Shown piece after piece: positions 1-50,282 of a stretch of 50,282 nucleotides of DNA. The position numbers and the translations under genes were made by a program. The notes beneath the pieces are model-generated. The model saw only the letters and a program-made list of their open reading frames with translations, searched no databases and had not been told where the DNA came from. The stretch comes from Candidatus Micrarchaeota archaeon (GTDB lineage Archaea > Micrarchaeota > Micrarchaeia > Anstonellales > JAGGTN01): positions 1 to 50,282 of the forward strand of contig JAGGTN010000020.1 of the NCBI GenBank assembly GCA_021163645.1, given 5' to 3'. Position 1 is the first letter of the stretch, and every line of letters starts with the position of its first letter.

Positions 1-2
1 CC

Positions 3-3000
3 ACACCAGACAATCCTAATGATAGAGTATATCTTGAAGCTGTTGTGAATGTTGCTAATGCTGTTGAAGATTGTACTAACGGTGTAGATGACGATGGAGA
101 TGATTTGGTAGACTGTGAAGACCCTGATTGTGCGGATGATCCAGAATGTCAAGTACAATGTGAATTAGAGTATATCTCCCCAACAGAAGGTCCTGAGAGT
201 GTTGCAATTAAGGGTAGAATTTCTGGTATGGAACCGAACGAATCCTATACGATTAAAGGCTTAGACAAGAACAATAATGTTTGTTTATATGCTGAAAATA
301 CAGTAAACGATTTTGGTATTGATGAATTCGGAGAACGGATTTCCAATGCTATTTGTTATTGTGATATTTGTGCAACAGGAAAACTGAGTAATTGCACTAC
401 CAATACTTTAAGGTATAAGGTCATTCAAGAAACAACCTGTAACGACACCGTAGACAACGATTGTGATGGATTGGTAGACTGTGAGGACTCAGATTGTGCG
501 GATGATCCTGCTTGTCAAACACCAGAATGCTGCGATCTTGATGCTGTAGATGGATCAGGAGATACCCCTGGATGTGGCAGTATGTATAAATCAGGAGATA
601 CATATTACATAAATAATGCAAATGATGTAATAAAATTGTGTAATAAAACTTATACTCGTGATTTATCAGGAGATAATACTTCTGTTATTGAGATAAATGG
701 AGCAAATGTTGTTCTTGATGGAGGTGGGTCCATCATAAAGCAATCTAGTTATCCTGGACTTGTTGAAATTTATGGTGTAGTAGTAAGAGAAAGTGGTGTC
801 AATGCAACCGTTAAGAACATACATGTTGAAAACTATCCGTTCGGAATATCTAGTTATGCTAATGACACAAAAATAATTAACAACAAAATAAAAAGTGCTC
901 ATTGGGGTATTAGTACTGTTGGTTCAAATGTGATTATTTCAAATAATATTGTTTCTGAAACATACTACCAAGATTACGGTGATGGAGGCTCAGCCATTTT
1001 TGTTGGAGGAGGTGCTCAGTACTGTCAAGTCACTAATAATGAAATAACTGATGGTGTTGTTGGCATAATGCTTGGTGAAGGTGGTGCATCATTTAATAAT
1101 ATATCAAATAATAACGTCACAAACAATACATATATAGGAATAGTTCTTGGACCTATTTCATCCGTTTATAAGAATACTCTAAACAGTAATTTTGTTTGTG
1201 GTAATGGATATCAGGTTGTTCCAGAGTCTCCTGGTCTAGAAGGCGATGTTTATGATAACGGGAATAATAATACATGGATTAATACTACTTGTGATGTTGA
1301 CAGTTCTAAAACAGGAATATGCATAAATCCTTGTCCATTATCAACGAATGAAACAAGTTGTGATGATGGTATAGATAACGATAATGATGGATTGATTGAT
1401 TGTGAAGACCCTGATTGTGCGGATGATCCTGCTTGCCAAGTACCAGAATGCTGCGACCTTAATACAATGGAGGGCTGTGATAATGTTACAAAAATTAGTG
1501 ATGATTACTATGTGAATGGGGAGACTCTAATATGTCAGAATGAGTATAAACTGAGTGATCTTAATGGAGACGGTGTTTTAATAATAAATTCAAGCTCAGT
1601 TGTATTAAAATGTGAAGAGGGGACTGTACTACGAGGCGATTCAAATTGTGGCATTGGATTGGTAAATGAATATGAAGATGTTATATTGATTGGCTGTGAG
1701 TTCAAAAATTATACGACGGGTGTACTCTGGACTGGTGATAATGGACGTATTGATGCTAACTCCTTAGTATTCAATTATGTTGGTTTACAGATGTCTGGGG
1801 ATAATAACCAGATTACTTATAATATAATGGATAATAATATACAATTTGGTTTATCGATTGGTGATACTTCTGGTAATCAGTTTATTGGTAACAAGATCAG
1901 AAATAATGGTCAAGAAGGGATATTTACAGTCACTTGTAGAGGAAAACTGTGTGTGTTAGATACCTTACTCAGTACCAACGAGGTATGCTATAATCCAACA
2001 GATATAGATCTTTCTGTAAGTGTTGCGAATGCATCGGGCAATAATAAATGTGATGTTTTAGTTGATAAGGGAAGTAATAATCAGGTTACCTGTTCACAGA
2101 ATTGTTCAGCACCACCTCAACCGACCTGTGTGGTACCGACCGACGGCATGCTGATAAACGAGAGTGTAGTATTGTGTCCAGGAGTTTATAATCTGCCTAA
2201 CGGAATTAAGATAAACGCTGATAATATTGTTGTTACTTGTAATGGAACTACTTTGAACGGCACGGGTTCTGGGTACGGAGTGGAAAATACGGGGCATAGT
2301 AATGTTACTATCAAGAACTGTGTTATAATAGAATACGGATATGGTGTGTACTGGGAAAATGCGAATTATGGAACCATATTTAATACAACGGTCCAAAAAT
2401 CAGGTCAAGGTATCTATTTAAGGGAATCTTCTTATAACAATGTTCGAAATAATAACGCAAGTTACAATACTCTTAATTCAGAAAGTTGTGGGATTGCAGT
2501 TCTTGGAGATAATAACAATCTAACTGATAATGTTGCTCATAACAATGTTTACTATGGTATAATAATAGAAGGAGTTGGCAACACTGTCGCGGGTAACACT
2601 TTAAGAAATAATCTGGCAGGAGTGGTAGTTCAGAGTATCGAGAGAGTATCTTCTAATAATACTCTTGTAAACAATAATATTACTGAAAATCAGTATGGAA
2701 TAGGTATTTCTGATTCCGTTGGCAACTATATTCATAGTAATTTTGTATGTGATAATAAGAATGTGGACATAACACTTTCTGCTAATACTTCTGGTAACAC
2801 TGGTGACAACACCTGTGATAAATTACAGGATGATGATTCCAATCAGGTAACATGTAGCAAAGGATGTACCCAACAGGCATGCTCTCTCTTAGTTTCACCG
2901 TCATCAGCTTACGTTGGCGAAACAGTGAAGATAAGTGGTAGCGGTTTTGCACCAAACTCTGACATAACTCTCGAGAACAGTTGCGGTGGGACGACGACGA

Positions 3001-6000
3001 TTAAATCAGACCAAAACGGTAACTTTGTCTATCCGTTCGCTACGAACTGTGGAATGCTCGGAACATGTACCGTTAAAGCTTACGATGATTTCTGCGAGGC
3101 CACGGGCACTTACACGGTCAAAACGCAAGCTGAGGTTTGCGATGACGGTGTCGACAATGATTGTAACGGAAAAATAGACTGTGCTGACCCTGCATGCATC
3201 GGGTCTGCTGCATGTACCTTCGAGGTATCCGATTGTTTCACTATAAGAAATTCGAACGGTGGGACCTGGGTACTCAAGTCGGACATAAAAGCAAACGATA
3301 AATGTATAGAACTCGGTTTAAAGCCTGGAGCGGTGGCAGTCATTCGCTGTGAAGGTCATACAATAACCGTTAATACTACCGGTAAAACGGATGCCCATGC
3401 GATAAAAGTCTTCAGTGAACAGACAAGGGATGCTGATATTAAATTAGAGAATTGTAATATTAAAATAGTTGGTAATGGTAACGGTAATGCTGTTTGGGCC
3501 TTCAACCTTAACAAGCTTGAGCTTTATAGTATCATTGCAGACGTGGCTTCTGATAACAGTTATCCAGTTTTGGCGCAGTATATTAGGAACTTGATTGCAG
3601 AAAACCTTAACATTACTCACGATGGAGACAACGCTACGGCGTTCAAGGTGCAAGAAATATCTAATTCAATAGATGTAAACAATGTCCAACTCACCAGTTC
3701 AGCTAACATCAAACAAGGTGATTTCAGAAAGAGCGTGTTTGTGAGTGACGTACATCCAGATCCTTCTCTTCCATATAAGAAGAGAAGAATATCAAATATT
3801 TATGAGCATACTAAGTTTAATAAAGCAGTAATCCTAGATTCAAGCAACTTGGTGTTGAACGATTGGAAATTCCATGATCATCAGGATGAAGGTCTGGCGA
3901 TATTGGGTAAATCATCAAATATAGAAATGACCAGATTCAATCTTTCGAATAATAATATAGGTTTATACATCGGACAAGATGTGGAAAACGTATCTATTGA
4001 TTCTTCATACATGTGTAATAACCGTGAGAAGGATGTATTATCTGCTGATATTTCTGCATTAAATGTTGGAGCAGATGTTACGTGTACAAAATCTTATCCA
4101 GAAAACATCTGTCCGAAACAATGTCCTATGGAGGATACTGATGGTGATGGAGTGCCTGATGACCAGGACAATTGTGTAAAGGTCTACAACCCAGACCAAA
4201 AAGATATTGATGGTGATGGATTGGGTGATGCCTGCGATAATTGTGTGGATGTTTACAACCCAGACCAGATAGATAACGATGGTGACGGTCTCGGGTACGC
4301 ATGCGAGCCCGGTGACCCGAACGTTTGCGATTACACGTTCGACTGTGATGGTGACGGAGTCTGTGACGGTCCACGTTCACCAGAGGCACCTGCAGTCTGT
4401 GGCAACGGAATCTGCGAGTCTGGTGAGGATTATACTACTTGTCCCTCAGATTGTCCTGCTCCATCATGCAAAGATACAGATGAAGGAATCGATTATTATA
4501 CCTCTGGTTCAGTTATGACGTCCTCGGGAAAGGAGTTCAAAGATTACTGTTTGGATAACAACAATCTAATGGAGTATGCGTGTAACCCAGATGGTAGCGA
4601 AAGCACTTATCAATACGATTGTTCAAAAGAAGGTTTAATATGCCAGGACGGTGCATGCGTTAAAGGAGCACAATGCATTGAAGGTGCGTCTTGCTCGAGC
4701 GATGATGATTGTTATGGTGGAATATGCATATTAACTTCGTCAGATGATATATGCTACGCTAAACCTATTTACTCTGATTCTGATTGTAAGATGTTCTGTA
4801 ACAATTTCTCTGGACTCAACGAATACAAATGGGATGGTGCTGAATCATGCGAATGTTACGGTTCGATAACAGAGGATGAATGCGTTGAGTCGGCTGCACA
4901 GTATGGTTATGGATACTCTTATTTCCCTGGAACGACAACAGGCACATGCGACTGCCCAATAGAGTGTTTTGAGTTGCCTTATTATGACTGTGAAAGGACT
5001 TCTGAATGCAGATGGTGTAATGGAGCATGTTTTTCATCAGATACAATATGTCAAATAAAAGTATGTAGTGGTGATAAACCAATAACGTGCTATGATCAAG
5101 CATGTTCTGATCATCAAGAAACTTACATACGTCAGACATGCATTGCCGAGGGTGAGGAGTGTAATACAGAACTGGTTGATTGTGGTACTTCTCCTATTTG
5201 CGGTGATGATGTTTGCGAAATTTATGAAGATTATAATAACTGTCCAGAGGATTGTCCACTGCCTGAATGTTCTGGTACACAGACAGATGATTGCTCCACA
5301 TTACAGGTAACGAATCCGAAATCTGAATGCCAGAATTATTATTCAAAGTCTGGGTTCCAGTGTACTGTTAACAAGGATGCAACTGGATGTATGGATAGTG
5401 AACAATGTACAGTTAAACTTTCTGAAAAAGAGATTGTTAGCTTAGAAAAAGGGAAGGTATCAAACTTGTTTAACCTATTCACATTACCTTTCATTTTCGG
5501 TTTAGGGGTGTTTATGATGAAAAGGAAAAGGAAACTGTCTTCCTCACTTTTAGCACTGGTAGTAGGGCTGATGTTAGTAACTTTTATTATAGGAACAGTG
5601 AATGCTGCGCTTCCAGAATGCTATGGTGGTGAGTCTAAGTCATGCAAAGAGATAACAGATGAAAAGACTTGTACTAATGCTTATGTTGCCTATAACAATA
5701 CATATTACCAATGCGAATGGGATCCTGTCAACTATCTTTGTCTCCTCAATACTATACCAGAGCACGAATGTGCGCCGCCTGCCCAGCAACAAGAGATATG
5801 TGATAACGGTGTTGATGATGATAGTGACGGGTTGATTGATTGCAAAGACCCGGACTGTGCAGATGATCCAGCATGCCAAGGTTGTTCACAATACACTGAT
5901 GAAACATCGTGTAACAATGACCCAAACTGTGAATGGTATCCTGGAACTCCTGAGTATGTTGGATGCGAAGGTGAAGCTAAACATTGCTCTGTGTTCTCAA

Positions 6001-9000
6001 ACGAAGATGAATGTTTGATGCAGAAGGGATGTTCATGGTTAACCGAGTCATTGAGTTATTATGCATGCATCGCCCAAGGATACTCCTGGTGCGAGTTTGA
6101 TGGTAGATGCGATTCCGAAGGCCCATGCACTAGTATTCTCTGTAAGGCATTAGCTAAATGTGAAGACCCAGTAGATTGTTCTGAGGTAACTGATCAGTCG
6201 TCTTGTGAATCCTACAGTACCTGTGCTTGGGACTCTGATAAAGGAGTATGTTATGAAGAGGTATTGTGCAGATCATACAAAGATGAAGATTCATGCACTA
6301 CGGCGGGTTGTAAATGGAAAGTAGTCAACTACTACGCACCTTGCACAGAAGTATGCTCAGATAACACGTCTATATGTGTCAAACAAAGCACAACGTGTAT
6401 ACCTGAGAATGAGACTGTCCAACCTACACCTGTCGACTGCAACGCTTCTCCACCCTCTGGATGCACTGGTGAACCGTTGAGTTGCTCAGCTGTAAGTAAC
6501 GAGAAAGAATGTATCAACCAGATGGGTTGTAGTCCAAAGTACAAGACTATTAGTGGGTACTGTGCAGAGAAACCTTCTTCAACATGTACATCTTCACCAA
6601 GCGGTAAAGACGAGTTCTACAACGAATATCCGTACCCATCTGATATTAAACCACCTATTGATGTGTACGGTGCGCCTATATGTATAGATGATGATTATTG
6701 CGACTTAAACTGTTTCCTCAATGCTTCACCAGATTATCCAGGTGCGTTAACATATCCAATTTGGGATTCTGATTGTTGTCAAGATAATGATAAGGACGGT
6801 TATACAGGTTCAATACCTCATGAAGCACCGTCAGAATTCCAATCATATTGTACTGATGATTGTGATGATTATAATGCAAACGTTCACCCCGGAGCAGAAG
6901 AGTTGTGTAATGCTATAGATGATGACTGTGATGGTTACGTTGACATGTTCCCGGGGACGAGTGTCATGCCGAAGGACTGTAAGCAGTGGAGTAATGATGA
7001 AGCTGCGTGTTTAGAAAACTCTGACCAATGTACTTGGGCAAGCAAGTTTACCGGTTGCGACCCGGTTAAAAAAGAATGTTCTGTTTATTCTGATAACGAG
7101 TCGTGCGAATCAGACGTTTTCTGTGATTGGGTGGTTACACCTGAGACAGGTTCGTGCGTAGCACCTGTGGAATGCAAAAAACTTGAAGACGAACAAACAT
7201 GTTCCCAGTATCCGACGTGCGCATGGGAACCGAACCAACAGGTATGCTATAAGGCGGTTGACTGTACAGGTTATAAAACAGAAGCTGATTGTGAAAATGC
7301 GGGTTGTACATGGCAGGTTAAACCAGCCAGGGAGTATTGTGGTTATGATTTAGGTATAGAAACCTTCTGTAAACAATGGACAACCACTGACGAGTGTAAC
7401 AATGCATTGTACGAAGGAGTGAACGTGTGTCAAGCAACACAGGACACGAGGTGCTATAACAACTGTTATGATATAACCGATCAGGGAACATGCGATACAA
7501 CAGAGTTCTGCGCATGGGTAGGCTCAGGAGGTACCTGTTATGCTGACTGTTCTGGTTTCACTGATGAAGCAACATGTAACAAGTATGACCCATACTGTAA
7601 ATGGGATGGTAAAGAATGCGTGGACTCAGGCTTAGGAGAATGCACAGAATACACGGATGAAAAAACCTGTACTTCTAACTCACTGTGCAAGTGGAAATCT
7701 GAGACCGTAGGATCATGTCAGCCAGCACCAGAGGAAGGCGGGCCCGTACCTTTAACTCAGTACTGTTATACCGGGCCAAAAGGTACCGACGGTGTAGGTA
7801 TATGTCATGGCGGGACACAAATATGTACTTCTGGTGCATGGGGTGTTTGCGAAGATGAAGTTACTCCTCAGGTTGAATTGTGTGATGGAATAGATAACGA
7901 TTGTGACGGGAAGTATGATGAGGATTTTGATAAAGACAATGATACAATTACTATATGTGGAACGTATACAACAAATGGTTCTTCTGTAGAGCCAGATTGT
8001 AATGATAATGATCCTAACGTGTGGCATCTTATGAAAGGATATGCCGACAATGATCATGACGGTTATGGTACTGGTGAACTGTTGGATGTATGCTCAGGGT
8101 TGACATTACCTATTGGATATTCAGACATTTCTGGTGATTGTGATGATGATATGAGTGATGATCCAACTGATATAACCTGCCCATCTGATCCAAGTAATTG
8201 CACTGAGGATACTGGTGAATGTGCTATATGCATACATCCTGGAGCAATGGAAATACCGTGCGATAACATAGATCAAAACTGTAACGGACACTGGGAAAAC
8301 AAGACGTTTACTTCGCAGTTATTAGTCAAACCTGAAAAGGATAAGAAATATCATAAGTGTAGACCCTGTAGTACGATTCATTCATTGACAATAAAATATA
8401 TTGGTGATGATAATGCAACAGAGGTATATGTTTATGATAAGAAGAATAACTTATTAGGGATGTATCCAATTGTTAACAGAACATTCACAGTAACAAATCT
8501 TGCCAAACCTGAAACAATATTCCAAATAGGATCTTATATACAGTGGATTCATACAAGTTGTTCTAGACCGATCGGTCCTGGGTATTTGTTTGGCAAGCTT
8601 AAGATAATCTCATGGAATGCTGCAGATCCAAATACTTGTGATGGCGATGGAGGATCCAAGTATTATGATTGGACTGGCAGTAAATGGAAGTTCTACAATG
8701 ACTATTATCCAGATGATCTAGTCATTGGAAATAATGAAATAGGGTTGGCAGATTTTGATAATGACGGCCAAGATGAACTCATAGTTAAGGAGAAGAAATA
8801 CAGACATACTGATGATATTAATACATGGTTCTATGAATGGGATGGTGATTCATGGGTTGAATATGAACATTCGACCAATGATGGTTTGCCATTACAGGGC
8901 AGGTATGAAGTAGCAGCATGTGATATATTAGACAGTAATGGACAACCTGGTACAGATGGTGTTCCAGAGCTTATAATAACAAGAGAAGGGTTCAGTAAGG

Positions 9001-10568
9001 AAACTAAATTCTATCATTGGAATTCTGGTACTGAAAAATGGGATTATGTAACTGGTTCAACAAATACAGGCATATTCTTAAAAGGCGGTGACACTGCATG
9101 TTTTGATATTGACAATGATGGGACAAATGAATTAATCGTCAAGAAGAAGCATAAGGATAGATTCGAAGTATATGAATGGGATGATAATCATTGGACAAAT
9201 GATGGAACATATACACATGATAACTTGATAACCGGGCATAGTGAGATCGCTGGTGGTAATGTTAGAGGTTTTGAGACTGTGTATGTTGATTCAGATGACC
9301 AGCCAGATACTGATGGTGACGGTGTATCTGATTGTGTGGATTATTGTCCAGAAACTCCTGGAACAGTTTATCATGGTTGTCCTGGTGCAATCACAACCAC
9401 TGCTAACATATATGATATCGGTTGGCATGGAGTAAAAGGGCATGAACCAAGGGATGGAGCTGAAGATGATGTGTATGAATTGGATTGTGTAAATTCAGTG
9501 CTTGGTAATTCAACAATTGCATCAGAATATGGATTTAGTACAACAACGTGGAAAGATTTGACAAGCCATATATATTCTCACAAAGACAAAGAATTAAATG
9601 CGATAAGAGAAAATTGCCCCTCATGGACATGTGAGATGGATGACACAGGTCAATGTACTGTAGGCGTTCCAAATGGGGAGTATGTTGTATTCTCACCTTT
9701 TGAAACAACGCAAATGGTACCCCATGGTGAAAGAGTATGTTATCAAAAATGTACTGGTCAACCATATAAGAAAGGAAGACATTGTTGGTGGAAGAGAGAC
9801 CACAGGGAAGGTAACCATAAGTATTGTACAAATAAATGTGGGATTAAGTGGACTGTTAAACCAGAGCAGTTTGATTTCTCAGTTTATAGGCCATCGTTAA
9901 CAGTGTCAAACTCTCTTGAGACAGCGCATTTAGACTATATTAAGACGCCATGGGGTAAGTTAGTGCCAGCAGTATTCATGGGCACAATTGTGGGTTCTGA
10001 ACTGAATGTGATTCCTTCAGAATACCTAATTGAAGTGCCAGAAGGTGAAGTGATACCTGATGATATTGCAGAGGGTGATGTAGATTATATATATCCAATG
10101 TTGTTTGAAGCTGACTCTCCGTGGGAAGTCAATGTATCAATAACACCGCCAGAAGGGTATCAAGTGGCGACGGATACTGAAGCAGAGATTAATAATTCGG
10201 TTGATAGTATCGTAATTGGGATTGTCGCAAATGTAACAAATGGAACTACTCCTGCAATGATTACAATGGCAATGGTACCATCATCAATAAACTTAATGAG
10301 AGCTGTAGTGCAGGCTAAACATCCATGGGAAACAAAATGGAAAGAACAGACTATTGATGTTAAGACAACGTTCGAACCGCAACCAAAAAAGACAGAAAAA
10401 CCATTGTTTGATGCAGGTTCAATAATAACAGTAGTGGTTGCACTTCTTGTACTTGTCATGATAGGAGTATGGTTAAGGCGTAGTACTATGAAGATTAAAC
10501 CGCATTCTAATAACTCAAACCTTGTAAAAACAAAGAAAAAGGTAAAGAATAAGAGAGGAAAAAAATAA
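3..10568 (+). CDS. Giant cysteine-rich mosaic surface protein / putative adhesin, 5'-partial (frame open to window start)
   Basis: The frame is uninterrupted from nt 3; the track start at 45 is an internal GTG with no upstream stop. The translation shows five [27 protein letters not shown] modules and three clear plus one divergent block of NNxIxxN-type parallel beta-helix (PbH1/NosD-like) repeats. It also shows TSP-type-3-like DxDxDG..NC repeats, a dozen or more CxxYxDExxC..CxW repeats, MopE-like DCDDxxxxxHPGAxExC..DxDCDG motifs and FG-GAP/VCBS-like DxDNDGxxELIV repeats. It ends in a hydrophobic helix plus a Lys-rich tail. Confidence 0.9.
   Translation, partial: [3521 protein letters not shown]
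72..152 (+). repeat. Asp/Cys-rich module copy 1 ([27 protein letters not shown])
   Basis: Read directly from the translation; shares the gattgtgcggatgatcc core at DNA level with the other copies. Confidence 0.8.
438..518 (+). repeat. Asp/Cys-rich module copy 2 ([27 protein letters not shown], followed by TPECCDL)
   Basis: Read from the translation; a 23-nt exact DNA match (gattgtgcggatgatcctgcttg) with copy 3. Confidence 0.8.
1359..1439 (+). repeat. Asp/Cys-rich module copy 3 ([27 protein letters not shown], followed by VPECCDL)
   Basis: Read from the translation; same supermodule order as copy 2 (module, ECCDL, beta-helix block). Confidence 0.8.
3138..3215 (+). repeat. Asp/Cys-rich module copy 4, divergent ([26 protein letters not shown])
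   Basis: Read from the translation; precedes the fourth beta-helix-like block. Confidence 0.7.
4134..4304 (+). repeat. Thrombospondin type-3-like calcium-binding repeats inside the giant ORF
   Basis: [57 protein letters not shown]: tandem DxDxDGxxDxxDNC..NPDQxD units. Confidence 0.7.
5457..5606 (+). other. Internal hydrophobic helix / KRKRK / signal-peptide-like helix junction within the giant ORF
   Basis: [55 protein letters not shown]. The in-frame ATG ATG at 5514 is preceded by GGGGTG (5505-5510), which resembles the GGTGA-type RBS upstream of other genes in this window. Confidence 0.6.
5641..7700 (+). repeat. Array of ~20-aa three-cysteine repeats, C-x2-[YFWL]-x-[DNST]-[EDQ]-x2-C-x4-6-C-x-W
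   Basis: Examples: [209 protein letters not shown]..QCEW, plus variants. Confidence 0.75.
5799..5879 (+). repeat. Asp/Cys-rich module copy 5 ([27 protein letters not shown])
   Basis: Read from the translation; first recognisable module after the internal TM junction. Confidence 0.8.
8740..9150 (+). repeat. FG-GAP/VCBS-like repeats (beta-propeller-type) inside the giant ORF
   Basis: [43 protein letters not shown] and [18 protein letters not shown], spaced about 60 aa apart. Confidence 0.55.
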
Positions 10569-10574
10569 TTCCAT

Positions 10575-10600
10575 ATTTTATTTTTATTTTCTTTGTTTCT
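10575..10600 (+). terminator. Oligo-T tract downstream of the giant ORF (archaeal-style terminator candidate)
   Basis: tattttatttttattttctttgtttc lies just after the TAA at 10566-10568. Confidence 0.3.
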
Positions 10601-10719
10601 GAATGGCCATTGTGGCTTTCTCAAAAAGAGGAACAAATCTAAGATTAGTTGTACCTTTATTATGTGAAATCAAATCTTATTATTAAGGGGCAAGTATTAT
10701 TGAGTCTCTTTAAGATAAA

Positions 10720-11577
10720 ATGAAAAATTATGATATTTCATTTTCTACCACAACTTTTTTAAATATTAAAAGGCATAATATTAGTATGAAACAAGTATTT
10801 AAGAAAGATCTGGGAGTCGAAGAAGGTTCTAAACAAACTGAAGCCAGACAAAAAACACCAGAGAAAAATCAATTTATAAATACGAATCCAATTATGGATT
10901 TTGTAGATAAAGGCTTTTTAAATACTATTACCAGAAAGAGAAGGAAAGGGAATATAGTGGTGAGAATCGCAGAAATTGCTATGCTTACATTTGCCACAAT
11001 TACTGCAGGTATTTCGCTCACAAAGGTTCCATATTTCTATTTCATGACAAAGAACATTGATATAAAATATGGTGCTGAGGTAGCTAAAAAAGAATGGGAT
11101 TTTGACATATATGCCCAATATCTTTTATATCATTATGGGTTAACAGGGGGAATAAAAGAATATTATAAAATTATTCATGAGTATAACAGTTATGATTGTT
11201 GGCTAAAAAGGTTTAAGGAAGCAGGAATTCCGGTCATTCAGGATTTTGACTCATTGTTTACATATATAAACACCAAACCTAGAGTATTTGTACAGTTTTC
11301 TGCGAGGGGATGTCACGGATGTCTTCTCTCAATGCCTTATGTTCTTCAATATGCAAAAAAACATCATGAAGTTTTCTTTGTATACTGTAATCCCTACAAG
11401 AAAATTAATGATGAAGTTGAGGATACACTAAAATCATGGAATATTTATGCAATTCCGACATTTATCTATTTTGAAAATGGAAAGGAGGAAGTTAGGTTCA
11501 TTGGTGAAGTAAGAGATACTACTGCAATAATGAAAATTGTAAACAAAAAGATGAATGATAACGATGAACAACACTGA
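10720..11577 (+). CDS. Membrane-anchored thioredoxin-fold protein (CHGC active-site motif)
   Basis: The C-terminal 110 aa match the thioredoxin pattern: VFVQFSARGCHGCLLSMPYV..NIYAIPTFIYFENGKEEVRFIG, with CxxC and cis-Pro IPT. One hydrophobic helix (IAEIAMLTFATITAGISL) follows TRKRRKGN. The start codon is uncertain; 10783 is an alternative. Confidence 0.7.
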   Translation: MKNYDISFSTTTFLNIKRHNISMKQVFKKDLGVEEGSKQTEARQKTPEKNQFINTNPIMDFVDKGFLNTITRKRRKGNIVVRIAEIAMLTFATITAGISLTKVPYFYFMTKNIDIKYGAEVAKKEWDFDIYAQYLLYHYGLTGGIKEYYKIIHEYNSYDCWLKRFKEAGIPVIQDFDSLFTYINTKPRVFVQFSARGCHGCLLSMPYVLQYAKKHHEVFFVYCNPYKKINDEVEDTLKSWNIYAIPTFIYFENGKEEVRFIGEVRDTTAIMKIVNKKMNDNDEQH

Positions 11578-11665
11578 CTCGAGTGATTATCTATTTCTTA
11601 ATTTCAAATTTATTTAAAAAATAAAAAAAAATAATTGTTGGCATATGTTATATCATTTTGAAAAT

Positions 11666-12400
11666 TTATTTGTACACTTCTGGAAGTTGGTCTGAACGGA
11701 TATGGCCGTTAGTACATTGTGAGTTAACACAGATAGGAGCGCTATCTTCCCTCCATTGACAACAGTAATGCCATCCGACACCACCAGGGCATGGAGAATC
11801 CCAGCAATGTACTGTCCAATCGCTGCTCCCAGGTTGTGTCATAACTGTTCCACTATCATATGGTAATATCAATTGGCTACTACATCCAGAGACATTCATC
11901 AATTGGCCATTTAAATGAAAGTGTGCAATCCCACAATAAACATTACGTATAGTAGAAGCTTGTGATTTATCATTGATAGTAATTATTGGATTCTGCTCTA
12001 TAATTATTGTACCATTTGCCAATGCTTTTTTTGCAGTATATTCATCCACATTGTACTTTTGCATAATCTCTTCAACAAGGAGACCATGTAATTCCACAGT
12101 TCCCATACTCGCTAGAAGATTTAGAGATTGCTGTGCGTTGTTAGTTATTTTATTATCTATATCATTTATCTTATTGTCTATACTATAAGTCCTAGCATCA
12201 AGTGTTTTTAATGTATTCCAGTTGTCCCAAACACCGTTCCATATTTGATATATCGCTGCTGCGATACTGTCTAATGTAGCTTCCACCTGTTTTGGCGCAT
12301 CCATTGCACTTATAATGCTAGTTCCAATTAATAATCCTCCTAATAGGAAGACGGCAAGTGCTCCCCTATTTATTTCAAAACTCATTTCATCTACCTCCAT
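11666..12400 (-). CDS. Secreted or membrane-anchored hypothetical protein with a Cys-rich C-terminal domain
   Basis: N-terminal hydrophobic segment GALAVFLLGGLLIGTSIISA, an Asn/Ile-rich helical middle, and many Cys in the last ~90 aa (CGIAHF..GCSS..HCWDSPCPGG..YCCQW..ICVNSQC). No family recognised. Confidence 0.55.
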   Translation of the reverse strand: MEVDEMSFEINRGALAVFLLGGLLIGTSIISAMDAPKQVEATLDSIAAAIYQIWNGVWDNWNTLKTLDARTYSIDNKINDIDNKITNNAQQSLNLLASMGTVELHGLLVEEIMQKYNVDEYTAKKALANGTIIIEQNPIITINDKSQASTIRNVYCGIAHFHLNGQLMNVSGCSSQLILPYDSGTVMTQPGSSDWTVHCWDSPCPGGVGWHYCCQWREDSAPICVNSQCTNGHIRSDQLPEVYK

Positions 12401-12526
12401 AATAATTTAATTTTTTTATACTGGGTTAATGATTTAATATTAAAACGATGAAAATATTTATAAAGTATTATGGTGAGACTATATGAGATAGGGTGTTGAA
12501 TATTTCAATCTTTTTCTAACAAAAAT

Positions 12527-12869
12527 TTTCAACTCAGATATCCAAAAAGATACGCATCAATTGCTGTGATATCAACTGCTAGAAGATTTCCTTTTATTAA
12601 GCTATTAAGCCAATTCTCATACCTATCCTGATAATCTCTCTTAGTACCAGTTTAAAGAATTCCTCATCTTTCCTGTATTTCCGTTTGGAAATACTGGTAT
12701 GATCTTGAGTTCTTTTAGGACTAAGTGCTTCCACTAACTTAGGATATTCTTTTAATTTACGTTCTGTATCTCTCATACTTACAGCATGAAACAGAGGGGA
12801 TAATAAAACACATTTTAGGAAAGTTTCGTCACCATGCCCTTTCCTACCTCTGTTATCTTCATTTTTCAT
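12527..12869 (-). pseudogene. Decayed IS5/IS4-type transposase remnant (DUF772-like N-terminus plus frameshifted first-Asp segment)
   Basis: The 90-aa ORF reads GRKGHGDETFLKCVLLSPLFHAVSMRDTERKLKEYPKLVEAL..QDHTSISKRKYR, matching the GRP..LK.LLL..S.R..E..L..PDHST.SRFR pattern. After two stops, another frame reads KGNLLAVDITAIDAYLFGYLS*, matching the vaiDsT.i.a pattern, and then ends. The rest of the DDE domain is absent. Confidence 0.6.
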
Positions 12870-13038
12870 TATTCACCCAATTCTTTTTACTATCAACCCA
12901 AACCGCAGAGCTACCGCTAACCTTTTTAATGTGGAAATCCCAGGATTTCCGGGTGGGCTCACCCGTCTTTATGACGGGTGTACTCACTAAAAATATCTAT
13001 TCTTTCAGTCAAACAAAATTAGAAGAGTTTTATAAGAG

Positions 13039-13072
13039 ATTTTTCGACACTATAATATTTTTCGACACTATA
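13039..13072. promoter_or_regulatory. Perfect 16-bp direct repeat ATTTTTCGACACTATA x2 (period 18 bp) upstream of hsp20
   Basis: Copies at 13039-13054 and 13057-13072, about 105-135 bp upstream of the hsp20 ATG at 13176. Confidence 0.4.
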
Positions 13073-13175
13073 GGGTTTTTAACACCAATACAAACATAAA
13101 ATATTTAAACACCTACATCTAAAAAAATATAGGCAATACTGTGTTTATAAGCTTAATATATAAGAGGTGATTTTT

Positions 13176-13742
13176 ATGGATAAGAGGAAAAAAAAGAGAT
13201 TCTTTTGGGATGATGATGATATCTTTGATGAAATGGAAATAGATTTTGATGATATAAAACGAATGGCAGAAAAGATGATGAGAGACATGATGACTTCACC
13301 AGGGATATCTGAAGAAGATTTAGAGAGAATGGCAAGAGACCCTAACTATAGAGTGTTTGGATTTTCAATAAGGATAACTCCAGAAGGAAAACCGATTATT
13401 AGAGAATTTGGGAACATAAAACCAAAAGCGTCTGAGAGTAAGATAACGCTTAATGAGAGAGAGCCTTTGATAGATGTGTTTGAGAGTAGGGATGGTAAGA
13501 AGATATCTGTGATAGCCGAGATGCCAGGTGTTGCTAAGGAAAATATAGACCTCGATTTGTCAGACCATATGCTTATCATAAAGAGTACTGATAAACAAAG
13601 GAGATATTATAAAGAGGTTCCATTACCATCAGATGTTGATTCCAATGATGTTAGAGCAACGTATAACAATGGTGTCCTAACAGTTGAATTCAAGAAAGTG
13701 AGCAAACAGGCAAAGAAAACTAAGAAGATAAAGATTGATTAA
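13176..13742 (+). CDS. hsp20: Small heat-shock protein, Hsp20/alpha-crystallin family
   Basis: Alpha-crystallin domain pattern ISVIAEMPGVAKENIDLDLSDHMLIIKS..YYKEVPLPSDVDSNDVRATYNNGVLTVEFKK. The ATG at 13176 is preceded by AGAGGTGA; the track's GTG at 13167 lies inside that RBS. Confidence 0.85.
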   Translation: MDKRKKKRFFWDDDDIFDEMEIDFDDIKRMAEKMMRDMMTSPGISEEDLERMARDPNYRVFGFSIRITPEGKPIIREFGNIKPKASESKITLNEREPLIDVFESRDGKKISVIAEMPGVAKENIDLDLSDHMLIIKSTDKQRRYYKEVPLPSDVDSNDVRATYNNGVLTVEFKKVSKQAKKTKKIKID

Positions 13743-13750
13743 TATTTTCA

Positions 13751-14455
13751 TTAATCTCTTACAATTGTTCCATTATGTTTCTTTCCCATAATGGCTTTCT
13801 CTACATCAGTATAATTCTGTCCTTTGACAAAATGTAGTTCTATGTTGTGTATTAAAGCTAGTTTCGTTCCTAACATATCAAATATGATATGTTCGCCTGC
13901 CATGCCTGTTGCAGATCTGAATACAATGTTTAGCAATTCGCGATGATTCATTTTATTAATCTTCTTAGCTTTTGGATTTTTATTAGGGTCAGAATCATAA
14001 ACTCCATTCACGTTGCTTACATTAACCAATCGTTTTGCATTGCTTGCGATGGATAGTATGACTGAATCAGCATCTGATGTCATGCCGGGTGATACACCTC
14101 CAGTGACAACAACGTTGTATATATTCAACACATCTCGGAGTTTAACCGTGAAATCACAACTACTTAAATATTCTGGGTATACGTTGACTCCTTTTGCGTT
14201 TAGGATTCGTATGACATAAGCAGCATTTAATCGCGTTGCGAGTATTCCTACTTCATCACATTCTATCTCTGAGATATTGAATTTCCTCATCACGTTTGGA
14301 TAAGCTCGTGCAATGTAACCTCCTCCTGTAACGATAACGATTTTTTCTTTTTTACTGATTTTTTTAATTATATCCGAGAACCTAGATATGAACCTAGTAT
14401 CTGGTTCTCCTGTTCCGTTGATAACACTCCCTCCTAATGATAATACGACTGTCAT
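13751..14455 (-). CDS. pyrH: Uridylate (UMP) kinase, archaeal type
   Basis: Amino-acid-kinase fold motifs VVLSLGGSVI, IVIVTGGG, VVVTGGVSPGMTSDADS, VNGVYDSDPNKNP. The ATG at 14455 follows AAGGTGAT; the track's GTG at 14464 is inside the RBS. Confidence 0.8.
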   Translation of the reverse strand: MTVVLSLGGSVINGTGEPDTRFISRFSDIIKKISKKEKIVIVTGGGYIARAYPNVMRKFNISEIECDEVGILATRLNAAYVIRILNAKGVNVYPEYLSSCDFTVKLRDVLNIYNVVVTGGVSPGMTSDADSVILSIASNAKRLVNVSNVNGVYDSDPNKNPKAKKINKMNHRELLNIVFRSATGMAGEHIIFDMLGTKLALIHNIELHFVKGQNYTDVEKAIMGKKHNGTIVRD

Positions 14456-14561
14456 ATTTATCACCTTGTTTAATTACATATTAAAAATGCTTATCAACCC
14501 TTTGATTAATATAAAAGGGATTAAATTTATTAATCTGTGTATTCATATTTAATATGGTGTT

Positions 14562-15134
14562 ATGATGGAAGATATAATCAAACAGCTTAAGGAGATGGAA
14601 ATAGTTCAGACCGAAATGCTCAATGATATGAGAGAGATTGTACGTCTCTGTTCGAGAGCCATTAAGAAAGTGCATGCTAGGGATTATGATGCTGCAAAAG
14701 AACAGGCAGGAAGGATAAAGGAGCGATTGAGAGGTTTGGTATCAATGGCAGAAAAGTATCCTAATTTTAATTCATATCGTGTTCATGCTGAGCAAGAATA
14801 TGTTGAACTTATGACTTTTCTATCATGTGTTAAGAATGATAAGATCCCTGATGTAAACGAACTAAATGTGCATTATCAATCATATTTATTGGGTTTGTTA
14901 GATGCCGTCGGTGAGTTGAGACGCGCATTGCTTGATAGGTTGAGAGATGATAATATCAAGGATGCTGAACGTATGTTCAAGTATATGAACGAGATATATG
15001 AACTTACTGTTCCTATTGTTTTCTCAGAATCGCTACTTCGCGGGTTTCGTGGTAAGCAAGATGTTGCTCGCAGGCAGGTGGAACAGGCACGCAGTGAGAT
15101 TACAATGGCTTTGATGTTTAAAAATGCTAAGTAA
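14562..15134 (+). CDS. Translin-family protein
   Basis: HAEQEYVELMTFL..YLLGLLDAVGELRRALLDRLR..AERMFKYMNEIYELT matches the archaeal translin/TRAX pattern (QEYvEA..YllGl.D..GEL.R). Confidence 0.7.
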   Translation: MMEDIIKQLKEMEIVQTEMLNDMREIVRLCSRAIKKVHARDYDAAKEQAGRIKERLRGLVSMAEKYPNFNSYRVHAEQEYVELMTFLSCVKNDKIPDVNELNVHYQSYLLGLLDAVGELRRALLDRLRDDNIKDAERMFKYMNEIYELTVPIVFSESLLRGFRGKQDVARRQVEQARSEITMALMFKNAK

Positions 15135-15164
15135 TATTTATAAATGTCATGATGAGGTGGTCAT

Positions 15165-16232
15165 GTGAGAGATAACACTTTTGTGAGAAATAATATTCTA
15201 TTGTTTATTCTATTCTTAATTCCAGTTGTTTTGTTGTTTATGGGATGCTCTTTTATGGAACATAATCATATCGGAAATCAATCGGCGAATCAGACGCAGG
15301 GTAATGTAATCAATAATACTGCTAGCCAAACAGCAAATAGGTCAGGCTCTATAGTTGCCAATCAGACATATGTGAATAATACGGATAGTATGAATGATAC
15401 GAATGTTCAATATTCTACAGGTGAGTTGTCATATACTTATGCTCCATTATCAAATATTACTGTATGTTTCATTGATGTTGGATATGGCGATTCTGTTCTG
15501 ATTAAAAAAGGAGATTTTGATATGCTTGTTGATGCTGGTAATGAAGCGTCAGGACCACATGTGGTTTCACTGTTAGATCAGTTAGGTGTTGATGATATTG
15601 AAATCATGGCATTGAGTTCTATGACTGATGACAGGATGGGTGGTATGAAATCCGTACTACAATCATATAATGCCGAACAGTTCTGGGATAATGGAGTAGA
15701 TTATCTTGAAGACAATGAGGACTATAGTTATATTTTAGATGTGTTGAATAATAGGCATACAAAGATAATCCATCCAACGAGAGGATATCATTTGTATGAA
15801 GATGGTATCTCAATCGATGTTCTTAATCCTCCATCAAATCGTTTCAATTCTATCAATAATCCTGAGGCAGATTCTTTAACATTGCTCATCAAGGATAGGA
15901 ATTTTACTTTGTTCCTTTCAGACTTATCCACCACTACTCAGAACAATCTTATCAGTGATTATCCTAATATTACAGCAAGGGTAATGAAGGTTTCACAACA
16001 TGGTGGTGGGAGTGTAGGAGTAGAGGAGAGAGTAGGCTCGTTCTTATTTATAAGTAAGCTTAGACCTGATATTGCTGTTGTATCAGTGGGTCCTAATGAT
16101 AGGGGATTACCCAATCCAACGATATTAGAATCATATAGACTGCATAATGTTGATATTTATAGAACTGATACACAAGGAACTATATGTATAACGAGTGATG
16201 GCTATCATTTAAATGCAACAACAAGCCGATGA
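15165..16232 (+). CDS. Lipoprotein with a ComEC-type metallo-beta-lactamase-fold domain (His motif degenerate)
   Basis: Lipobox LLFMGC followed by an N/T/Q-rich linker. VCFIDVGYGDSVLIKKGDFDMLVDAGNE is the ComEC-MBL signature. The HxHxDH position reads SSMTDDRMGG, and a later VSQHGGG is present. GTG start preceded by GAGGTGG. Confidence 0.65.
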   Translation: MRDNTFVRNNILLFILFLIPVVLLFMGCSFMEHNHIGNQSANQTQGNVINNTASQTANRSGSIVANQTYVNNTDSMNDTNVQYSTGELSYTYAPLSNITVCFIDVGYGDSVLIKKGDFDMLVDAGNEASGPHVVSLLDQLGVDDIEIMALSSMTDDRMGGMKSVLQSYNAEQFWDNGVDYLEDNEDYSYILDVLNNRHTKIIHPTRGYHLYEDGISIDVLNPPSNRFNSINNPEADSLTLLIKDRNFTLFLSDLSTTTQNNLISDYPNITARVMKVSQHGGGSVGVEERVGSFLFISKLRPDIAVVSVGPNDRGLPNPTILESYRLHNVDIYRTDTQGTICITSDGYHLNATTSR

Positions 16233-16237
16233 ATTTC

Positions 16238-16396
16238 TTAATCTTCTTTTCCAAATTCTTTCTTTGGTTTAACAAAAATATATCCACATCTCCAGCACCG
16301 GTATGCTCCAACGGGATTCTCAGCTCCACATCTGGGGCATTTCTGCATCTTTTTAGAGTCTGGTTTTATCTTCTTGATTAAACTCTCTCCTGCCAT
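16238..16396 (-). CDS. 52-aa zinc-ribbon protein, L40e-like paralog
   Basis: My own translation (below the track's size cutoff): MAGESLIKKIKPDSKKMQKCPRCGAENPVGAYRCWRCGYIFVKPKKEFGKED. It shares C-x2-C-x-x-N-x-VG-x3-C-x2-CGY-x3-(K/R)PKK with the L40e gene at 27965. Confidence 0.55.
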   Translation of the reverse strand: MAGESLIKKIKPDSKKMQKCPRCGAENPVGAYRCWRCGYIFVKPKKEFGKED

Positions 16397-16471
16397 GATA
16401 TTACCTCATGATTTACTTACTGATTCATTTTATGGTTGAAGACTTATAAATTTATTGTATATTCTTATTAT

Positions 16472-17422
16472 ATGTGTGATGATGTTTTGTATAAACCAAT
16501 GCTTGCTGAGCAAGGAAGTGAGAGAGACCTTGCTAGAAAGGGATATATTTTTGAGCCGAAACTCGACGGTACTAGAGCTATATGTTATTTGAACAATGAA
16601 TCAATCACGATGATCAACAGGCGTGGTAGGGATATTACATATAGATATCCAGAATTTGATTTCTCTGGAAAGGTAAAAGCAAAGACGTGCGTTCTTGATG
16701 GAGAGATTATTGTTTATGATGCTGACGGTAATCCTGATTTTAATCTTCTTCAAGGTAGGGAACAGTTGGATAATAAGATTATGATAGAACTTAGAAGCAA
16801 AGAAAATCCTGCAACTTATGTTGTGTTTGATATATTAATGAAAAACGGTAAAGACCTAACACATCTATCATTAAAGGATAGGAAGAGGATATTGGATAGG
16901 ACAATATTGGAGAGCAAGGATGGATTTAATACCATCCAAAAGATTTTCTTCACAAAGAATGGTAGAAGCCTTTATCGGATTATTAGAAAGCATAAACTTG
17001 AAGGTGTGATGGCGAAAGATATTAATAGTAGGTATTATCAAGGAGAACGAGTTCCTGCGTGGTTGAAGATAAAATACGTTAAAACGATTGATTGCATTAT
17101 TGTAGGTTATGTTCAAGAGAAAAGGATTATATCATCGCTTGCCCTTGCTCTGTATGATAATGGGAAATTGAGATATGTTGGAAGAGTAGGGACAGGAGCT
17201 ACAGAGGAGTTTTTAGAGAGATTGTATGAGAAATTAAAGGCGATTAGAGTAAAAAAGCCATATGTTGAATATTCTGATAGCAAGGATATTAAATGGGTTA
17301 AACCACGATTCGTATGCGAAATTAAATATTTAAATTTTACTAAGAAAGGAAAATTAAGAGCGCCAGTGTTCTTGAGATTGAGAGATGATAAGCCATTAAG
17401 AGATTGTGTTATTGAAGCATGA
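16472..17422 (+). CDS. ATP-dependent DNA ligase, minimal (adenylation + OB domains only; LigD ligase-domain-like)
   Basis: Motif I EPKLDGTRA, motif III YVVFDIL, motif IV EGVMAK, motif V AWLKIK, motif VI LRAPVFLRLRDDK. The start at MCDDVLYKPMLAE is preferred over the track's TTG at 16436: an A/T-rich TATA-like box (cttataaatttatt) lies ~20-30 nt upstream. Confidence 0.85.
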   Translation: MCDDVLYKPMLAEQGSERDLARKGYIFEPKLDGTRAICYLNNESITMINRRGRDITYRYPEFDFSGKVKAKTCVLDGEIIVYDADGNPDFNLLQGREQLDNKIMIELRSKENPATYVVFDILMKNGKDLTHLSLKDRKRILDRTILESKDGFNTIQKIFFTKNGRSLYRIIRKHKLEGVMAKDINSRYYQGERVPAWLKIKYVKTIDCIIVGYVQEKRIISSLALALYDNGKLRYVGRVGTGATEEFLERLYEKLKAIRVKKPYVEYSDSKDIKWVKPRFVCEIKYLNFTKKGKLRAPVFLRLRDDKPLRDCVIEA

Positions 17423-17547
17423 ATCACGTAATACTCCATAGAATACATGTTACCATGAAGCGCAATTACAGAGTATATGACATGCAAAAATAGAAACATA
17501 ATGCAAAGGTTTAATAATTTAAAATTATTCTAAATATTGGGATTTAT

Positions 17548-18330
17548 ATGAAATCTGTATGGGATGGGTCATTATCTTTTGGTTTGGTAAATATCCCTGT
17601 TAGATTATATCCAGCTATCGAGAGCCAAGCATTAGGTTTTAGGCTCTTGCACAGTAAATGTCATACGCCTTTAAAATATAAGAGATGGTGCCCGAAATGT
17701 AAGGTTGAAGTTACATGGGATGAGGTTGTTAAGGGCATTGAAATCAGAAAAGGCGAATATTATGTTCTGACGAAGGAGGATATGGAAGAGCTTAAGCCAG
17801 AGAAGACGGATACGATTGAGATAGTAGAGTTTATTGATGCCCAACAAATTGATCCAATATATTTTAACAATCATTATTATATTGCACCTAAGGTGACTAA
17901 GGAGAAAGCATTTTTCTTGTTTAAAGAGGTTCTGCAGCTCACAGCTAAGGCGGCAATAGGTCGTTTTGTAATGCGTGAGAAACAATATGTGTGTGCGATA
18001 GAATCGTATAAACGCGGTCTGCTTCTTACAACATTGAATTATAGGTATGAGATTAGAGATATAGATAAGATACCAGAACTTAACATAGTTCCTAAGCTTA
18101 AGAAGGAAGAGCTTGCTCTTGCTAAGAAGATCATTCATAAATTATATAGAGAGGAATTTGACATGGGAGAGTTCAAGGATACGTTCGCTGAAGAACTCAA
18201 GAAGATGCTTGAGTTGAGAGAGAAGGGTAAGATTGTTAAGGTTGGTGAAGTTGGAAGAGTAAAAGGTAAGGGAAGGAAGAAAGAGAAAACACTCATTGAT
18301 ATACTCAAAGCAAGTTTGAAACAGGCATAA
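17548..18330 (+). CDS. ku: Ku protein (prokaryotic NHEJ DNA-end-binding protein)
   Basis: N-terminus MKSVWDGSLSFGLVNIPVRLYPA and ..LHSKCHTPLKYKRWCPKCKVEV match the bacterial-type Ku signature; basic C-terminal tail. Confidence 0.85.
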   Translation: MKSVWDGSLSFGLVNIPVRLYPAIESQALGFRLLHSKCHTPLKYKRWCPKCKVEVTWDEVVKGIEIRKGEYYVLTKEDMEELKPEKTDTIEIVEFIDAQQIDPIYFNNHYYIAPKVTKEKAFFLFKEVLQLTAKAAIGRFVMREKQYVCAIESYKRGLLLTTLNYRYEIRDIDKIPELNIVPKLKKEELALAKKIIHKLYREEFDMGEFKDTFAEELKKMLELREKGKIVKVGEVGRVKGKGRKKEKTLIDILKASLKQA

Positions 18331-18535
18331 GCAGGACGAAGATGCGTTAATGATGCAAAGTTATCAACACGAAGAATCAAGTTAATAAACTAGAGTAAAC
18401 ATGAGTGGGCGAATGCGTAAGGCGAAATAAAACGAAATAAAATGAATTAAAGCGAATAAAATATGTAAAAAGTAAAAGTAACTGGAAACGCACACCCAAT
18501 ATTCATTTATAAATGTTAGTATGTTGATTATTTTT

Positions 18536-19603
18536 ATGTCTCATTCAGCGATTGGGTTGCCGCTTCATCCAGGTAAAGCTCCAAGATGGTTGTTTGGAAG
18601 GATGGTTAAATTATCTAAGCTTATCTCTAAGTATATCATTAATGAGTATGGCGAACAGGTTTTTATGAAGCGTCTTGCCGACCCATTATGGTTCCAATCA
18701 TTTGGGTGCGTGCTTGGATTTGATTGGCATTCATCTGGTTTGACCACAACAACAACTGCTGCTTTAAAGATAGCTTTGGATGAAGAGAATCTCGGCATAT
18801 ATGTAGCTGGTGGCAAAGGTAGGACATCTCGCAAGACACCAGAACAGATCATTAATTATGGTGATAGGTTGAGAATATCTGAAAAGGTGAAAGAGCGTCT
18901 AGTAAGAACAAGCCGTTTGACTGCTAAGATAGATAATTCGTGCATACAGGATGGGTATCAGCTATATCATCATGTTACTATATTTGGAGCTAACCATGCA
19001 GTAGTCATCCAACAGGGTATGAATAGCGATAGGTTGTATGCGAGGAGATATCATTGGTATGACCCTCATAAGAGTATTGATGTTATCAATTCAGAAAATG
19101 AGAATATTATATCACATAGGGTTAACGGCCATGATAATGATGGGCATGGTTCTATGAATGTGCTTGACCTAGCATCTCCAAAAAGCAAAAAATCAAGAGA
19201 ATATTCGTTGGATATAATTGAAGATATGCCGAGACATCATCGCGTTCTATTGAAATATCTCACAGATAAAGAAATTCAGATGTTATCCAATTTGAGTGGT
19301 GATATGTTTGATAATTATGAGGAGCTTTTACTTGTCCATGGAATAGGTCCTAAGAAACTAAGGGCGTTGGCTCTCATATCACAGTTGGTATACGGGTCAG
19401 AATTGGATTGGAATGACCCAGTTAAATTTTCATTTGCTCATGGTGGTAAGGATGGTCATCCATTTCCAGTTGATAGGGAAACCTATGATTATAACATATC
19501 TTTATTATCAGAAGCTCTTGATTATAATAATGATATATCTGGCAATAAGAACTATGATGTTAAGCATGCGATTAAAAGGTTATATAAGATTATTAAGAAT
19601 TAA
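18536..19603 (+). CDS. Conserved hypothetical protein, DUF763-like, with a helix-hairpin-helix motif
   Basis: LPLHPGKAPRWLFGRMVKL..RLADPLWFQSFGCVLGFDWHSSGLTTT resembles my recollection of DUF763. LLLVHGIGPKKLRALAL is a classic HhH (hGIGpk) motif. The ATG at 18536 lies ~25 nt after atttataaat. Confidence 0.45.
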   Translation: MSHSAIGLPLHPGKAPRWLFGRMVKLSKLISKYIINEYGEQVFMKRLADPLWFQSFGCVLGFDWHSSGLTTTTTAALKIALDEENLGIYVAGGKGRTSRKTPEQIINYGDRLRISEKVKERLVRTSRLTAKIDNSCIQDGYQLYHHVTIFGANHAVVIQQGMNSDRLYARRYHWYDPHKSIDVINSENENIISHRVNGHDNDGHGSMNVLDLASPKSKKSREYSLDIIEDMPRHHRVLLKYLTDKEIQMLSNLSGDMFDNYEELLLVHGIGPKKLRALALISQLVYGSELDWNDPVKFSFAHGGKDGHPFPVDRETYDYNISLLSEALDYNNDISGNKNYDVKHAIKRLYKIIKN

Positions 19604-19938
19604 CATATTGAAACTAGGAGCTTTGTAGGAAACTTTAGGCGTTGGTGCTGAGAATATCTTCTATTGGAATATTTATGTAAGTATCCTGTTTTCTATTCTT
19701 TTCAACAATCCTTTTCTTTATCTCATGTAAGCAATATAAATTCAGGAGCAATCAAAAATTACATAGTTTGCATTTTATTCCTTGATAGTTTAATGCCTTG
19801 GAGCCATGCACAGATTAGGATAAACGATGTGTGGTTTAATTTTTATTTTTGTTCCATAACCTCAAAACCACTGTCATTTAAAATATCTTTTCCTCACATC
19901 GCATAATCTAATTTTTAAATTTTACCTTCTTTATAATC

Positions 19939-21255
19939 ATGATGAAACTTAAGCGATTAAGAATTACTGTAGCTACGGCAGATGAAGATAAGAAAAGGTT
20001 TATTTATGAAGGTTATGAAATTCCTAAACATCAATTTAGTGGTAAAGATATTATTGTTCTTAAATTAGATAATGGGTATAATATTGGTATCAGGAAGAGA
20101 AAGGATGTTAAGATTGATATCATCGGTGAAAAAGATATCTCAATTTCTGAATACAAAAATACAACGAGAGAAATTAAGAAAAGAGCGGGGATCAGTATCC
20201 TTAATTGTGGTGGAACGATAGGTTCAAGAATTGAATACCTTACTGGTGCTGTTTTTCCTTATGTAACTGCTCAGGAGTTGATAAGACAGTTCCCTGAGAT
20301 AAAAGGTATAACCAATATCAAAACTGAGAATGTATTTTCAGTGCTTTCAGAAGATATAACGCCTAAACATTGGTCAGTAATTGCTGAGAAAGTATATGAG
20401 CACATTAAAGATGGCGCCAAAGGAATCGTGGTAACACATGGTACTGATACAATGCATTATACATCTGCAGCATTGAGTTTCATGTTGCGGAAACTCCCTA
20501 TACCAGTAATAATCACTGGTGCACAACGTAGTTCAGACAGAGGTTCGAGTGATGCTAAAATGAATTTGTTATGCTCTTTAATAGCTGCAAATTCTGATAT
20601 TGCTGAGGTGGCGGTTTGTATGCATGCCAGTATTAATGATGATAAGTGTTATGTTCATAGAGGCACTAAGGTCAGGAAGATGCATACATCTAGGAGGAAT
20701 GCATTCAAATCTATTAATATAAACCCAATCGCAGAAATCATGTATAAAAATCTCTCATTTAAAAAGTTGTCTAATTATAACCAGAAAGGAACTTATTCTG
20801 TAAAAGATATGAGATTTGATAATAGGATAAATGATAATGTTGCTCTTGTTTATTATTATCCTGGATTTAAACCCGAAATGATTAATAACCTATCTGAATA
20901 TGATGGTGTTGTGATTGCGGGTACGGGTTTGGGGCATGTGTCTACCAATCCGTTTAATGATAAATATTCAAAAAGCATCCTTGACAACATTAAAATGTTG
21001 ATAGATTCAGGGATACCTGTTGTTATGTCCTCTCAGACTATATTTGGTAGGATTAATTTCAATGTTTATACTACTGGAAGAATGCTTAAAGAAATAGGGG
21101 TTATAGGTAATTTTTGTGATTGGACACCTGAAACTGCATATGTAAAATTATGTTGGGTGCTTGGGCATGAGAAGGATTATGATAAGATAAGAAAAGAGAT
21201 GGAGATGAATCTTGTGGGTGAAATTACAGATAGGATTGTGTTAATCGATAGATAA
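19939..21255 (+). CDS. gatD: Glu-tRNA(Gln) amidotransferase subunit D
   Basis: Asparaginase-like motifs ILNCGGTIGS, VVTHGTDTMHYTSAALSF, PVIITGAQRS; size and adjacency to gatE. Confidence 0.9.
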   Translation: MMKLKRLRITVATADEDKKRFIYEGYEIPKHQFSGKDIIVLKLDNGYNIGIRKRKDVKIDIIGEKDISISEYKNTTREIKKRAGISILNCGGTIGSRIEYLTGAVFPYVTAQELIRQFPEIKGITNIKTENVFSVLSEDITPKHWSVIAEKVYEHIKDGAKGIVVTHGTDTMHYTSAALSFMLRKLPIPVIITGAQRSSDRGSSDAKMNLLCSLIAANSDIAEVAVCMHASINDDKCYVHRGTKVRKMHTSRRNAFKSININPIAEIMYKNLSFKKLSNYNQKGTYSVKDMRFDNRINDNVALVYYYPGFKPEMINNLSEYDGVVIAGTGLGHVSTNPFNDKYSKSILDNIKMLIDSGIPVVMSSQTIFGRINFNVYTTGRMLKEIGVIGNFCDWTPETAYVKLCWVLGHEKDYDKIRKEMEMNLVGEITDRIVLIDR

Positions 21256-21377
21256 AAATCTGGTGAGTTTGTGTATGTTTACAAAAAAGTAAAAATAAGA
21301 AAGCCAAAGGTAAGGGGGATAAAGAAGTATGGGAAATTAGAGCAAAGGAATAAATGAAGTATAAAGAGGGGTAAAAA

Positions 21378-23189
21378 ATGAAGTGTGGTATTGAAATACA
21401 TCAAAGGTTAGATACACATAAATTGTTCTGTAATTGCCCAAGTATTGATATGGGAGATAAGAAACCATCAATGATTATCAATAGAAAACAGTATGCGGTG
21501 AAGAGCGAGTTAAAGGAAATAGATATTGCGGCAAGGTTTGAACAGAATAAGAATAAATTATTTTCATATTATTATTATCCTGAATGTAATTGCGAGGTCG
21601 AAGCTGATGAGTCACCTCCTTTGGAGCTTAATATCGAAGCGTTGAGGATAGTGCTAGCGATTGCGTTAAAGTTAAACGCAAAACCGGTTGATGAGATTCA
21701 GGTTATGAGAAAACAGGTTACTGATGGATCTAATACCAGTGGTTTTCAAAGGACTATGCTCGTTGCTTCTGGAGGGTATTTGGATACATCTAAGGGAAGA
21801 GTAAATATAATTACGATATGTTTGGAAGAGGAGAGCGCAGGGATAGTTAAACAGGAAGGAAACCGAAGTATTTTTCGCTTGGATAGGTTGGGGATACCAT
21901 TGATAGAAATTGTTACTGCTCCAGATATCAAAGATCCTGAACATGCGAGAGAGACAGCAGAAAAGATAGGCTTGATGATGCGTCTTACGGATAAGGTAAT
22001 GAGAGGGATAGGAACTATTAGACAGGATATTAATGTATCCATAGAAGGCGGTGCAAGGGTTGAGATAAAAGGTGCTCAGCAGTTGGAGAATATACCTAAG
22101 ATATTGAACAACGAAATTAAGAGGCAGGAAAGATTAAAAGAAGTTTTAGCCAAACTCAATAAGAGATTTAATGGTAAGGTTGAGTTTGATATGTTTTACG
22201 CTGATATGACTGAAATATTTGAATCAACAGAATCTAATCTTATTAAGAAAGGCATTAAAAAAGGTGGCCGTGTTTTTGCCATGAAGTTACCTAAGCATGC
22301 TGGTATCCTTGGTTATGAATTATTGCCTGATAGAAGATATGGTACTGAATTGAGTGATTATGCAAAGGTTTCTGGGGTTAAAGGGATCATTCATAGTGAT
22401 GAGGATATGGACAAGTATAAGATCAATGAAGAAGAGATTAAATTGATAAAGATAGCACTTGCGATGAAGGATGATGATGCTTTTATTCTTGTTGTCGGTG
22501 AGAAGAATACAGCTATTAAGGCGTTGGAGTTGGTTTATTATAGGGCAAAGATGGATTATGTTCCACAGGAAACAAGAAAGGTCATTAAAGAGGTTTATAC
22601 AGCGTTTATGAGACCTTTGTCTGGTAAGGCACGTATGTACCCTGAGACAGATGTACCCCCTATAATGATAGATAAGGATATCCTAGATAGTGCTAGTAAG
22701 ATCAAAGGACCTAGCCTTGAGGAAGTTCAATCATTTCTTATATCCAAGCTTAATAAGGATCTGGCGAGTAAAATGTTGAGATCGAGAAATCTTAGGTTAT
22801 TCTTAGACATAATTCATAGGTTGAAAAACATTGATCCTAAGATTGTTGCTGTTACTCTTGAAGAGAGTTTAAAATCCTTATCGCGTGAAGGAGTGAAAGT
22901 GAATAGATTGAACAATGCATTTTTCAGTGATTTGTTTAGTTTGTATTCGAAAGGGAGTTTTGTTAAACCAGCTATCCCTGAGATAATTAAGTATTATCTT
23001 GATGAAAAAGGGAAACTTTCTATAAAGGATATTATAAAAAAGTATAAGTTGAACATCTTATCAGAATCAGAAGTGAAGAAGATAATCAAAGAAAATGATG
23101 GCAATATAAAAAGGATAATGAGCAAATATCGTCTTGTAATTGATCCTGCGATGTTAAATAGGCTGTTGGAGGGAAATGACAAAGAATGA
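21378..23189 (+). CDS. gatE: Glu-tRNA(Gln) amidotransferase subunit E
   Basis: N-terminus MKCGIEIHQRLDTHKLFCNCPS and ~600 aa length are typical of GatE; follows gatD. Confidence 0.9.
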   Translation: MKCGIEIHQRLDTHKLFCNCPSIDMGDKKPSMIINRKQYAVKSELKEIDIAARFEQNKNKLFSYYYYPECNCEVEADESPPLELNIEALRIVLAIALKLNAKPVDEIQVMRKQVTDGSNTSGFQRTMLVASGGYLDTSKGRVNIITICLEEESAGIVKQEGNRSIFRLDRLGIPLIEIVTAPDIKDPEHARETAEKIGLMMRLTDKVMRGIGTIRQDINVSIEGGARVEIKGAQQLENIPKILNNEIKRQERLKEVLAKLNKRFNGKVEFDMFYADMTEIFESTESNLIKKGIKKGGRVFAMKLPKHAGILGYELLPDRRYGTELSDYAKVSGVKGIIHSDEDMDKYKINEEEIKLIKIALAMKDDDAFILVVGEKNTAIKALELVYYRAKMDYVPQETRKVIKEVYTAFMRPLSGKARMYPETDVPPIMIDKDILDSASKIKGPSLEEVQSFLISKLNKDLASKMLRSRNLRLFLDIIHRLKNIDPKIVAVTLEESLKSLSREGVKVNRLNNAFFSDLFSLYSKGSFVKPAIPEIIKYYLDEKGKLSIKDIIKKYKLNILSESEVKKIIKENDGNIKRIMSKYRLVIDPAMLNRLLEGNDKE

Positions 23190-23249
23190 TATAAAATTAA
23201 TACATTCAATAAGTTTTTTCTTAGTTATAGTTATCTCTTTGTTATTATT

Positions 23250-23471
23250 TTAGATTCTATTTTTGTTATGGGACTCTGTATATCTTTTATAGGCCCAGAT
23301 AGCCGCATGAATGATACCTATTATTAGGCCAGCTAATATTCCTTTAACAAAATCCATAATTTTTGTTTCTGCCATGAAACTACTATCTCTAATTGTTGTA
23401 AAAATCATTGATAAAAATGCTCCCCCTGCTACTATCCATCCAATAACAATTGCTATTACTTGCCCCATCAT
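23250..23471 (-). CDS. Small two-helix membrane protein, hypothetical
   Basis: 73 aa with two hydrophobic segments (VIAIVIGWIVAGGAFLSMIF; GILAGLIIGIIHAAIWA). No homology recognised. Confidence 0.35.
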   Translation of the reverse strand: MMGQVIAIVIGWIVAGGAFLSMIFTTIRDSSFMAETKIMDFVKGILAGLIIGIIHAAIWAYKRYTESHNKNRI

Positions 23472-23511
23472 TTCTTCTTTTTCCTCATCTATTTTTAGAA
23501 ATTGATATGTT

Positions 23512-24459
23512 TTAGTTTTTTTTTCCTTCTTTCAATATATTCTGTTTTTCTCTTATATTGTGTTTATCCTTATATTCTTCCTTTCTTTTAATCTCATTTA
23601 ATATTAATTTTAATGCGTCTTCTGATAATTGTTCGACAAAACCCTCTTTTATAAAGTATGGAACATCGATATCTTCCTCCAAGGCAAGTTCAGCTACCTT
23701 AGTCCTATTAGATTTCTTATTTGTTATTTCTATCACATCAAACGAAAATGAAGCATATCTTAAAATCTTCTCATCTGTAATCGTTCCACTAAAATACCAT
23801 TCTCTCATAGCAGCATCTCTGTCAACTTTTATCGGTATTCTTTCAGTCCAATAGCCATGATAAAAACCTAATTTAACTGAGTACACTTTATCTTCACATA
23901 ATTCTATGATTCCCTTATTATAGTTGAAATATCTTAGTTCAATAGGTTCAACAAAATTTTTATCAATTGTGTATGAAAGAAAACCTCTTGAACAAAGATC
24001 TGTATAAACCAAAACTGTTACCCCTCTTATAATTGATTCAATTGAGTAATACTTATAATCTAAATAATTTTTGGTCTCATCAGATTCAAAAAAACTATCG
24101 AAAATTGTTTCTTTATTATACCAAGCATATGAATTAAGTTTTTTTTTCAATCTTATCGGAAACCAGACAAAATAAATTTTAATATATTGTTTTAATTTTG
24201 TTTCTTCTAATGAATTAAAATAGTACCTAAAATCACTTACATTCCTTCTAAGGACTTCTAATGTGGGATAATTTTCCATTAAATTTATATGGTTTTTCAA
24301 AAAATATTTGAAGGTAATGTAGTCTCTGTTGCTTAAATCTAACAAATCTTTATCTTTAAGATACTCAAGCAAGTACCGTCTAACCAATTCCTTGTGTTCA
24401 TAACCTCTGACATGATTCCAAATCATATTTACGAGTTGTTTATTTTTAGAACCTCCCAT
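23512..24459 (-). CDS. Hypothetical protein (orphan, Lys/Tyr/Phe-rich)
   Basis: Long uninterrupted ORF in a very AT-rich segment, divergent from the TrmB-like gene. No motif recognised. Confidence 0.5.
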   Translation of the reverse strand: MGGSKNKQLVNMIWNHVRGYEHKELVRRYLLEYLKDKDLLDLSNRDYITFKYFLKNHINLMENYPTLEVLRRNVSDFRYYFNSLEETKLKQYIKIYFVWFPIRLKKKLNSYAWYNKETIFDSFFESDETKNYLDYKYYSIESIIRGVTVLVYTDLCSRGFLSYTIDKNFVEPIELRYFNYNKGIIELCEDKVYSVKLGFYHGYWTERIPIKVDRDAAMREWYFSGTITDEKILRYASFSFDVIEITNKKSNRTKVAELALEEDIDVPYFIKEGFVEQLSEDALKLILNEIKRKEEYKDKHNIREKQNILKEGKKN

Positions 24460-24558
24460 AATCTCACTAATATTTTCTACCCTTCAGTATATTTTAATAT
24501 ATGTCACCTTACAATAAGTTGACAAAACTAATATAAATTTTGATGGTTGTATATATCT

Positions 24559-25881
24559 ATGGAGTATACATTTCTAGAAAAGTTAGGTATTACTAAAAAT
24601 GAGGCTAGAATATATATAACTCTCATAAACGAAGGACAAATGACTATAGGTAATATAATAAAAAAAGTAGGACTTCATAGAGGTTCTACTTATAATATTA
24701 TTCAAAGGTTGATTGAGAAAGGTTTAATTTCATTTGTGGATAAAGAAAATAAAAGATATTATCAAGCTTCAAATCCAAGAATATTATTTAGTTTAATAGA
24801 GAAAAAGGAAAAAGAGTTAGACTTAGAAAAGAGATATATAATAAAACTAATTCGTGAAATTAAAGATAGAAAAACAATTGCTAATAAATCGGTTGATATA
24901 AGTGTAACGTTGGGATTGAAAGCATTTAAGAACTTCTTTCGAGAAATGCTGAATGAATTAGAATCCACTGGCGATGAATATTATTTTATCGGGAATTCAA
25001 ATGAGTTGATAAGACATCTAGGGGTAAATTATTATCAGTATACGCAAAATAGAAAAGCAAAATTAGGAATTAAATCTAAGATAATTCTTGGAGAAAGTTC
25101 AAGAAAAAGTCAGGAGAAGGTTGTGGGTAAGGTTCGGTATGTTGAAGAAAATATTATTACTCCAGCTTCTACATGGATGTATAAAAATAAGATTATAATC
25201 GTTGTTTGGGATATTAATCCAATTATTATATTAACTATAAAGAGTGAATCAGTTTTTAGATCATATAAACGATTTTTTGATGTATTATGGAATAAACCAA
25301 CATATTTTTCAGATCTGGAAAATTTTGAAGGTGAATATATTAGTTTAATGAAGAATTGTAGATATTTGAAGATAATGTCAAGATTGAATTCAGTTCCTTT
25401 TATAATATATCCAAAAAAAGAAAATGAATTCGTAGAAATGCGTAGATACGTAAGGAGAAAAAGGAAAACTTTTTACAGCCTAAAGTTTGATGTAAAAGTG
25501 TTAAAGATGTATAAAAGGTTATGGAAAAGAAAAATACCAACTTATTTTTTAATAAATCTAAGTGGAATTGAGTTTTTATTTAATATTATGATGAAAAAGA
25601 AAGGATACAAATGGATTGTAGATTATGTAAATAAATTAAAAAAAGAAATTAAAAGATATAATGCAAAGGTTAAAGTAATAAAATATACTCCAATATTTAT
25701 TTATATCAGTCATAACAAATTAATAAAAGTGTTATCAAATCGTTCTGAAAATATCTATGGAATGATTAGTCTTGACCCTAGAATAATAAATGAATATAAT
25801 AATATTTTTGATGCTTATTTTGATATGGGCGAAGATATCTTTGATTTTCTTGAAGAATACTTAAAAAAAAATAAGAAATGA
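24559..25881 (+). CDS. TrmB-family transcriptional regulator with an extended C-terminus
   Basis: N-terminal winged HTH LEKLGITKNEARIYITLINEGQMTIGNIIKKVGLHRGSTYNIIQRLIEKGLISFV..RYYQASNP. The C-terminal half appears to repeat the effector-like domain. ATG at 24559 preferred over TTG at 24547. Confidence 0.7.
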   Translation: MEYTFLEKLGITKNEARIYITLINEGQMTIGNIIKKVGLHRGSTYNIIQRLIEKGLISFVDKENKRYYQASNPRILFSLIEKKEKELDLEKRYIIKLIREIKDRKTIANKSVDISVTLGLKAFKNFFREMLNELESTGDEYYFIGNSNELIRHLGVNYYQYTQNRKAKLGIKSKIILGESSRKSQEKVVGKVRYVEENIITPASTWMYKNKIIIVVWDINPIIILTIKSESVFRSYKRFFDVLWNKPTYFSDLENFEGEYISLMKNCRYLKIMSRLNSVPFIIYPKKENEFVEMRRYVRRKRKTFYSLKFDVKVLKMYKRLWKRKIPTYFLINLSGIEFLFNIMMKKKGYKWIVDYVNKLKKEIKRYNAKVKVIKYTPIFIYISHNKLIKVLSNRSENIYGMISLDPRIINEYNNIFDAYFDMGEDIFDFLEEYLKKNKK

Positions 25882-25909
25882 ATATAAAAAACATAAGAGT
25901 TAGAATCAA

Positions 25910-26493
25910 TTATCCACCTATGCTTTTATTTTCTTGCTCTGCTTGCATCTTTTTTATTATTTCATTTAAATCGCATATGGTTCCGCCACTCACTTGGAAT
26001 TTATCATCGCCAAAGTTGTTTAATTCACAATGATAATTGGTTTTGCCTTCTATCTTCTCTGGTGATACTGCTTCGGTTGCCGTTTCATTCCCAGTTATGC
26101 TCTTGTTCATCTCCATTTTTATCCAATCACAGCCAGGAATAGTTTCCTTTCCTTTGGATGATTTCAGGTATACCGTGTCGCCTTTTATGATTTCAACAGC
26201 AGACATTTGGTCAGATGTTATCTCTATCCTGATATCCTTACCTTTTACATACATAATGGCATGTGTTAGTTGTCCTGATCGCTGATCTGTGTAATCAAAT
26301 GTACACTTAACTGGTTTACCTAGGCGATTATTGATTTCCATGCCATTGTATCCAAATTCTGTGTTTGGGTTTGATTTATATCTTGATTTTGTGTTTCATT
26401 TGTATTAGATGTATTTGTTCCTCCTGTGCATCCCAGGGTCATTAATGATATGAACGTTAACCCTAAGAATAGGTATATGTATGTTTTTTTCAT
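25910..26493 (-). pseudogene. Lipoprotein gene split by a frameshift (signal peptide/lipobox ORF plus 143-aa domain ORF)
   Basis: From 26493, the minus strand reads MKKTYIYLFLGLTFISLMTLGCTGGTNTSNTNETQNQDINQTQTQNLDTMAWKSIIA*. The 143-aa ORF (25910-26341) is in another frame, and its frame stays open upstream (..NPNTEFGYNGMEINN). The two overlap at ATGGCATGG. Confidence 0.5.
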
Positions 26494-26521
26494 AAACTCA
26501 CCTCTATTTCATTATGCTTCA

Positions 26522-26627
26522 CGCCTCCACGGGGATTTTCAGTCATCCTAACCTAAGAAAATTAGCCTTTGAACCCCGATCCCAGCCTCCGCAAGGCAGT
26601 ATTCTGTCCAGGTTAAACTATGGAGGC
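26522..26627 (-). tRNA. tRNA-Arg (anticodon GCG) with a ~32-nt intron in the T-loop
   Basis: Hand fold: acceptor GCCTCCA/TGGAGGC; D arm GTTT-AACCTGGACA-GAAT; anticodon arm CTGCC-TTGCGGA-GGCTG (one U-U mismatch). The T stem CGGGG/CCCCG is separated by 39 nt (TTCAAA + 32 nt + T). Intron about 26536-26567. CCA not encoded. Confidence 0.7.
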
Positions 26628-26876
26628 ACATAAGTATTTAAATATTCATGCATCATGTATTTAAAAGTTTATCTGAGTTTTTCCTATGAAATTAGGAGAG
26701 TTTTTCTGTTATGTATAAATCAAAACTTTTATACAGGCAAAAATATGTTTATAAATTTAAATATGCATTTTATTATCATATTTGCTTAAAAAAAGAAAGG
26801 TTTATAAATGTGTATTTATATAAATATCTATGTAACAAAATTAAAATGTTAAAAAGTTATTTAAAGGGGTGGGGAA

Positions 26877-27620
26877 ATGCCAAGAAGAAAAGTAACTGAA
26901 ATTAAATATGATATAAATGATAGTGCTGTTGAAAGGTTGAAGAATTATAATATTAATTATGTTAAGAGGAAACGTTCGGAGGAAAAGGCAAAAATCTCCA
27001 ATAGAGTTTATAGGCTTATTAGTATGGGTCAGAGGTTATATGAACAAGGTAAGAGGGAGAAAGATAATTTTAATAAGATTGGATTATATTCATTGGAAGA
27101 AGCATATGAGATTGTTAAGAAAAATAGAATACCTATTTCGTTCCGTGCATTTGGCGGGAGGGTTGAAAGGAAAAGTATTCCATCAGTTAAGATTGGTAGA
27201 AAACGTTTTATCCCATCACTTCTTTTAGAAGATTGGATTTCATTGTATGATGAATTTTATACAGTAAGGGATGCATTTAAGAAACTTAAAAAGTATGAGA
27301 GAGGCCTTAATTTGCGTGCATTTATTGGCAGGGTAGAAAAGAACAGTATTCCATCAATTAAGATCGGAACGCAACGATGGATCCCAAAGACTTATATTGA
27401 CGAATATGCAAAAGTGGTTAAGAATTATCATACTGTTTCGTCCGCTATGAATGAACTTAGGAAAAATGGGATTAAGATTCGTAGGAATGCTTTTGAAAGG
27501 AGAATAGATAGGGGTCGCATTCCGCATGTGAAAATTGGCGGTAAGAGATTTATCCCAAAAGATGTTGTCAAGCAAGTAATAAAAGGCGAGCTTGATAGGA
27601 TGAAAAATAGAAATAAATAA
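26877..27620 (+). CDS. DNA-binding protein with three tandem excisionase/MerR-type HTH (HTH_17-like) repeats
   Basis: Three 57-aa units (nt 27087-27599): ..RAFGGRVERKSIPSVKIGRKRFIPS.., ..RAFIGRVEKNSIPSIKIGTQRWIPK.., ..NAFERRIDRGRIPHVKIGGKRFIPK.., preceded by a basic N-terminal region. Confidence 0.6.
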   Translation: MPRRKVTEIKYDINDSAVERLKNYNINYVKRKRSEEKAKISNRVYRLISMGQRLYEQGKREKDNFNKIGLYSLEEAYEIVKKNRIPISFRAFGGRVERKSIPSVKIGRKRFIPSLLLEDWISLYDEFYTVRDAFKKLKKYERGLNLRAFIGRVEKNSIPSIKIGTQRWIPKTYIDEYAKVVKNYHTVSSAMNELRKNGIKIRRNAFERRIDRGRIPHVKIGGKRFIPKDVVKQVIKGELDRMKNRNK

Positions 27621-27630
27621 TATGTTTATA

Positions 27631-27773
27631 AGCCTCGGGAGGGATAATCATACTTACTGGAATGCAATCAACCAGATGGTATCTTGAACCCCCGACCTGC
27701 TGCTTTATTTCTCAGAACTGTTTGTTCAGTTGAGAGTTACAAGGCAGCCGCTCTACCACTGAGCTACCGAGGC
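27631..27773 (-). tRNA. tRNA-Thr (anticodon UGU) with two introns (canonical 37/38 and T-loop)
   Basis: Hand fold: acceptor GCCTCGG/CCGAGGC; D arm GCTC-AGTGGTA-GAGC; anticodon stem GCTGC/GCAGC; loop CTTGTA[33-nt intron, 27705-27737]A. T stem GGGGG/CCCTC, with loop TTCAA[38-nt intron, 27646-27683]AT. Confidence 0.75.
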
Positions 27774-27964
27774 ATTTGAGCGAAGCGAAAATGCTGAGGT
27801 TGCAAACGAATCATAGTTGTTTGATCAACCAGTTTGATTTATATTAAATACATGAAATTTTATTAAAGACCTTTTTTAAATATATTGGTTAATATATTAT
27901 CAGTTCTATTTGTATATATGTTTATATAACTAACGATAATTAAATATTAATAAGAGGTGTTGAT

Positions 27965-28114
27965 ATGGCTAAGTTTCCTGAAGCAGATGCTGAACTGAAA
28001 AAAATATGGATATGCAAAAAATGCAAAGCTAGAAATAAAGTTGGTGTTAAGAAATGCAGAAAGTGTGGCTATCCTTATCTGAGACCAAAGAAGATGGGGA
28101 CAAAGAAGAAGTAA
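27965..28114 (+). CDS. rpl40e: Ribosomal protein L40e
   Basis: My own translation (49 aa): MAKFPEADAELKKIWICKKCKARNKVGVKKCRKCGYPYLRPKKMGTKKK. RBS AGAGGTG upstream. Confidence 0.85.
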   Translation: MAKFPEADAELKKIWICKKCKARNKVGVKKCRKCGYPYLRPKKMGTKKK

Positions 28115-28171
28115 GTTGAAAAAGCGTTTTCTAATAGTGATATTAATGGTGATAAGTATTTTATCTTCTAT

Positions 28172-28310
28172 GCGGGGGTGCCGGAGTCTGGTCAAACGGG
28201 CTGGACTTAAGACATTTTCTCTATAAAGAAAATATGAGAGAAAACTTTATATATTGAGAAAAGAAATCCAGTGACTTAGGTCTGCTAGGGTTCAAATCCC
28301 TACCCCCGCA
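28172..28310 (+). tRNA. tRNA-Leu (anticodon UAA) with a 54-nt intron at 37/38
   Basis: Acceptor GCGGGGG/CCCCCGC; class II variable arm TGACTTAGGTCTGC; anticodon stem CTGGA/TCCAG; loop CTTAAG[intron 28212-28265]A; T arm TAGGG-TTCAAAT-CCCTA. Confidence 0.85.
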
Positions 28311-28377
28311 CTTTTTCTTTCGGTGTCCTCAGTTCCTTCGGACATCCAAAGAAAACCTGCACTAAAAGAAAGGAAAA
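28311..28377 (+). repeat. Conserved 67-nt tRNA-Leu trailer element, copy 1 (oligo-T, hairpin, AAAACCTGCACTAAAAGAAAGG box)
   Basis: 6 differences in 67 nt against 30694-30760 by hand alignment. Hairpin GGTGTCC..GGACATC at 28322-28346. A partial extra box copy lies at 28432-28465, and an inverted 16-nt exact copy within 28728-28747. Confidence 0.7.
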
Positions 28378-28803
28378 AAAAAGAAAGACGAACAAAAGCA
28401 TGCAATAAAAGAAATGAAAGGGAAAACCACTCCCAAAGAAAACATGGACTAAAAGAAAGGAAAAGAGAACCACACGATCAAAGATAAACATAAAAAGAAA
28501 TCAAAAAGGAAAAAGGCATGATAAAAATTTTATATAAAATTCGACAAGAAAACCCTGCCTTTTAAGGCAGGATGAATAACCTAAGCCGAATGTCATAAAT
28601 GGCAATTCATTTACGAACATGCTCACAAATATTTATTTGTGACAATTTATAGCTGTTGAATGGTTGACAAATCTTCAATTTGCCAAGTTGCAATCTTTGA
28701 TTGTCATAATGAAGCATCCTCGCTCTACCTTTTTAGTGCAGGTTTTGCCCGATGGGCAAAAAGTGTGCTTATCAGTTTCAATATTATATGATATTGAGAA
28801 TGA

Positions 28804-29124
28804 TTATTTTAATTTAAGTATTGCCTCGGCAATATTTCCTTCAGTTTCTTCCAATGCTTTGGTTACTTCATCTCTATTTTTGCCTGTCTGCTCCATAACC
28901 ATTTTTATATCCTCTTCAGGTATTGTTATTTCTTCCTTTGGTTCGCCTATGATTTGATATGTCTTCTGGCCTTTCATATCTATCTCAGTTACTGAAGGGT
29001 TTTCAATAATGAGCCGATTTCCTTCCATCTCGAATATTACCCTATTTACACTTAGCTCATTTGTTTTTATCCCCATTTGTTTCATCATTTTTGCCATTTG
29101 TTTTGGATTCATTCCAGAAAACAT
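28804..29124 (-). CDS. nac: Nascent polypeptide-associated complex protein (archaeal NAC)
   Basis: MNPKQMAKMMKQMGIKTNEL..VIFEMEGNRLIIENPSVTEIDMKGQKTYQIIG, plus a UBA-like C-terminus VTKALEETEGNIAEAILKL. Confidence 0.85.
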   Translation of the reverse strand: MFSGMNPKQMAKMMKQMGIKTNELSVNRVIFEMEGNRLIIENPSVTEIDMKGQKTYQIIGEPKEEITIPEEDIKMVMEQTGKNRDEVTKALEETEGNIAEAILKLK

Positions 29125-29135
29125 ATTCTCACCTT

Positions 29136-29726
29136 TTATTTTATTGAAATTACATCTACTCTTCTAACAACTGCTTTATCTATGGGAACGATCTTTTTTG
29201 CAACATTCTTTAACTCATTCGCAAACTGGCCAAACATTAAAGTTTTCATTACATCATCAAAATCTTTCTCGCCTACAATTTTTTTCGCTGTTTCTCGTAT
29301 CGCCAATCTTATCGAGGTTTGCGCAGATTTACTAACTTTATTTGCTGTGATTATAATTGGTTTTATTCTAAGACTGATATTATCCTTTGTTTTTACTTCT
29401 ATTACATCATCAACAGTTGTTCTTCGCCTCCTTACGATGGTATTGATGTATGAACCAATCATCGCGTATCCTTTAATCCATGTAAAGGCTTTGTTTCCTT
29501 TTACGCTTTTCACCTTAAACCAGATGTTAGTGTATAATCCATTTTCATCAAATTTGCCAGTGACATCTGCAAGGCTTGTCTTGACTACATTATTTATTAT
29601 GCTTTCATCATCTACTCCTGGGATTTCGCATATTACTTTTTCTTCAAACATGCTTGGTGCTATGACTTCATACCATTTTTTTGATTTGTACTTATCTTTC
29701 GTCTTTATTGTTCTTTTTCTTGCCAT
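29136..29726 (-). CDS. rps3ae: Ribosomal protein S3Ae (eS1)
   Basis: MARKRTIKTKDKYKSKKWYEVIAPSMF.. matches the S3Ae pattern. The ATG at 29726 is preceded by AAGGTGAT; the track's GTG is inside the RBS. Confidence 0.85.
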   Translation of the reverse strand: MARKRTIKTKDKYKSKKWYEVIAPSMFEEKVICEIPGVDDESIINNVVKTSLADVTGKFDENGLYTNIWFKVKSVKGNKAFTWIKGYAMIGSYINTIVRRRRTTVDDVIEVKTKDNISLRIKPIIITANKVSKSAQTSIRLAIRETAKKIVGEKDFDDVMKTLMFGQFANELKNVAKKIVPIDKAVVRRVDVISIK

Positions 29727-29737
29727 GATTATCACCT

Positions 29738-30193
29738 TTATTTAACAAGCAATGCAGCTGTATCAGGATCATATACCCAATCTGCCGGTAGTTTTCCTAT
29801 TCTTCTGTAATACCTAACTAGTCTTTTGATCTTAGCTTCTGTATGTGAGAGTTTTATTCTGTTATGGATGTCCCTTTTATTTTCTGATAAATGTTTTCTC
29901 ACCCTAACCGCTTTTTTAATAAGATTTAAAAGATCATCAGGATAATCAATCTTTATTCCATTGTCTTTCATAATCTGGGTAATTGTTTTTTTGCATATCA
30001 CTCTGACATTTGGAATCCCGTATTCATCCCTCAATCTTAATCCTATTATTGTGGAATTCATACCTTGCTTTGCCATTTTTACTATTAACTCTTCGATCTC
30101 TTTTGAATTCAGTTTAACCCAATCAGGTGCAACCTTTATCTGAGGTCTTTTGGAACTCGATTTACCTCTTTTCTTGCTATGCATTCTTGCCAT
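29738..30193 (-). CDS. rps15: Ribosomal protein S15 (uS15, S13e-type)
   Basis: MARMHSKKRGKSSSKRP.. N-terminus and ..HTEAKIKRLVRYYRRIGKLPADWVYDP C-terminus are typical of archaeal S15. Confidence 0.85.
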   Translation of the reverse strand: MARMHSKKRGKSSSKRPQIKVAPDWVKLNSKEIEELIVKMAKQGMNSTIIGLRLRDEYGIPNVRVICKKTITQIMKDNGIKIDYPDDLLNLIKKAVRVRKHLSENKRDIHNRIKLSHTEAKIKRLVRYYRRIGKLPADWVYDPDTAALLVK

Positions 30194-30525
30194 AATCTCA
30201 CCTGCCGGATGACATTAAGCAATTCAGAATATTCCAAAAAATATTCTAAAATTACTCTTTGTCTCCCAAAAAGTAGATATCTTTATGAATAAACATGTTT
30301 TTAAATATTTGTATCTTTTTGCTATGTTGGAAACTCAGGTTTGTCTCCTTTCATTTCGTGTTGTTGACTATGATAGGTCGGGAGGCCAGATTACCAAACC
30401 ATCCAATCATTATCAAAGATAAAAATAAATAAACTTAAATTGATCTCTACACAGCCATAAGATGAAAACTAATAAGATGAAAACTATTTAAATATTCATA
30501 TCTTCATATAATATAAAATAATTGT

Positions 30526-30693
30526 GCGGGGGTGCCGGAGTGGTCAAACGGGCTGGACTCAAGATGCACTTTCTTTCTCTTCCAAAAGAAAAATTCTTAC
30601 TAAGAAAAAAGGTTTTTCAATGGGATAAAGAAAGTAAGTAGATAAGTCATCCTGTGGCTTAGGCCTACTAGGGTTCGAATCCCTACCCCCGCA
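30526..30693 (+). tRNA. tRNA-Leu (anticodon CAA) with an 85-nt intron at 37/38
   Basis: Same acceptor, D and T arms as the UAA isoacceptor. Loop CTCAAG[intron 30564-30648]A; the 3' anticodon stem TCCTG gives one U-U mismatch. The variable arm TGGCTTAGGCCTAC has compensatory changes relative to copy 1. Confidence 0.8.
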
Positions 30694-30760
30694 CTTTTTC
30701 TTTCGGTGTCCTCAGTTTCTTCGGACACCCAAATAAAACCTATACTAAAGGAAAGGAAAA
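30694..30760 (+). repeat. Conserved 67-nt tRNA-Leu trailer element, copy 2
   Basis: Aligns with 28311-28377. The hairpin GGTGTCC..GGACACC (30705-30729) has G-C where copy 1 has G-U. Confidence 0.7.
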
Positions 30761-30861
30761 GAAATATGAGTAAAAAAAAGGAGTAAGGAGGAACCACATA
30801 TTCCAGAAATCCTTTTAAAATAGTTGGTGTAAATAGATAATCTAATAATATGGGTGATTTT

Positions 30862-31341
30862 ATGGCAGAAATAATTATCAATGCGATGGTTGAAGGAGGA
30901 TCGGCATCAGCCGGGCCACCGTTAGGTCCTGCATTAGGTCCTTTAAAAGTGAATATTGGGCAGGTAATTGCTAAGATTAATGAAAAAACGAAAGGATTTA
31001 AAGGTATAAAGGTTCCTGTAAAGGTAATAGTTGATAAAGACTCGAAGGAATTCCGTATTGAAGTAGGTAGTCCACCAGTATCCGAACTTCTCAAGAAAAA
31101 AGCAGGTATTGAAAAAGGTAGAAAAGAAAAAGGCGAGGTGGTAGGAGATATAAAACTTGAATCTGTTATTGAATTAGCGAAATCAATCAGGGATAAATCT
31201 TTATCAAGAACTTTAAAATCAACAACAAAAGAGGTTTTGGGTACATGTATTTCATTGGGTTTAAATTGTAATGGCAAACCAGCATTAGAGGTTATAAAGG
31301 AGATTAACGATGGAAAACATGACACCTTGTTTTCTGAATGA
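30862..31341 (+). CDS. rpl11: Ribosomal protein L11 (uL11)
   Basis: MAEIIINAMVEGGSASAGPPLGPALGPLKVNIGQVIAKINEKT..FRIEVGSPPVSELLKKKAGIEKG. The ATG at 30862 is preceded by GGGTGA. Confidence 0.9.
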   Translation: MAEIIINAMVEGGSASAGPPLGPALGPLKVNIGQVIAKINEKTKGFKGIKVPVKVIVDKDSKEFRIEVGSPPVSELLKKKAGIEKGRKEKGEVVGDIKLESVIELAKSIRDKSLSRTLKSTTKEVLGTCISLGLNCNGKPALEVIKEINDGKHDTLFSE

Positions 31342-32902
31342 TATTAAGTTTAGTTTATTCTTACTTAGCTTATTGTTAATTTTTATGATAAGCCCATCTT
31401 ATGCCCAAGAATCCTTTGCGGTTGAAGGAGTAATTTATTCTCGTCCCTTAGTAAATGATAATGTATTGATTCTGGGCACAGATGAATACTTATATGCGTA
31501 TGATCTTAAACTCGACAAACTTATCTGGAGTATCAATATAAATGTAGATAAATTATTCATCAGTAATGGATATGTAATTGTCTCTGGGGATGGCGGAGTA
31601 ACAGTCATTGATGCCAATGGGAATCCAATAAAAACATTCGCTAAGAGTGAGGTCAATACTTATCAAGATCTTATTTATTTGATGCGTAATGATAGAATAT
31701 ATGTTTATGGTACGAAAAATGATTTCATAGAAATTAGAAATTTTTCTCTGTCAGATTATGGATTAAGTGATTGTGATAAATTAATCATAAGTGATGGAGA
31801 GTTATTGGTCAGATGTGATAATACACTTTTTAATACATTGACTCGCACGTCAACAGATGTATCAGGATGTGGAAAGTTATTTTCCGTCAAGGGTAGGGTA
31901 ATATGTTATGATAATTATGATATCACTTTATACTCTGCCAATCTTAGTATAATTAAAAGTAAATATGTTAATGGCAAGATAATTGATTATGGTTATTTTG
32001 ATAACAGAATATTCTTTACATTGAGCGATAATTCGATTTTGCTTATGGATATCAATGGTAATACAATCTGGAAAACATCAATACCACTTGTAACTCAGGC
32101 AATTCATATTGATGATTATTTTATTGTTGGTTCAAAAAAAGATAAATTATATTATCTGGATAAGAATGGTATTTTAACGTTTGAATATCCAGTAGATGAT
32201 TGGGTAGATTATATTATCTCTGATGGATCTAAATTGATTTATGTCACACATGATAATGTGGTTCATATAAATGATTATGGTTATTTATGCTATATCAAAG
32301 AGCCGATTAGCCATTCAATAGTTGGAAGCGCACCATTGCATATTAAGGCGATAGCATTCTTAAAAAATGACCGTATGCCATCATTATCCCTGGATAATAA
32401 TATTATTCATTATTCGATAAATCGTACTGGTAATCAGACATATGTGTATGCTCTGGATGCGATAACATCTATGTATAATCTGTCTTTAGGCGAACATCAA
32501 ATTGCATGTTTATTAAATAATGATACTCTATATAGTGTTAAGTTTTTCAAATCAGATAAAGTTCTGAGGGACCTTAAAGTTAGGTATTCACCAGAATCTG
32601 CTGAACAGAATGAGCCCGTTCATGTCTATGGTTATGATGAGAAAGGGTTCCAGGTACCAATATCTATTGAGGGGTTTGGTAGTGGGTATGATGTTGTTGT
32701 TAGGTTTGAACATTCTGGGAGCAATGTTATCACTGTTAAATCAAATGGGTATTATAATACTACTGTAACTATCCAAGTCAAGAAGACACCAGATAATATG
32801 AAATATATGTATTATATCATTGGAATAATAATTGTTTTCATCATAGCATACATATTAAACAAACGGAGTTTAAGAAGAACAAAAATTAAATATGAAATAT
32901 AA
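31310..32902 (+). CDS. Secreted, C-terminally membrane-anchored protein with PQQ/BamB-like beta-propeller repeats
   Basis: Signal peptide FSLFLLSLLLIFMISPSYAQE. Repeats of the type LYAYDLKLDKLIWS, ILLMDINGNTIWKT, KLYYLDKNGILTFEY. C-terminal helix YMYYIIGIIIVFIIAYIL plus a basic tail. Overlaps the end of rpl11. Confidence 0.5.
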   Translation: MENMTPCFLNDIKFSLFLLSLLLIFMISPSYAQESFAVEGVIYSRPLVNDNVLILGTDEYLYAYDLKLDKLIWSININVDKLFISNGYVIVSGDGGVTVIDANGNPIKTFAKSEVNTYQDLIYLMRNDRIYVYGTKNDFIEIRNFSLSDYGLSDCDKLIISDGELLVRCDNTLFNTLTRTSTDVSGCGKLFSVKGRVICYDNYDITLYSANLSIIKSKYVNGKIIDYGYFDNRIFFTLSDNSILLMDINGNTIWKTSIPLVTQAIHIDDYFIVGSKKDKLYYLDKNGILTFEYPVDDWVDYIISDGSKLIYVTHDNVVHINDYGYLCYIKEPISHSIVGSAPLHIKAIAFLKNDRMPSLSLDNNIIHYSINRTGNQTYVYALDAITSMYNLSLGEHQIACLLNNDTLYSVKFFKSDKVLRDLKVRYSPESAEQNEPVHVYGYDEKGFQVPISIEGFGSGYDVVVRFEHSGSNVITVKSNGYYNTTVTIQVKKTPDNMKYMYYIIGIIIVFIIAYILNKRSLRRTKIKYEI

Positions 32903-32918
32903 TCCGATAAAGGATAGA

Positions 32919-33371
32919 TTAGATATTTTCATCTGATTTCTTGAATAACTTAACCATATCTACCTTGATCGTTACTGGGATGGGCACTGCCGCTTCTACC
33001 AATTCTACTGTAATTTCATCTTTTGACTCATCAAGTCTTTTTACCATTGCCTTTTCGCCCTTAAATGGTCCACTAATTATTTCAACTATATCTGACTTTG
33101 ATATCTTTGCAATCGGACTCTTGGCTGCTTCTATGAGGTCTGCAATTTCTTTAATATCTACTTTTTTATCCAAAATGCCCCTTATATGCGATAAACCTTT
33201 AACGACGTTTTTTATCGTACTTGACTTATCACTTTCAACTATGATATAACCTTTAAGCCCATCAAATACTGCAATACTATATATAGGAGCAGGTTGTTTC
33301 CTGACTTTGTTATATATCATTTCAGCAACAACCTTCTCCTGACCAGAAGTTACTCTTAATGCAAATAACAT
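32919..33371 (-). CDS. spt5: Transcription elongation factor Spt5 (NusG homolog)
   Basis: NGN domain MLFALRVTSGQEKVVAEM..KGYIIVES, and KOW motif DIVEIISGPFKGEKAMVKRLDESKDEITVEL. Confidence 0.85.
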   Translation of the reverse strand: MLFALRVTSGQEKVVAEMIYNKVRKQPAPIYSIAVFDGLKGYIIVESDKSSTIKNVVKGLSHIRGILDKKVDIKEIADLIEAAKSPIAKISKSDIVEIISGPFKGEKAMVKRLDESKDEITVELVEAAVPIPVTIKVDMVKLFKKSDENI

Positions 33372-33416
33372 AGTATCCCTCTTATTTTTGTTTATTTATT
33401 CTATTTCTTTGGATAA

Positions 33417-33584
33417 TTAAATAATCGTTTTGAATATTAAATATATCACTGCTCCAATTACTCCTATCAATATCATTCCCAATCCAGTCACATATGCGGT
33501 TTGTTTGAACTCACTCCAAGTAGGTTTATAGAAAGCATAAAATACCTTACGGGACTGACGGATAAATCCTAGTATATCTATCAT
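33417..33584 (-). CDS. secE: Preprotein translocase subunit SecE (Sec61 gamma)
   Basis: My own translation (55 aa): MIDILGFIRQSRKVFYAFYKPTWSEFKQTAYVTGLGMILIGVIGAVIYLIFKTII. Position between ftsZ and spt5. Confidence 0.75.
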   Translation of the reverse strand: MIDILGFIRQSRKVFYAFYKPTWSEFKQTAYVTGLGMILIGVIGAVIYLIFKTII

Positions 33585-33640
33585 AAATCATCACCAATTA
33601 ATTCTTTGTCTTTACTTTTGCTCCTTTCCTGTATCTTAAT

Positions 33641-34723
33641 CTATGCTAACATATCCAAATCAAGGTCCATATCAGATGGTTGTGATATGATATCTTTAAG
33701 CTCATATTTAGGCATTTTAGCACCTGCGATTACGACAAGAACCTTGAGTGCGTATCGTTTAAGGTTCTTTTCTATCCTTGCACCCCAAATGATATGCGAT
33801 GACGGGCTAATGCGTTTAGCCGTTTCACTAACCATCATCTCTGCCTCCTTAAGTGACATGTCTTCACCACCAATCACATTAATTAAGGCCCTGTCAGCTG
33901 AGGTAATATCAACATCCAATAAAGGTGATGTTAAAGCTGTTTCAATAGCTATCATTGCTCTCTCTTCTGGCTTAGCATCAACAGATGCTTCACCGACGCC
34001 AATGACAGCATTACCTGCATCTTTTAATATTGTTTTAAGGTCTGCGAAATCTAAGTTAACCATACCAGGTTTTGTTATCAATTCTGCTATGCCCTTAACA
34101 GAACTCGTCAATACCTCATCAGATACTTTAAATGCAGTGTTCAAAGGGAGGTCTGGTGCGATGTGGAGTAGTTTATCATTAGGAATAATTATCAATGTAT
34201 CAACATATTTTTTCAGTTTATCAATTCCGGTTAATGCGTTCTGCATACGTGTCCTTCCTTCTGATGTGAACGGTAATGTTACAACAGCGACTGTCAGAGC
34301 TCCCATACTCTTAGCAACTTCAGCGATGATTGGTGCACTTCCTGTGCCTGTTCCACCACCCATGCCACATGTTATAAATACCATACTTGCATCTATTATA
34401 CTTCTTTTTATCTCCTCGATAGATTCTTTTGCTGCCTGTTCGCCAATATCTGGATTGCTCCCAGCACCGCGTCCTTTTGTTAGTTTTCGCCCGATTAATA
34501 TCTTCTTATCAGCTTTAATTTTAAGAAGATGTTGGACATCTGTATTTACTGCATAATATTTGACCCCTTCTATTCCTACCTCTACCATTCGGTTGAGTGT
34601 GTTGCATCCACTTCCACCAGTTCCGATAACATATATCTTAGGCTTGCTTTCTTCAAGTATCTTTAACAGTTCTTCATCTTCTTTTGAGATTACTATCTCT
34701 TCGGGCGGCTGTTCGATTTCCAC
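33641..34723 (-). CDS. ftsZ: Cell division protein FtsZ
   Basis: Tubulin signature FITCGMGGGTGTGSAPIIAEVAK, plus VIGTGGSGCNTLNRM, NTDVQHL, GRGAGSNPDIG. Confidence 0.95.
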   Translation of the reverse strand: MEIEQPPEEIVISKEDEELLKILEESKPKIYVIGTGGSGCNTLNRMVEVGIEGVKYYAVNTDVQHLLKIKADKKILIGRKLTKGRGAGSNPDIGEQAAKESIEEIKRSIIDASMVFITCGMGGGTGTGSAPIIAEVAKSMGALTVAVVTLPFTSEGRTRMQNALTGIDKLKKYVDTLIIIPNDKLLHIAPDLPLNTAFKVSDEVLTSSVKGIAELITKPGMVNLDFADLKTILKDAGNAVIGVGEASVDAKPEERAMIAIETALTSPLLDVDITSADRALINVIGGEDMSLKEAEMMVSETAKRISPSSHIIWGARIEKNLKRYALKVLVVIAGAKMPKYELKDIISQPSDMDLDLDMLA

Positions 34724-35113
34724 TGCTATCTCCTCACTTATCTCATTTAATTCTATCTTTAAGTTTTCATTTATTTCTTTTATTTATTTTCTATTCTATT
34801 AAGTATATCTTCTATTAAATATTAAACCTTAAATATATTATAGTTAAATAAAAGTAATAATTTAAAAAGGCTTGCATCCTCTTATTGTGTGGGAATCTTT
34901 TTAATTGTTTATAAGGTAATCATAGAAGTAGGTAGCTCAGATAAAAATTTATCAGCATCTTTCTATATTTTCAAATTAACTCACACATTCTGATTTACGA
35001 TAGATTTTTAAATATATCTCTTTTAAATATATCTGATTATGATATATCCAAAAAAAATAGAGTGATTTTTTAATTATGAAGAAATAATTCTGTTGTCTTA
35101 TGGGTGTGATAAG

Positions 35114-35476
35114 ATGGATAAAAATTTTAAGGTATCAAGATTAAGTAATAAGTTTAAGAAGCAGATATTCAGTTCTCATTCTGCTTTTATTATATGGTTA
35201 TTATCTGATAATCCTATGAGCGGGTATCAGATCGTTAAGATAGTTCGTGATGATGGAATGTCAATTGGATATGCCCAAGTGTATCCTTTCTTAGATTTAA
35301 TGAAGCAAAAGGGATTGCTCACATGCCGGGAAAAATATACTGGCAAACGAAAAAAAAAGATTTATAGTGTGACTAAAAAAGGAATGAGATTATTAAATTT
35401 TTTTAAGCAGGAGATGATTACTCCTCTTAAAAAGAGATATCTGAAATTTTTGTTAGGTATTGATGGAGATGGTTAA
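35114..35476 (+). CDS. PadR-family transcriptional regulator
   Basis: FIIWLLSDNPMSGYQIVKIVRDDGMSIGYAQVYPFLDLMKQKGLLTCRE..KKKIYSVTKKGMRLL matches the PadR winged-helix pattern. Confidence 0.75.
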   Translation: MDKNFKVSRLSNKFKKQIFSSHSAFIIWLLSDNPMSGYQIVKIVRDDGMSIGYAQVYPFLDLMKQKGLLTCREKYTGKRKKKIYSVTKKGMRLLNFFKQEMITPLKKRYLKFLLGIDGDG

Positions 35477-36257
35477 GTTGAGAAGGATAGTATTGGAGCT
35501 TAAAAACGTATCAAAAAGATACCTGATGGGAGAAACATATGTAGATGCAATCAAGGATGTATCATTAAGGGTTCATGAGAATGAGTTCATATCTATCATT
35601 GGCCCAAGTGGAAGTGGGAAGTCTACATTATTGAGTATTATGGGTCTTTTGACCCAGCCGACCCATGGTGCTGTTTTTATTGATGGAATTAATGTCTCTA
35701 ATATGAATAAGGATAAGATAGCAGAAATAAGGGGCAAAAAGATAGGTTTTGTTTTTCAATCATTTAATTTGATTCCTTCCTTAACTGTGCTTGAAAATGT
35801 TACTGTCCCAATGATGTTTCTTGGAGTGAATAGACGCGAGCGGGAAGAAAGAGCAAAAGAAATAATACGAGAAGTAGGATTATCTTTTCGTATGTATCAT
35901 TTTCCTAATCAGTTAAGTGGAGGCGAACGTCAGCGTGTTGCAATAGCACGTGCGTTAGCGAATGATCCCTCTGTTATACTTGCCGATGAGCCAACGGGCA
36001 ATCTTGATTCACAATCAGGTGAAGAGATAGTTAATATTTTCAAAAACCTGCACAGGAAAGGTAGGACAATGGTTATGGTTACGCATGATGAAGACATTGC
36101 ACATGCGTCTAAGAAATTAATCCATATCAAAGATGGAACGATAAGCAAAACCGTTTCCGTTGGCAATAAGAGAATGATGATTGAGAAACAGGTAATAAAG
36201 AAGAAAAACAAGAGAGTAAAAAAAAATAAAAAAGAAAATTATGAAAGAATGAAATAA
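35463..36257 (+). CDS. ABC transporter ATP-binding protein (MacB/LolD-type)
   Basis: Walker A GPSGSGKST, signature LSGGERQRVAIARAL, Walker B ILADEPTGNLD. Overlaps the padR-like stop. Confidence 0.9.
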   Translation: MEMVKLRRIVLELKNVSKRYLMGETYVDAIKDVSLRVHENEFISIIGPSGSGKSTLLSIMGLLTQPTHGAVFIDGINVSNMNKDKIAEIRGKKIGFVFQSFNLIPSLTVLENVTVPMMFLGVNRREREERAKEIIREVGLSFRMYHFPNQLSGGERQRVAIARALANDPSVILADEPTGNLDSQSGEEIVNIFKNLHRKGRTMVMVTHDEDIAHASKKLIHIKDGTISKTVSVGNKRMMIEKQVIKKKNKRVKKNKKENYERMK

Positions 36258-36270
36258 GGAGGTTTTTGAA

Positions 36271-37872
36271 ATGAGTGATAGAAACAAGAAAAATAAAATC
36301 AATATTAAATACAACTATAAATCCAGTAATATCTTGTATATATTTTTTGTTATGTTGAGTTTGATGATGTTTGTCAGTGCTGATATAAGTGTTTCTTCAT
36401 ATACAGTAAACCCAAATCCATGCCATCCTGGGACATCAGGAGCCATATCATTGACATTAGCTAATCTTGGCACTAATCTTGTTAAGGATATAAATGTGTT
36501 TGTGAGCACTAGCCAAAGGATATCTACACACACTAACATCTATGTTGGCGACCTTCAATCATCTGGCCAGACAGTTGTTAATATCCCTTTTAAGGTTGAT
36601 GATGATACCAATCCTGGTGTTTATACATTGAGATTAAGAATAAAAGGAAATGAAGTAGATTATTCTCAAAATATTGATGAACGCATGGTTTCAAGATATA
36701 TTGATATCCCTCTTTATGTTATCGACCCGCCAAAGATGTCAGTATCAGCGCCGATGATAGTTGTAAATAAAGACACCAAATCAAATGTATCAATATCAAT
36801 AACGAATGAAGGAGGTAACGCAAAAGACGTTGTCATATCTCCAGAATGTGATAATGTTATTTTTTACAATGATAATCCAATATATTTATTTGATGTAAAT
36901 AAGAATAACACTGAATCGATTAATCTTTTATTCAAGGTTACTAACGATGCACCAGCGGGTGAATTGGCATGCCCGTTAATCATCACATCAACTGATTCTT
37001 TAGGATATAATTATAATCAAACTGCCAAAATTTATTTTACTGTTAAGGATAGGACGTCTAATTTTATGGTGGTTAGTCATAACAAGTATTTATCACCAGG
37101 GAATTCAGAGCAGTTAAGTTTGACTATCAGTAATCTAGGCGAAGAGCCAGAATATAATGTGAAGATTAGTTTTGATGATAATGATGTATTTATACCCCAA
37201 TCATCACAGTTTGATATTGGAAGGGAGTTATCACCAGGGGAGTCAAAAACAATAATCACAAATGTGGGCGTGTCAGAAGTGGCACCAGGTTATTACTCCA
37301 TCCCGGTGACGATAAGTTATGAAGATGCTCTGGGGAGACAGATGAGCGAGACAGAATCATTTATACAGCAGGTTTCATCTGAAGGGGTGATTAAGATATT
37401 CATTGAGTCAGATAAGGTTCCTATATATGAAGGAGGAGAATATACCTTTTCTGTTAAGGTGTCAAATGTAGGCATATCCCAGGTTAAGTCTTTAATGTTG
37501 CGTGTTAATGATTCTGATGATCAATACATTATTTTATTAGGCGCGCAATCAGAACAATACATTGGTACTTTAGATGCTGATGATTTCAGTTCCGTGCAGT
37601 ATGATGTTTTTGTTAGTAAAGGAATAACATCAAATGCGCCAAAGGAAATACTGATTCCATTTGAAATAGAATATCTTGATAGTTTTAATAACTATCACTC
37701 CGAATACATCACGGTTCCTGTAAAAATATACCCGCGTGAGATGATGGTGCTTTTCAATGGCCATGATGCAAATATCTGGTGGTATTATGTTGCAGCTATT
37801 GTGCTTGTTTTGATAATTATTTATTGGTTTTACAGGAGAAAGAAACATAAAAAAATTGGAAAGCAAGAATGA
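36271..37872 (+). CDS. Secreted CARDB/COG1361-like repeat protein with a C-terminal membrane anchor
   Basis: Hydrophobic N-terminus. Repeated x-V-x-I/V-x-N-x-G..a.nV units (ISLTLANLGTNLVKDINV, VSISITNEGGNAKDVVI, LSLTISNLGEEPEYNVKI, FSVKVSNVGISQVKSLML). C-terminal helix WYYVAAIVLVLIIIYWF plus RRKKHKK. Confidence 0.6.
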   Translation: MSDRNKKNKINIKYNYKSSNILYIFFVMLSLMMFVSADISVSSYTVNPNPCHPGTSGAISLTLANLGTNLVKDINVFVSTSQRISTHTNIYVGDLQSSGQTVVNIPFKVDDDTNPGVYTLRLRIKGNEVDYSQNIDERMVSRYIDIPLYVIDPPKMSVSAPMIVVNKDTKSNVSISITNEGGNAKDVVISPECDNVIFYNDNPIYLFDVNKNNTESINLLFKVTNDAPAGELACPLIITSTDSLGYNYNQTAKIYFTVKDRTSNFMVVSHNKYLSPGNSEQLSLTISNLGEEPEYNVKISFDDNDVFIPQSSQFDIGRELSPGESKTIITNVGVSEVAPGYYSIPVTISYEDALGRQMSETESFIQQVSSEGVIKIFIESDKVPIYEGGEYTFSVKVSNVGISQVKSLMLRVNDSDDQYIILLGAQSEQYIGTLDADDFSSVQYDVFVSKGITSNAPKEILIPFEIEYLDSFNNYHSEYITVPVKIYPREMMVLFNGHDANIWWYYVAAIVLVLIIIYWFYRRKKHKKIGKQE

Positions 37873-37956
37873 AAATTAAAATAAGCATAAATAAAAATAT
37901 AGAAAAGGAAACCAAATTAAAAGCCAAAATAAATTTGAAAAATAAAAAATCATGTG

Positions 37957-39168
37957 ATGTACATGCTCTATTTAGATATGTTTAAATATATTATTCGTTC
38001 GCTGATTCATCGTGGGGTGCGCACATGGCTCACAGTTATTGGTATAGTGATAGGTATAATTGCTATTGTTATGCTGATATCAATTGCACAGGGTCTTAAC
38101 AATGATGTTATGGCTCGTTTGAGAACGTTTGGGACAGATAATATTATTATCTCTCCTGGTAAAGCGATGAGCGGGTTTTCTGCTGGAAGAAATTTTGCAC
38201 CCACAACAGGTAAACTCTTTATGAATGATTATGATAGTGTTAAGTCATTGCCCGAAGTTGATAAGTCAGGATATAGTATTACCAGTTCTATGATGAATAT
38301 CAATTATAAAGGGTATGATACTAAGATGAATATTATTGGTATATCTAGAGATGCATTTGATATAGGATATGCTGGATATGAAATCGAAAAGGGTCGCCTT
38401 ATTAAGGATAGTGATAGAGGAGTTGTTGTCATTGGTCATTCGGTTGCTTATGATATTTTTGATGATGCTCTTTGTCTTGGTTCTAAGATGAAGATAAATG
38501 GTAAGACATTTAGGGTAATAGGGATTTTAAAAAAAAGTAGTAGAATGGGTGGTGATAATCTTATCATCATGTCTCTGGATGACGCTGATGCGCTGACTAA
38601 AACATTTCGTCTTAAGAATGAAATATCTGCGATATATCTCAGGGCGATTAATGAGAATGTAGTGGATAGATTAGAAGAAAAAGTCCATGAACGATTGCGT
38701 TCTTTACATAAAGTGGGTAAAGATAATGAGGATTTTACTGTGGTATCTGCTAAGTTTTATATGAATTCGGCTAAAACCATTTTAGGTTATTTAACGTTAT
38801 TTTTGGGTGTGGTAGCCGGGGTATCATTGGTTGTTGGTGGGATTGGTATTGCCAATGCTATGTTTATGTCTGTTACAGAACGTATTCCAGAGATAGGAAT
38901 CCTGAAATCAATCGGTGCTAAGGATAAGGATATATTAGATATGTTTCTTATTGAAGGAGGTCTAATAGGTCTTGTGGGTGGAGTGATAGGTGTTATTGTT
39001 TCATTGTTGCTGGCTCGAGTTGTGGGGATATGGATAAGTATTGATGTTACGTATTGGATAGTGTTGTTTAGCTTATTATTTTCTTTTGTATTGGGTTTAT
39101 TTGCAAGTTATCTCCCTGCAAGACAGGCTTCACGGCTTGATGTTTTAGATGCCTTAGGTAGAAGATAA
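37957..39168 (+). CDS. ABC transporter permease, MacB/FtsX family (paralog 1)
   Basis: N-terminal helix RTWLTVIGIVIGIIAIVMLISI, a ~230-aa extracytoplasmic MacB-type domain, and an FtsX C-terminal 3-TM domain with ERIPEIGILKSIGAKDKDI. Confidence 0.85.
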   Translation: MYMLYLDMFKYIIRSLIHRGVRTWLTVIGIVIGIIAIVMLISIAQGLNNDVMARLRTFGTDNIIISPGKAMSGFSAGRNFAPTTGKLFMNDYDSVKSLPEVDKSGYSITSSMMNINYKGYDTKMNIIGISRDAFDIGYAGYEIEKGRLIKDSDRGVVVIGHSVAYDIFDDALCLGSKMKINGKTFRVIGILKKSSRMGGDNLIIMSLDDADALTKTFRLKNEISAIYLRAINENVVDRLEEKVHERLRSLHKVGKDNEDFTVVSAKFYMNSAKTILGYLTLFLGVVAGVSLVVGGIGIANAMFMSVTERIPEIGILKSIGAKDKDILDMFLIEGGLIGLVGGVIGVIVSLLLARVVGIWISIDVTYWIVLFSLLFSFVLGLFASYLPARQASRLDVLDALGRR

Positions 39169-39245
39169 CGAGAAAATAATGGAAAACAAAATAGGCATAA
39201 GGAAAAAAATAATTTAACATGAAATAAATATGGAGATTGATATTA

Positions 39246-40463
39246 ATGATTTTTGATTTATTTGAGTATTCGTTTAATGGCCTAAAACGCCGTAAGATAA
39301 GGACATGGCTTACTTTGATAGCGATAATCATAGGTGTATCTCTTGTTATCGCACTTGTTTCTATTGGTGATGGTCTGAAATATAATATCAATCAGGAACT
39401 GGATAAATTTGGCGTAGGAAACATAATTATTATACCCGGTAGTTCTGAGAAAACGATGCAATCTGCAATGGGGCCTAATGGTCAGTTGATATTACAGGAT
39501 CATTTATGGGATAAAGATGTTGATATGTTGAAATCACTTCCAGGGATTGAATCTGTTGATTCAATGGTAATAACTGGTTCAACAACGATCACATTTAGAG
39601 GAAAGCAAGTAACCTCACCAGTATATGGTTTTAGTTCTACACATCTGTTTGATTATCTGAAAACCTACTCAATTGAGAAAGGGAGAAATATTAAACCAGG
39701 AGATAAACATGTTGCTGTGCTTGGATATGGATTTGCTAATGATTTGTTCGATGAAAAACTCGATGTAGGTTCTAAGATATACATAAATGGTGTTAGGTAT
39801 CGTGTCATAGGAATATTGAGTGAGATAGGGGGGATAAGTGGTAATAGTGATGATTCTGTAATATATGTTCCTTATGATGAAGCTGTTGACATGGCTGGGA
39901 ATAGATTGCTTAAAGGCGAGGTTTCTGTGATTTATGTGCATACAAATGGTGATATTGATAAAATGGTTGAAAGGATAAGAGGAGCCATTAGAAATTCACA
40001 TAAGTTGGGTAATGAAGAAGATGATTTCACAATCATAACAGCTGAATTTGTCAAACATAAAGTAGATTCTATACTAAATGCAATCACAGTATTTCTAGGT
40101 TTTATCTCTGGGATATCTCTATTTGTTGGTGGTATCGGTATTATGAATACCATGTATATGGTGATAATTGAGAGAACCAGAGAGATAGGAACACTCAAAG
40201 CAATCGGTGCTAAGGATAAGGATATCATGACTGCTTTTGTAATTGAGAGCACTTTGCTTGGATTGATCGGTGGGGTAATAGGGATATGTCTTGGGTTGAT
40301 TTTTAGTAATGTTATAGCAATGTTTGGGTTATATTCTACTGTGGATATTGAATTGATTCTCATCACCCTATCTATTGCGGTAATACTTGGTGTAATAGCA
40401 GGGATTATCCCTGCTATGCGTGTACTCAAGATGGATCCTGCTGATGCTTTGAGATATGAATGA
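39246..40463 (+). CDS. ABC transporter permease, MacB/FtsX family (paralog 2)
   Basis: Same architecture as paralog 1: RTWLTLIAIIIGVSLVIALVSI and ERTREIGTLKAIGAKDKDI. Confidence 0.85.
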   Translation: MIFDLFEYSFNGLKRRKIRTWLTLIAIIIGVSLVIALVSIGDGLKYNINQELDKFGVGNIIIIPGSSEKTMQSAMGPNGQLILQDHLWDKDVDMLKSLPGIESVDSMVITGSTTITFRGKQVTSPVYGFSSTHLFDYLKTYSIEKGRNIKPGDKHVAVLGYGFANDLFDEKLDVGSKIYINGVRYRVIGILSEIGGISGNSDDSVIYVPYDEAVDMAGNRLLKGEVSVIYVHTNGDIDKMVERIRGAIRNSHKLGNEEDDFTIITAEFVKHKVDSILNAITVFLGFISGISLFVGGIGIMNTMYMVIIERTREIGTLKAIGAKDKDIMTAFVIESTLLGLIGGVIGICLGLIFSNVIAMFGLYSTVDIELILITLSIAVILGVIAGIIPAMRVLKMDPADALRYE

Positions 40464-40598
40464 TAACGAAAATCTAATTTATTCTAAATTCAAAATACTA
40501 AACCCACTCATTTTACCTTTTATCTATCTATTTTAATCTTTTTCAAGATTATAGCAAGGATTAAATATCTTACTTTCTTTCTATTAGTGGTGATTATT

Positions 40599-41333
40599 AT
40601 GCATGATAGGTTGTCTAAACTCTTCAAGGAAACAAATGCATCATTTATGAAGAATTTGGATAAAGTAATTCTTTTCTCAATACCTATGCTCGTTGCGTTC
40701 ATTATACCTTATCTTGTGAGTCTCCCTACATTTCCAGCTATTGGCGGTATATTTCTTAGATTAGGCAGTCTACCAGATATTACTAGTATAGATATCGGTA
40801 TCATGGTCTTGTCATACTTAGTATCGTTATATTTGATGTCGTGGGTAATAGTCAGTATTAATATAATCATTAAGTCTCAAAGGACAAATATCAATATCAA
40901 GAAAGAGGTCATTAAGGGTATGAAGGGATATACATTAAACATGTTTTTCTTATACTTATTGATGACTTTGATTTGGTTTGCTGTGCAATTGATAACCTAT
41001 GATATTGCTTATCGCAATGTGATCACTCCTTTGTTAATCTTTCTCATAGTCGTGCCATTTTTCTACGCGCCATCAGCACTCGTTATAGATAAGGTCTCAC
41101 CTGAAAAGGCAGTATATCGTTCTGTAAAGCATGTTATTAGAAAACCTTTGTTATTTATCTTATGGCTTGTTGTTGGAGTAATTATGTTATCTGTATTAGA
41201 CTTAGTATTGTATGCAGTTGTACCCGACTATGCAGCATGGTTATTCCTGATAATCAATTCATTGTTAATCTCACCTTATCTGATCGTACTACAGATAAAT
41301 ATGTATATATCAAAATATAGTATTATCGGTTGA
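40599..41333 (+). CDS. Polytopic membrane protein, hypothetical
   Basis: About six hydrophobic segments by eye. No family recognised. Confidence 0.5.
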   Translation: MHDRLSKLFKETNASFMKNLDKVILFSIPMLVAFIIPYLVSLPTFPAIGGIFLRLGSLPDITSIDIGIMVLSYLVSLYLMSWVIVSINIIIKSQRTNINIKKEVIKGMKGYTLNMFFLYLLMTLIWFAVQLITYDIAYRNVITPLLIFLIVVPFFYAPSALVIDKVSPEKAVYRSVKHVIRKPLLFILWLVVGVIMLSVLDLVLYAVVPDYAAWLFLIINSLLISPYLIVLQINMYISKYSIIG

Positions 41334-41345
41334 TGGGATGATTAT

Positions 41346-42173
41346 ATGCAGATAAGAAGACCTGTTGTTGCTGGTAGTTTTTATCCAGAAGATGTCATGA
41401 TGCTTAAAAAGGAGATTTCAGGGTATCTATCAGCTGCTAAAGGTAGGGTTGAACATAAATCATCTTATGGTATTTTATGCCCGCATGCAGGTTATATGTA
41501 TTCTGGTCATGTCGCTGCGTATTCTTATGTATCTGCGATCGATGATATCAAACGTGCAGAAACGATAATAGTAATAGGACCAAATCATACTGGCATAGGT
41601 GGTGAAATATCATTATCCCGTGAGAAATGGTCGACACCTCTAGGTATGCTATCAGTCGATGATGAATTGGTTGCTATGATAAGCGATGGTATCATCAAAG
41701 TGGATGAATCTGCGCATGTTCAAGAGCATTCTGTTGAGGTCCAGTTGCCTTTTATTCAGTATATTAATCCTAATGCGATGCTCGTTCCCATTTGCATGAA
41801 GGACCAGAGCATTAAATCTGCTGAACATCTTGCTAAGAAAATAATTGAGGCAGAGGATAAATCTAAGAGGAAACTGTTTATCGTTGCCAGCTCTGACCTA
41901 TCTCATTATGTGCCTTCTGATATCGGTGAGAAAACAGATAAATTCGTTCTTGAATCAGTTGTTAAACTTGATGTTAATGAGTTCTATGACAGGTTATCAG
42001 AATCTGGTGCATCGTTTTGCGGTTATGGATCTATAGCCACATTAATGTTCTATTCAAAATTAAGAGGTGGCGAGAGAGCGGAATTATTAAGGTTTGCATC
42101 ATCAGGAGAGATTAATGCCAACTATTCACAAGTGGTTGATTACGCAGCAATTACATTTGTCAAATCAATTTGA
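41346..42173 (+). CDS. MEMO1-family protein (AmmeMemoRadiSam system protein B)
   Basis: MQIRRPVVAGSFYPED, CPHAGYMYSGHVAAYSY, GPNHTG, EHSVEVQLPFIQY, SSDLSHY. Confidence 0.85.
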   Translation: MQIRRPVVAGSFYPEDVMMLKKEISGYLSAAKGRVEHKSSYGILCPHAGYMYSGHVAAYSYVSAIDDIKRAETIIVIGPNHTGIGGEISLSREKWSTPLGMLSVDDELVAMISDGIIKVDESAHVQEHSVEVQLPFIQYINPNAMLVPICMKDQSIKSAEHLAKKIIEAEDKSKRKLFIVASSDLSHYVPSDIGEKTDKFVLESVVKLDVNEFYDRLSESGASFCGYGSIATLMFYSKLRGGERAELLRFASSGEINANYSQVVDYAAITFVKSI

Positions 42174-42241
42174 TTTTATTTATTTTATATTTAATTTATT
42201 ATGGTTGTAAAACATGTATCAGAAAACATAGGTGTGTCTGA

Positions 42242-43303
42242 ATGAGTAAAGAAACATACGATAGAAAGAATGAGCATATTGACATAGTTCTTAACGAAGA
42301 TGTTGAGTTTGTTGAAAATATGACTGGTTTTGAATGTGTTAACATAATTCATAAATCATTACCTGAACTTGATATGTCATCTATTAATATAGAAACAGAG
42401 TTTATGGGTAAGAAGATTTCTGCACCATTCATCATATCTGCGGTGACAGGCGGAACCGAACGCGCTGCAAGAATCAACATAAGGTTAGCTGAGACAGCAC
42501 AGAAACTTAATATACCTATTTGCCTCGGTTCGCAGCGCGCGATGATCGAGGATAAAAATTTAATAAGTTCATATGATATCCGCGATCATGCGGGTGATGT
42601 GCCTATAATAGGTAATATTGGGATTGTTCAGCTGAAACATTATGGACCAGAACAGGTAATAGATGCTGTTGAACGTATATCTGCTGATGGTATTGCTGTG
42701 CATATCAATCCAGAACAGGAGGCCATACAACATAAAGGCGATGTTGATTTCTCAGGATGTTTGAATGTGTTGGAGGATCTTGTTAAGCATGCGGGTAAGG
42801 TTCATGTGATGGTGAAAGAGGTAGGCCATGGCATTGATTATGATACCGCTAAATCGCTTAAACGTATTGGTGTTGAATACTTGGATGTGGCTGGTGCCGG
42901 GGGTACGTCGTGGACTAAGATAGAAGGAATAAGGAGACGGTTGAGAGGTGGACACGAGATACATGGCTTTGATGATTGGGGCATACCAACTGTTGTATCG
43001 TTATTGATGGCTAAGAAGGCAGGTTGGGGGATGAGTGTCAATGGTAAGCATAATCATAAGCACAGATTGATATCAAGCGGTGGTGTGCGTTCTGGTATTG
43101 ATGTTTCTAAGTCATTATTATTGGGTGCGGATTATGCTGGCGCCGCGTTGCCTATTCTGATATCTAAGGATCCAGTTCGGTTAATATCCGAATGGATGGA
43201 ACAGTTTAAGATAGTCATGTTCTTATGTGGCGCCAGCAATATAGATGAATTCAAATCATCTGATCGTTATACCATTTCCGGTTGGGTGAATGATTGGCTA
43301 TGA
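42242..43303 (+). CDS. fni: Isopentenyl-diphosphate delta-isomerase, type 2 (FMN-dependent)
   Basis: RKNEHIDI, ISAPFIISAVTGG, LGSQRAM, VKEVGHGI, LDVAGAGGTSW, SGGVRSGIDVSKSLLLGADYAG. Confidence 0.85.
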   Translation: MSKETYDRKNEHIDIVLNEDVEFVENMTGFECVNIIHKSLPELDMSSINIETEFMGKKISAPFIISAVTGGTERAARINIRLAETAQKLNIPICLGSQRAMIEDKNLISSYDIRDHAGDVPIIGNIGIVQLKHYGPEQVIDAVERISADGIAVHINPEQEAIQHKGDVDFSGCLNVLEDLVKHAGKVHVMVKEVGHGIDYDTAKSLKRIGVEYLDVAGAGGTSWTKIEGIRRRLRGGHEIHGFDDWGIPTVVSLLMAKKAGWGMSVNGKHNHKHRLISSGGVRSGIDVSKSLLLGADYAGAALPILISKDPVRLISEWMEQFKIVMFLCGASNIDEFKSSDRYTISGWVNDWL

Positions 43304-43319
43304 TTAATTTATTTGATTT

Positions 43320-43600
43320 TACTTGGTTTGTTTTTGTTTTGGTTGATGAATGAATGGAGAATGGATTAACTATGCTTGGGATGATGGTTGGGATGATGAA
43401 TTGATTGATGAATTGATTTATGATTGATGATGAATTGATTGATGAATTGATTGATGATTTGATTTATGATTGATGATGATTTATGATGTGTGCGTATATG
43501 AATGATATAAGCGATGAATGATATGAGTGATGAATAATATAAGCGATGAATAATATGAATAATTTTGTGTGTGGGTAATATGTATTTGATATGTAAGGTA
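43320..43600. repeat. C-depleted (on + strand) GAT-rich degenerate tandem-repeat tract
   Basis: Iterations of gatgaattgatt / gatgatgaattgattgatgaattgatttatgatt, followed by gatgaat(g/a)atat(a/g)ag(c/t) units. The plus strand has almost no C across the tract. Intergenic between fni and gltX. Confidence 0.8.
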
Positions 43601-43607
43601 GATTGCG

Positions 43608-45530
43608 ATGGATGAAGATGTTAAGAAGATTGATGAAGATGTTAGGAAAATAATATTCAAATACGCTGTTAAAAATGCGTTTGATTATGGCCGAGCGGAG
43701 CGAGGCCCTGTTATAGGTAAACTGATCGCTGATATGCCTGATGTTAAGAAAGATATGAAGAATACTATGAGAATAGTTGATGAAATTATTGGCCAAGTGA
43801 ATGCGATGAGTGAGGAGGAAGTGGAGAAATGGGTGAACGAGTTTGAGTATGCGGTTAAACAGGAAAAAACCATTGAACAAAAAATAAAAGAACATATACC
43901 TAATGCAGAACAGGGAAAAGTAATAACGCGGATACCGCCAGAACCAAACCTGAATGCGTTACACATAGGTCATGCGAAGGCTATGTGGCTAGATAAGATG
44001 GTCGCTGAGGTCTTTAATGGCAAATGTATCTTGAGATGGGATGATACCAATCCAGAAAAGGAGAAGCAGGAATATGTCGATGCGATAAGAAATGATCTTG
44101 AATCAATGGGTATAACCTGGGATGAAGAAGTTTATTGTTCTGATTATATGGTTAAGTTGTATGAGTTGGCTGATCGATTGATTTCACAGGGTGACGCCTA
44201 CGTATGTACGTGCGATGCTGAAACAATCCATAAAAACCGCAGTGAAGGTAAAGAGTGTGCATGTAGACATAATACTATTGATGAGAATAAGGATAAGTGG
44301 AATGCAATGCTTTCAGGTGATGTTGCTCCCGGTAAAGCGATACTCAGACTTAAGGCGGATATGGAATCTAAGAATACTACGATGAGAGACCCAACGTTGT
44401 TCAGGATAATAGATATCGATAAGTATCCTCATTATCGCCAAGGTAAAAAGTATCATGTGTGGCCGTCTTATGATTTTCAAGCACCGATTATGGATTCTAT
44501 TCTTGGTATAACACATCCTATAAGAAGTAAAGAATATGAAATGAGAACTGAGCCATATTATTTCCTGCTCGATAAGCTTAACTTGAGGAAACCTGTATTG
44601 ATTCATATTGGGCGTCTTGAAATTCCTGGTTATCCTATAAGTAAGAGATTGATTAAGTCGTTGATTGATAATGGTGATGTGTCTGGTGTTGATGACCCTA
44701 GGCTTGTTACGATTAAAGCGCTTATTAGGAGAGGCATAACACCTGAAGCGATTAAGAATTTTGCGTTAAGGTTTGGGATATCTACATCTGAGAGTAAACC
44801 AAGTCTTGATATGCTATTCGATGAAAATCGTAAGATAATCAGTCCTATCACCCAACGTCGTTTTTTTGTGAAACGGCCAGTTAAGATAGTTGTCAGGATT
44901 GATGATGCGCACAACGATGATATGAAGGATAAGAATAGCGATAATGTGATGGGCAAGGATGGTGTGGAGGATAATGAGGAAGTGGTGAGCAAGGACAGAG
45001 CAGGGAAAGATAAAGTTATGGATATGGTTATGAATCGGGCGGTTGTGCTGAATAATCATCCGAGTAATGAAAGTCTAGGTAAAAGAACTATCAAGACAAA
45101 TGGATGTTTTTATGCGGCTTTTGATGATTTAAAGGATTATAAGGTGACTCATGAATTTAGGTTAATTGGTGTGTATAATATTAAGATAGAATCGATGAGG
45201 TTGAAAGAGTCTGGTGATGATATAACATTATTTTGTAAGTATGATGGTGAAGAAATGAGGAATAATAAGAAGATCCAATGGGTACCATGCGAAGGGGCAA
45301 TACCAGCAAGGATATCTGTGCCTCTTAAATTGCTTGATGCTCATGGTAATCTGTTACCTACAGATGAAACGATGAGGATTGATGATGGATTATGCGAACC
45401 TTCATGTGCTGAGCTTAAGGTTGGTGATGAAGTTCAGTTTGAGAGGTATGGTTTTGTGAGGCTTGATAAGATAATAAAAGGAAATAATGGTAAGATAAGA
45501 TTATTGAAGTTTATATTTACGCATGGATGA
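43608..45530 (+). CDS. gltX: Glutamyl-tRNA synthetase, archaeal type
   Basis: HIGH motif NALHIGHAKA, LRWDDTNPEKEK, ISKRLIKSLIDNGDVSGVDDPRLVTIKALIRRGITPEAIKNF. The N-terminal YqeY/GatB-tail-like domain is typical of archaeal GluRS. Presence of GatDE implies a non-discriminating enzyme. Confidence 0.85.
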   Translation: MDEDVKKIDEDVRKIIFKYAVKNAFDYGRAERGPVIGKLIADMPDVKKDMKNTMRIVDEIIGQVNAMSEEEVEKWVNEFEYAVKQEKTIEQKIKEHIPNAEQGKVITRIPPEPNLNALHIGHAKAMWLDKMVAEVFNGKCILRWDDTNPEKEKQEYVDAIRNDLESMGITWDEEVYCSDYMVKLYELADRLISQGDAYVCTCDAETIHKNRSEGKECACRHNTIDENKDKWNAMLSGDVAPGKAILRLKADMESKNTTMRDPTLFRIIDIDKYPHYRQGKKYHVWPSYDFQAPIMDSILGITHPIRSKEYEMRTEPYYFLLDKLNLRKPVLIHIGRLEIPGYPISKRLIKSLIDNGDVSGVDDPRLVTIKALIRRGITPEAIKNFALRFGISTSESKPSLDMLFDENRKIISPITQRRFFVKRPVKIVVRIDDAHNDDMKDKNSDNVMGKDGVEDNEEVVSKDRAGKDKVMDMVMNRAVVLNNHPSNESLGKRTIKTNGCFYAAFDDLKDYKVTHEFRLIGVYNIKIESMRLKESGDDITLFCKYDGEEMRNNKKIQWVPCEGAIPARISVPLKLLDAHGNLLPTDETMRIDDGLCEPSCAELKVGDEVQFERYGFVRLDKIIKGNNGKIRLLKFIFTHG

Positions 45531-45549
45531 TTTAATGATTTAATCTTTC

Positions 45550-46524
45550 TTAGTACTTTTCTATTGGAATGATTGTTTTGATGTAGTTTGAAAAATTAGT
45601 ATGGGTTTTAATTAATTCTTTCATGGCATCTAGCTCTAATAACTGCCTGACTAATTCTTTTGATTCAATGATTCTCTTTAATGATAAGAATGATATTAAT
45701 CCTCGTAGCCACTTGTCTTTATCGTTGTTGATATCCATTCTCCTTAATATTAGCTCTGCAATTTTAATTATGGTTCGTTCAGATACAGCATTTAGAATAT
45801 CTCTTTTTAATATTGGGTTTTCTATGATTTTATAGATCTTACTCTCATCATTATTTATCATATTATCAATACATTCTTCTATGATACCTTTTATCTTTGC
45901 TTTGTATTCTATGATGTTGGAACTTTTATTGTTTTTGCCTTTGATTTTCTTATTGACTATCTTAGAAATGAGTTGCAGTTCTGATAATGAAAAGATGTTT
46001 TTCTTTTTTAGATAGTTTTTGCTAATTTCAAGAATCTGTTTTAATGTATCTTGTGAAATCGTTAGATAGCGAGAAACAGCAAACTTAAAATATAATAATT
46101 CGTTGTCTTGACTGGTCTTAGTTTTATCTTTTTGTGAATGCTTCTCAATGAAGGGATATAGAATCTCATCAAGCTCTCTTAATGTTTTTTTATTGATATA
46201 CTTTGACTTGTATATTTTCAATAAGTTATTATAAACCTCTCGCTCGGCTTTATCAAACAATTGTTCCTTTTCAATATAATCTAAAATATCAATAAATAAT
46301 TCCTTTTTGAGTTTTGGCGGAGTCTTTTCTGAGCAAATTATTCTCATTAAAGCATGAAGTTTTTCAATCTTTTTATCTTCATAATCAACCTTTTTATCTT
46401 CATTAGTTATCCTTACTTCACTGATCACTTTATCTTTTGCTTCGTCTTTGAATAATGTGTCTTTGTTCTTATTATCTGTCCCTAAGGTATCATCAAAATT
46501 GGTTGCTAATTGTTTAGTTGTCAT
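45550..46524 (-). CDS. Hypothetical protein (Lys/Ile/Glu-rich, probably all-helical)
   Basis: Long ORF in a very AT-rich segment. No motif recognised. Confidence 0.45.
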   Translation of the reverse strand: MTTKQLATNFDDTLGTDNKNKDTLFKDEAKDKVISEVRITNEDKKVDYEDKKIEKLHALMRIICSEKTPPKLKKELFIDILDYIEKEQLFDKAEREVYNNLLKIYKSKYINKKTLRELDEILYPFIEKHSQKDKTKTSQDNELLYFKFAVSRYLTISQDTLKQILEISKNYLKKKNIFSLSELQLISKIVNKKIKGKNNKSSNIIEYKAKIKGIIEECIDNMINNDESKIYKIIENPILKRDILNAVSERTIIKIAELILRRMDINNDKDKWLRGLISFLSLKRIIESKELVRQLLELDAMKELIKTHTNFSNYIKTIIPIEKY

Positions 46525-46613
46525 AAGTATATTTATAAGTATTTAAGTATTTAAACCTTTTTGCTTAATTGTTTTATGCTTTTTTCCATGTATCTGCTTA
46601 GTTTCGGATTTGC

Positions 46614-47159
46614 TTAACTCAGGTTTTGTTTAGATTGTTTGCTCATCAAGGTTCTGCTCTTCTTGACAAATGATTTATTATCATCTAATATCAAATAAAA
46701 TTTTTTCTTATTAGTTTTTATTAATATCCCCTCTGCGTTAACTGGTAGACATTGTGAATAAAGATTTACTAGACCTTCGCCAGCAAGGTAGTAGTGCCCA
46801 TACCATCCAAATAAACCTCCATTTCTCCAAATCCCGATTGGGAATTTCTTTTTAATGATAGTTATCCTTTCTATCTCATTGAATGGTATTATCCGCTTCT
46901 TTCCAATCCTGTTCCTTATGATAATCTCTTTATTAGAAATCTCAGTATATTTTGGAGAATTCAAATAAGCATAAATGACGATTATAATGAAAAGGCATTC
47001 GATTCCCGCCGCGAACAGCTGATACCTAACTGGGATGGGTATGTCCCCTATGTACATCGATAAGAATCCCATAGGTACAATGAATAGAATAAGAAATAAC
47101 CCTACATATGTAGTCATAACAGTTAAAAAGTCCTTTCTGAATTTATACTCTATTCTCAT
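46614..47159 (-). CDS. Membrane protein with two N-terminal helices and a bacterial-PH-like (YdbS/YdbT-type) domain
   Basis: Helices VGLFLILFIVPMGFLSMYI and LFAAGIECLFIIIVIYAYL, followed by TEISNKEIIIRNRIGKKRIIPFNEIERITIIKK, which resembles bPH_2-type domains. Weak pattern-level call. Confidence 0.4.
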   Translation of the reverse strand: MRIEYKFRKDFLTVMTTYVGLFLILFIVPMGFLSMYIGDIPIPVRYQLFAAGIECLFIIIVIYAYLNSPKYTEISNKEIIIRNRIGKKRIIPFNEIERITIIKKKFPIGIWRNGGLFGWYGHYYLAGEGLVNLYSQCLPVNAEGILIKTNKKKFYLILDDNKSFVKKSRTLMSKQSKQNLS

Positions 47160-47274
47160 CCTATATCTCCCGACATTAATTTTTATTCTTTGCTTTCAAA
47201 TCATTTGTTCTCTTCTGATATGATTTGTTTAATCTTAGTACCTGTTTGTATATGAAACTTAGAGGAAAGTGAGA

Positions 47275-49497
47275 TTATTTTACTAAAACCTTTTTGTATG
47301 AACTATGGTAATACCTACCGTCTTGCTCAAACATGACATTTACAAAGTACATACCGCTAGGGGAATCATCAGGTAGCTTTGCCTTTATGTGTGCTTTTCC
47401 ATTTTCAATAGTATAACTCACTTCCGCATCCGTTACCTTTCTTCCCGTTGAGTCATAAACATCAATAGTCAGAGGAGTATTATCACTTATATAAACATCT
47501 GTTGGAAAAGCTCTATATTCAACTGATTCTTGTTCTTTTTCTTGCTCTTCCTCCTCAGTATCTTCTCTTCCCCCATAAATATTATAAGGGCTTAATATTA
47601 TTGGATTTTCGGTTGTTTCTTCATTTTTGATCATTTCTTCAATAGATTGCGATTCAGTATTTATATCAGAGGGTCTATTGGATAAATAATTATTCACCAG
47701 CTCATTAATCTGTTCTGGAGAATACTCTGAAGTTGACAAGTGGATAGGCTCTTCTTGTGGTTCTATTTCATTTTGATTTTCGTTTTCTTCTCCACTTTCT
47801 CCCTCGTTATGGGAATTATTGTATACCCAACGTGCAATATCACGTAATTGAGAAGAGAAATCATCAATTCCTTCATTGTAATGATTAGGAGTTTCTATAT
47901 CTGGATGTTCTAAGAAATATCCTCTTACATCGTTCATATTAAACGTTACGTCAACAGGCTCAAGATGACCGGAATTAAACGTGTAAAACGCAGGTATACC
48001 TCCTATTCCATTAATGTATACTACCTGTAAAAATAATCCAAATGGAGTATTACCTATATGATTTTGCAAATCATTCAATGTAAGGTTATTATCTTGTAAA
48101 TAAGAGTTTAAATACATAATAAAATCATCATGTGATAAATGTTCATTTTCATCATATGTAGAGGTTAAAAAAGAATCTAAATCTATATTAACTCCATGGT
48201 TCTGGCAATACTCTTCAAATTCATCCCACGTAACCTGAGCATGTTCCTGTTCTTCGTTTCTTTCACCTGAAGCTCTTTCTGGACGTTCCCAATTCAACCC
48301 TAATTCACTAGCCTCGTCTTTTGTATGATATTCTATATACCCAGCGCTAACATCAAATTCAACAACACGGGACGTTGTAACATTTTTTGTTGTGGTTATC
48401 TTTAATTCAGTTTTTGTTTTTGGTCTTATTATTTTTACTGAATGAAATGTAAAAGAAGAATCTTGAGGTTCTCCCTGATTTTCACTTTCTTCTTCGTTCT
48501 CTTCAATAGTTGGGACCTCCTCAACATTATGTTGTTGGATGTAATCATTATACAATTCATTATTAGCGTTCAAAGAGTTAACATCATTATCCCTAAGAAA
48601 CATAACCATTCCATAAGAATATTTATTGTCAGAATCATTTATTCCTATCTGGCCAAATTCATCTGTTTCAATTATTTTATCCTTAAAACTAGATACTATT
48701 CCATCAATTATACTCTTTCTTTCATCATCTTTCACCTTAATTTTATCAAATGGAAAATAACCATTTTTGGAATAGAAATCTCCCATTGCTTCACCAATAG
48801 ATTCAAATTGGTTCATTAGACTTTCCCTACTTATATAACCATTTGAATATAAATAATCTAATGTATTTAAAATACTTTCAAAAGAATCATAATCTTGCGA
48901 CTTTAAACTGGTTTTAACTTGAGAATAAATAACATCGAGGTCTAATTTATCACTTATATTATCTACCCAAAGCTTGATTACATCAGAATCATCGTGTTTA
49001 GAGATCTCTGCGATAAACATGGCAGAGTGTTCGCTATTTATAATATCATCTGATAATTCATATAGTTTAGGCATAACAGTTTCAGAAGGATACAACTTTT
49101 CAAATTCATCTAAGTATTTCTTAAAACTTTCAACATCATCATTCTTTACGGCTTTATCCATCGAGCCAACAACAGATAACGCGAATTTATCTTCAAAATT
49201 AGATGTTGGGATATCTTCTTCCACGCATTTTTCATGTATTTCGTATAGATCTTCCGTTGATGGAGTTCCTATTATGAATACTTGTCCATCTTTAATATTT
49301 ACTGAGAAATCTTCACCGATTAATTGGATATTTCCATTTTTTGATTGGTATTCCATTCCTTTATCAATTAAAAAATTAATGAATCTCTCTATGGACTTTG
49401 GTACATTCTTTTCTATTTTTATTCCTTGCTTTTCTGTTGATGTTCTTTTTATGTTTTTCTGACCCCCTTGTCTTTCTATATATCTTGATTCAGCCAT
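47275..49497 (-). CDS. Large acidic hypothetical protein with a C-terminal Ig-like beta-sandwich
   Basis: 740-aa ORF with Asp/Glu/Asn-rich linkers and no N-terminal signal peptide. The last ~80 aa (PLTIDVYDSTGRKVTDAEVSYTIENGKAHIKAKLPDDSPSGMYFVNVMFEQDGRYYHSSYKKVLVK) follow the FlgD-Ig / Por-secretion-tail-like pattern. Confidence 0.5.
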   Translation of the reverse strand: MAESRYIERQGGQKNIKRTSTEKQGIKIEKNVPKSIERFINFLIDKGMEYQSKNGNIQLIGEDFSVNIKDGQVFIIGTPSTEDLYEIHEKCVEEDIPTSNFEDKFALSVVGSMDKAVKNDDVESFKKYLDEFEKLYPSETVMPKLYELSDDIINSEHSAMFIAEISKHDDSDVIKLWVDNISDKLDLDVIYSQVKTSLKSQDYDSFESILNTLDYLYSNGYISRESLMNQFESIGEAMGDFYSKNGYFPFDKIKVKDDERKSIIDGIVSSFKDKIIETDEFGQIGINDSDNKYSYGMVMFLRDNDVNSLNANNELYNDYIQQHNVEEVPTIEENEEESENQGEPQDSSFTFHSVKIIRPKTKTELKITTTKNVTTSRVVEFDVSAGYIEYHTKDEASELGLNWERPERASGERNEEQEHAQVTWDEFEEYCQNHGVNIDLDSFLTSTYDENEHLSHDDFIMYLNSYLQDNNLTLNDLQNHIGNTPFGLFLQVVYINGIGGIPAFYTFNSGHLEPVDVTFNMNDVRGYFLEHPDIETPNHYNEGIDDFSSQLRDIARWVYNNSHNEGESGEENENQNEIEPQEEPIHLSTSEYSPEQINELVNNYLSNRPSDINTESQSIEEMIKNEETTENPIILSPYNIYGGREDTEEEEQEKEQESVEYRAFPTDVYISDNTPLTIDVYDSTGRKVTDAEVSYTIENGKAHIKAKLPDDSPSGMYFVNVMFEQDGRYYHSSYKKVLVK

Positions 49498-49526
49498 GGA
49501 AATATAATAGGTGTAAAACTTTTTAA

Positions 49527-50282
49527 TTATTTCTTGAAGTAAGTAGGAGGATTCCCTATTGGAATCAAAAAGGTTTTAAGAAGCTCGCCAGCATCAGTAT
49601 TCGACTTCTTACCTGTGGCACATACAATATCTTTCTGCTTGTTGATTAACACTGCTTCGACGTCACTATCTGTTTTACTAAGAAGTTGTCCTATCTTTAT
49701 CAGAATCTCTTTTGATACATCTGTAATCATTTCAACAGGTTCATGCGTCTTTTCGTATTCATTCTTTATCCTATCTAATTTGACCTCAGCGATCTGTTCT
49801 TCTAACCGTTCTATCAATTTACCTCTATCCTTCCATTCATCAAAGAATCGTGATACTGTTTCCTTGAGTTGATCCTCTGGCACTGATAATTGTTTTGAAA
49901 TATCCCTTACCATACGCTCTCTTGCCTGGATGTAATCTATGGCTTCTCTACCACATTTGAATATCAGTCTTTCAATACCATCCTTAACGTTCTCGCGTTT
50001 GACTATTTTAAGCATACCCAATCGTCCGAGGTTATCTATGTTATGATGAGTCCCACCGCATGCTTCATGGTCAATATTATCTATACTAACAATCCTGAGT
50101 CTTTTACCTGGAACCGCGCCACCTTGGTAAATACGCATACCGAATTTCTGTTCTGCCTCTGTTCTATCCATCTCTTCTGTGACCACTTTAAGTTCCTGTC
50201 TTATGTAATCATTGGCCAGGCTTTCTATACTTTCCAATTCTCTATCAGTAATTCGTTTATAATGTGTCAGATCGATCTGGCC
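49527..50282 (-). CDS. alaS: Alanyl-tRNA synthetase, C-terminal part (gene continues beyond the window); a stand-alone AlaX-type editing protein is not excluded
   Basis: The frame is open to the window end (GQIDLTHYKRITDRELESIESLANDYI..). Editing/second-additional-domain signature LRIVSIDNIDHEACGGTHHNIDNLGRLGMLKIV..GIERLIF. Confidence 0.65.
   Translation of the reverse strand, partial: GQIDLTHYKRITDRELESIESLANDYIRQELKVVTEEMDRTEAEQKFGMRIYQGGAVPGKRLRIVSIDNIDHEACGGTHHNIDNLGRLGMLKIVKRENVKDGIERLIFKCGREAIDYIQARERMVRDISKQLSVPEDQLKETVSRFFDEWKDRGKLIERLEEQIAEVKLDRIKNEYEKTHEPVEMITDVSKEILIKIGQLLSKTDSDVEAVLINKQKDIVCATGKKSNTDAGELLKTFLIPIGNPPTYFKK

Follow-up and report, generated by a model that had tools for sequence, protein, structure and literature searches.

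A giant membrane-anchored mosaic protein of a probable DPANN archaeon and the membrane hairpin at its centre

Background

What is made from a reading frame of more than 10.5 kb that opens a stretch of archaeal DNA and joins modules of many kinds: one enormous surface adhesin, two surface proteins produced from a single gene, an enzyme, a component of the cell's own envelope, or an artefact of assembly? The question is posed by the 5' end of the 50,282-nt stretch analysed here (the window). Episymbiotic archaea with small genomes rely on contact with other cells, and to our knowledge few attachment proteins have been pinned down outside the nanohaloarchaea. An earlier account of the window drawn from its letters (the sequence-only reading) had described a real, very long, mosaic, membrane-anchored protein, a description that is upheld by the evidence below.

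An intact gene

The frame (3..10568; coordinates are window positions on the forward (+) strand throughout, and residue numbers are those of the window protein) translates into 3,521 amino acids with no internal stop before the stop codon at 10566-10568, and is 5'-truncated by the window edge; it had been listed as 45..10568 because the frame runs off that edge. Three samples (ENA ERZ23499514, JGI 3300017593 and JGI 3300016457) supply four other contigs with the same gene; over its last 9,849 nt these differ from the window by 1-4 mismatches, contain no indels and keep the frame open. Two of the four contigs extend more than 3 kb upstream of it and carry the complete gene of 3,649 aa, and the window therefore lacks the 128 N-terminal residues. 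The assemblies compared differ at eight SNP sites, five synonymous and three non-synonymous, and GC3 is 0.303 in the giant ORF and 0.301 in neighbouring genes. The 5' part of the gene is where assemblies tend to break. The giant ORF is a real gene of ~11 kb with native codon usage: the stop-free, open-ended frame of the sequence-only reading holds for 3,521 codons and recurs in the four other contigs, and the true N-terminus, which was to be sought by upstream extension, is found on the two contigs with the complete gene.

The sequence-only reading had also raised the worry of a chimera or frameshift, and a chimeric assembly, or a sequencing error erasing a stop between two adjacent genes, deserves attention since the junction in the middle of the frame looks exactly like one gene's end followed by another's start, and the breaks of the assemblies cluster in the 5' part. 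However, the junction reads the same at every base in five assemblies (window included) from three samples, without indels or stops; it is likewise uninterrupted in a homologue of 37% identity that comes from another study; and DNA repeats within the gene are at most 80% identical. Such an artefact is very improbable and is effectively refuted.

Modules of the first arm

Beta-helix blocks, as the sequence-only reading had recognised, are a main constituent of the segment preceding the central membrane helices (arm A, window aa 1-1818). The whole protein scores 70.6 and 70.7 bits against Beta_helix (PF13229) and NosD (PF05048), with cutoffs of 25.9 and 23.6, and 58.7 bits against TIGR03804. As lone segments, block 2 (aa 479-705, 1437..2117; Beta_helix 35 bits, NosD 25 bits) and block 3 (aa 706-965, 2118..2897, searched as aa 700-965; NosD 64 bits, Beta_helix 54 bits) are above the Pfam cutoffs; block 1 (aa 172-452, 516..1358), with NNxIxxN-type repeats, and a putative divergent block 4 (aa 1072-1375, 3216..4127) fall below them without a Pfam match, the counterpart of block 4 in the homologue P0005 giving a weak Beta_helix match of 20 bits.

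It might be proposed from these blocks that the protein is an enzyme, with the beta-helices, as polysaccharide lyase or glycosidase modules, breaking down a host wall or an extracellular polymer and the remainder serving to target and anchor them. Many right-handed beta-helix domains are carbohydrate-active enzymes, and a part in attacking cell walls has been attributed to giant genes of other episymbionts and of predators; the four right-handed blocks here belong to the NosD/pectate-lyase-like superfamily. Yet no catalytic family is matched in Pfam or NCBIfam, where the only models to respond are generic repeat models (Beta_helix, NosD and para_beta_helix), the PDB sequence search returned no enzyme, and beta-helices serve just as often as passive stalks of adhesins, so that a degradative function is considered unlikely.

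The Asp/Cys module that the sequence-only reading had placed before each beta-helix block is real, matching NCBIfam NF033662 (acid_disulf_rpt) at 83.3 bits against a cutoff of 41 in five stretches, but it opens only three of the four blocks, there being none before block 3. Judged by alignment, it is an already described repeat that is related to the teneurin C-rich Ca2+ domain and is putatively Ca2+-binding. The four copies of arm A lie at aa 24-49 (72..149), 146-171 (438..515), 453-478 (1359..1436) and 1046-1071 (3138..3215); between the first two, sequence comparison delimits a small Cys-containing domain with no assigned fold (aa 50-145, 150..437), homologues of which occur at about 30-35% identity in many short proteins. 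Copy 3 aligns to residues 834-869 of Teneurin-4 (7plp; PMC9058538) with E=1e-5 and keeps nine of nine Ca2+ side-chain ligands (E835, D840, D843, N844, D845, D847, D851, D854 and D856). The counterpart of C858, one of the six teneurin cysteines, is absent, and two disulfides rather than three are therefore expected. Unlike the teneurin domain, which is used once beside a TTR domain, the repeat here recurs as a spacer before beta-helix blocks.

An Ig-like domain, a weak IPT/TIG match of 14.9 bits that is below cutoff (aa 964-1040, 2892..3122), separates block 3 from the fourth acidic repeat. Block 4 is followed by putative Ca2+-binding thrombospondin type-3 repeats (aa 1377-1436, 4131..4310), which agree with the sequence-only reading and match thrombospondin-2 and COMP over their full length (phmmer against the PDB, E=1e-24, 88 bits); Pfam TSP_3 (PF02412) falls 1.1 bits short of its cutoff (23.9 against 25), and the DNA carries a 69-nt tandem repeat at 4134-4306. 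As in the thrombospondin/COMP wire (1yo8, 2rhp, 3fby), consecutive DxDxDGxxDxxDNC units share the same disulfide and Ca2+-ligand pattern. Unlike thrombospondins, the protein has about 2.5 such repeats plus an isolated motif at aa 3102; no Pfam match to TSP_C or EGF was found in it, and its PDB matches are limited to the type-3 wire. Membership of the thrombospondin family was rejected for want of the C-terminal L-lectin-like domain and EGF repeats.

The remainder of arm A is rich in cysteine. Both of the CG(N/D)GxCE..CPxDCP motifs found (aa 1466-1485 and 1733-1752), a motif type already noted from the letters, bound a region (4398..5258) without a Pfam family match, within which a CxDTDxGxDYY module (aa 1489-1553) recurs in the DPANN-type proteins P0010 and P0020. 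A pre-membrane Cys module (aa 1755-1810, 5265..5432) is 51-62% identical to P0006 and P0007, in which no membrane segment follows it.

Modules of the second arm

Arm B (aa 1869-3465) carries the fifth acidic repeat (aa 1933-1961, 5799..5885; NF033662), next to the first of two arrays of three-Cys repeats (aa 1961-2178, 5883..6536; C-x2-[YF]-x-[DN]E-x2-C-x4-6-C-x-W). The second array (aa 2326-2564, 6978..7694), delimited by the repeat pattern, is enclosed in a region (6858..8288) with four stretches matching Cu-binding_MopE (PF11617, 54.6-59.7 bits against a cutoff of 27; best at aa 2286-2314) and with CxxIDxxC motifs at aa 2302, 2627 and 2753. The MopE-like motifs and the long three-Cys array of the sequence-only reading are thus both present, the former with metal binding predicted and the latter as 12-13 repeats of about 33-65 residues, each with 3-4 cysteines. 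The "PSI-like" label given to these repeats is unproven. Small size and the spacing C..C..C-x-W are shared with PSI and Paramecium surface-antigen repeats, and Paramecium_SA (PF01508) matches aa 2520-2573 at 23.2 bits against a cutoff of 21.2. However, PSI (PF01437) gives no match at E<=5 on the three-Cys segments, and PSI assignment by profile was rejected, the repeats having 3-4 cysteines as against the eight of PSI. The AF2 model of array 2, of low confidence (mean pLDDT 61), shows short helices and a beta-hairpin per repeat, and plexin and semaphorin recur in Foldseek searches with it at non-significant values (E 0.13-0.7, probability <=0.57) over about 53 aligned columns.

A beta-sandwich insert (aa 2789-2874, 8367..8624; model pLDDT 70-90), which is present in the related protein P0001 and missing from P0002 and P0003, precedes four FG-GAP-like repeats (aa 2885-3095, 8655..9287; EIGLADFDNDGQDELIVK), four also being the number visible in an alignment of five family members. 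The FG-GAP-like assignment of the sequence-only reading stands at 26.2 bits against a cutoff of 22.1 but is borderline, with one repeat matching FG-GAP, FG-GAP_3 just below cutoff (26.2 against 26.9) and only four repeats in all. The DxDxDG Ca2+-loop repeats and hydrophobic strand pattern are those of integrin alpha/FG-GAP (VCBS) proteins, and integrin headpieces are among the Foldseek matches; the AF2 model, beta-propeller-like and of low confidence (mean pLDDT 53), nevertheless retrieves generic propellers at TM <=0.3 (best BBS7 and LGI1 EPTP), integrins appearing only from rank 22 downwards (TM <=0.2, E about 5e-4). "Integrin-style" is therefore too specific a description, and a seven-bladed propeller of the integrin alpha type was rejected on repeat number, four against seven; leg domains are also lacking.

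The isolated TSP3-like motif (aa 3102-3115) leads into a conserved C-terminal domain extending to about aa 3455 (9306..10367 for both), common to P0001, P0002, P0003 and the Woesearchaeota locus L005. By hydropathy and sequence the protein ends, as the sequence-only reading had it, in a TM helix (about aa 3472-3491) and a Lys/Arg-rich, predicted cytoplasmic tail (aa 3492-3521; 10416..10565 together).

The C-terminal ~700 aa occur as a stand-alone protein in P0002 (777 aa), with a signal peptide and TM anchor, and as part of mosaics in P0001, P0003 and L005. They have no relative in the PDB or Pfam, and by homology form a rare stand-alone family, so far confined to Woesearchaeota/Pacearchaeota-type sequences. 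No characterised family spanning the whole protein was found, and only 3-5 partial homologues were found among 5.8 billion proteins, in keeping with the earlier failure to match the combination of modules to any described family.

The central membrane hairpin

The protein does not appear to be a single ectodomain. Three hydrophobic segments lie at aa 1819, 1844 and 3466; KRKRK separates the first from the second, the K/R-rich tail follows the third, and the first two form a predicted internal TM-KRKRK-TM hairpin (aa 1819-1868) that is absent from the sequence-only reading. TM helix 1 (aa 1819-1839, 5457..5519; LPFIFGLGVFMM), recognised by hydropathy, resembles a C-terminal anchor and is the best-conserved stretch relative to P0005. 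It overlaps a GGGGTG Shine-Dalgarno-like motif (5505..5510), 3 nt before the ATG at 5514 and 6 nt before that at 5517, in an 18-nt block (5502-5519) identical to L013. TM helix 2 (aa 1838-1868, 5514..5606) has the form of an internal start and signal-peptide-like unit: MM, KRKRK, a 20-residue hydrophobic core and V-N-A/A (slash, predicted cleavage point). Features of a Sec-type (class 1) signal peptide, judged by eye, namely a Met start, basic n-region, h-region and small -3/-1 residues, are present both in the window (MM-KRKRK-LSSSLLALVVGLMLVTFIIG-TVNA/A) and in P0005 (MM-RKKK-LPITLLLLMVGLMFSVNIVSA/A).

P0005 is collinear with the giant protein (896 columns, 37% identity) and has the hairpin (VPFMFGLGVFMMRKKKLPITLLLLMVGLMFSVNIVSA/AG) in an uninterrupted ORF; the conservation of the hairpin rests on this one homologue, from a 4.6-kb contig binned as Methanosarcinales. 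TTA GGG GTG TTT ATG ATG is identical in both genes, and nowhere else in the alignment do four or more neighbouring codons coincide. Both genes use GGG and GTG rarely; the joint probability is about 0.01 that the codons would be the same and about 2e-4 that they would be this pair, in an argument from synonymous sites whose basis is four codons. An archaeosortase/exosortase signal on TM1 (PGF-, PEF-, PEP- or PTPA-CTERM) was rejected, since PTPA-CTERM (15.1 bits, cutoff 29) and PEP_CTERM (9.6 bits, cutoff 16) score below cutoff and the segment is internal, not terminal.

Origin, topology and output of the gene

By the positive-inside rule, hydropathy and the distribution of cysteines (119 in arm A and 116 in arm B of a total of 235), the protein is suggested to have three membrane segments and two large extracellular arms, an exposure also suggested by the Cys load, the 52 N-glycosylation sequons and the Ca2+/adhesion-type domains. 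Arm A would present outside the cell its beta-helix blocks, spaced by teneurin-type acidic repeats, followed by the thrombospondin type-3 repeats and Cys-rich modules, and its export would require a putative N-terminal signal peptide within the 128 residues upstream of the window. The hairpin, TM1, a cytoplasmic KRKRK loop and TM2, would join it to arm B, likewise outside, with three-Cys arrays and MopE motifs, a propeller-type unit of four FG-GAP-like repeats and the family-specific C-terminal domain, and the third TM helix and Lys-rich tail would be the C-terminal anchor. The hairpin is proposed to have arisen from fusion of two former surface-protein cistrons, the C-terminal anchor of one having been joined to the N-terminal Sec signal peptide of the next, whose SD motif, Met-Met start and V-x-A/A motif are still in place and kept in a distant homologue. 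It is somewhat probable that this explanation as a whole is correct, i.e. that the gene encodes a fused, two-armed, Ca2+-stabilised, disulfide-rich integral-membrane surface adhesin of 3,649 aa.

The same features raise a possibility, of appreciable but lesser weight, that extends the fusion explanation and does not exclude it: the ORF may give two separate surface proteins instead of one chain. Ribosomes might start at the internal SD and M1838/M1839, in which case protein B would comprise 1,684 aa and bring a cleavable signal peptide of its own; alternatively, the full-length chain might be cut by signal peptidase after V-N-A1868, so that the hairpin would retain arm A and the C-terminal TM would retain arm B. 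In archaeal operons the distal cistrons typically carry SD motifs, and SD-dependent initiation at them is established; other window genes use GGTG, GAGGT or GGGGT motifs before their starts, and of the 36 in-frame ATGs in the gene M1838 and M1839 alone are preceded by an SD-like motif. GGGGTG, Met-Met, the basic n-region, the hydrophobic core and the small -3/-1 residues are kept in both the window gene and P0005, and P0002 and P0003 show that the C-terminal family of arm B normally has a signal peptide and a TM anchor. On the other hand, none of the six sequences examined has a stop codon between the halves, so that full-length translation must occur; the TM2 core of about 20 residues is long for a cleaved signal peptide and fits an uncleaved signal-anchor; and P0005 arm B lacks a C-terminal TM, so that cleavage would free it from the cell.

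In viral polyproteins, e.g. those of flaviviruses, internal signal peptides with an A-x-A-type site allow signal peptidase to separate the luminal or extracellular domains on either side, and the giant protein is similar in having a TM anchor directly followed by a signal sequence within one ORF. It differs as a cellular archaeal gene, in that cleavage is predicted only, and in that the internal SD and ATG suggest independent initiation, a route that viral polyproteins do not use. That selection keeps the internal SD, the Met-Met and the signal-peptidase site, one gene yielding a linked two-armed protein together with separate arm B, or two cleaved chains, is a tentative and somewhat doubtful proposal; if true, the gene would correspond, in a prokaryotic cell, to the membrane polyproteins of viruses, setting the ratio of two host-attachment parts.

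Genomic setting and function

The archaeal origin claimed by the sequence-only reading accords with S3Ae, S13/S15-N, Spt5-NGN and GatD/GatE encoded in the window. The organism is probably a low-GC, Woesearchaeota/Pacearchaeota-like archaeon of the DPANN group, the basis being the nearest homologues of one module, the C-terminal one, in Woesearchaeota and Pacearchaeota MAGs, and not phylogeny. The neighbourhood is housekeeping and chromosomal. Downstream lies a membrane-anchored thioredoxin-fold protein with a CHGC motif (10720..11577), a possible disulfide-handling partner, although the association is not conserved.

This neighbourhood and the native codon usage, like the membrane anchor, the 52 sequons and the predicted Ca2+-binding modules, would also suit a structural protein, S-layer-like or part of a sheath, with a role in building or tethering the cell's own surface and not in adhesion to another cell. 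The rare mosaic architecture, with modules shuffled among relatives, is unlike that of conserved S-layer proteins; no S-layer family is matched, and a core envelope component would be expected to have more homologues. An envelope role is accordingly held to be decidedly unlikely. The fused two-armed protein is most likely a Ca2+-stabilised, disulfide-cross-linked adhesin that would bind glycans or proteins on another cell or surface, and by analogy its target may be a host.

The nearest known comparison is with the nanohaloarchaeal "SPEARE" proteins SVXNc_0300 and BNXNv_0298, of 8,880-9,409 aa, which have Ig/FN-like arrays, a VirB4/TraG-like ATPase domain and an adjoining secretion ATPase gene, and are membrane-anchored giants proposed to act in contact with another cell (PMC10266531). 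The present protein is similarly a very large single ORF of a small archaeal genome, predicted to be membrane-anchored with a huge ectodomain of adhesion-type repeats, but is made up of beta-helix, TSP3, acidic disulfide and three-Cys modules with a central TM hairpin. Neither Pfam nor NCBIfam finds an ATPase family in it, and the downstream gene encodes the thioredoxin-fold protein, not a secretion ATPase; SPEARE-type membership was rejected for lack of both the ATPase domain and the adjoining ATPase gene. By its predicted features the protein belongs with the known giant surface proteins of DPANN archaea, differing in module set and hairpin.

Conclusions

A conserved hairpin that bears the signature of an internal start and signal peptide makes for a gene architecture seldom seen in prokaryotes and, if functional, would mean that operon neighbours can fuse yet keep independent expression or export. 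The locus provides a concrete candidate attachment protein that recurs in several assemblies and whose domain map can be read. Its Ca2+ modules, the TSP3 repeats, teneurin-type acidic repeats and FG-GAP-like loops, predict Ca2+ dependence, and the map further predicts that EDTA or reductants would abolish attachment and that antibodies to either arm would label the sites of contact.

Integrity of the giant gene

Translated, window 3-10568 (+) yields 3,521 residues up to a terminal stop and is otherwise stop-free, in keeping with the open frame of more than 10.5 kb claimed by the sequence-only reading; a mechanical ORF list gives 45..10568 because the frame runs off the 5' end of the window. 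The locus, sought in other assemblies with the gene directly downstream as anchor, recurs on four or more further contigs, which come from three samples (ENA ERZ23499514, JGI 3300017593 and JGI 3300016457). Compared with the window across the 3'-terminal 9,849 nt of the gene, these show 1-4 substitutions and no indels, and the frame is open in all of them; five of the eight sites polymorphic across assemblies are synonymous and three non-synonymous. Two contigs, in which more than 3 kb separates the gene from the contig end, give a gene call of 3,649 aa; by that measure the window is short of 128 residues at the N-terminus. JGI contigs Ga0187538_100920 (3300017593; gene at about 3090-14039) and Ga0186713_146311 (3300016457) cover the missing stretch. 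DNA repeats within the gene are at most 80% identical, and its GC3 is 0.303 vs 0.301 in the surrounding genes. From the concordant assemblies, SNP pattern, repeat identity and GC3 it follows that this is a real, native and intact gene of ~11 kb, neither a chimera nor the product of a one-off missing stop. Repeat-driven misassembly, the risk raised at first reading, is rejected on the agreement among assemblies and the limited repeat identity, and recent horizontal transfer as the source of the gene's higher GC is rejected since GC3 equals that of its neighbours. That the gene is an artefact of any kind has a very slight probability: the agreement of five assemblies and the homologue P0005 all but rule it out.

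Independent assemblies break in the 5' part of the gene, one contig (L001) at aa 227 and another (L003) starting 36 nt after the window start. A 125-nt repeat family occupies 63-187, 429-553 and 1350-1474 in the acidic-repeat region, and the breaks nearby suggest a repeat or strain-variable stretch. Antisense ORFs of 101-158 aa on the (-) strand (4816-5139, 7752-8057 and 10160-10636) lie inside or overlap the gene; other assemblies have no gene called at these positions, and the ORFs are probably spurious.

Modules of the two arms

The whole protein contains 235 Cys and 52 N-glycosylation sequons. In arm A (aa 1-1818) the beta-helix blocks are matched by Pfam Beta_helix and NosD at ~70 bits on the whole protein, to which NCBIfam adds a para_beta_helix repeat. 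Scanned as lone segments, aa 479-705 and aa 700-965 lie above the Pfam cutoffs and aa 172-452 and aa 1072-1375 below them; aa 172-452 has obvious NNxIxxN repeats, and aa 1072-1375 draws weak support from the homologous stretch of P0005. The "Asp/Cys module" said to introduce each block is the NCBIfam acidic double-disulfide repeat (83 bits), present in five copies at aa 24, 146, 453, 1046 and 1933; it stands ahead of three of the four blocks, not of each. Copy 3 aligns with the sequence of the Teneurin-4 C-rich domain crystal structure (7plp, E=1e-5). Checked in this alignment against the Ca2+ ligands given in PMC9058538, it keeps all nine (9/9) Ca2+-coordinating side chains of Teneurin-4 and lacks the Cys equivalent to C858, a pattern consistent with each repeat having two disulfides and as many as three Ca2+.

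Thrombospondin type-3 repeats, as first proposed, occupy aa 1377-1436, where thrombospondin-2 and COMP are matched at E=1e-24, though the Pfam TSP_3 score is 1.1 bits under its cutoff. The motif CG(N/D)GxCE...CPxDCP was located in two copies, and the Cys module preceding the first membrane helix recurs in two proteins, P0006 and P0007, at 51-62% identity with no membrane segment after it there. A module of ~65 residues at aa 1489-1553 (window 4467-4661), CxD[ST]DxGxDYY...C...EY.C...C..G.C.DGAC, is matched by neither Pfam nor NCBIfam; the DPANN-type proteins P0010 and P0020 (Nanoarchaeota MAG) contain many copies of it, and it looks like an undescribed repeat family.

Arm B (aa 1869-3465) bears out the MopE-like motifs, found by Pfam in four stretches, and the array of three-Cys repeats, C-x2-[YF]-x-[DN]E-x2-C-x4-6-C-x-W, in 12-13 copies arranged as two arrays; after it come the C-terminal TM helix and its Lys-rich tail, as first described. 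The "PSI-like" label given to the three-Cys repeats fared less well. They have no PSI match in Pfam; the Paramecium surface-antigen repeat model picks up one stretch above its cutoff (23.2 bits vs 21.2). A low-confidence AF2 model of array 2 (pLDDT 61) has short helices and a beta-hairpin per repeat and retrieves nothing significant with Foldseek; the recurring entries, plexin/semaphorin over ~53 aligned columns, are not significant (E 0.13-0.7), and the label is a possibility and no more. The FG-GAP-like repeats are retained on a Pfam FG-GAP score of 26.2 bits vs a cutoff of 22.1, their integrin style less so: they number four, not seven, and a low-confidence model of the unit (mean pLDDT 53) resembles generic beta-propellers, integrin alpha headpieces included, at TM <= 0.3.

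Relatives and shuffling of modules

In the C-terminal ~700 aa, a MopE-type motif and a conserved QLLVK linker are combined with the four FG-GAP-like repeats, a single TSP3-like motif, a conserved domain of unknown fold and the TM helix. Good matches to this region (40-53% identity) number just three among 5.8 billion proteins, in searches whose matches did not exceed about 1.75 times the query length, and a profile of the family has no match among PDB sequences. One of the three, P0002 (777 aa, Pacearchaeota MAG), is a complete stand-alone protein with signal peptide and TM anchor. At the Woesearchaeota locus L005 (B72_G16, QMQO01000009.1, 2-5164) a copy of the family ends an ORF that the contig start truncates, leaving at least 1,720 aa. 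The upstream modules of this ORF form a different set; it has TSP3-like repeats, a weak NosD stretch and MopE motifs, in another order than in the giant protein, and is without an internal hairpin. The homologues are few and partial; the giant protein is thus a mosaic of shuffled modules, the order of which, hairpin included, it has in common only with P0005. The window has no housekeeping gene in common with the L005, L006 (another relative's locus) or L013 (P0005) contigs, and a placement of the source as Woesearchaeota- or Pacearchaeota-like would have as its basis the nearest homologues of one module.

A central hairpin with an internal start signature

Between the arms, aa 1819-1868 reads ..NLFTLPFIFGLGVF-MM-KRKRK-LSSSLLALVVGLMLVTFIIGTVNA|ALPEC.. 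The first half looks like a C-terminal anchor, with TM helix and basic cluster, and the second like a Sec signal peptide, with Met, basic n-region, hydrophobic core and V-x-A at -3/-1. The first helix was also considered as a CTERM sorting signal, which was rejected on sub-threshold profile scores. In the DNA, GGGGTG, which occurs twice in the 10.5 kb, sits 3 nt ahead of the first ATG of the hairpin and 6 nt ahead of the second; the giant ORF has 36 in-frame ATGs in all, and none but these two has an SD-like motif upstream. Roughly half of the other window genes have GGTG, GAGGT or GGGGT at comparable distance; the remainder look leaderless.

P0005 (NCBI GCA_003661045.1, contig QMVJ01000144.1, locus L013) is collinear with giant aa ~1300-2310 (896 columns, 37% identity), and shows the same junction, ..VPFMFGLGVFMMRKKKLPITLLLLMVGLMFSVNIVSA|AGG.., within a continuous ORF. 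Few stretches of the alignment are as well conserved as the hairpin, and the 18 nt TTA GGG GTG TTT ATG ATG are identical in the two genes, the sole run of at least four adjacent identical codons in the entire alignment. The conserved residues just 5' of this block (N, F, F, G) are encoded by differing codons. In each gene GGG and GTG are among the less-used codons. Agreement on all four codons would arise by chance with a probability of ~0.01, and the joint use of GGG and GTG with one of ~2e-4.

The hairpin is seen in only two lineages. A representative protein search gave six matches, none (0/6) spanning the TM region; pattern and protein scans of viral contigs gave no example, and a scan of genome contigs found two true relatives only, neither with an internal hairpin. 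The P0005 contig is 4.6 kb long and binned as 'Methanosarcinales archaeon', its ORF (38-4138) being open at the 5' end; it may be a DPANN contig placed in the wrong bin, or may hint at a link with a host. Arm B of P0005 is without a C-terminal TM, and a small membrane protein gene follows at 4155-4526.

Archaeal SD motifs are characteristic of distal operon cistrons and can drive their translation independently (PMC7531240). We infer that two adjacent surface-protein cistrons were fused at the hairpin, the start signals of the downstream one apparently still being under selection. With no stop between the arms, translation must give the full-length chain; conservation of the SD, Met-Met and V-x-A|A suggests that arm B is additionally made alone, or the chain cut after A1868. 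This dual-output or polyprotein reading, an extension of the main model, we hold to be a genuine possibility short of an even chance.

Genomic neighbourhood

The rest of the window is ordinary archaeal chromosome of about 33-36% GC, with archaeal markers (ribosomal S3Ae, S13/S15 N-terminal domain, Spt5-NGN, GatD/GatE) and housekeeping genes (FtsZ, GluRS, Ku and ATP-dependent ligase, a MacB/FtsX-type ABC system); no tRNA and no Rfam family was found in it. Directly downstream, 151 nt past the 235-Cys gene, begins a gene (10720-11577, +) for a membrane-anchored thioredoxin-fold protein with a basic stretch, TM helix and Trx domain with CHGC, which could be a disulfide oxidoreductase for the giant protein; the idea of a conserved thioredoxin partner was dropped, as unrelated genes follow the homologues at L005 and L006. 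An ATP-dependent DNA ligase, Ku and DUF763 stand in a row at 16436-19603 (+), an NHEJ-type pair in a small-genome archaeon. GC dips sharply to 0.255 at 24001-26000, vs ~0.33-0.36 elsewhere; the stretch, which may be a small island, takes in the gene of a TrmB-family regulator (444 aa, 24547-25881) as well as unannotated ORFs.

A second cell-surface-related cluster at 35093-40463 (+) holds a PadR regulator, an ABC ATPase, a secreted CARDB/Ig-like protein (36271-37872) and two MacB/FtsX permeases. The window also encodes two other proteins predicted to be secreted or surface-exposed: at 31310-32902 (+) a 530-aa beta-propeller protein whose N-terminus resembles a signal peptide, and at 47275-49497 (-) a 740-aa protein with a weak MG2 (alpha-2-macroglobulin) match.

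Proposed function and comparison with known systems

The chain has three hydrophobic segments, with extracellular-type Ca2+-binding and Cys-rich modules on either side of the hairpin. The positive-inside rule would put both the KRKRK loop and the K-rich tail in the cytoplasm, and the two large Cys-rich arms (119 and 116 Cys) would then be outside. Beta-helix stalks, TSP3 wires, teneurin-type Ca2+ clasps and a propeller-like unit would form a set typical of adhesins, and by this analogy the protein is most likely a Ca2+-stabilised, disulfide-cross-linked surface adhesin. Beta-helix blocks could also have an enzymatic role, but this is improbable, and no catalytic family matches. A structural role in the envelope is more doubtful still, as rare and shuffled modules are a poor match for it.

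DPANN archaea are already known to have giant membrane-anchored surface proteins, for which a role in contact with another cell has been proposed (PMC10266531), and on that account the target of the adhesin is probably another cell, the weakest step in the argument. Unlike the SPEARE proteins, the giant surface proteins of nanohaloarchaea, this one has neither a VirB4-like ATPase domain nor an ATPase gene beside it, and because of this it is not a SPEARE-type member. Each well-supported module is from a described family; what is new is the way they are combined, the rare family at the C-terminus and the anchor/signal-peptide hairpin, which is conserved and has an internal SD and start. The gene may, at a tentative and rather unlikely estimate, be a conserved two-in-one surface-protein gene that would work like a cellular polyprotein.

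Follow-up and report, generated by a model that had tools for sequence, protein, structure and literature searches.

Organization of the locus

We analyzed a 50,282-nucleotide contig (the window; JAGGTN010000020.1) from a DPANN archaeon that is kin to Micrarchaeota and Iainarchaeota. The first gene in the window encodes a giant surface protein whose reading frame is cut off at the contig end, the repeated modules of the gene having broken the assembly at its 5′ end. A second contig, C40, overlaps the window exactly over 127 nt and supplies the missing ORF start, giving a full gene of 10,950 nt that encodes 3,649 amino acids. The N-terminus recovered from C40, MADGKQKMFWIFGLFGLMTLLLLAGC, is a lipobox signal peptide that also occurs in the 3,649-aa database records, indicating that the first half of the protein is exported. 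The true N-terminus lies 128 residues ahead of the first residue encoded in the window; residue numbers below are those of the window ORF unless described as full-length, and those in an earlier, preliminary description of the locus had been counted from a GTG at 45. We refer to the portions before and after an internal junction near 5,520 as units A and B. The features of the locus are as follows.

3..10568, forward strand: giant surface-protein ORF, open frame, 5′ end cut off at the contig end
5463..5519, forward strand: helix 1, NLFNLFTLPFIFGLGVFMM, putative stop-transfer anchor of unit A; full-length residues 1949-1967, with five basic residues next
5505..5510, forward strand: GGGGTG, a Shine-Dalgarno-like (SD-like) motif complementary to the 16S rRNA 3′ end (GATCACCTCC)
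5514..5519, forward strand: ATG ATG pair, the second ATG (5517) being the candidate internal or relic start of unit B
5520..5534, forward strand: KRKRK, putative cytoplasmic loop, doubling as basic tail for anchor 1 and as signal-peptide n-region
5535..5606, forward strand: internal Sec-type signal-peptide-like h- and c-regions, LSSSLLALVVGLMLVTFIIG-TVNA, with a predicted signal peptidase I site between 5606 and 5607 (VNA-A)
5607..10418, forward strand: ectodomain B, Cys-rich, with MopE-type motifs, FG-GAP-like repeats and, about 65 residues past the predicted cleavage site, an Asp/Cys module
10419..10568, forward strand: C-terminal anchor helix SIITVVVALLVLVMIGVWL (Kyte-Doolittle value, KD, 2.88), basic tail of about 30 residues and stop codon
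10720..11577, forward strand: gene for a thioredoxin-domain protein (Pfam Thioredoxin, E=4.7e-7)

Two hydrophobic segments around a basic cluster

The preliminary description had read, at 5457-5606, the end of an anchored surface protein running directly into a signal peptide, and a direct re-reading of the sequence and translation found them as described. Positions 5463-5606 translate to NLFNLFTLPFIFGLGVFMM-KRKRK-LSSSLLALVVGLMLVTFIIGTVNA, followed by ALPEC. The argument made there from the positive-inside rule, which would place KRKRK inside and both halves outside, also holds when the flanking residues are read. A TM helix, a basic cluster, a hydrophobic segment with a small-x-small end and long non-hydrophobic flanking domains are all present.

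Scanning the window ORF for Kyte-Doolittle hydropathy over 19 residues placed helix 1 at residues 1821-1839 (KD 1.66), helix 2 at 1848-1866 (KD 2.54) and the true C-terminal anchor at 3473-3491 (KD 2.88), with one marginal segment besides at 3320-3338 (KD 1.44). Apart from that marginal segment, the junction helices are the sole internal hydrophobic helices of the 3,649-aa protein, and no other isolated internal helix pair occurs among the 342 ORFs of 300 aa or more that the genome contains. Helix 1 is of only moderate hydrophobicity, with one Pro and two Gly. AlphaFold gave a helix at residues 1818-1840 (block-mean pLDDT ~68-78), a non-helical loop at 1841-1846 and then a further helix, in a model whose overall confidence is low (mean pLDDT 49) and whose helix-loop-helix at the junction is itself a low-confidence prediction.

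Read directly, MKRKRK, LSSSLLALVVGLMLVTFIIG and TVNA-A conform to a class I signal peptide with a longish h-region of about 20 residues. The predicted cleavage site has Gly at -5, Val at -3, Ala at -1 and Ala at +1, with no Pro at +1. We also considered a class III (type IV pilin-like) signal peptide and rejected it by direct reading, since ...RK-LSSS precedes the hydrophobic segment and there is no Gly or Ala at -1.

Putative translation signals at the junction

The preliminary description had paired GGGGTG with the in-frame ATG at 5514, 3 nt past the motif. Both the motif and that ATG are present, but the spacing used elsewhere in the genome points to the neighboring ATG as the partner of the ribosome-binding site. 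GGTG-to-ATG spacing shows a sharp genome-wide peak at 5–7 nt, holding 170 of 220 occurrences, against five at a spacer of 3. GGGGTG therefore suits ATG 5517, at a spacer of 6 nt, and not ATG 5514. A GGTG at a spacer of 5–7 precedes 170/655 first ATGs (26%) compared with 39/4,955 internal in-frame ATGs (0.8%), and ATG 5517 is the sole one among the 36 ATGs of the ORF to have it. The true start of the gene, on C40, likewise has GGTG 6 nt upstream of its ATG.

The motif is built from minor codons, Gly-Val being encoded as GGGGTG in just 1.4% of 785 cases. Folding energy around 5517 is -4.0 kcal/mol, equal to the mean of true SD-led starts, and the region is less structured than 82% of internal windows. 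An SD-like motif with an ATG at the head of the signal-peptide-like segment may thus mark a relic or an active start site, making internal initiation possible. In the +1 frame, TGATGA lies over ATGATGA, so that an origin by one-base insertion from an ATGA start/stop overlap is conceivable; as an A after ATG is too common, we do not count this as evidence.

The junction in further assemblies

The junction is not an assembly error. It is identical at the DNA level in a JGI contig (3 SNPs) and a Logan contig (1 SNP) compared over 10,950 nt, the 3,649-aa protein is found in JGI, Logan and ENA assemblies, and the junction is present in each of the four full-length records of the protein found in the database; all of these assemblies represent a single near-clonal population. 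The DNA of the junction occurs nowhere else in the genome. The remaining two frames carry many stops across the junction, on both sides, which argues against a hidden recent frameshift, and we rejected a recent frameshift on this ground.

The idea that two separate genes were run together when a sequencing or assembly error erased a stop or frameshift could appeal to the repeated modules behind the broken 5′ end and to the TGATGA in the +1 frame. We regard it as very improbable, and as largely refuted already, given the same junction in two further assemblies that differ by 1–3 SNPs, its presence in every full-length record, the flanking stops and the uniqueness of the junction DNA.

Orthologs and sampled relatives

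No ortholog of either side of the junction, fused or split, was found outside the one near-clonal population. The searches comprised a 700-aa query over the junction against 40 relatives of the same order; unit B, the junction region of the whole protein and the C-terminal region of unit A against a collection of 5.8 billion proteins; a 1,101-aa query over the junction against a representative set of 1.84 billion; the last 721 aa of unit B against 176 same-order genomes; and a junction-region query against metagenome contigs. Each returned repeat modules or the protein itself only, the shared modules being an Asp/Cys module, thrombospondin-type-3-like repeats, MopE and CGNGxCE...CPxDC. With no ortholog beyond this population, the case for two-gene ancestry is drawn from internal evidence. 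Short-query BLAST against the genome revealed no paralogs of the signal peptides or anchors.

The large surface ORFs that we sampled in four same-order genomes encode a signal peptide or lipobox followed by an ectodomain, with a C-terminal TM helix and basic tail in three, and none of those sampled has an internal junction. These proteins are unrelated to the giant protein and follow a single-unit plan.

Candidate processing enzymes and the neighboring gene

The genome contains a candidate signal peptidase I gene, in which the catalytic motifs SCSMLP, GDIIHR and TKGDNN can be read from the sequence. Its assignment draws on these motifs and on two NCBIfam stretches below threshold (28 and 24 bits, cut-off 51.85); a Pfam search of this candidate yielded no peptidase match. 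A sorting signal of the archaeosortase/exosortase type (PGF-CTERM, PEF-CTERM and others) was rejected: no sorting-domain model reached its cut-off on the giant protein (best NCBIfam match PTPA-CTERM, E=0.06, 13.5 bits against 29), and the archaeosortase model PF09721 matched nothing in the genome, whose completeness is 88.6%. The JGI and Logan contigs also carry the downstream thioredoxin-domain gene, whose product is a plausible helper for the disulfide-rich ectodomains.

Comparison with known systems

The design is already known, in that printed analogues exist in the second signal peptide of streptococcal Zmp and in a fusion affecting an ArtA substrate of Haloferax. One precursor ORF yields two membrane proteins in the Bradyrhizobium japonicum FbcH cytochrome b/c1 precursor and in viral glycoprotein precursors, where signal peptidase cuts an internal signal peptide on the external side of the membrane and cleavage has been demonstrated. 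The archaeal gene would share this one-ORF logic with them; the proteins and lineages are unrelated, and cleavage in the archaeon is predicted from the sequence.

As summarized in a passage of PMC3518915 that cites Bender and Weiser 2006, Zmp has an anchor signal followed by two hydrophobic segments, the latter of which is proposed to serve as an additional signal peptide that signal peptidase cleaves. The giant protein resembles Zmp in having an anchor helix, a loop and an internal signal peptide that would restart export. The Zmp module differs in being bacterial and in lying close to the N-terminus, where it follows an LPXTG motif for sortase and a first segment that is short, whereas the archaeal protein carries a 1,920-aa ectodomain ahead of the hairpin. 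Membership in the Zmp N-terminal anchoring module was rejected, as there is no LPXTG near the junction, which reads ...NLFTLPFIFG, and no sortase; the likeness is one of working only.

In Haloferax volcanii, a strain-specific gene fusion left an ArtA substrate with a PGF-CTERM signal in mid-protein, and both processed fragments were detected experimentally (review PMC6098224). As proposed for the giant protein, an archaeal surface-protein gene has been joined in frame with the neighbor downstream of it, leaving a C-terminal anchoring signal in mid-protein. The Haloferax signal is a tripartite PGF-CTERM cut by archaeosortase A, and its NifU-domain partner lacks a signal peptide; by contrast, the giant protein matches no sorting-domain model, its genome yielded no archaeosortase, and its second partner supplies a Sec-type signal peptide.

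An internal TM helix, an Arg cluster and a signal-peptide-like segment ending in AxA also occur in 4 of 212 unrelated bacterial surface proteins (P0022, P0044, P0094 and P0204), showing the same three-part layout inside long surface proteins. In P0094, an MtsC-like protein (MYXO-CTERM family) is joined with a TraB-like protein that has an OmpA domain; MYXO-CTERM models match P0044, the best match being internal. The bacterial junctions differ in that a dedicated sorting enzyme, myxosortase, would probably process the first signal, none of the four has a Met at the junction, and homology to the giant protein is limited to repeat modules. The missing Met implies that the design in these bacteria does not depend on a retained in-frame ATG, another start codon being possible as the comparison is of protein sequence. 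Our literature searches brought up no published case of a DPANN polyprotein being processed by signal peptidase, and no account of prokaryotic internal-signal-peptide polyproteins in the open-access literature.

Interpretation and alternatives

We favor the reading, with a probability of roughly 0.6, that two complete surface-protein units were joined in frame, producing a stop-transfer segment, a cytoplasmic KRKRK, a restart of export, probable cleavage after VNA and possible internal initiation. It builds on direct observations, namely the features of the sequence and their genome-wide uniqueness, the SD statistics, the signal peptide at the N-terminus, the agreement of several assemblies and the candidate peptidase gene, and from these we infer the two-gene ancestry, topology, cleavage and internal initiation. 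Unit A would comprise full-length residues 1 to ~1972: after the lipobox signal peptide comes an ectodomain of 1,920 aa with beta-helix and thrombospondin-type-3-like repeats, and an anchor helix forms the C-terminal end. Unit B would begin at about residue 1967 with a Sec-type signal peptide (MKRKRK, h-region, TVNA) and continue with a Cys-rich ectodomain of 1,600 aa, which leads to an anchor helix with its basic tail.

During Sec translocation, helix 1 and KRKRK would halt the transfer of unit A, with KRKRK kept in the cytoplasm. The retained signal peptide would then re-enter the translocon and the export of unit B would resume, leaving both giant ectodomains outside in a three-helix topology. 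The VNA-A site would face outward, where the Sec11-type signal peptidase of the cell could probably cut it after VNA; such a cut would release two separately anchored proteins in a 1:1 ratio. The SD-like motif and ATG 5517 may also permit translation of unit B alone. A stronger form of this scheme, which we offer tentatively, would give the single ORF two roles, as a polyprotein and as a two-cistron operon: the chain would pass through Sec two times and signal peptidase I would cleave it some 2,000 residues from its N-terminus, while the SD-like motif and ATG 5517 would make unit B alone, so that the A:B ratio could be set from 1:1 upward.

The preliminary description had offered a choice between a fusion with possible internal initiation and a deliberate helical hairpin. 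The fusion gains support from the SD-like motif and ATG at the head of the signal peptide, from the lipobox of unit A and from the single-unit plan of the relatives. The choice itself falls away, since a fusion of this kind necessarily yields a hairpin.

What can still be asked is whether the hairpin stays uncut, as one 3,649-aa chain holding two ectodomains side by side on a three-helix base, with VNA unused and the SD-like motif and ATG a silent relic or coincidence. An h-region as long as that of helix 2 (about 20 residues) favors an uncleaved signal-anchor in model systems, the AlphaFold helix-loop-helix is compatible with such a base, and the two halves have the Asp/Cys module family and a similar Cys-rich composition in common, so that they could act together. 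Set against this are a c-region that forms a textbook signal peptidase I site (Gly -5, Val -3, Ala -1, Ala +1), needless for a plain membrane helix, and an SD-like motif and ATG placed exactly at the head of the n-region, for which the background probability is ~1%; we consider a permanently uncut chain rather improbable. The same translation signals could be taken further, with ribosomes starting at ATG 5517 via GGGGTG so that most of unit B is an independent secreted protein, and the fusion made by read-through, a minor or neutral side effect, goes back to the recent loss of a stop. Such an operon within one ORF would account for the SD statistics of ATG 5517, the minor codons of GGGGTG, the low RNA structure near 5517 and the spacer of 6 shared with the true start of the gene. 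Yet ribosomes translating unit A would traverse the site on the same mRNA, and the four bacterial parallels keep the hairpin with no Met at the junction, which leaves this explanation unlikely.

Biological significance

Giant surface proteins are the main candidates for host attachment by DPANN archaea, and how the architecture of this one should be read and annotated depends on whether it is one chain of 3,649 aa or two anchored proteins produced together. Lacking relatives, the giant protein is a poor model for settling that question. Under the favored fusion reading, it belongs with the junctions between anchor and signal peptide that recur in unrelated bacteria and archaea and that appear to be a common prokaryotic “polyprotein” route ignored by gene annotation, and it provides an archaeal example that still has an SD-like ribosome-binding site at the joint.

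An intact junction inside a giant gene

The window, one entire contig (C13) of an 895-kb genome in 57 contigs (34% GC), carries a surface-protein ORF from 3 to 10568 that is stop-free. Translation of the window agreed exactly with the sequence that the preliminary description had read within it:

5457-5606, forward strand: junction, translated ...SLEKGKVSNLFNLFTLPFIFGLGVFMM-KRKRK-LSSSLLALVVGLMLVTFIIGTVNA-ALPEC...

A hydropathy scan of the window ORF (19-residue frame, KD values) placed the peak of the anchor-like helix 1 at window residues 1821-1839 (KD 1.66) and, adjacent to it, that of the signal-peptide-like helix 2 at 1848-1866 (KD 2.54). The true C-terminal anchor at residues 3473-3491 reached 2.88, and a further segment at 3320-3338 was marginal (1.44). 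No other isolated internal helix pair with long non-hydrophobic flanks was found among the 342 genome ORFs of at least 300 aa. Since 19 and 22 hydrophobic residues parted by five basic ones are no chance event in a secreted ectodomain, the feature is real, confirming the earlier observation.

The gene extends beyond the window. Nucleotides 1-127 recur unchanged as the final 127 nt of contig C40 (14047-14173), and no other contig contains that stretch. With C40 and the window joined, the frame reaches an ATG with GGTG upstream at spacer 6; this true start lies 128 codons upstream of the window's first codon, and the full protein begins with MADGKQKMFWIFGLFGLMTLLLLAGC, a lipobox-type signal peptide (LLLAGC). 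The assembly break in the 5' part of the gene adjoins a repeated Asp/Cys module. Three near-identical copies of the 3,649-aa protein in the protein collection come from JGI/IMG and Logan, and a fourth, from ENA, has its start called farther upstream, giving a longer protein. DNA comparison found the 10,950-nt gene on one contig each from JGI sample 3300017593 (3 SNPs relative to the window) and Logan SRR14000031 (1 SNP), both with the identical junction. Because the junction is identical in both and the two alternative frames have stops on each side of it, an assembly or sequencing artefact is very unlikely.

At 5511-5523, the +1 frame reads TGA TGA over ATG ATG A, and shortening the TTT run that precedes the ATGs by one T would yield a stop (GTG-TTA-TGA) that overlaps an ATGA start. 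The fusion could thus stem from a one-base insertion, an origin that is speculative because A is common after ATG.

Translation signals at the joint

The 16S rRNA 3' end reads ...GATCACCTCC, and GGTG lies upstream of about one third of crude gene starts in the genome. Its spacing to the ATG has a sharp optimum (5 nt, n=104; 6 nt, n=45; 7 nt, n=21; 3 nt, n=5). The RBS-like motif reported earlier before the junction is present:

5505-5510, forward strand: GGGGTG, spacer 3 to ATG 5514, spacer 6 to ATG 5517

Its proposed pairing with ATG 5514 implies a spacer of 3 and did not hold; given the genomic optimum of 5-7 nt, the motif fits the second ATG, 5517, at the head of MKRKRKLSSS... GGTG at spacer 5-7 is found before 26% of first ATGs (170 of 655) vs 0.8% of internal in-frame ATGs (39 of 4,955), and ATG 5517 is the only one so preceded among the 36 ATG codons of the ORF. 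GGGGTG comprises the minor codons GGG and GTG, a combination used for 1.4% of Gly-Val pairs (11 of 785). Around 5517 (-25 to +25), the folding energy was -4.0 kcal/mol (mean -3.96 at SD-led true starts, -6.7 in internal windows), the 82nd percentile, which is weak support alone. Together, the SD statistics, minor codons and folding energy argue that the joint serves, or once served, as a translation start and is no by-product of membrane-helix coding. Internal initiation at the junction is possible.

Predicted topology and processing

By standard Sec logic, the N-terminal signal peptide would start export of ectodomain A, and helix 1 followed by KRKRK would stop transfer, leaving the KRKRK loop in the cytoplasm. 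Helix 2, its basic N-flank inside, would restart export for ectodomain B until the C-terminal helix and long basic tail stopped transfer a second time. The loop has a charge of +5, the upstream flank about +1 and the downstream flank a net negative charge. A single-sequence AlphaFold model of low overall confidence has helices at window residues 1818-1840 and 1847-1875, separated by a 6-residue loop. Gene fusion and helical hairpin had been offered as two explanations of the junction; that interpretation is partly supported. The two are not alternatives, as both readings describe the same thing.

With Gly at -5, Val at -3, Ala at -1 and Ala at +1, the c-region forms a textbook signal peptidase I site. 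The only signal peptidase I candidate found in the genome lies on another contig:

G000:C6, locus L015:1234-2313: candidate Sec11-type signal peptidase, 359 aa, with SCSMLP, GDIIHR and TKGDNN motifs

The NCBIfam model TIGR02228 matched this candidate as two sub-threshold stretches (28 and 24 bits) with a long Asn-rich insert between them, and a Pfam search of it returned no peptidase match. No archaeosortase was found in the genome and none of the sorting-domain models matched helix 1, so signal peptidase is the only evident processing enzyme. Cleavage between VNA and A by signal peptidase is predicted from these features; the main argument against it is the length of the h-region, about 20 residues.

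Two units head to tail

Unit A, the half that runs through helix 1, includes beta-helix/NosD blocks and thrombospondin-type-3-like repeats, and unit B, from MKRKRK onward, includes MopE-type motifs and Cys-rich repeats. Both open with a signal peptide followed by an Asp/Cys module (C.xG.DxDxDGxxDCxDPDC), the first copy lying ~120 residues past the lipobox Cys in unit A and ~65 residues past VNA in unit B. Among large surface ORFs sampled from four same-order genomes, a signal peptide, often with a lipobox (SFGC, FSGC, VMGC), opens every one whose N-terminus is complete, three (3,330, 1,651 and 1,054 aa) carry a TM helix and basic tail at the C-terminus, and none contains an internal junction. 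Judged by this unit plan and by the order of signal peptide and module in both halves, the giant protein reads as two single-unit surface proteins, head to tail.

The lipobox-like N-termini belong to giant proteins L020, L021, L022 and L024 (genomes G021, G001 and G005), and anchoring of the lipobox type may be common throughout this DPANN order, although archaea are not known to have Lgt or Lsp homologues. The next gene after the Cys-rich giant gene, at 10720-11577, encodes a thioredoxin-domain protein. As this pairing is retained in the JGI and Logan contigs, the protein may plausibly act as a disulfide helper outside the cytoplasm.

By GluRS, the genome is near Micrarchaeota and Iainarchaeum MAGs (41-46% identity), and no other species representative in the search belongs to its family. 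No orthologue of either junction side was found in 40 relatives, 176 same-order genomes, a 5.8-billion-protein collection, a 1.84-billion representative set or metagenome contigs, where matches were confined to shared repeat modules. The assemblies with an identical junction are near-clonal and hence lack evolutionary depth. The giant ORF probably has a two-gene ancestry.

Comparison with known systems

The repeat modules drew in 212 unrelated, mostly bacterial proteins, four of which (the bacterial surface proteins P0022, P0044, P0094 and P0204) have an internal three-part junction of TM helix, Arg cluster and signal-peptide-like AxA. In P0094, an MtsC-like protein of the MYXO-CTERM family is fused to a TraB-like OmpA-domain protein through the same junction type, and in P0044 three stretches match the MYXO-CTERM model, the best one internal. 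Unlike the archaeal giant ORF with its ATG 5517, none of the four has a Met at the joint, so their hairpin is independent of a retained in-frame ATG. The FbcH cytochrome b/c1 precursor of B. japonicum is also analogous. Streptococcal Zmp proteases have two hydrophobic segments after the anchor, the second of which has been proposed to act as another signal peptide, cleaved by signal peptidase (PMC3518915), and a strain-specific gene fusion in Haloferax volcanii places a PGF-CTERM signal mid-protein, with both fragments detected (PMC6098224). The four bacterial proteins suggest that sorted surface proteins have become fused to their downstream neighbours repeatedly. The copy in the giant ORF stands without relatives for comparison, and it represents a junction design that is already known and recurrent.

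Follow-up and report, generated by a model that had tools for sequence, protein, structure and literature searches.

A minimal Ku-ligase gene pair next to a DUF763 gene in a micrarchaeal genome

Analysis of a 50,282-nt stretch of DNA from a Candidatus Micrarchaeota archaeon (hereafter the window) indicated that the locus is an ordinary minimal non-homologous end joining (NHEJ) pair in a new lineage, accompanied by a lead concerning the adjacent DUF763 gene. The arrangement is probably best explained as two separate modules lying side by side, a minimal Ku-ligase end-joining kit and an older resident DUF763 gene. The features of the locus are given in Table 1.

Table 1. Genes and candidate promoter-like boxes of the Lig-Ku-DUF763 locus (window positions).
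Feature	Position	Strand	Basis
LigD-type ATP-dependent DNA ligase, stand-alone	16472..17422	+	Pfam, TIGR02779, PDB matches
Prokaryotic-type Ku, basic C-terminal tail	17548..18330	+	PF02735, TIGR02772, PDB matches
DUF763 (PF05559) protein with conserved helix-hairpin-helix	18536..19603	+	PF05559, conservation, AF2 model
TATA-like box, candidate	16444..16453	+	about 25 nt 5' of ligase ATG; read from sequence
TATA-like A/T box, candidate	17510..17527	+	21-38 nt 5' of Ku ATG; read from sequence
TTTATAAAT box, candidate	18506..18514	+	26 nt 5' of DUF763 ATG at 18536

The ligase reading frame encodes 316 amino acids, a TTG at 16436 being a possible alternative start, and Pfam searches of the protein placed DNA_ligase_A_M at residues 9-201 and DNA_ligase_A_C at residues 218-307 with no further domain. 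The TIGR02779 model NHEJ_ligase_lig scored 264.5 bits and passed its equivalog cut-off of 227.75, while the nearest solved structure in the PDB search was the LIG domain of M. tuberculosis LigD (1VS0/6NHX). Read against the established definitions of the nucleotidyltransferase motifs, the translation contains motif I with the catalytic lysine (KxDG) as EPKLDGTR and the other motifs as VLDGEIIV, YVVFDIL, EGVMAKD, WLKIK and LRAPVFLRLRDDK. Neither the AEP polymerase domain (TIGR02778 / PF21686) nor the 3'-phosphoesterase domain (TIGR02777 / PF13298) was found in the ligase protein, which is not a multidomain LigD.

The Ku reading frame of 260 amino acids begins 125 nt past the ligase stop. It was matched by PF02735 with 151.5 bits (cut-off 25) and, over the full length, by TIGR02772 with 257.1 bits (curated cut-off 150), and it resembles in sequence the solved bacterial Ku chains 9vnq, 8v53 and 9i91; its nearest named relatives are Woesearchaeota/Nanoarchaeia Ku proteins with 55-73% identity. 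The earlier note on this DNA had described a minimal pair in an archaeon, made up of a ligase with its nucleotidyltransferase motifs in adenylation and OB domains only and of a Ku shortly downstream on the same strand, and these gene identities were confirmed. Its statement that Ku is sporadic in archaea also agrees with the presence of Ku in 15 of 301 genomes of the phylum (about 5% of the sample; genomes below 1.5 Mb). Ku-dependent end joining is considered uncommon among archaea.

All three reading frames lie on the plus strand in the order ligase, Ku, DUF763, the Ku and DUF763 genes being separated by about 205 nt. The TATA-like boxes were read from the sequence alone, in an AT-rich genome, and the TTTATAAAT box, which is identical in two strain variants, suggests a separate, leaderless DUF763 transcript. 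The DUF763 reading frame spans 18521-19603; translation most likely begins with the ATG at 18536, which gives 355 amino acids, since the database copy and the homologues begin there and the TTTATAAAT box stands just upstream. Domain searches confirmed the two genes reported earlier upstream of the ligase, one translin-like (14562-15134) and one for an MBL-fold protein (15165-16232); the MBL protein has a hydrophobic N-terminal segment and a ComEC-like domain. GatD and GatE genes are located downstream of DUF763, RadA is encoded elsewhere in the genome and the candidate promoters are of TATA type, all of which is consistent with an archaeal host. The same Lig-Ku-DUF763 order was found in two near-identical assemblies from other samples, and the locus is therefore not an assembly artefact. 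The GC content of Lig-Ku is that of its surroundings and no meaningful flanking repeats were found around the two genes; a mobile-element signature at Lig-Ku was rejected on these grounds. A defence-system reading was also rejected, PADLOC having given nothing for Lig, Ku or DUF763.

The earlier note had seen no Pol and no PE (3'-phosphoesterase) gene in the window. This was confirmed, and LigD Pol and LigD PE were likewise not detected in the remainder of the 0.89-Mb source assembly, which is 88.6% complete, so that a Pol or PE gene could sit in the missing part; of the complete archaeal NHEJ set (Ku, Lig, Pol, PE), Ku and Lig are present at this level of completeness. Across the phylum LigD-Pol scored above the cut-off in none of the 301 genomes, while PE was present in 22 of the 301, none of them among the 15 that have Ku. 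RadA, Rad50, Ogg, an EEP nuclease and a replicative-type ligase are encoded elsewhere in the source genome. The last of these lies on contig C47 as a reading frame of 605 aa and shares 53% identity with the three-domain (N+M+C) ligase of replicative type found in a relative; it bears on whether the small ligase might be a general or back-up replicative enzyme with Ku adjacent by descent. Reduced genomes often save on enzymes and the small ligase is without extra domains, as a general role would lead one to expect, but with this second ligase in the genome, with the small ligase exceeding the equivalog cut-off for NHEJ ligases and with its pairing with Ku in at least 11 other genomes of the phylum, we regard such a role as highly improbable. 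A dedicated end-joining role is the reading that we follow. Ku would thread onto broken DNA ends and bridge them, and would recruit the LigD-type ligase, which may seal ends that are already ligatable, while end cleaning would fall to general enzymes encoded elsewhere (the ExoIII-family EEP nuclease, Rad50 and its partners, and replicative enzymes).

The bacterial two-component NHEJ systems, in which a Ku homodimer works with LigD (Mycobacterium tuberculosis Rv0937c/Rv0938; Bacillus subtilis YkoV/YkoU), have a Ku of the same family and adjacent Ku and ligase genes, as in the window, whose ligase is most like the LIG domain of M. tuberculosis LigD. They differ from the window in two respects, since the window ligase is without POL or PE, fused or separate, in the 88.6%-complete assembly, and the pair resides in an archaeon whose genome measures about 0.9 Mb. 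In bacteria NHEJ tends to accompany a large genome and slow growth (PMC7719229). The archaeal NHEJ of Methanocella paludicola consists of stand-alone Ku, Lig, Pol and PE (Bartlett et al. 2013, as cited in PMC7719229); the window resembles this system in its unfused stand-alone components and its prokaryotic-type Ku, and differs from it in that the source genome and all other Ku genomes sampled from the phylum gave no Pol and no PE. In composition the pair is like the 'non-conventional NHEJ' class of Sharda et al. 2020 and like Archaeoglobus, where Ku occurs with a LIG-only ligase (PMC7719229). The window Ku, in contrast to the Ku proteins of that class and of Archaeoglobus, belongs to a DPANN (Woesearchaeota/Nanoarchaeia-type) clade. 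This clade was not found in the published Ku surveys examined, in which no DPANN member appears, and no literature linking DPANN with NHEJ in substance was found. The Ku and ligase genes of Archaeoglobus are said to be adjacent too, a description of 2001 credited to Aravind and Koonin. The occurrence of a Ku-ligase cassette in small DPANN genomes, here that of a tiny symbiont-type archaeon, widens the range over which the pathway is known and illustrates the extent to which it can be pared down.

Comparison of sister genomes showed that it is Ku-Lig that moves, while DUF763 stays in place. The congeneric genomes G039 and G199 have a common layout in which RadA-x-HAD-Thg1 is followed by DUF763 and, further on, by RNR, while Ku-Lig is present only in G039, inserted in the intergenic gap between Thg1 and DUF763. 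In G005, a genome of the window's order, DUF763 lies 2.3 kb from gatD-gatE and Ku-Lig is carried on a different contig. Ku is directly followed by Lig in 11 of the 14 other Ku genomes of the phylum sample, with varying flanks, and the order Ku-Lig was found in 39 of 40 other scored cassettes as against Lig-Ku in the window; Lig-Ku was also seen at the scored cassette L116 and at the Tiddalikarchaeum locus L288, which is outside the 40. The slot beside Ku-Lig in related cassettes is often filled by genes for end or lesion processing (PE, Pol, UDG, RadA, EEP nuclease), and some close relatives of the window Ku are found in Ku-PE-Pol-Lig or Ku-Lig-PE operons. The radical-SAM gene that follows Ku-Lig at the metagenome locus L173 had no relative among the DUF763 neighbours, and the 452-aa orphan that follows Lig-Ku in Tiddalikarchaeum had none in the collected locus sets or in the source genome. 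The Ku-Lig pair is a small cassette found at differing sites in different DPANN genomes. The DUF763 gene most likely occupied the locus earlier and separately: it is conserved widely, is preceded by a promoter-like box of its own, and stays near gatD-gatE with or without Ku-ligase.

The DUF763 protein was matched by PF05559 with 361.7 bits (gathering score 35.5) over profile positions 4-319 of 319, and it retains each of the 43 residues whose conservation among 184 archaeal and bacterial members is 97% or higher. It is a typical member of this family of archaea and some bacteria, only its adjacency to Ku-ligase being unusual (2/103 loci in the phylum, 0/80 elsewhere). The helix-hairpin-helix (HhH) motif LLLVHGIGPKKLRALAL is present; the Pfam HHH model (PF00633) gave 19.5 bits, under its cut-off of 24 bits, while at least 99% of the 184 members retain the G-x-G-P hairpin, which is flanked by two helices in the AF2 model (pLDDT 73.6). 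The earlier note had named a DUF763-like protein, and a full-length DUF763 protein with a conserved HhH hairpin was confirmed. Its further thought, that a nuclease or polymerase fold might be recognised in the 355-aa protein, was not borne out: Foldseek of the model against the PDB gave no match below E = 0.4, the PDB likewise yielded nothing when searched by sequence or by profile, and the model showed no known fold. Many His, Asp and Lys residues are invariant, among them D63, H65, K94, D133, H146, H235, K305 and D306, and the conservation pattern appears enzyme-like. In the literature found, DUF763/PF05559 occurs only as an entry in a distribution table, and none was found for COG1415; the family is among the best conserved uncharacterised ones common to archaea and bacteria. 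An exact alphaproteobacterial SOS box of the form GTTC-N7-GTTC was not found at two rhizobial DUF763 loci.

The earlier note had put forward the hypothesis that DUF763 takes part in end processing or bridging, and had suggested looking for linkage of its gene to ku or ligD in other genomes. As a general rule the linkage failed, no Ku or ligase gene being found near DUF763 at 80 DUF763-centred loci from across prokaryotes and no DUF763 gene near Ku at 80 Ku-centred metagenome loci, 55 of them with flanking sequence of 1.5 kb or more to one side. DUF763 was also not found near Ku in the six closest Ku relatives with long contigs, it was not beside ku/ligD on rhizobial replicons and plasmids, and a Methanocellales locus showed no linkage of DUF763 to Ku or ligase. 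In Sinorhizobium meliloti, which also has Ku/LigD, the DUF763 gene is carried on pSymB. On the other side, DUF763 adjoins Ku-ligase at 2 of the 103 phylum DUF763 loci, those of the window and of G039, and thus in 2 of the 15 Ku genomes of the phylum. In G039 the three genes form a tight operon in the order Ku-Lig-DUF763, opposite to the window's, and their junctions overlap or measure 4 nt; the Ku of G039 is only 40% identical to the window Ku, and the two juxtapositions are independent of each other; the probability of chance adjacency across the 12 other genomes with both genes is about 0.03. DUF763 is present in 108 of the 301 phylum genomes, with 13 of the 15 Ku genomes but 95 of the 286 Ku-less genomes carrying it (Fisher p about 0.01-0.02 at the genus level, lineages being non-independent), while the control gene Ogg, a sporadic repair gene, was not enriched with Ku (5/15 as against 40%). 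The G039 operon, the enrichment in Ku genomes and the processing genes often seen in the slot beside Ku-Lig hint weakly at a link between DUF763 and NHEJ.

A stronger form of that link would make DUF763 a true NHEJ accessory, either a metal-dependent enzyme that cleans ends under HhH guidance or a factor that bridges them, replacing PE/Pol in DPANN genomes that have Ku and ligase only. Besides the operon and the enrichment, the failure to detect PE or Pol in any of the 15 Ku genomes of the phylum sample is in keeping with such a role, as are the PE gene that comes right after Ku-Lig in the cassette of the closest relative, the invariant His/Asp/Lys residues together with the HhH, and the position of DUF763 between a stand-alone PE and Rad50 in genome G124. 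We nevertheless regard it as unlikely. DUF763 is found in the 95 Ku-less phylum genomes and in most archaeal lineages without Ku, and it has been recorded in many archaea that have no Ku (PMC554113). Sulfolobus acidocaldarius carries DUF763 and yielded no match to Ku when the control genomes were searched. Adjacency was seen at 0 of the 160 surveyed loci and not at all in the Ku/LigD-rich rhizobia, the DUF763 position is ancestral and independent of the cassette, the gene has its own promoter-like box in the window, and the protein has no recognisable nuclease or polymerase fold. These observations favour the resident, separate DUF763 gene, whose product is presumably not specific to Ku-dependent joining.

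Neighbours at the 103 phylum DUF763 loci are mostly lineage-specific housekeeping genes such as those for aminoacyl-tRNA synthetases and SecY, and an unbiased tally over the 80 DUF763 loci showed no dominant partner family. Within the phylum the genes seen most often around DUF763 are those for CysRS, TyrRS/TrpRS, HisRS, SecY and a protein of the beta-CASP RNase type, with Thg1, gatD-gatE and, in Methanobrevibacter, Trm56 also adjoining DUF763. Such neighbours would suit a protein unrelated to DNA repair, with for example an RNA or tRNA role, that came to lie next to Ku-ligase by chance in a gene-dense genome, and repair genes within 5 kb of DUF763 are in total not clearly above a background of about 3%, which is a rough estimate of the share of repair genes in a genome and was not computed. 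A role outside repair is doubtful all the same, since the HhH hairpin is conserved and unrelated lineages repeatedly have repair genes next to DUF763 on the same strand, namely Ogg-type glycosylases (at least three lineages), RadA at position -1 (two families) and Ku-Lig (twice). From these occasional neighbours we lean towards DUF763 acting somewhere in general DNA repair or DNA-end chemistry. The locus is one more repair-gene neighbourhood in a scattered DUF763 pattern, and the function is not established by it.

A more specific proposal is that DUF763 is a new-fold, HhH-guided enzyme that cleans DNA 3' ends or lesions for several repair pathways and processes ends in DPANN genomes whose Ku-ligase cassettes are without PE and Pol. 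We hold this to be quite improbable; if true, it would account for the Ku-Lig operon in one lineage, for the enrichment in Ku genomes and for the recurrence of DUF763 beside Ogg-type glycosylases, RadA, PE and Rad50.

Analysis of the window indicated that the genes for a ligase, Ku and a DUF763 protein follow one another on the same strand, and the description of them in the earlier note was confirmed for all three. The ligase has every nucleotidyltransferase motif, including motif I EPKLDGTR, readable in its translation, and consists of Pfam A_M (residues 9-201) and A_C (residues 218-307). It scored 264.5 bits against TIGR02779, the NCBI equivalog for the NHEJ ligase domain (cut-off 227.75), and by sequence similarity the nearest solved structure was the M. 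tuberculosis LigD ligase domain. The gene order HSP20 - AA kinase - translin - MBL - Lig - Ku - DUF763 was identical in two near-identical assemblies from other samples, which together with the gene identities confirms the observation. An archaeal host is indicated by GatD-GatE downstream of these genes and by RadA in another part of the genome (assembly of 0.89 Mb in 57 contigs, 88.6% complete); the closest named relatives of the window Ku were Woesearchaeota/Nanoarchaeia proteins.

Features of the window and of loci fetched from other genomes (L-numbers; a blank cell means no entry)
Feature	Coordinates	Strand	Description
MBL gene	15165-16232		355 aa
Zinc-ribbon-like ORF	about 16238-16396	-	52 aa, between MBL and ligase genes
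ATP-dependent DNA ligase (Lig)	16472-17422	+	316 aa; adenylation and OB domains only (Pfam)
Ku	17548-18330	+	260 aa; TIGR02772, 257 bits (cut-off 150)
Tandem repeats	18423-18461		four copies of the 10-nt unit CGAAATAAAA, Ku-DUF763 intergenic
DUF763 protein	18536-19603	+	full length; PF05559, 361.7 bits
Low-GC segment	24001-26000		GC 0.255 (0.32-0.36 around)
Family f10	L216:3604-4947		and 13 other loci; about 340-450 aa, no Pfam match
Family f11	L257:1567-2679		and 8 other loci; about 330-370 aa, no Pfam match
Gene cluster of genome G124	L182 (contig C22:1-9000)		LigD-type PE, amidohydrolase, DUF763, Mut7-C nuclease and Rad50 inside 7 kb
UDG and DUF72 (PF01904) genes	L286:6694-7242, 7899-8603; L118:3353-4075		after Ku-Lig
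Lig-Ku locus, Candidatus Tiddalikarchaeum anstoanum	L288:3039-6979		gene order as in window

Ku begins 125 nt 3' of the ligase gene and the Ku-DUF763 gap is about 205 nt. The DUF763 ORF opens at 18521, the database copy and the homologues begin at the ATG at 18536, and a TTTATAAAT box lies 26 nt 5' of this ATG. A TATA-like box of its own precedes each of the three genes; these boxes and the gaps, read in an AT-rich genome, suggest separate transcripts. The CGAAATAAAA repeats sit about 45 nt 5' of the DUF763 TATA-like box and are kept in two strain variants, with a 7-nt indel immediately 3' of them; they may form a candidate regulator-binding array. Within Ku residues 35-51 (LHSKCHTPLKYKRWCPKC), His35, Cys38 and Cys48 were invariant in 12 DPANN Ku proteins, suggesting that the core of Ku may contain a small metal-binding knuckle.

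Searches of the assembly (88.6% complete) with models of the LigD polymerase (Pol) and 3'-phosphoesterase (PE) returned not even one candidate, so that the minimal Ku and ligase-only pair noticed earlier holds beyond the window. LigD-type Pol was above cut-off in none of the 301 genomes of our phylum sample and stand-alone PE occurred in 22, none among the 15 Ku genomes, these absences being called on incomplete MAGs; about one PE-Ku overlap is expected by chance and the lack of any is not significant. Other members of this Ku clade are not always so minimal. Among the nearest relatives with long contigs the arrangements are Ku-Lig-PE, Ku-PE-Pol-Lig, Ku-Lig plus a convergently oriented PE, and Ku-MazE-PIN-PE/Pol-Lig; in most of the more distant metagenomic cassettes a Pol gene follows Ku-Lig. 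The window genome has a second ligase on contig C47, whose 605-aa reading frame shares 53% identity with the three-domain replicative-type ligase of a relative; the small ligase encoded in the window is therefore an additional and dedicated enzyme. Also encoded are RadA, Rad50 with an adjoining Mut7-C nuclease, Ogg and a nuclease of the ExoIII family, which makes homologous recombination and generic enzymes for end cleaning available.

Ku with a LIG-only (ligase domain) enzyme is a recognised 'non-conventional' NHEJ composition, found in Archaeoglobus (PMC7719229), and the window pair resembles it in this respect. The complete archaeal set is, as relayed in PMC7719229, that of Methanocella. 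The window Ku-Lig is a known type of pair and not a new system; its novelty lies in the lineage and genome size, where such a pair was unexpected. DPANN are unmentioned in two published Ku surveys, which cover 19 archaeal Ku proteins or cultured-genome sets.

We asked whether DUF763 is linked to NHEJ genes in general, a check suggested by the earlier note, and the neighbourhood surveys argued against it. Neither Ku nor a LigD-type ligase lay near DUF763 in any of 80 loci from all prokaryotes (flanks up to 10 kb), and DUF763 was absent near Ku from the 80 metagenome loci closest to the window Ku (55 of them flanked by 1.5 kb or more on one side) and from the long contigs of six close Ku relatives. 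DUF763 was likewise not near ku/ligD on the rhizobial plasmids examined or at a Methanocellales locus. In the phylum sample DUF763 was present in 108 genomes, Ku in 15 and both in 13, and the two were neighbours only in the window genome and in G039, with genes in fetched loci called by a simple longest-ORF script and the genomes phylogenetically non-independent. The congeneric genomes G039 and G199 have RadA - x - HAD - Thg1 / DUF763 ... RNR in common, and Ku-Lig, found in G039 only, occupies the divergent Thg1/DUF763 gap. In genome G005, which belongs to the same order as the window archaeon, DUF763 is located 2.3 kb from gatD-gatE, as it is in the window, and Ku-Lig is on a different contig behind an HAD hydrolase gene. 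This synteny indicates that Ku-Lig is a detachable cassette and DUF763 a resident gene.

Hints in favour of a DUF763-Ku link are weak but real. G039 carries a tight Ku-Lig-DUF763 operon, with 4 nt ahead of the DUF763 ORF, and this arrangement is independent of that in the window: the genes stand in the opposite order between different flanks, and the two Ku proteins share 40% identity. The probability of at least one direct adjacency by chance among the 12 other genomes with both genes is about 0.03, and DUF763 is enriched with Ku (13/15 Ku genomes against 95/286 without; genus-level Fisher p about 0.01-0.02), statistics that ignore much phylogenetic structure, seven Ku genomes belonging to one family. 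Ogg, a sporadic repair gene taken as control, was not enriched (5/15 against 40% overall). The slot beside Ku-Lig in related cassettes is often filled by genes for the processing of ends or lesions, among them PE, Pol, UDG, RadA and an ExoIII-family nuclease, and in G124, where a search for Ku gave no match, DUF763 has a stand-alone PE on one side and Rad50 on the other. The DUF763-NHEJ idea is a lead, and we consider it unlikely that DUF763 is an NHEJ accessory factor. DUF72 follows Ku-Lig on two contigs unrelated to each other and may be a further accessory gene, so far unrecognised. In Candidatus Tiddalikarchaeum, the genes after Lig-Ku encode a Lys-rich orphan protein of 452 aa and an ExoIII-family nuclease, to which a nuclease on contig C38 of the window genome is 45% identical.

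The neighbours of DUF763 at 103 phylum loci were chiefly lineage-specific housekeeping genes, most commonly CysRS, TyrRS/TrpRS, HisRS, SecY, a beta-CASP protein and two unknown families. Family f10 immediately precedes DUF763 on the same strand in 14 genomes, and f11 immediately follows it, again on the same strand, in seven of the nine f11 loci; either lineage-specific partnership or plain synteny could account for this. DNA-repair genes recur beside DUF763 in separate lineages: Ogg-type glycosylases directly upstream in one phylum genus and two Woesearchaeota and nearby in an actinobacterium, RadA directly upstream in two families, and a replicative ligase at most four genes away in one genus. 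By a rough estimate their total is not clearly above the gene-density expectation, and a repair role is therefore only probable.

DUF763 of the window archaeon is 45-50% identical to that of Methanobacterium or bacteria. Alignment of 184 sequences revealed 43 positions at least 97% conserved, among them D63, H65, S66, S67, K94, D133, H146, R171, H235, D294, K305 and D306, a pattern that looks like an enzyme active site. The helix-hairpin-helix (HhH) motif quoted previously is present, its G-x-G-P hairpin being kept in at least 99% of members and flanked by helix on both sides in the predicted structure, although its Pfam score fell under the cut-off (19.5 against 24 bits). A nuclease or polymerase fold, the check proposed for this protein, was not recovered: the AlphaFold model is of moderate confidence (pLDDT 73.6 overall, 85-96 in core blocks), and Foldseek with this model, as well as sequence and profile searches, gave no match in the PDB. 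On balance DUF763 is probably a DNA repair enzyme.

In the MBL protein, encoded upstream of the ligase, a hydrophobic segment at the N terminus is combined with an Asn/Gln/Thr-rich linker and a metallo-beta-lactamase domain of ComEC type (partial match to TIGR00361, 60 bits); the protein is probably a nuclease, extracellular or anchored in the membrane, that serves DNA uptake or scavenging and lies outside NHEJ. Both strain-variant contigs have the zinc-ribbon-like ORF annotated as a gene; its DZR match is faint.

Follow-up and report, generated by a model that had tools for sequence, protein, structure and literature searches.

The locus at positions 27631-27773 of the window, the 50,282-nt stretch of DNA from a Candidatus Micrarchaeota archaeon that was analysed here, raises the question of whether a tRNA gene that is half intron can be functional. 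If it can, one has to ask where its two inserts are removed and by which enzyme. The reading favoured here, with a probability of about 0.9, is that this is the sole functional tRNA-Thr(UGU) gene in the small genome of this DPANN archaeon. Its product would decode ACA and would mature by splicing of two BHB introns through an epsilon2-type EndA and RtcB.

The gene lies on the minus strand and comprises 143 nt: 72 nt of exon, one intron of 33 nt and one of 38 nt. Read from 27773 to 27631, it consists of GCCTCGGTAGCTCAGTGGTAGAGCGGCTGCCTTGTA, the 33-nt insert, AGCAGCAGGTCGGGGGTTCAA(G), the 38-nt insert and (A)TCCCTCCCGAGGCT. After excision of both inserts in silico, the remaining 72 nt were called as tRNA-Thr(tgt) by ARAGORN with a score of 122.8. 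None of 3000 shuffles of the spliced 72 nt was called as a tRNA. The spliced stems comprised 7 bp (acceptor), 4 bp (D), 5 bp (anticodon) and 5 bp (T, with one G-U). The original prediction of a 143-nt tRNA-Thr(UGU) gene with two introns, 72 nt of exon and intact stems was thus borne out. Splicing also restored both 7-nt loops, namely CUUGUAA in the anticodon arm and UUCAAGU or UUCAAAU in the T arm. The identity features read from the sequence were the anticodon UGU, U33, a purine at position 37, G1-C72, C2-G71 and U73. We take the two acceptor pairs and U73 to be typical of archaeal tRNA-Thr.

All parts of the gene (27631-27773) are given in minus-strand order. Exon 1 (27738-27773, 36 nt, tRNA positions 1-37) contains the 5' strand of the acceptor stem, the D arm, the 5' strand of the anticodon stem and C32 U33 U34 G35 U36 A37. 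It is followed by intron 1 (27705-27737, 33 nt, position 37/38; ACUCUCAACUGAACAAACAGUUCUGAGAAAUAA). Exon 2 (27683-27704, 22 nt, positions 38-59, with the boundary taken from BHB geometry) contains A38, the 3' strand of the anticodon stem, the variable loop AGGUC, the 5' strand of the T stem (GGGGG) and U54 U55 C56 A57 A58 G59. Intron 2 (27645-27682, 38 nt; AUACCAUCUGGUUGAUUGCAUUCCAGUAAGUAUGAUUA) interrupts the T-loop at position 59/60. Exon 3 (27631-27644, 14 nt, positions 60-73) contains U60, the 3' strand of the T stem (CCCUC), the 3' strand of the acceptor stem (CCGAGGC) and the discriminator U73. CCA is not encoded.

Split and permuted tRNA genes are known from Nanoarchaeum equitans, Caldivirga and Thermofilum. 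They resemble the present gene in their BHB-like junctions and in depending on an endonuclease of broad specificity. In contrast to them, the three exons found here are colinear and contiguous within 143 nt, and no trans-joining or permutation is needed. A split or permuted gene was therefore ruled out.

The unspliced locus was not called by ARAGORN (default and -i) and had no Rfam match at the gathering score. Only a partial match to RF00005 was obtained (22.5 bits, 27687-27773). This silence is a detection failure and no argument against the gene. When the 143-nt precursor was folded without constraints, the MFE structure (-52.7 kcal/mol) already contained the cloverleaf, and each insert prolonged the anticodon or the T arm. 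The consequence for annotation is that standard finders miss the gene, and the organism would seem unable to read ACA and many other codons.

In the BHB motif of a 37/38 intron, nt 32-35 form the 4-bp central helix, and the splice sites lie in the 3-nt bulges on either side of it (PMC4090602). Each strand is therefore cut after the second bulge nucleotide (marked by an arrow below). For intron 1, the frames 36/37, 37/38 and 38/39 all yield the same product, and the canonical frame 37/38 is 27705-27737, which is the interval originally predicted. In this register, the 3-nt bulges UA↓A and AA↓A are correctly spaced, and the inner helix CUC/GAG is fully paired (3/3). The central helix has two of four pairs, U33-A and U34-A, with the mismatches C.U and G.A on either side. 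The canonical register reaches -9.2 kcal/mol versus -17.3 kcal/mol predicted for a shifted pairing without bulges. Shuffled introns equal the pair count of intron 1 in 6% of cases. The junction is therefore best described as a relaxed BHB motif. At the same site, the orthologue of one relative (G001) has a perfect CUUG/CAAG central helix.

The junction of intron 2 has the form hBHBh'. Its outer helix is the T stem, as in the 59/60 T-loop intron class defined for ARMAN-2 and Thermoproteales, and its central helix consists of U54.U, U55-A, C56-G and A57-U. This helix is bordered by the bulges A58 G59↓A and U A↓U60, and the inner helix UAC/GUA is continued by CUGG/CCAG. In the 3-4-3 register, three of four central and all three inner pairs are formed, a count that shuffled introns reach in 1.5% of cases. 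Of the two junctions for which BHB folding had been proposed as a check, that of intron 2 shows the motif, and that of intron 1 is compatible with a relaxed form of it.

We checked whether such junctions are common in the genome. The assembly comprises 895 kb with 34.4% GC and is 88.6% complete. ARAGORN with intron search reported 12 tRNAs, 11 of them with introns, and several were given wrong anticodons. The census was extended by two routes. Candidate T stems split by an insert after NTCRA were spliced in silico, and ARAGORN was rerun on the products. Moreover, the genome was scanned for 3-4-3 BHB geometry, the candidates were spliced and leftover loci were read by eye. GC-rich islands (657) and a loose D-arm pattern (825 seeds) were too noisy as seeds on their own. 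The census is heuristic and probably incomplete: it turned up no tRNA for Trp, Tyr, Thr-GGU or certain further isoacceptors.

In this heuristic census, 36 of the 37 recognised tRNA genes were interrupted, and the sole intact one was the initiator tRNA (contig C50). An intron at the T-loop site 59/60 was found in 24 genes, including tRNA-Thr(UGU) and tRNA-Arg(GCG). The tRNA-Arg gene (26627-26522, minus strand) has a single 32-nt intron at 59/60, with a TTCA:TGAA central helix and an AA↓U bulge, and the architecture of its junction is that of intron 2 of tRNA-Thr. The claim that T-loop introns recur in this genome, made from these two genes, was extended by 22 further genes with an intron at the same site.

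All 24 T-loop introns end with YGAW-AA↓U ahead of the T stem. In an ungapped alignment of the 24 junctions, the central helix was 91.7% paired. The inner helix was 70.8% paired, with changes on both sides at all three pairs, and a C opposite position 57 occurred only where 57 is G. With register 0, 89.9% of the cells of the T-loop alignment were paired versus 61.5% and 54.2% after a shift of one column. For 19 anticodon-loop junctions, the value was 83.8% versus 35.5% and 46.4% after such a shift. Of the 24 T-loop junctions, 22 were found without selecting on the central or inner helix; Val-UAC came from the helix-filtered BHB scan and Glu-CUC was read by eye. Since both junction sets favour the proposed register, the BHB rule holds for the pre-tRNAs of this genome in general, and the tRNA-Thr gene conforms to it.

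Introns were also found at positions 53/54 (Pro-GGG and Glu-CUC) and in the D-loop (Ala-GGC). Glu-CUC is a probable three-intron gene, and a tRNA-Phe gene with a middle exon of 7 nt is likely another. The intron of Ala-UGC is 389 nt long and A-rich.

The origin of the introns was approached by sequence comparison within the genome. BLAST of intron 1 and intron 2 against the genome gave no related copy of either; thus, no transposition can be claimed for the tRNA-Thr gene. Related 59/60 introns were common to three pairs of different tRNAs. Because the tRNA bodies of these pairs are also alike, gene duplication with a change of anticodon is as likely as intron transposition.

The enzymes for processing such transcripts are encoded in the genome. 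EndA is a 422-aa ORF on contig C50 with the Pfam domains tRNA_int_endo and tRNA_int_endo_N. Its residues 32-422 align to residues 13-387 of PDB 4FZ2 (E=5.9e-119), the epsilon2 endonuclease of Candidatus Micrarchaeum acidiphilum ARMAN-2 (PMC6379350). The ARMAN-2 enzyme has the catalytic triad Y236, H251 and K282 and the specificity-loop lysine K161 (PMC6379350). All four residues are kept in EndA (FRVYF, WIHSKH, SVRKTF and GTYK). EndA is thus a full-length three-unit epsilon2 tRNA splicing endonuclease by its sequence, and it is predicted to act as a homodimer that cuts strict and relaxed BHB substrates. The epsilon2 enzyme was found at full length in 35 of 40 same-order relatives and at least partially in 39 of 40. 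RtcB was found in two parts at two contig ends, and RNase P RNA (123 bits) and an archaeal CCA-adding enzyme are encoded as well.

The genome has three copies of FtsZ, one of them within the window. The tRNA processing machinery had been called unusual for an FtsZ-bearing archaeon. This holds weakly, in that FtsZ and a three-unit epsilon2 enzyme, which is not of the euryarchaeal type, are both encoded; however, the enzyme is expected for the lineage, given its presence in ARMAN-2 and in 39 of 40 relatives. As a predictor of tRNA processing machinery, FtsZ is uninformative and not useful.

With these enzymes, maturation of the tRNA would run as follows. The gene would be transcribed as a precursor of at least 143 nt with a leader and a U-rich trailer, and the 5' end would be trimmed by RNase P. 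The homodimeric three-unit epsilon2 EndA would recognise the BHB at each intron and cut every 3-nt bulge between its second and third nucleotide. At 59/60, the T-loop bases U54-A57 would pair with a YGAW box that lies close to the intron's 3' end, a design common to 24 tRNA genes. Cleavage would release the 33-nt intron from 37/38 and the 38-nt intron from 59/60. RtcB would then ligate the three exons (36 + 22 + 14 nt), and the CCA-adding enzyme would complete the 3' end. We infer that the gene is transcribed, that the transcript is cut at precisely these phosphates and that its exons are ligated.

When exon 1 was used as a query against 40 genomes of the same order, tRNA-Thr genes with 86-97% identity were found in 39 of them. 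The tRNA-Thr(UGU) gene was intron-less in eight relatives (G005, G014, G021, G029, G030, G034, G037 and G038). The anticodon-loop intron alone was present in two genomes (G001 and G010), the T-loop intron alone in three (G011, G019 and G028) and both introns in one (G009). The introns of the orthologues were 15 to ~140 nt long with unrelated sequences, and the exons were conserved. Conserved exons around unrelated introns are the pattern that marks a functional gene with genuine introns.

The T-loop junctions of the relatives were not uniform. G011 and G028 had a TGAAAA↓U junction in common. The 59/60 register did not fit the T-loop introns of G009 and G019, with one of four central pairs formed. 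The sequence at their 3' junction, AGAACAAYU, points to a geometry or position that differs slightly.

Covariance-model matches to tRNA (E<=1e-8) were counted as a proxy for intron load, which is not a census. Five matches were obtained in this genome, three each in G009 and G019, and six to nine in G003, G018 and G028. The remaining relatives had 11 to 61 matches, two thirds of them at least 25. Going by these proxy counts, heavy interruption of tRNA genes is patchy within an order that shares the epsilon2 enzyme.

Three other explanations have to be weighed, of which one concerns the exact cut in the T-loop. The frames 59/60 (27645-27682) and 58/59 (27646-27683) both excise 38 nt. The products differ in one base, as 59/60 leaves UUCAAGU with G59 and 58/59 leaves UUCAAAU with A59. 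Because ARAGORN scores both products equally, the choice of frame rests on geometry. The original prediction was right in the length of the intron and in its T-loop location, but it had used the frame 58/59, and BHB geometry gives 59/60: with a central helix of 54-57, 3-nt bulges and a cut after the second bulge nucleotide, 59/60 results on both strands. Published ARMAN-2 introns of the same architecture were likewise assigned to 59/60 (PMC3239211). By BHB geometry and this analogy, intron 2 is quite probably cut at 59/60 (27682-27645). The same gene and mechanism with a cut at 58/59 and a mature UUCAAAU loop is unlikely but deserves some weight. UUCAAAU is the commonest T-loop in the genome and occurs in several orthologues, and an A precedes U60 in 21 of the 24 T-loop introns, which can be read as a conserved exonic A59. 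However, A-rich 3' bulges occur at 37/38 introns too, so that the conserved A need not be exonic, and orthologues with UUCAAGU (G021) and AUCAAGU (G014) exist. As the two frames predict a different nucleotide 59, the tRNA-Thr gene is a handy natural test case.

The two remaining alternatives concern the gene and the inserts as a whole. The gene could be a disabled tRNA-Thr that decays with two insertions, and ACA could be read by another copy or by outside supply. That standard tools miss the gene and that the junction of intron 1 is weak would agree with this, and a second copy might be unassembled in an assembly of 88.6% completeness. No second tRNA-Thr(UGU) gene was found in the 895-kb assembly, and thus no intron-less copy either, the finding that would have pointed to a decaying duplicate. 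An ARAGORN call of tRNA-Thr(tgt) on contig C16 is a tRNA-Ser(UGA) with a long variable arm and a misplaced intron call. Of the other threonine isoacceptors, tRNA-Thr(CGU) is present on contig C51 with one 52-nt intron, and tRNA-Thr(GGU) was not found in the assembly by the heuristic census. ACA is the commonest threonine codon in long open frames (22.6 per 1000, 46% of threonine codons), and the only tRNA-Thr(UGU) gene found would have to serve it. Moreover, none of the four stems is broken, one pair being a G-U, exon 1 is up to 97% identical to tRNA-Thr genes of relatives and both inserts are exactly at the sites predicted by BHB geometry. Interruption cannot mean inactivation here, as nearly all recognised genes of the heuristic census (36/37) are interrupted likewise. 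A decaying duplicate is therefore very unlikely, decay of a gene replaced from elsewhere is hardly credible, and the gene is apparently essential.

It could also be that the introns serve a purpose besides being removed, whether as stable or circular RNAs, as guide RNAs or as a barrier that splits the T-arm/acceptor attachment site of integrating elements. The position 59/60 interrupts the tRNA segment commonly targeted by integrases. In addition, 59/60 introns are near-universal in the genome, some are common to different tRNAs, and an excisionase-like HTH gene adjoins the tRNA-Thr gene. Both Thr introns, however, are unique in the genome and unrelated to the introns of the orthologues, their lengths are just 33 and 38 nt, a box C is lacking in both and no Rfam family was matched. 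A separate function is thus improbable for this gene. A C/D box sRNA of the tRNA-Trp type and a self-splicing group I or II intron were rejected on the lengths of 33 and 38 nt, the lack of a box C (RUGAUGA) and the lack of an Rfam match at the gathering score. Splicing of two BHB introns from a functional tRNA-Thr(UGU) remains the preferred reading.

The closest known system is ARMAN-2, in which 56% of tRNA genes are interrupted (Fujishima 2011, PMC3239211). Its tRNA-Cys has a 59/60 intron that was cut in vitro by the epsilon2 enzyme, and its tRNA-Pro(GGG) has introns at 53/54 and 59/60 (PMC3239211). The present genome resembles ARMAN-2 in its phylum-level group, the epsilon2 enzyme, the 59/60 site, the combination with 37/38 introns and the mixture of strict and relaxed BHB motifs. 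It differs in that the gene is Thr-UGU, comes from another family-level lineage and is known here from its sequence. Moreover, the intron load appears much higher: the 36 of 37 recognised genes of the heuristic census appear to exceed both the share in ARMAN-2 (56%) and the range given for archaea in 2011 ('up to 87%'; PMC3239211). According to Kaneta et al. 2018 (PMC5829648), Micrarchaeum and Mancarchaeum are the only known sources of the epsilon2 type. Because the 59/60 and multi-intron tRNAs of ARMAN-2 and their enzyme were described in 2011, the tRNA-Thr gene adds an example and not a new kind. What is already known in Micrarchaeota is 59/60 and multi-intron tRNAs with an epsilon2 enzyme, and what is new here is another, clean example of the link between this endonuclease and T-loop introns.

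Multi-intron tRNAs of Thermoproteales and other TACK archaea (Sugahara 2007/2008; Fujishima 2010, cited in PMC4090602) have up to three BHB introns per gene at non-canonical positions that include the T-loop. A high fraction of their tRNA genes is interrupted, and related introns occur in different tRNAs, as is the case here. Their endonuclease is an (alpha-beta)2 heterotetramer with a crenarchaeal loop, whereas an epsilon2 enzyme is encoded here, and their intron positions are more scattered, whereas the 59/60 hot spot dominates here. With the canonical strict hBHBh' motif of archaeal 37/38 introns (Marck and Grosjean 2003; Xue et al. 2006, both cited in PMC4090602), intron 1 shares the position, the 3-4-3 spacing and an inner helix that starts from the second intron base. 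It differs from that description in a central helix with two A-U pairs only.

For the evolution of tRNA introns, the heuristic census combines near-total interruption, a 59/60 hot spot and a variable load under one shared enzyme. One can tentatively suggest, at clearly less than even odds, that BHB introns have invaded the tRNA genes of some Micrarchaeota lineages almost to saturation, and that the tRNA-Thr gene is one case of this. The hot spot at 59/60 may arise from the universal T-loop sequence UUCR, which supplies the central helix and would make any tRNA a ready target. If the load is beyond anything documented and the gains can be ordered on a tree, this would give a natural system for how archaeal tRNA introns arise. 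The same system could then be used to ask whether introns shield tRNA genes from integrating elements.

The flanks of the gene were also inspected. The 5' leader (27774-27814, minus strand) contains a motif, ..CGTTTGCAACC..CATTnnnCGCTnCGCTCnAAT, directly before +1, which is common to a few other tRNA genes of the genome. BLAST and a regular expression search over the genome gave motif-level matches only, at a few tRNA genes, and the motif was not conserved upstream of the tRNA-Thr(UGU) orthologues of the relatives. No clear TATA box was found at the usual -25 to -30 of the gene. The nearest TATA-like element, tttaatataaa, lies ~65-75 nt upstream of +1, and the promoter assignment is weak. On the other side, the gene is followed by a T-rich 3' trailer (27600-27630, minus strand; UAUAAACAUAUUAUUUAUUUCUAUUUUUC). 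A distance of 10 nt separates its end from the stop codon of a convergent ORF (26877-27620), and it is likely an oligo-T termination region.

In the source assembly (895 kb), 36 of the 37 recognisable tRNA genes were found to be interrupted, according to a heuristic census of contigs C3-C57 and the window. The sole uninterrupted gene among them was the initiator tRNA-Met (C50:~11618-11692, minus strand). Besides tRNA-Thr(UGU), the census loci inside the window were 26522-26627, 28172-28311 and 30526-30694. In ARMAN-2, 56% of the tRNA genes are interrupted, and a figure of 'up to 87%' was quoted for archaea in 2011 (PMC3239211); the interruption level found here appears to be above both values. 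A T-loop intron at 59/60 was present in 24 of the 37 genes, and the 3' junction of these 24 introns was conserved as ...YGAW-AA|U.

Other intron arrangements also occurred. Three introns were found in tRNA-Glu(CUC) (C11:~13790-14009, minus strand; at 37/38, 53/54 and 59/60) and in a probable tRNA-Phe (C16:36567-~36780, plus strand), whose middle exon comprised only 7 nt (GCTGAAG). The only intron of tRNA-Pro(GGG) was located at 53/54 (C53:~5249-5381, minus strand), and tRNA-Ala(GGC) carried a D-loop intron of 51 nt (C44:~9036-9158, minus strand). The intron of tRNA-Ala(UGC) (C3:13188-13650, plus strand) was 389 nt long, A-rich and internally repetitive.

ARAGORN -i placed introns wrongly in five genes of the assembly, which therefore received wrong anticodon calls: Asn-GUU (C7:16185-16357) was called Tyr, Ala-CGC (C44:17825-17935) Leu, Leu-GAG (C56:9412-9596) Phe, Thr-CGU (C51:1896-2021) Ser and Ser-UGA (C16:1701-1852) Thr-UGU. 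After resplicing in the bulge-helix-bulge register, all five showed the right identity, and the ARAGORN scores rose to 120-123. The Thr-UGU call at C16 was rejected: this gene has a long variable arm and is tRNA-Ser(UGA).

Related 59/60 introns were shared by different tRNAs: Arg-CCU and Lys-CUU (C23:14792 and C23:23035, plus strand; 83% identity over about 230 nt), Ile-GAU and Val-GAC (C41:~1646-1788 and C47:~5094-5224, both minus strand; 83%, 54 nt), and His and Lys-UUU (C19:~3352, plus strand, and C44:17686, minus strand; 86%, 42 nt). Intron transposition could be the source of these pairs; alternatively, they could stem from tRNA gene duplication followed by an anticodon change.

The 5' leader of tRNA-Thr(UGU) (27774-27814, minus strand) carried a motif in which a short hairpin at GTTGCAAC is followed by CATTnnnCGCTnnCGCTCnAAT, the latter directly abutting tRNA position +1. 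The same motif preceded tRNA-Met (C21:3687-3738), Glu-UUC (C41), Glu-CUC (C11) and Asn (C7), and was not found 5' of tRNA-Thr(UGU) in the relatives. The two tRNA genes with T-loop introns flank an ORF of 247 aa (26877-27620, plus strand), whose end lies 10 nt from the tRNA-Thr 3' end. BLAST against the own genome revealed no att-like duplication of a tRNA 3' end near this ORF.

Heavy tRNA interruption is patchy over the order. Covariance-model tRNA matches (E<=1e-8), a proxy for interruption rather than a census, ranged from 3 (G009 and G019) to 61 per genome in the 40 same-order relatives, with about 30-44 in most. Despite this spread, nearly all of them encoded the epsilon2 endonuclease.

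In four relatives (loci L005 of G038, L011 of G033, L013 of G029 and L014 of G008), the T-loop and the 3' strands of the T stem and acceptor stem were present a second time, about 90-110 nt downstream of the tRNA-Thr gene, and a G-rich hairpin preceded this copy. In L013 the copy was not an exact one. Such a duplicated 3' part could be what is left of the attachment site of an integrated element; alternatively, it could encode the 3' half of a tRNA that is split.

The RtcB ligase gene of the source assembly lay in two pieces at contig ends (C49:5-1168 and C40:9-155). As far as can be seen, this split is an assembly break, and the gene itself is not broken.
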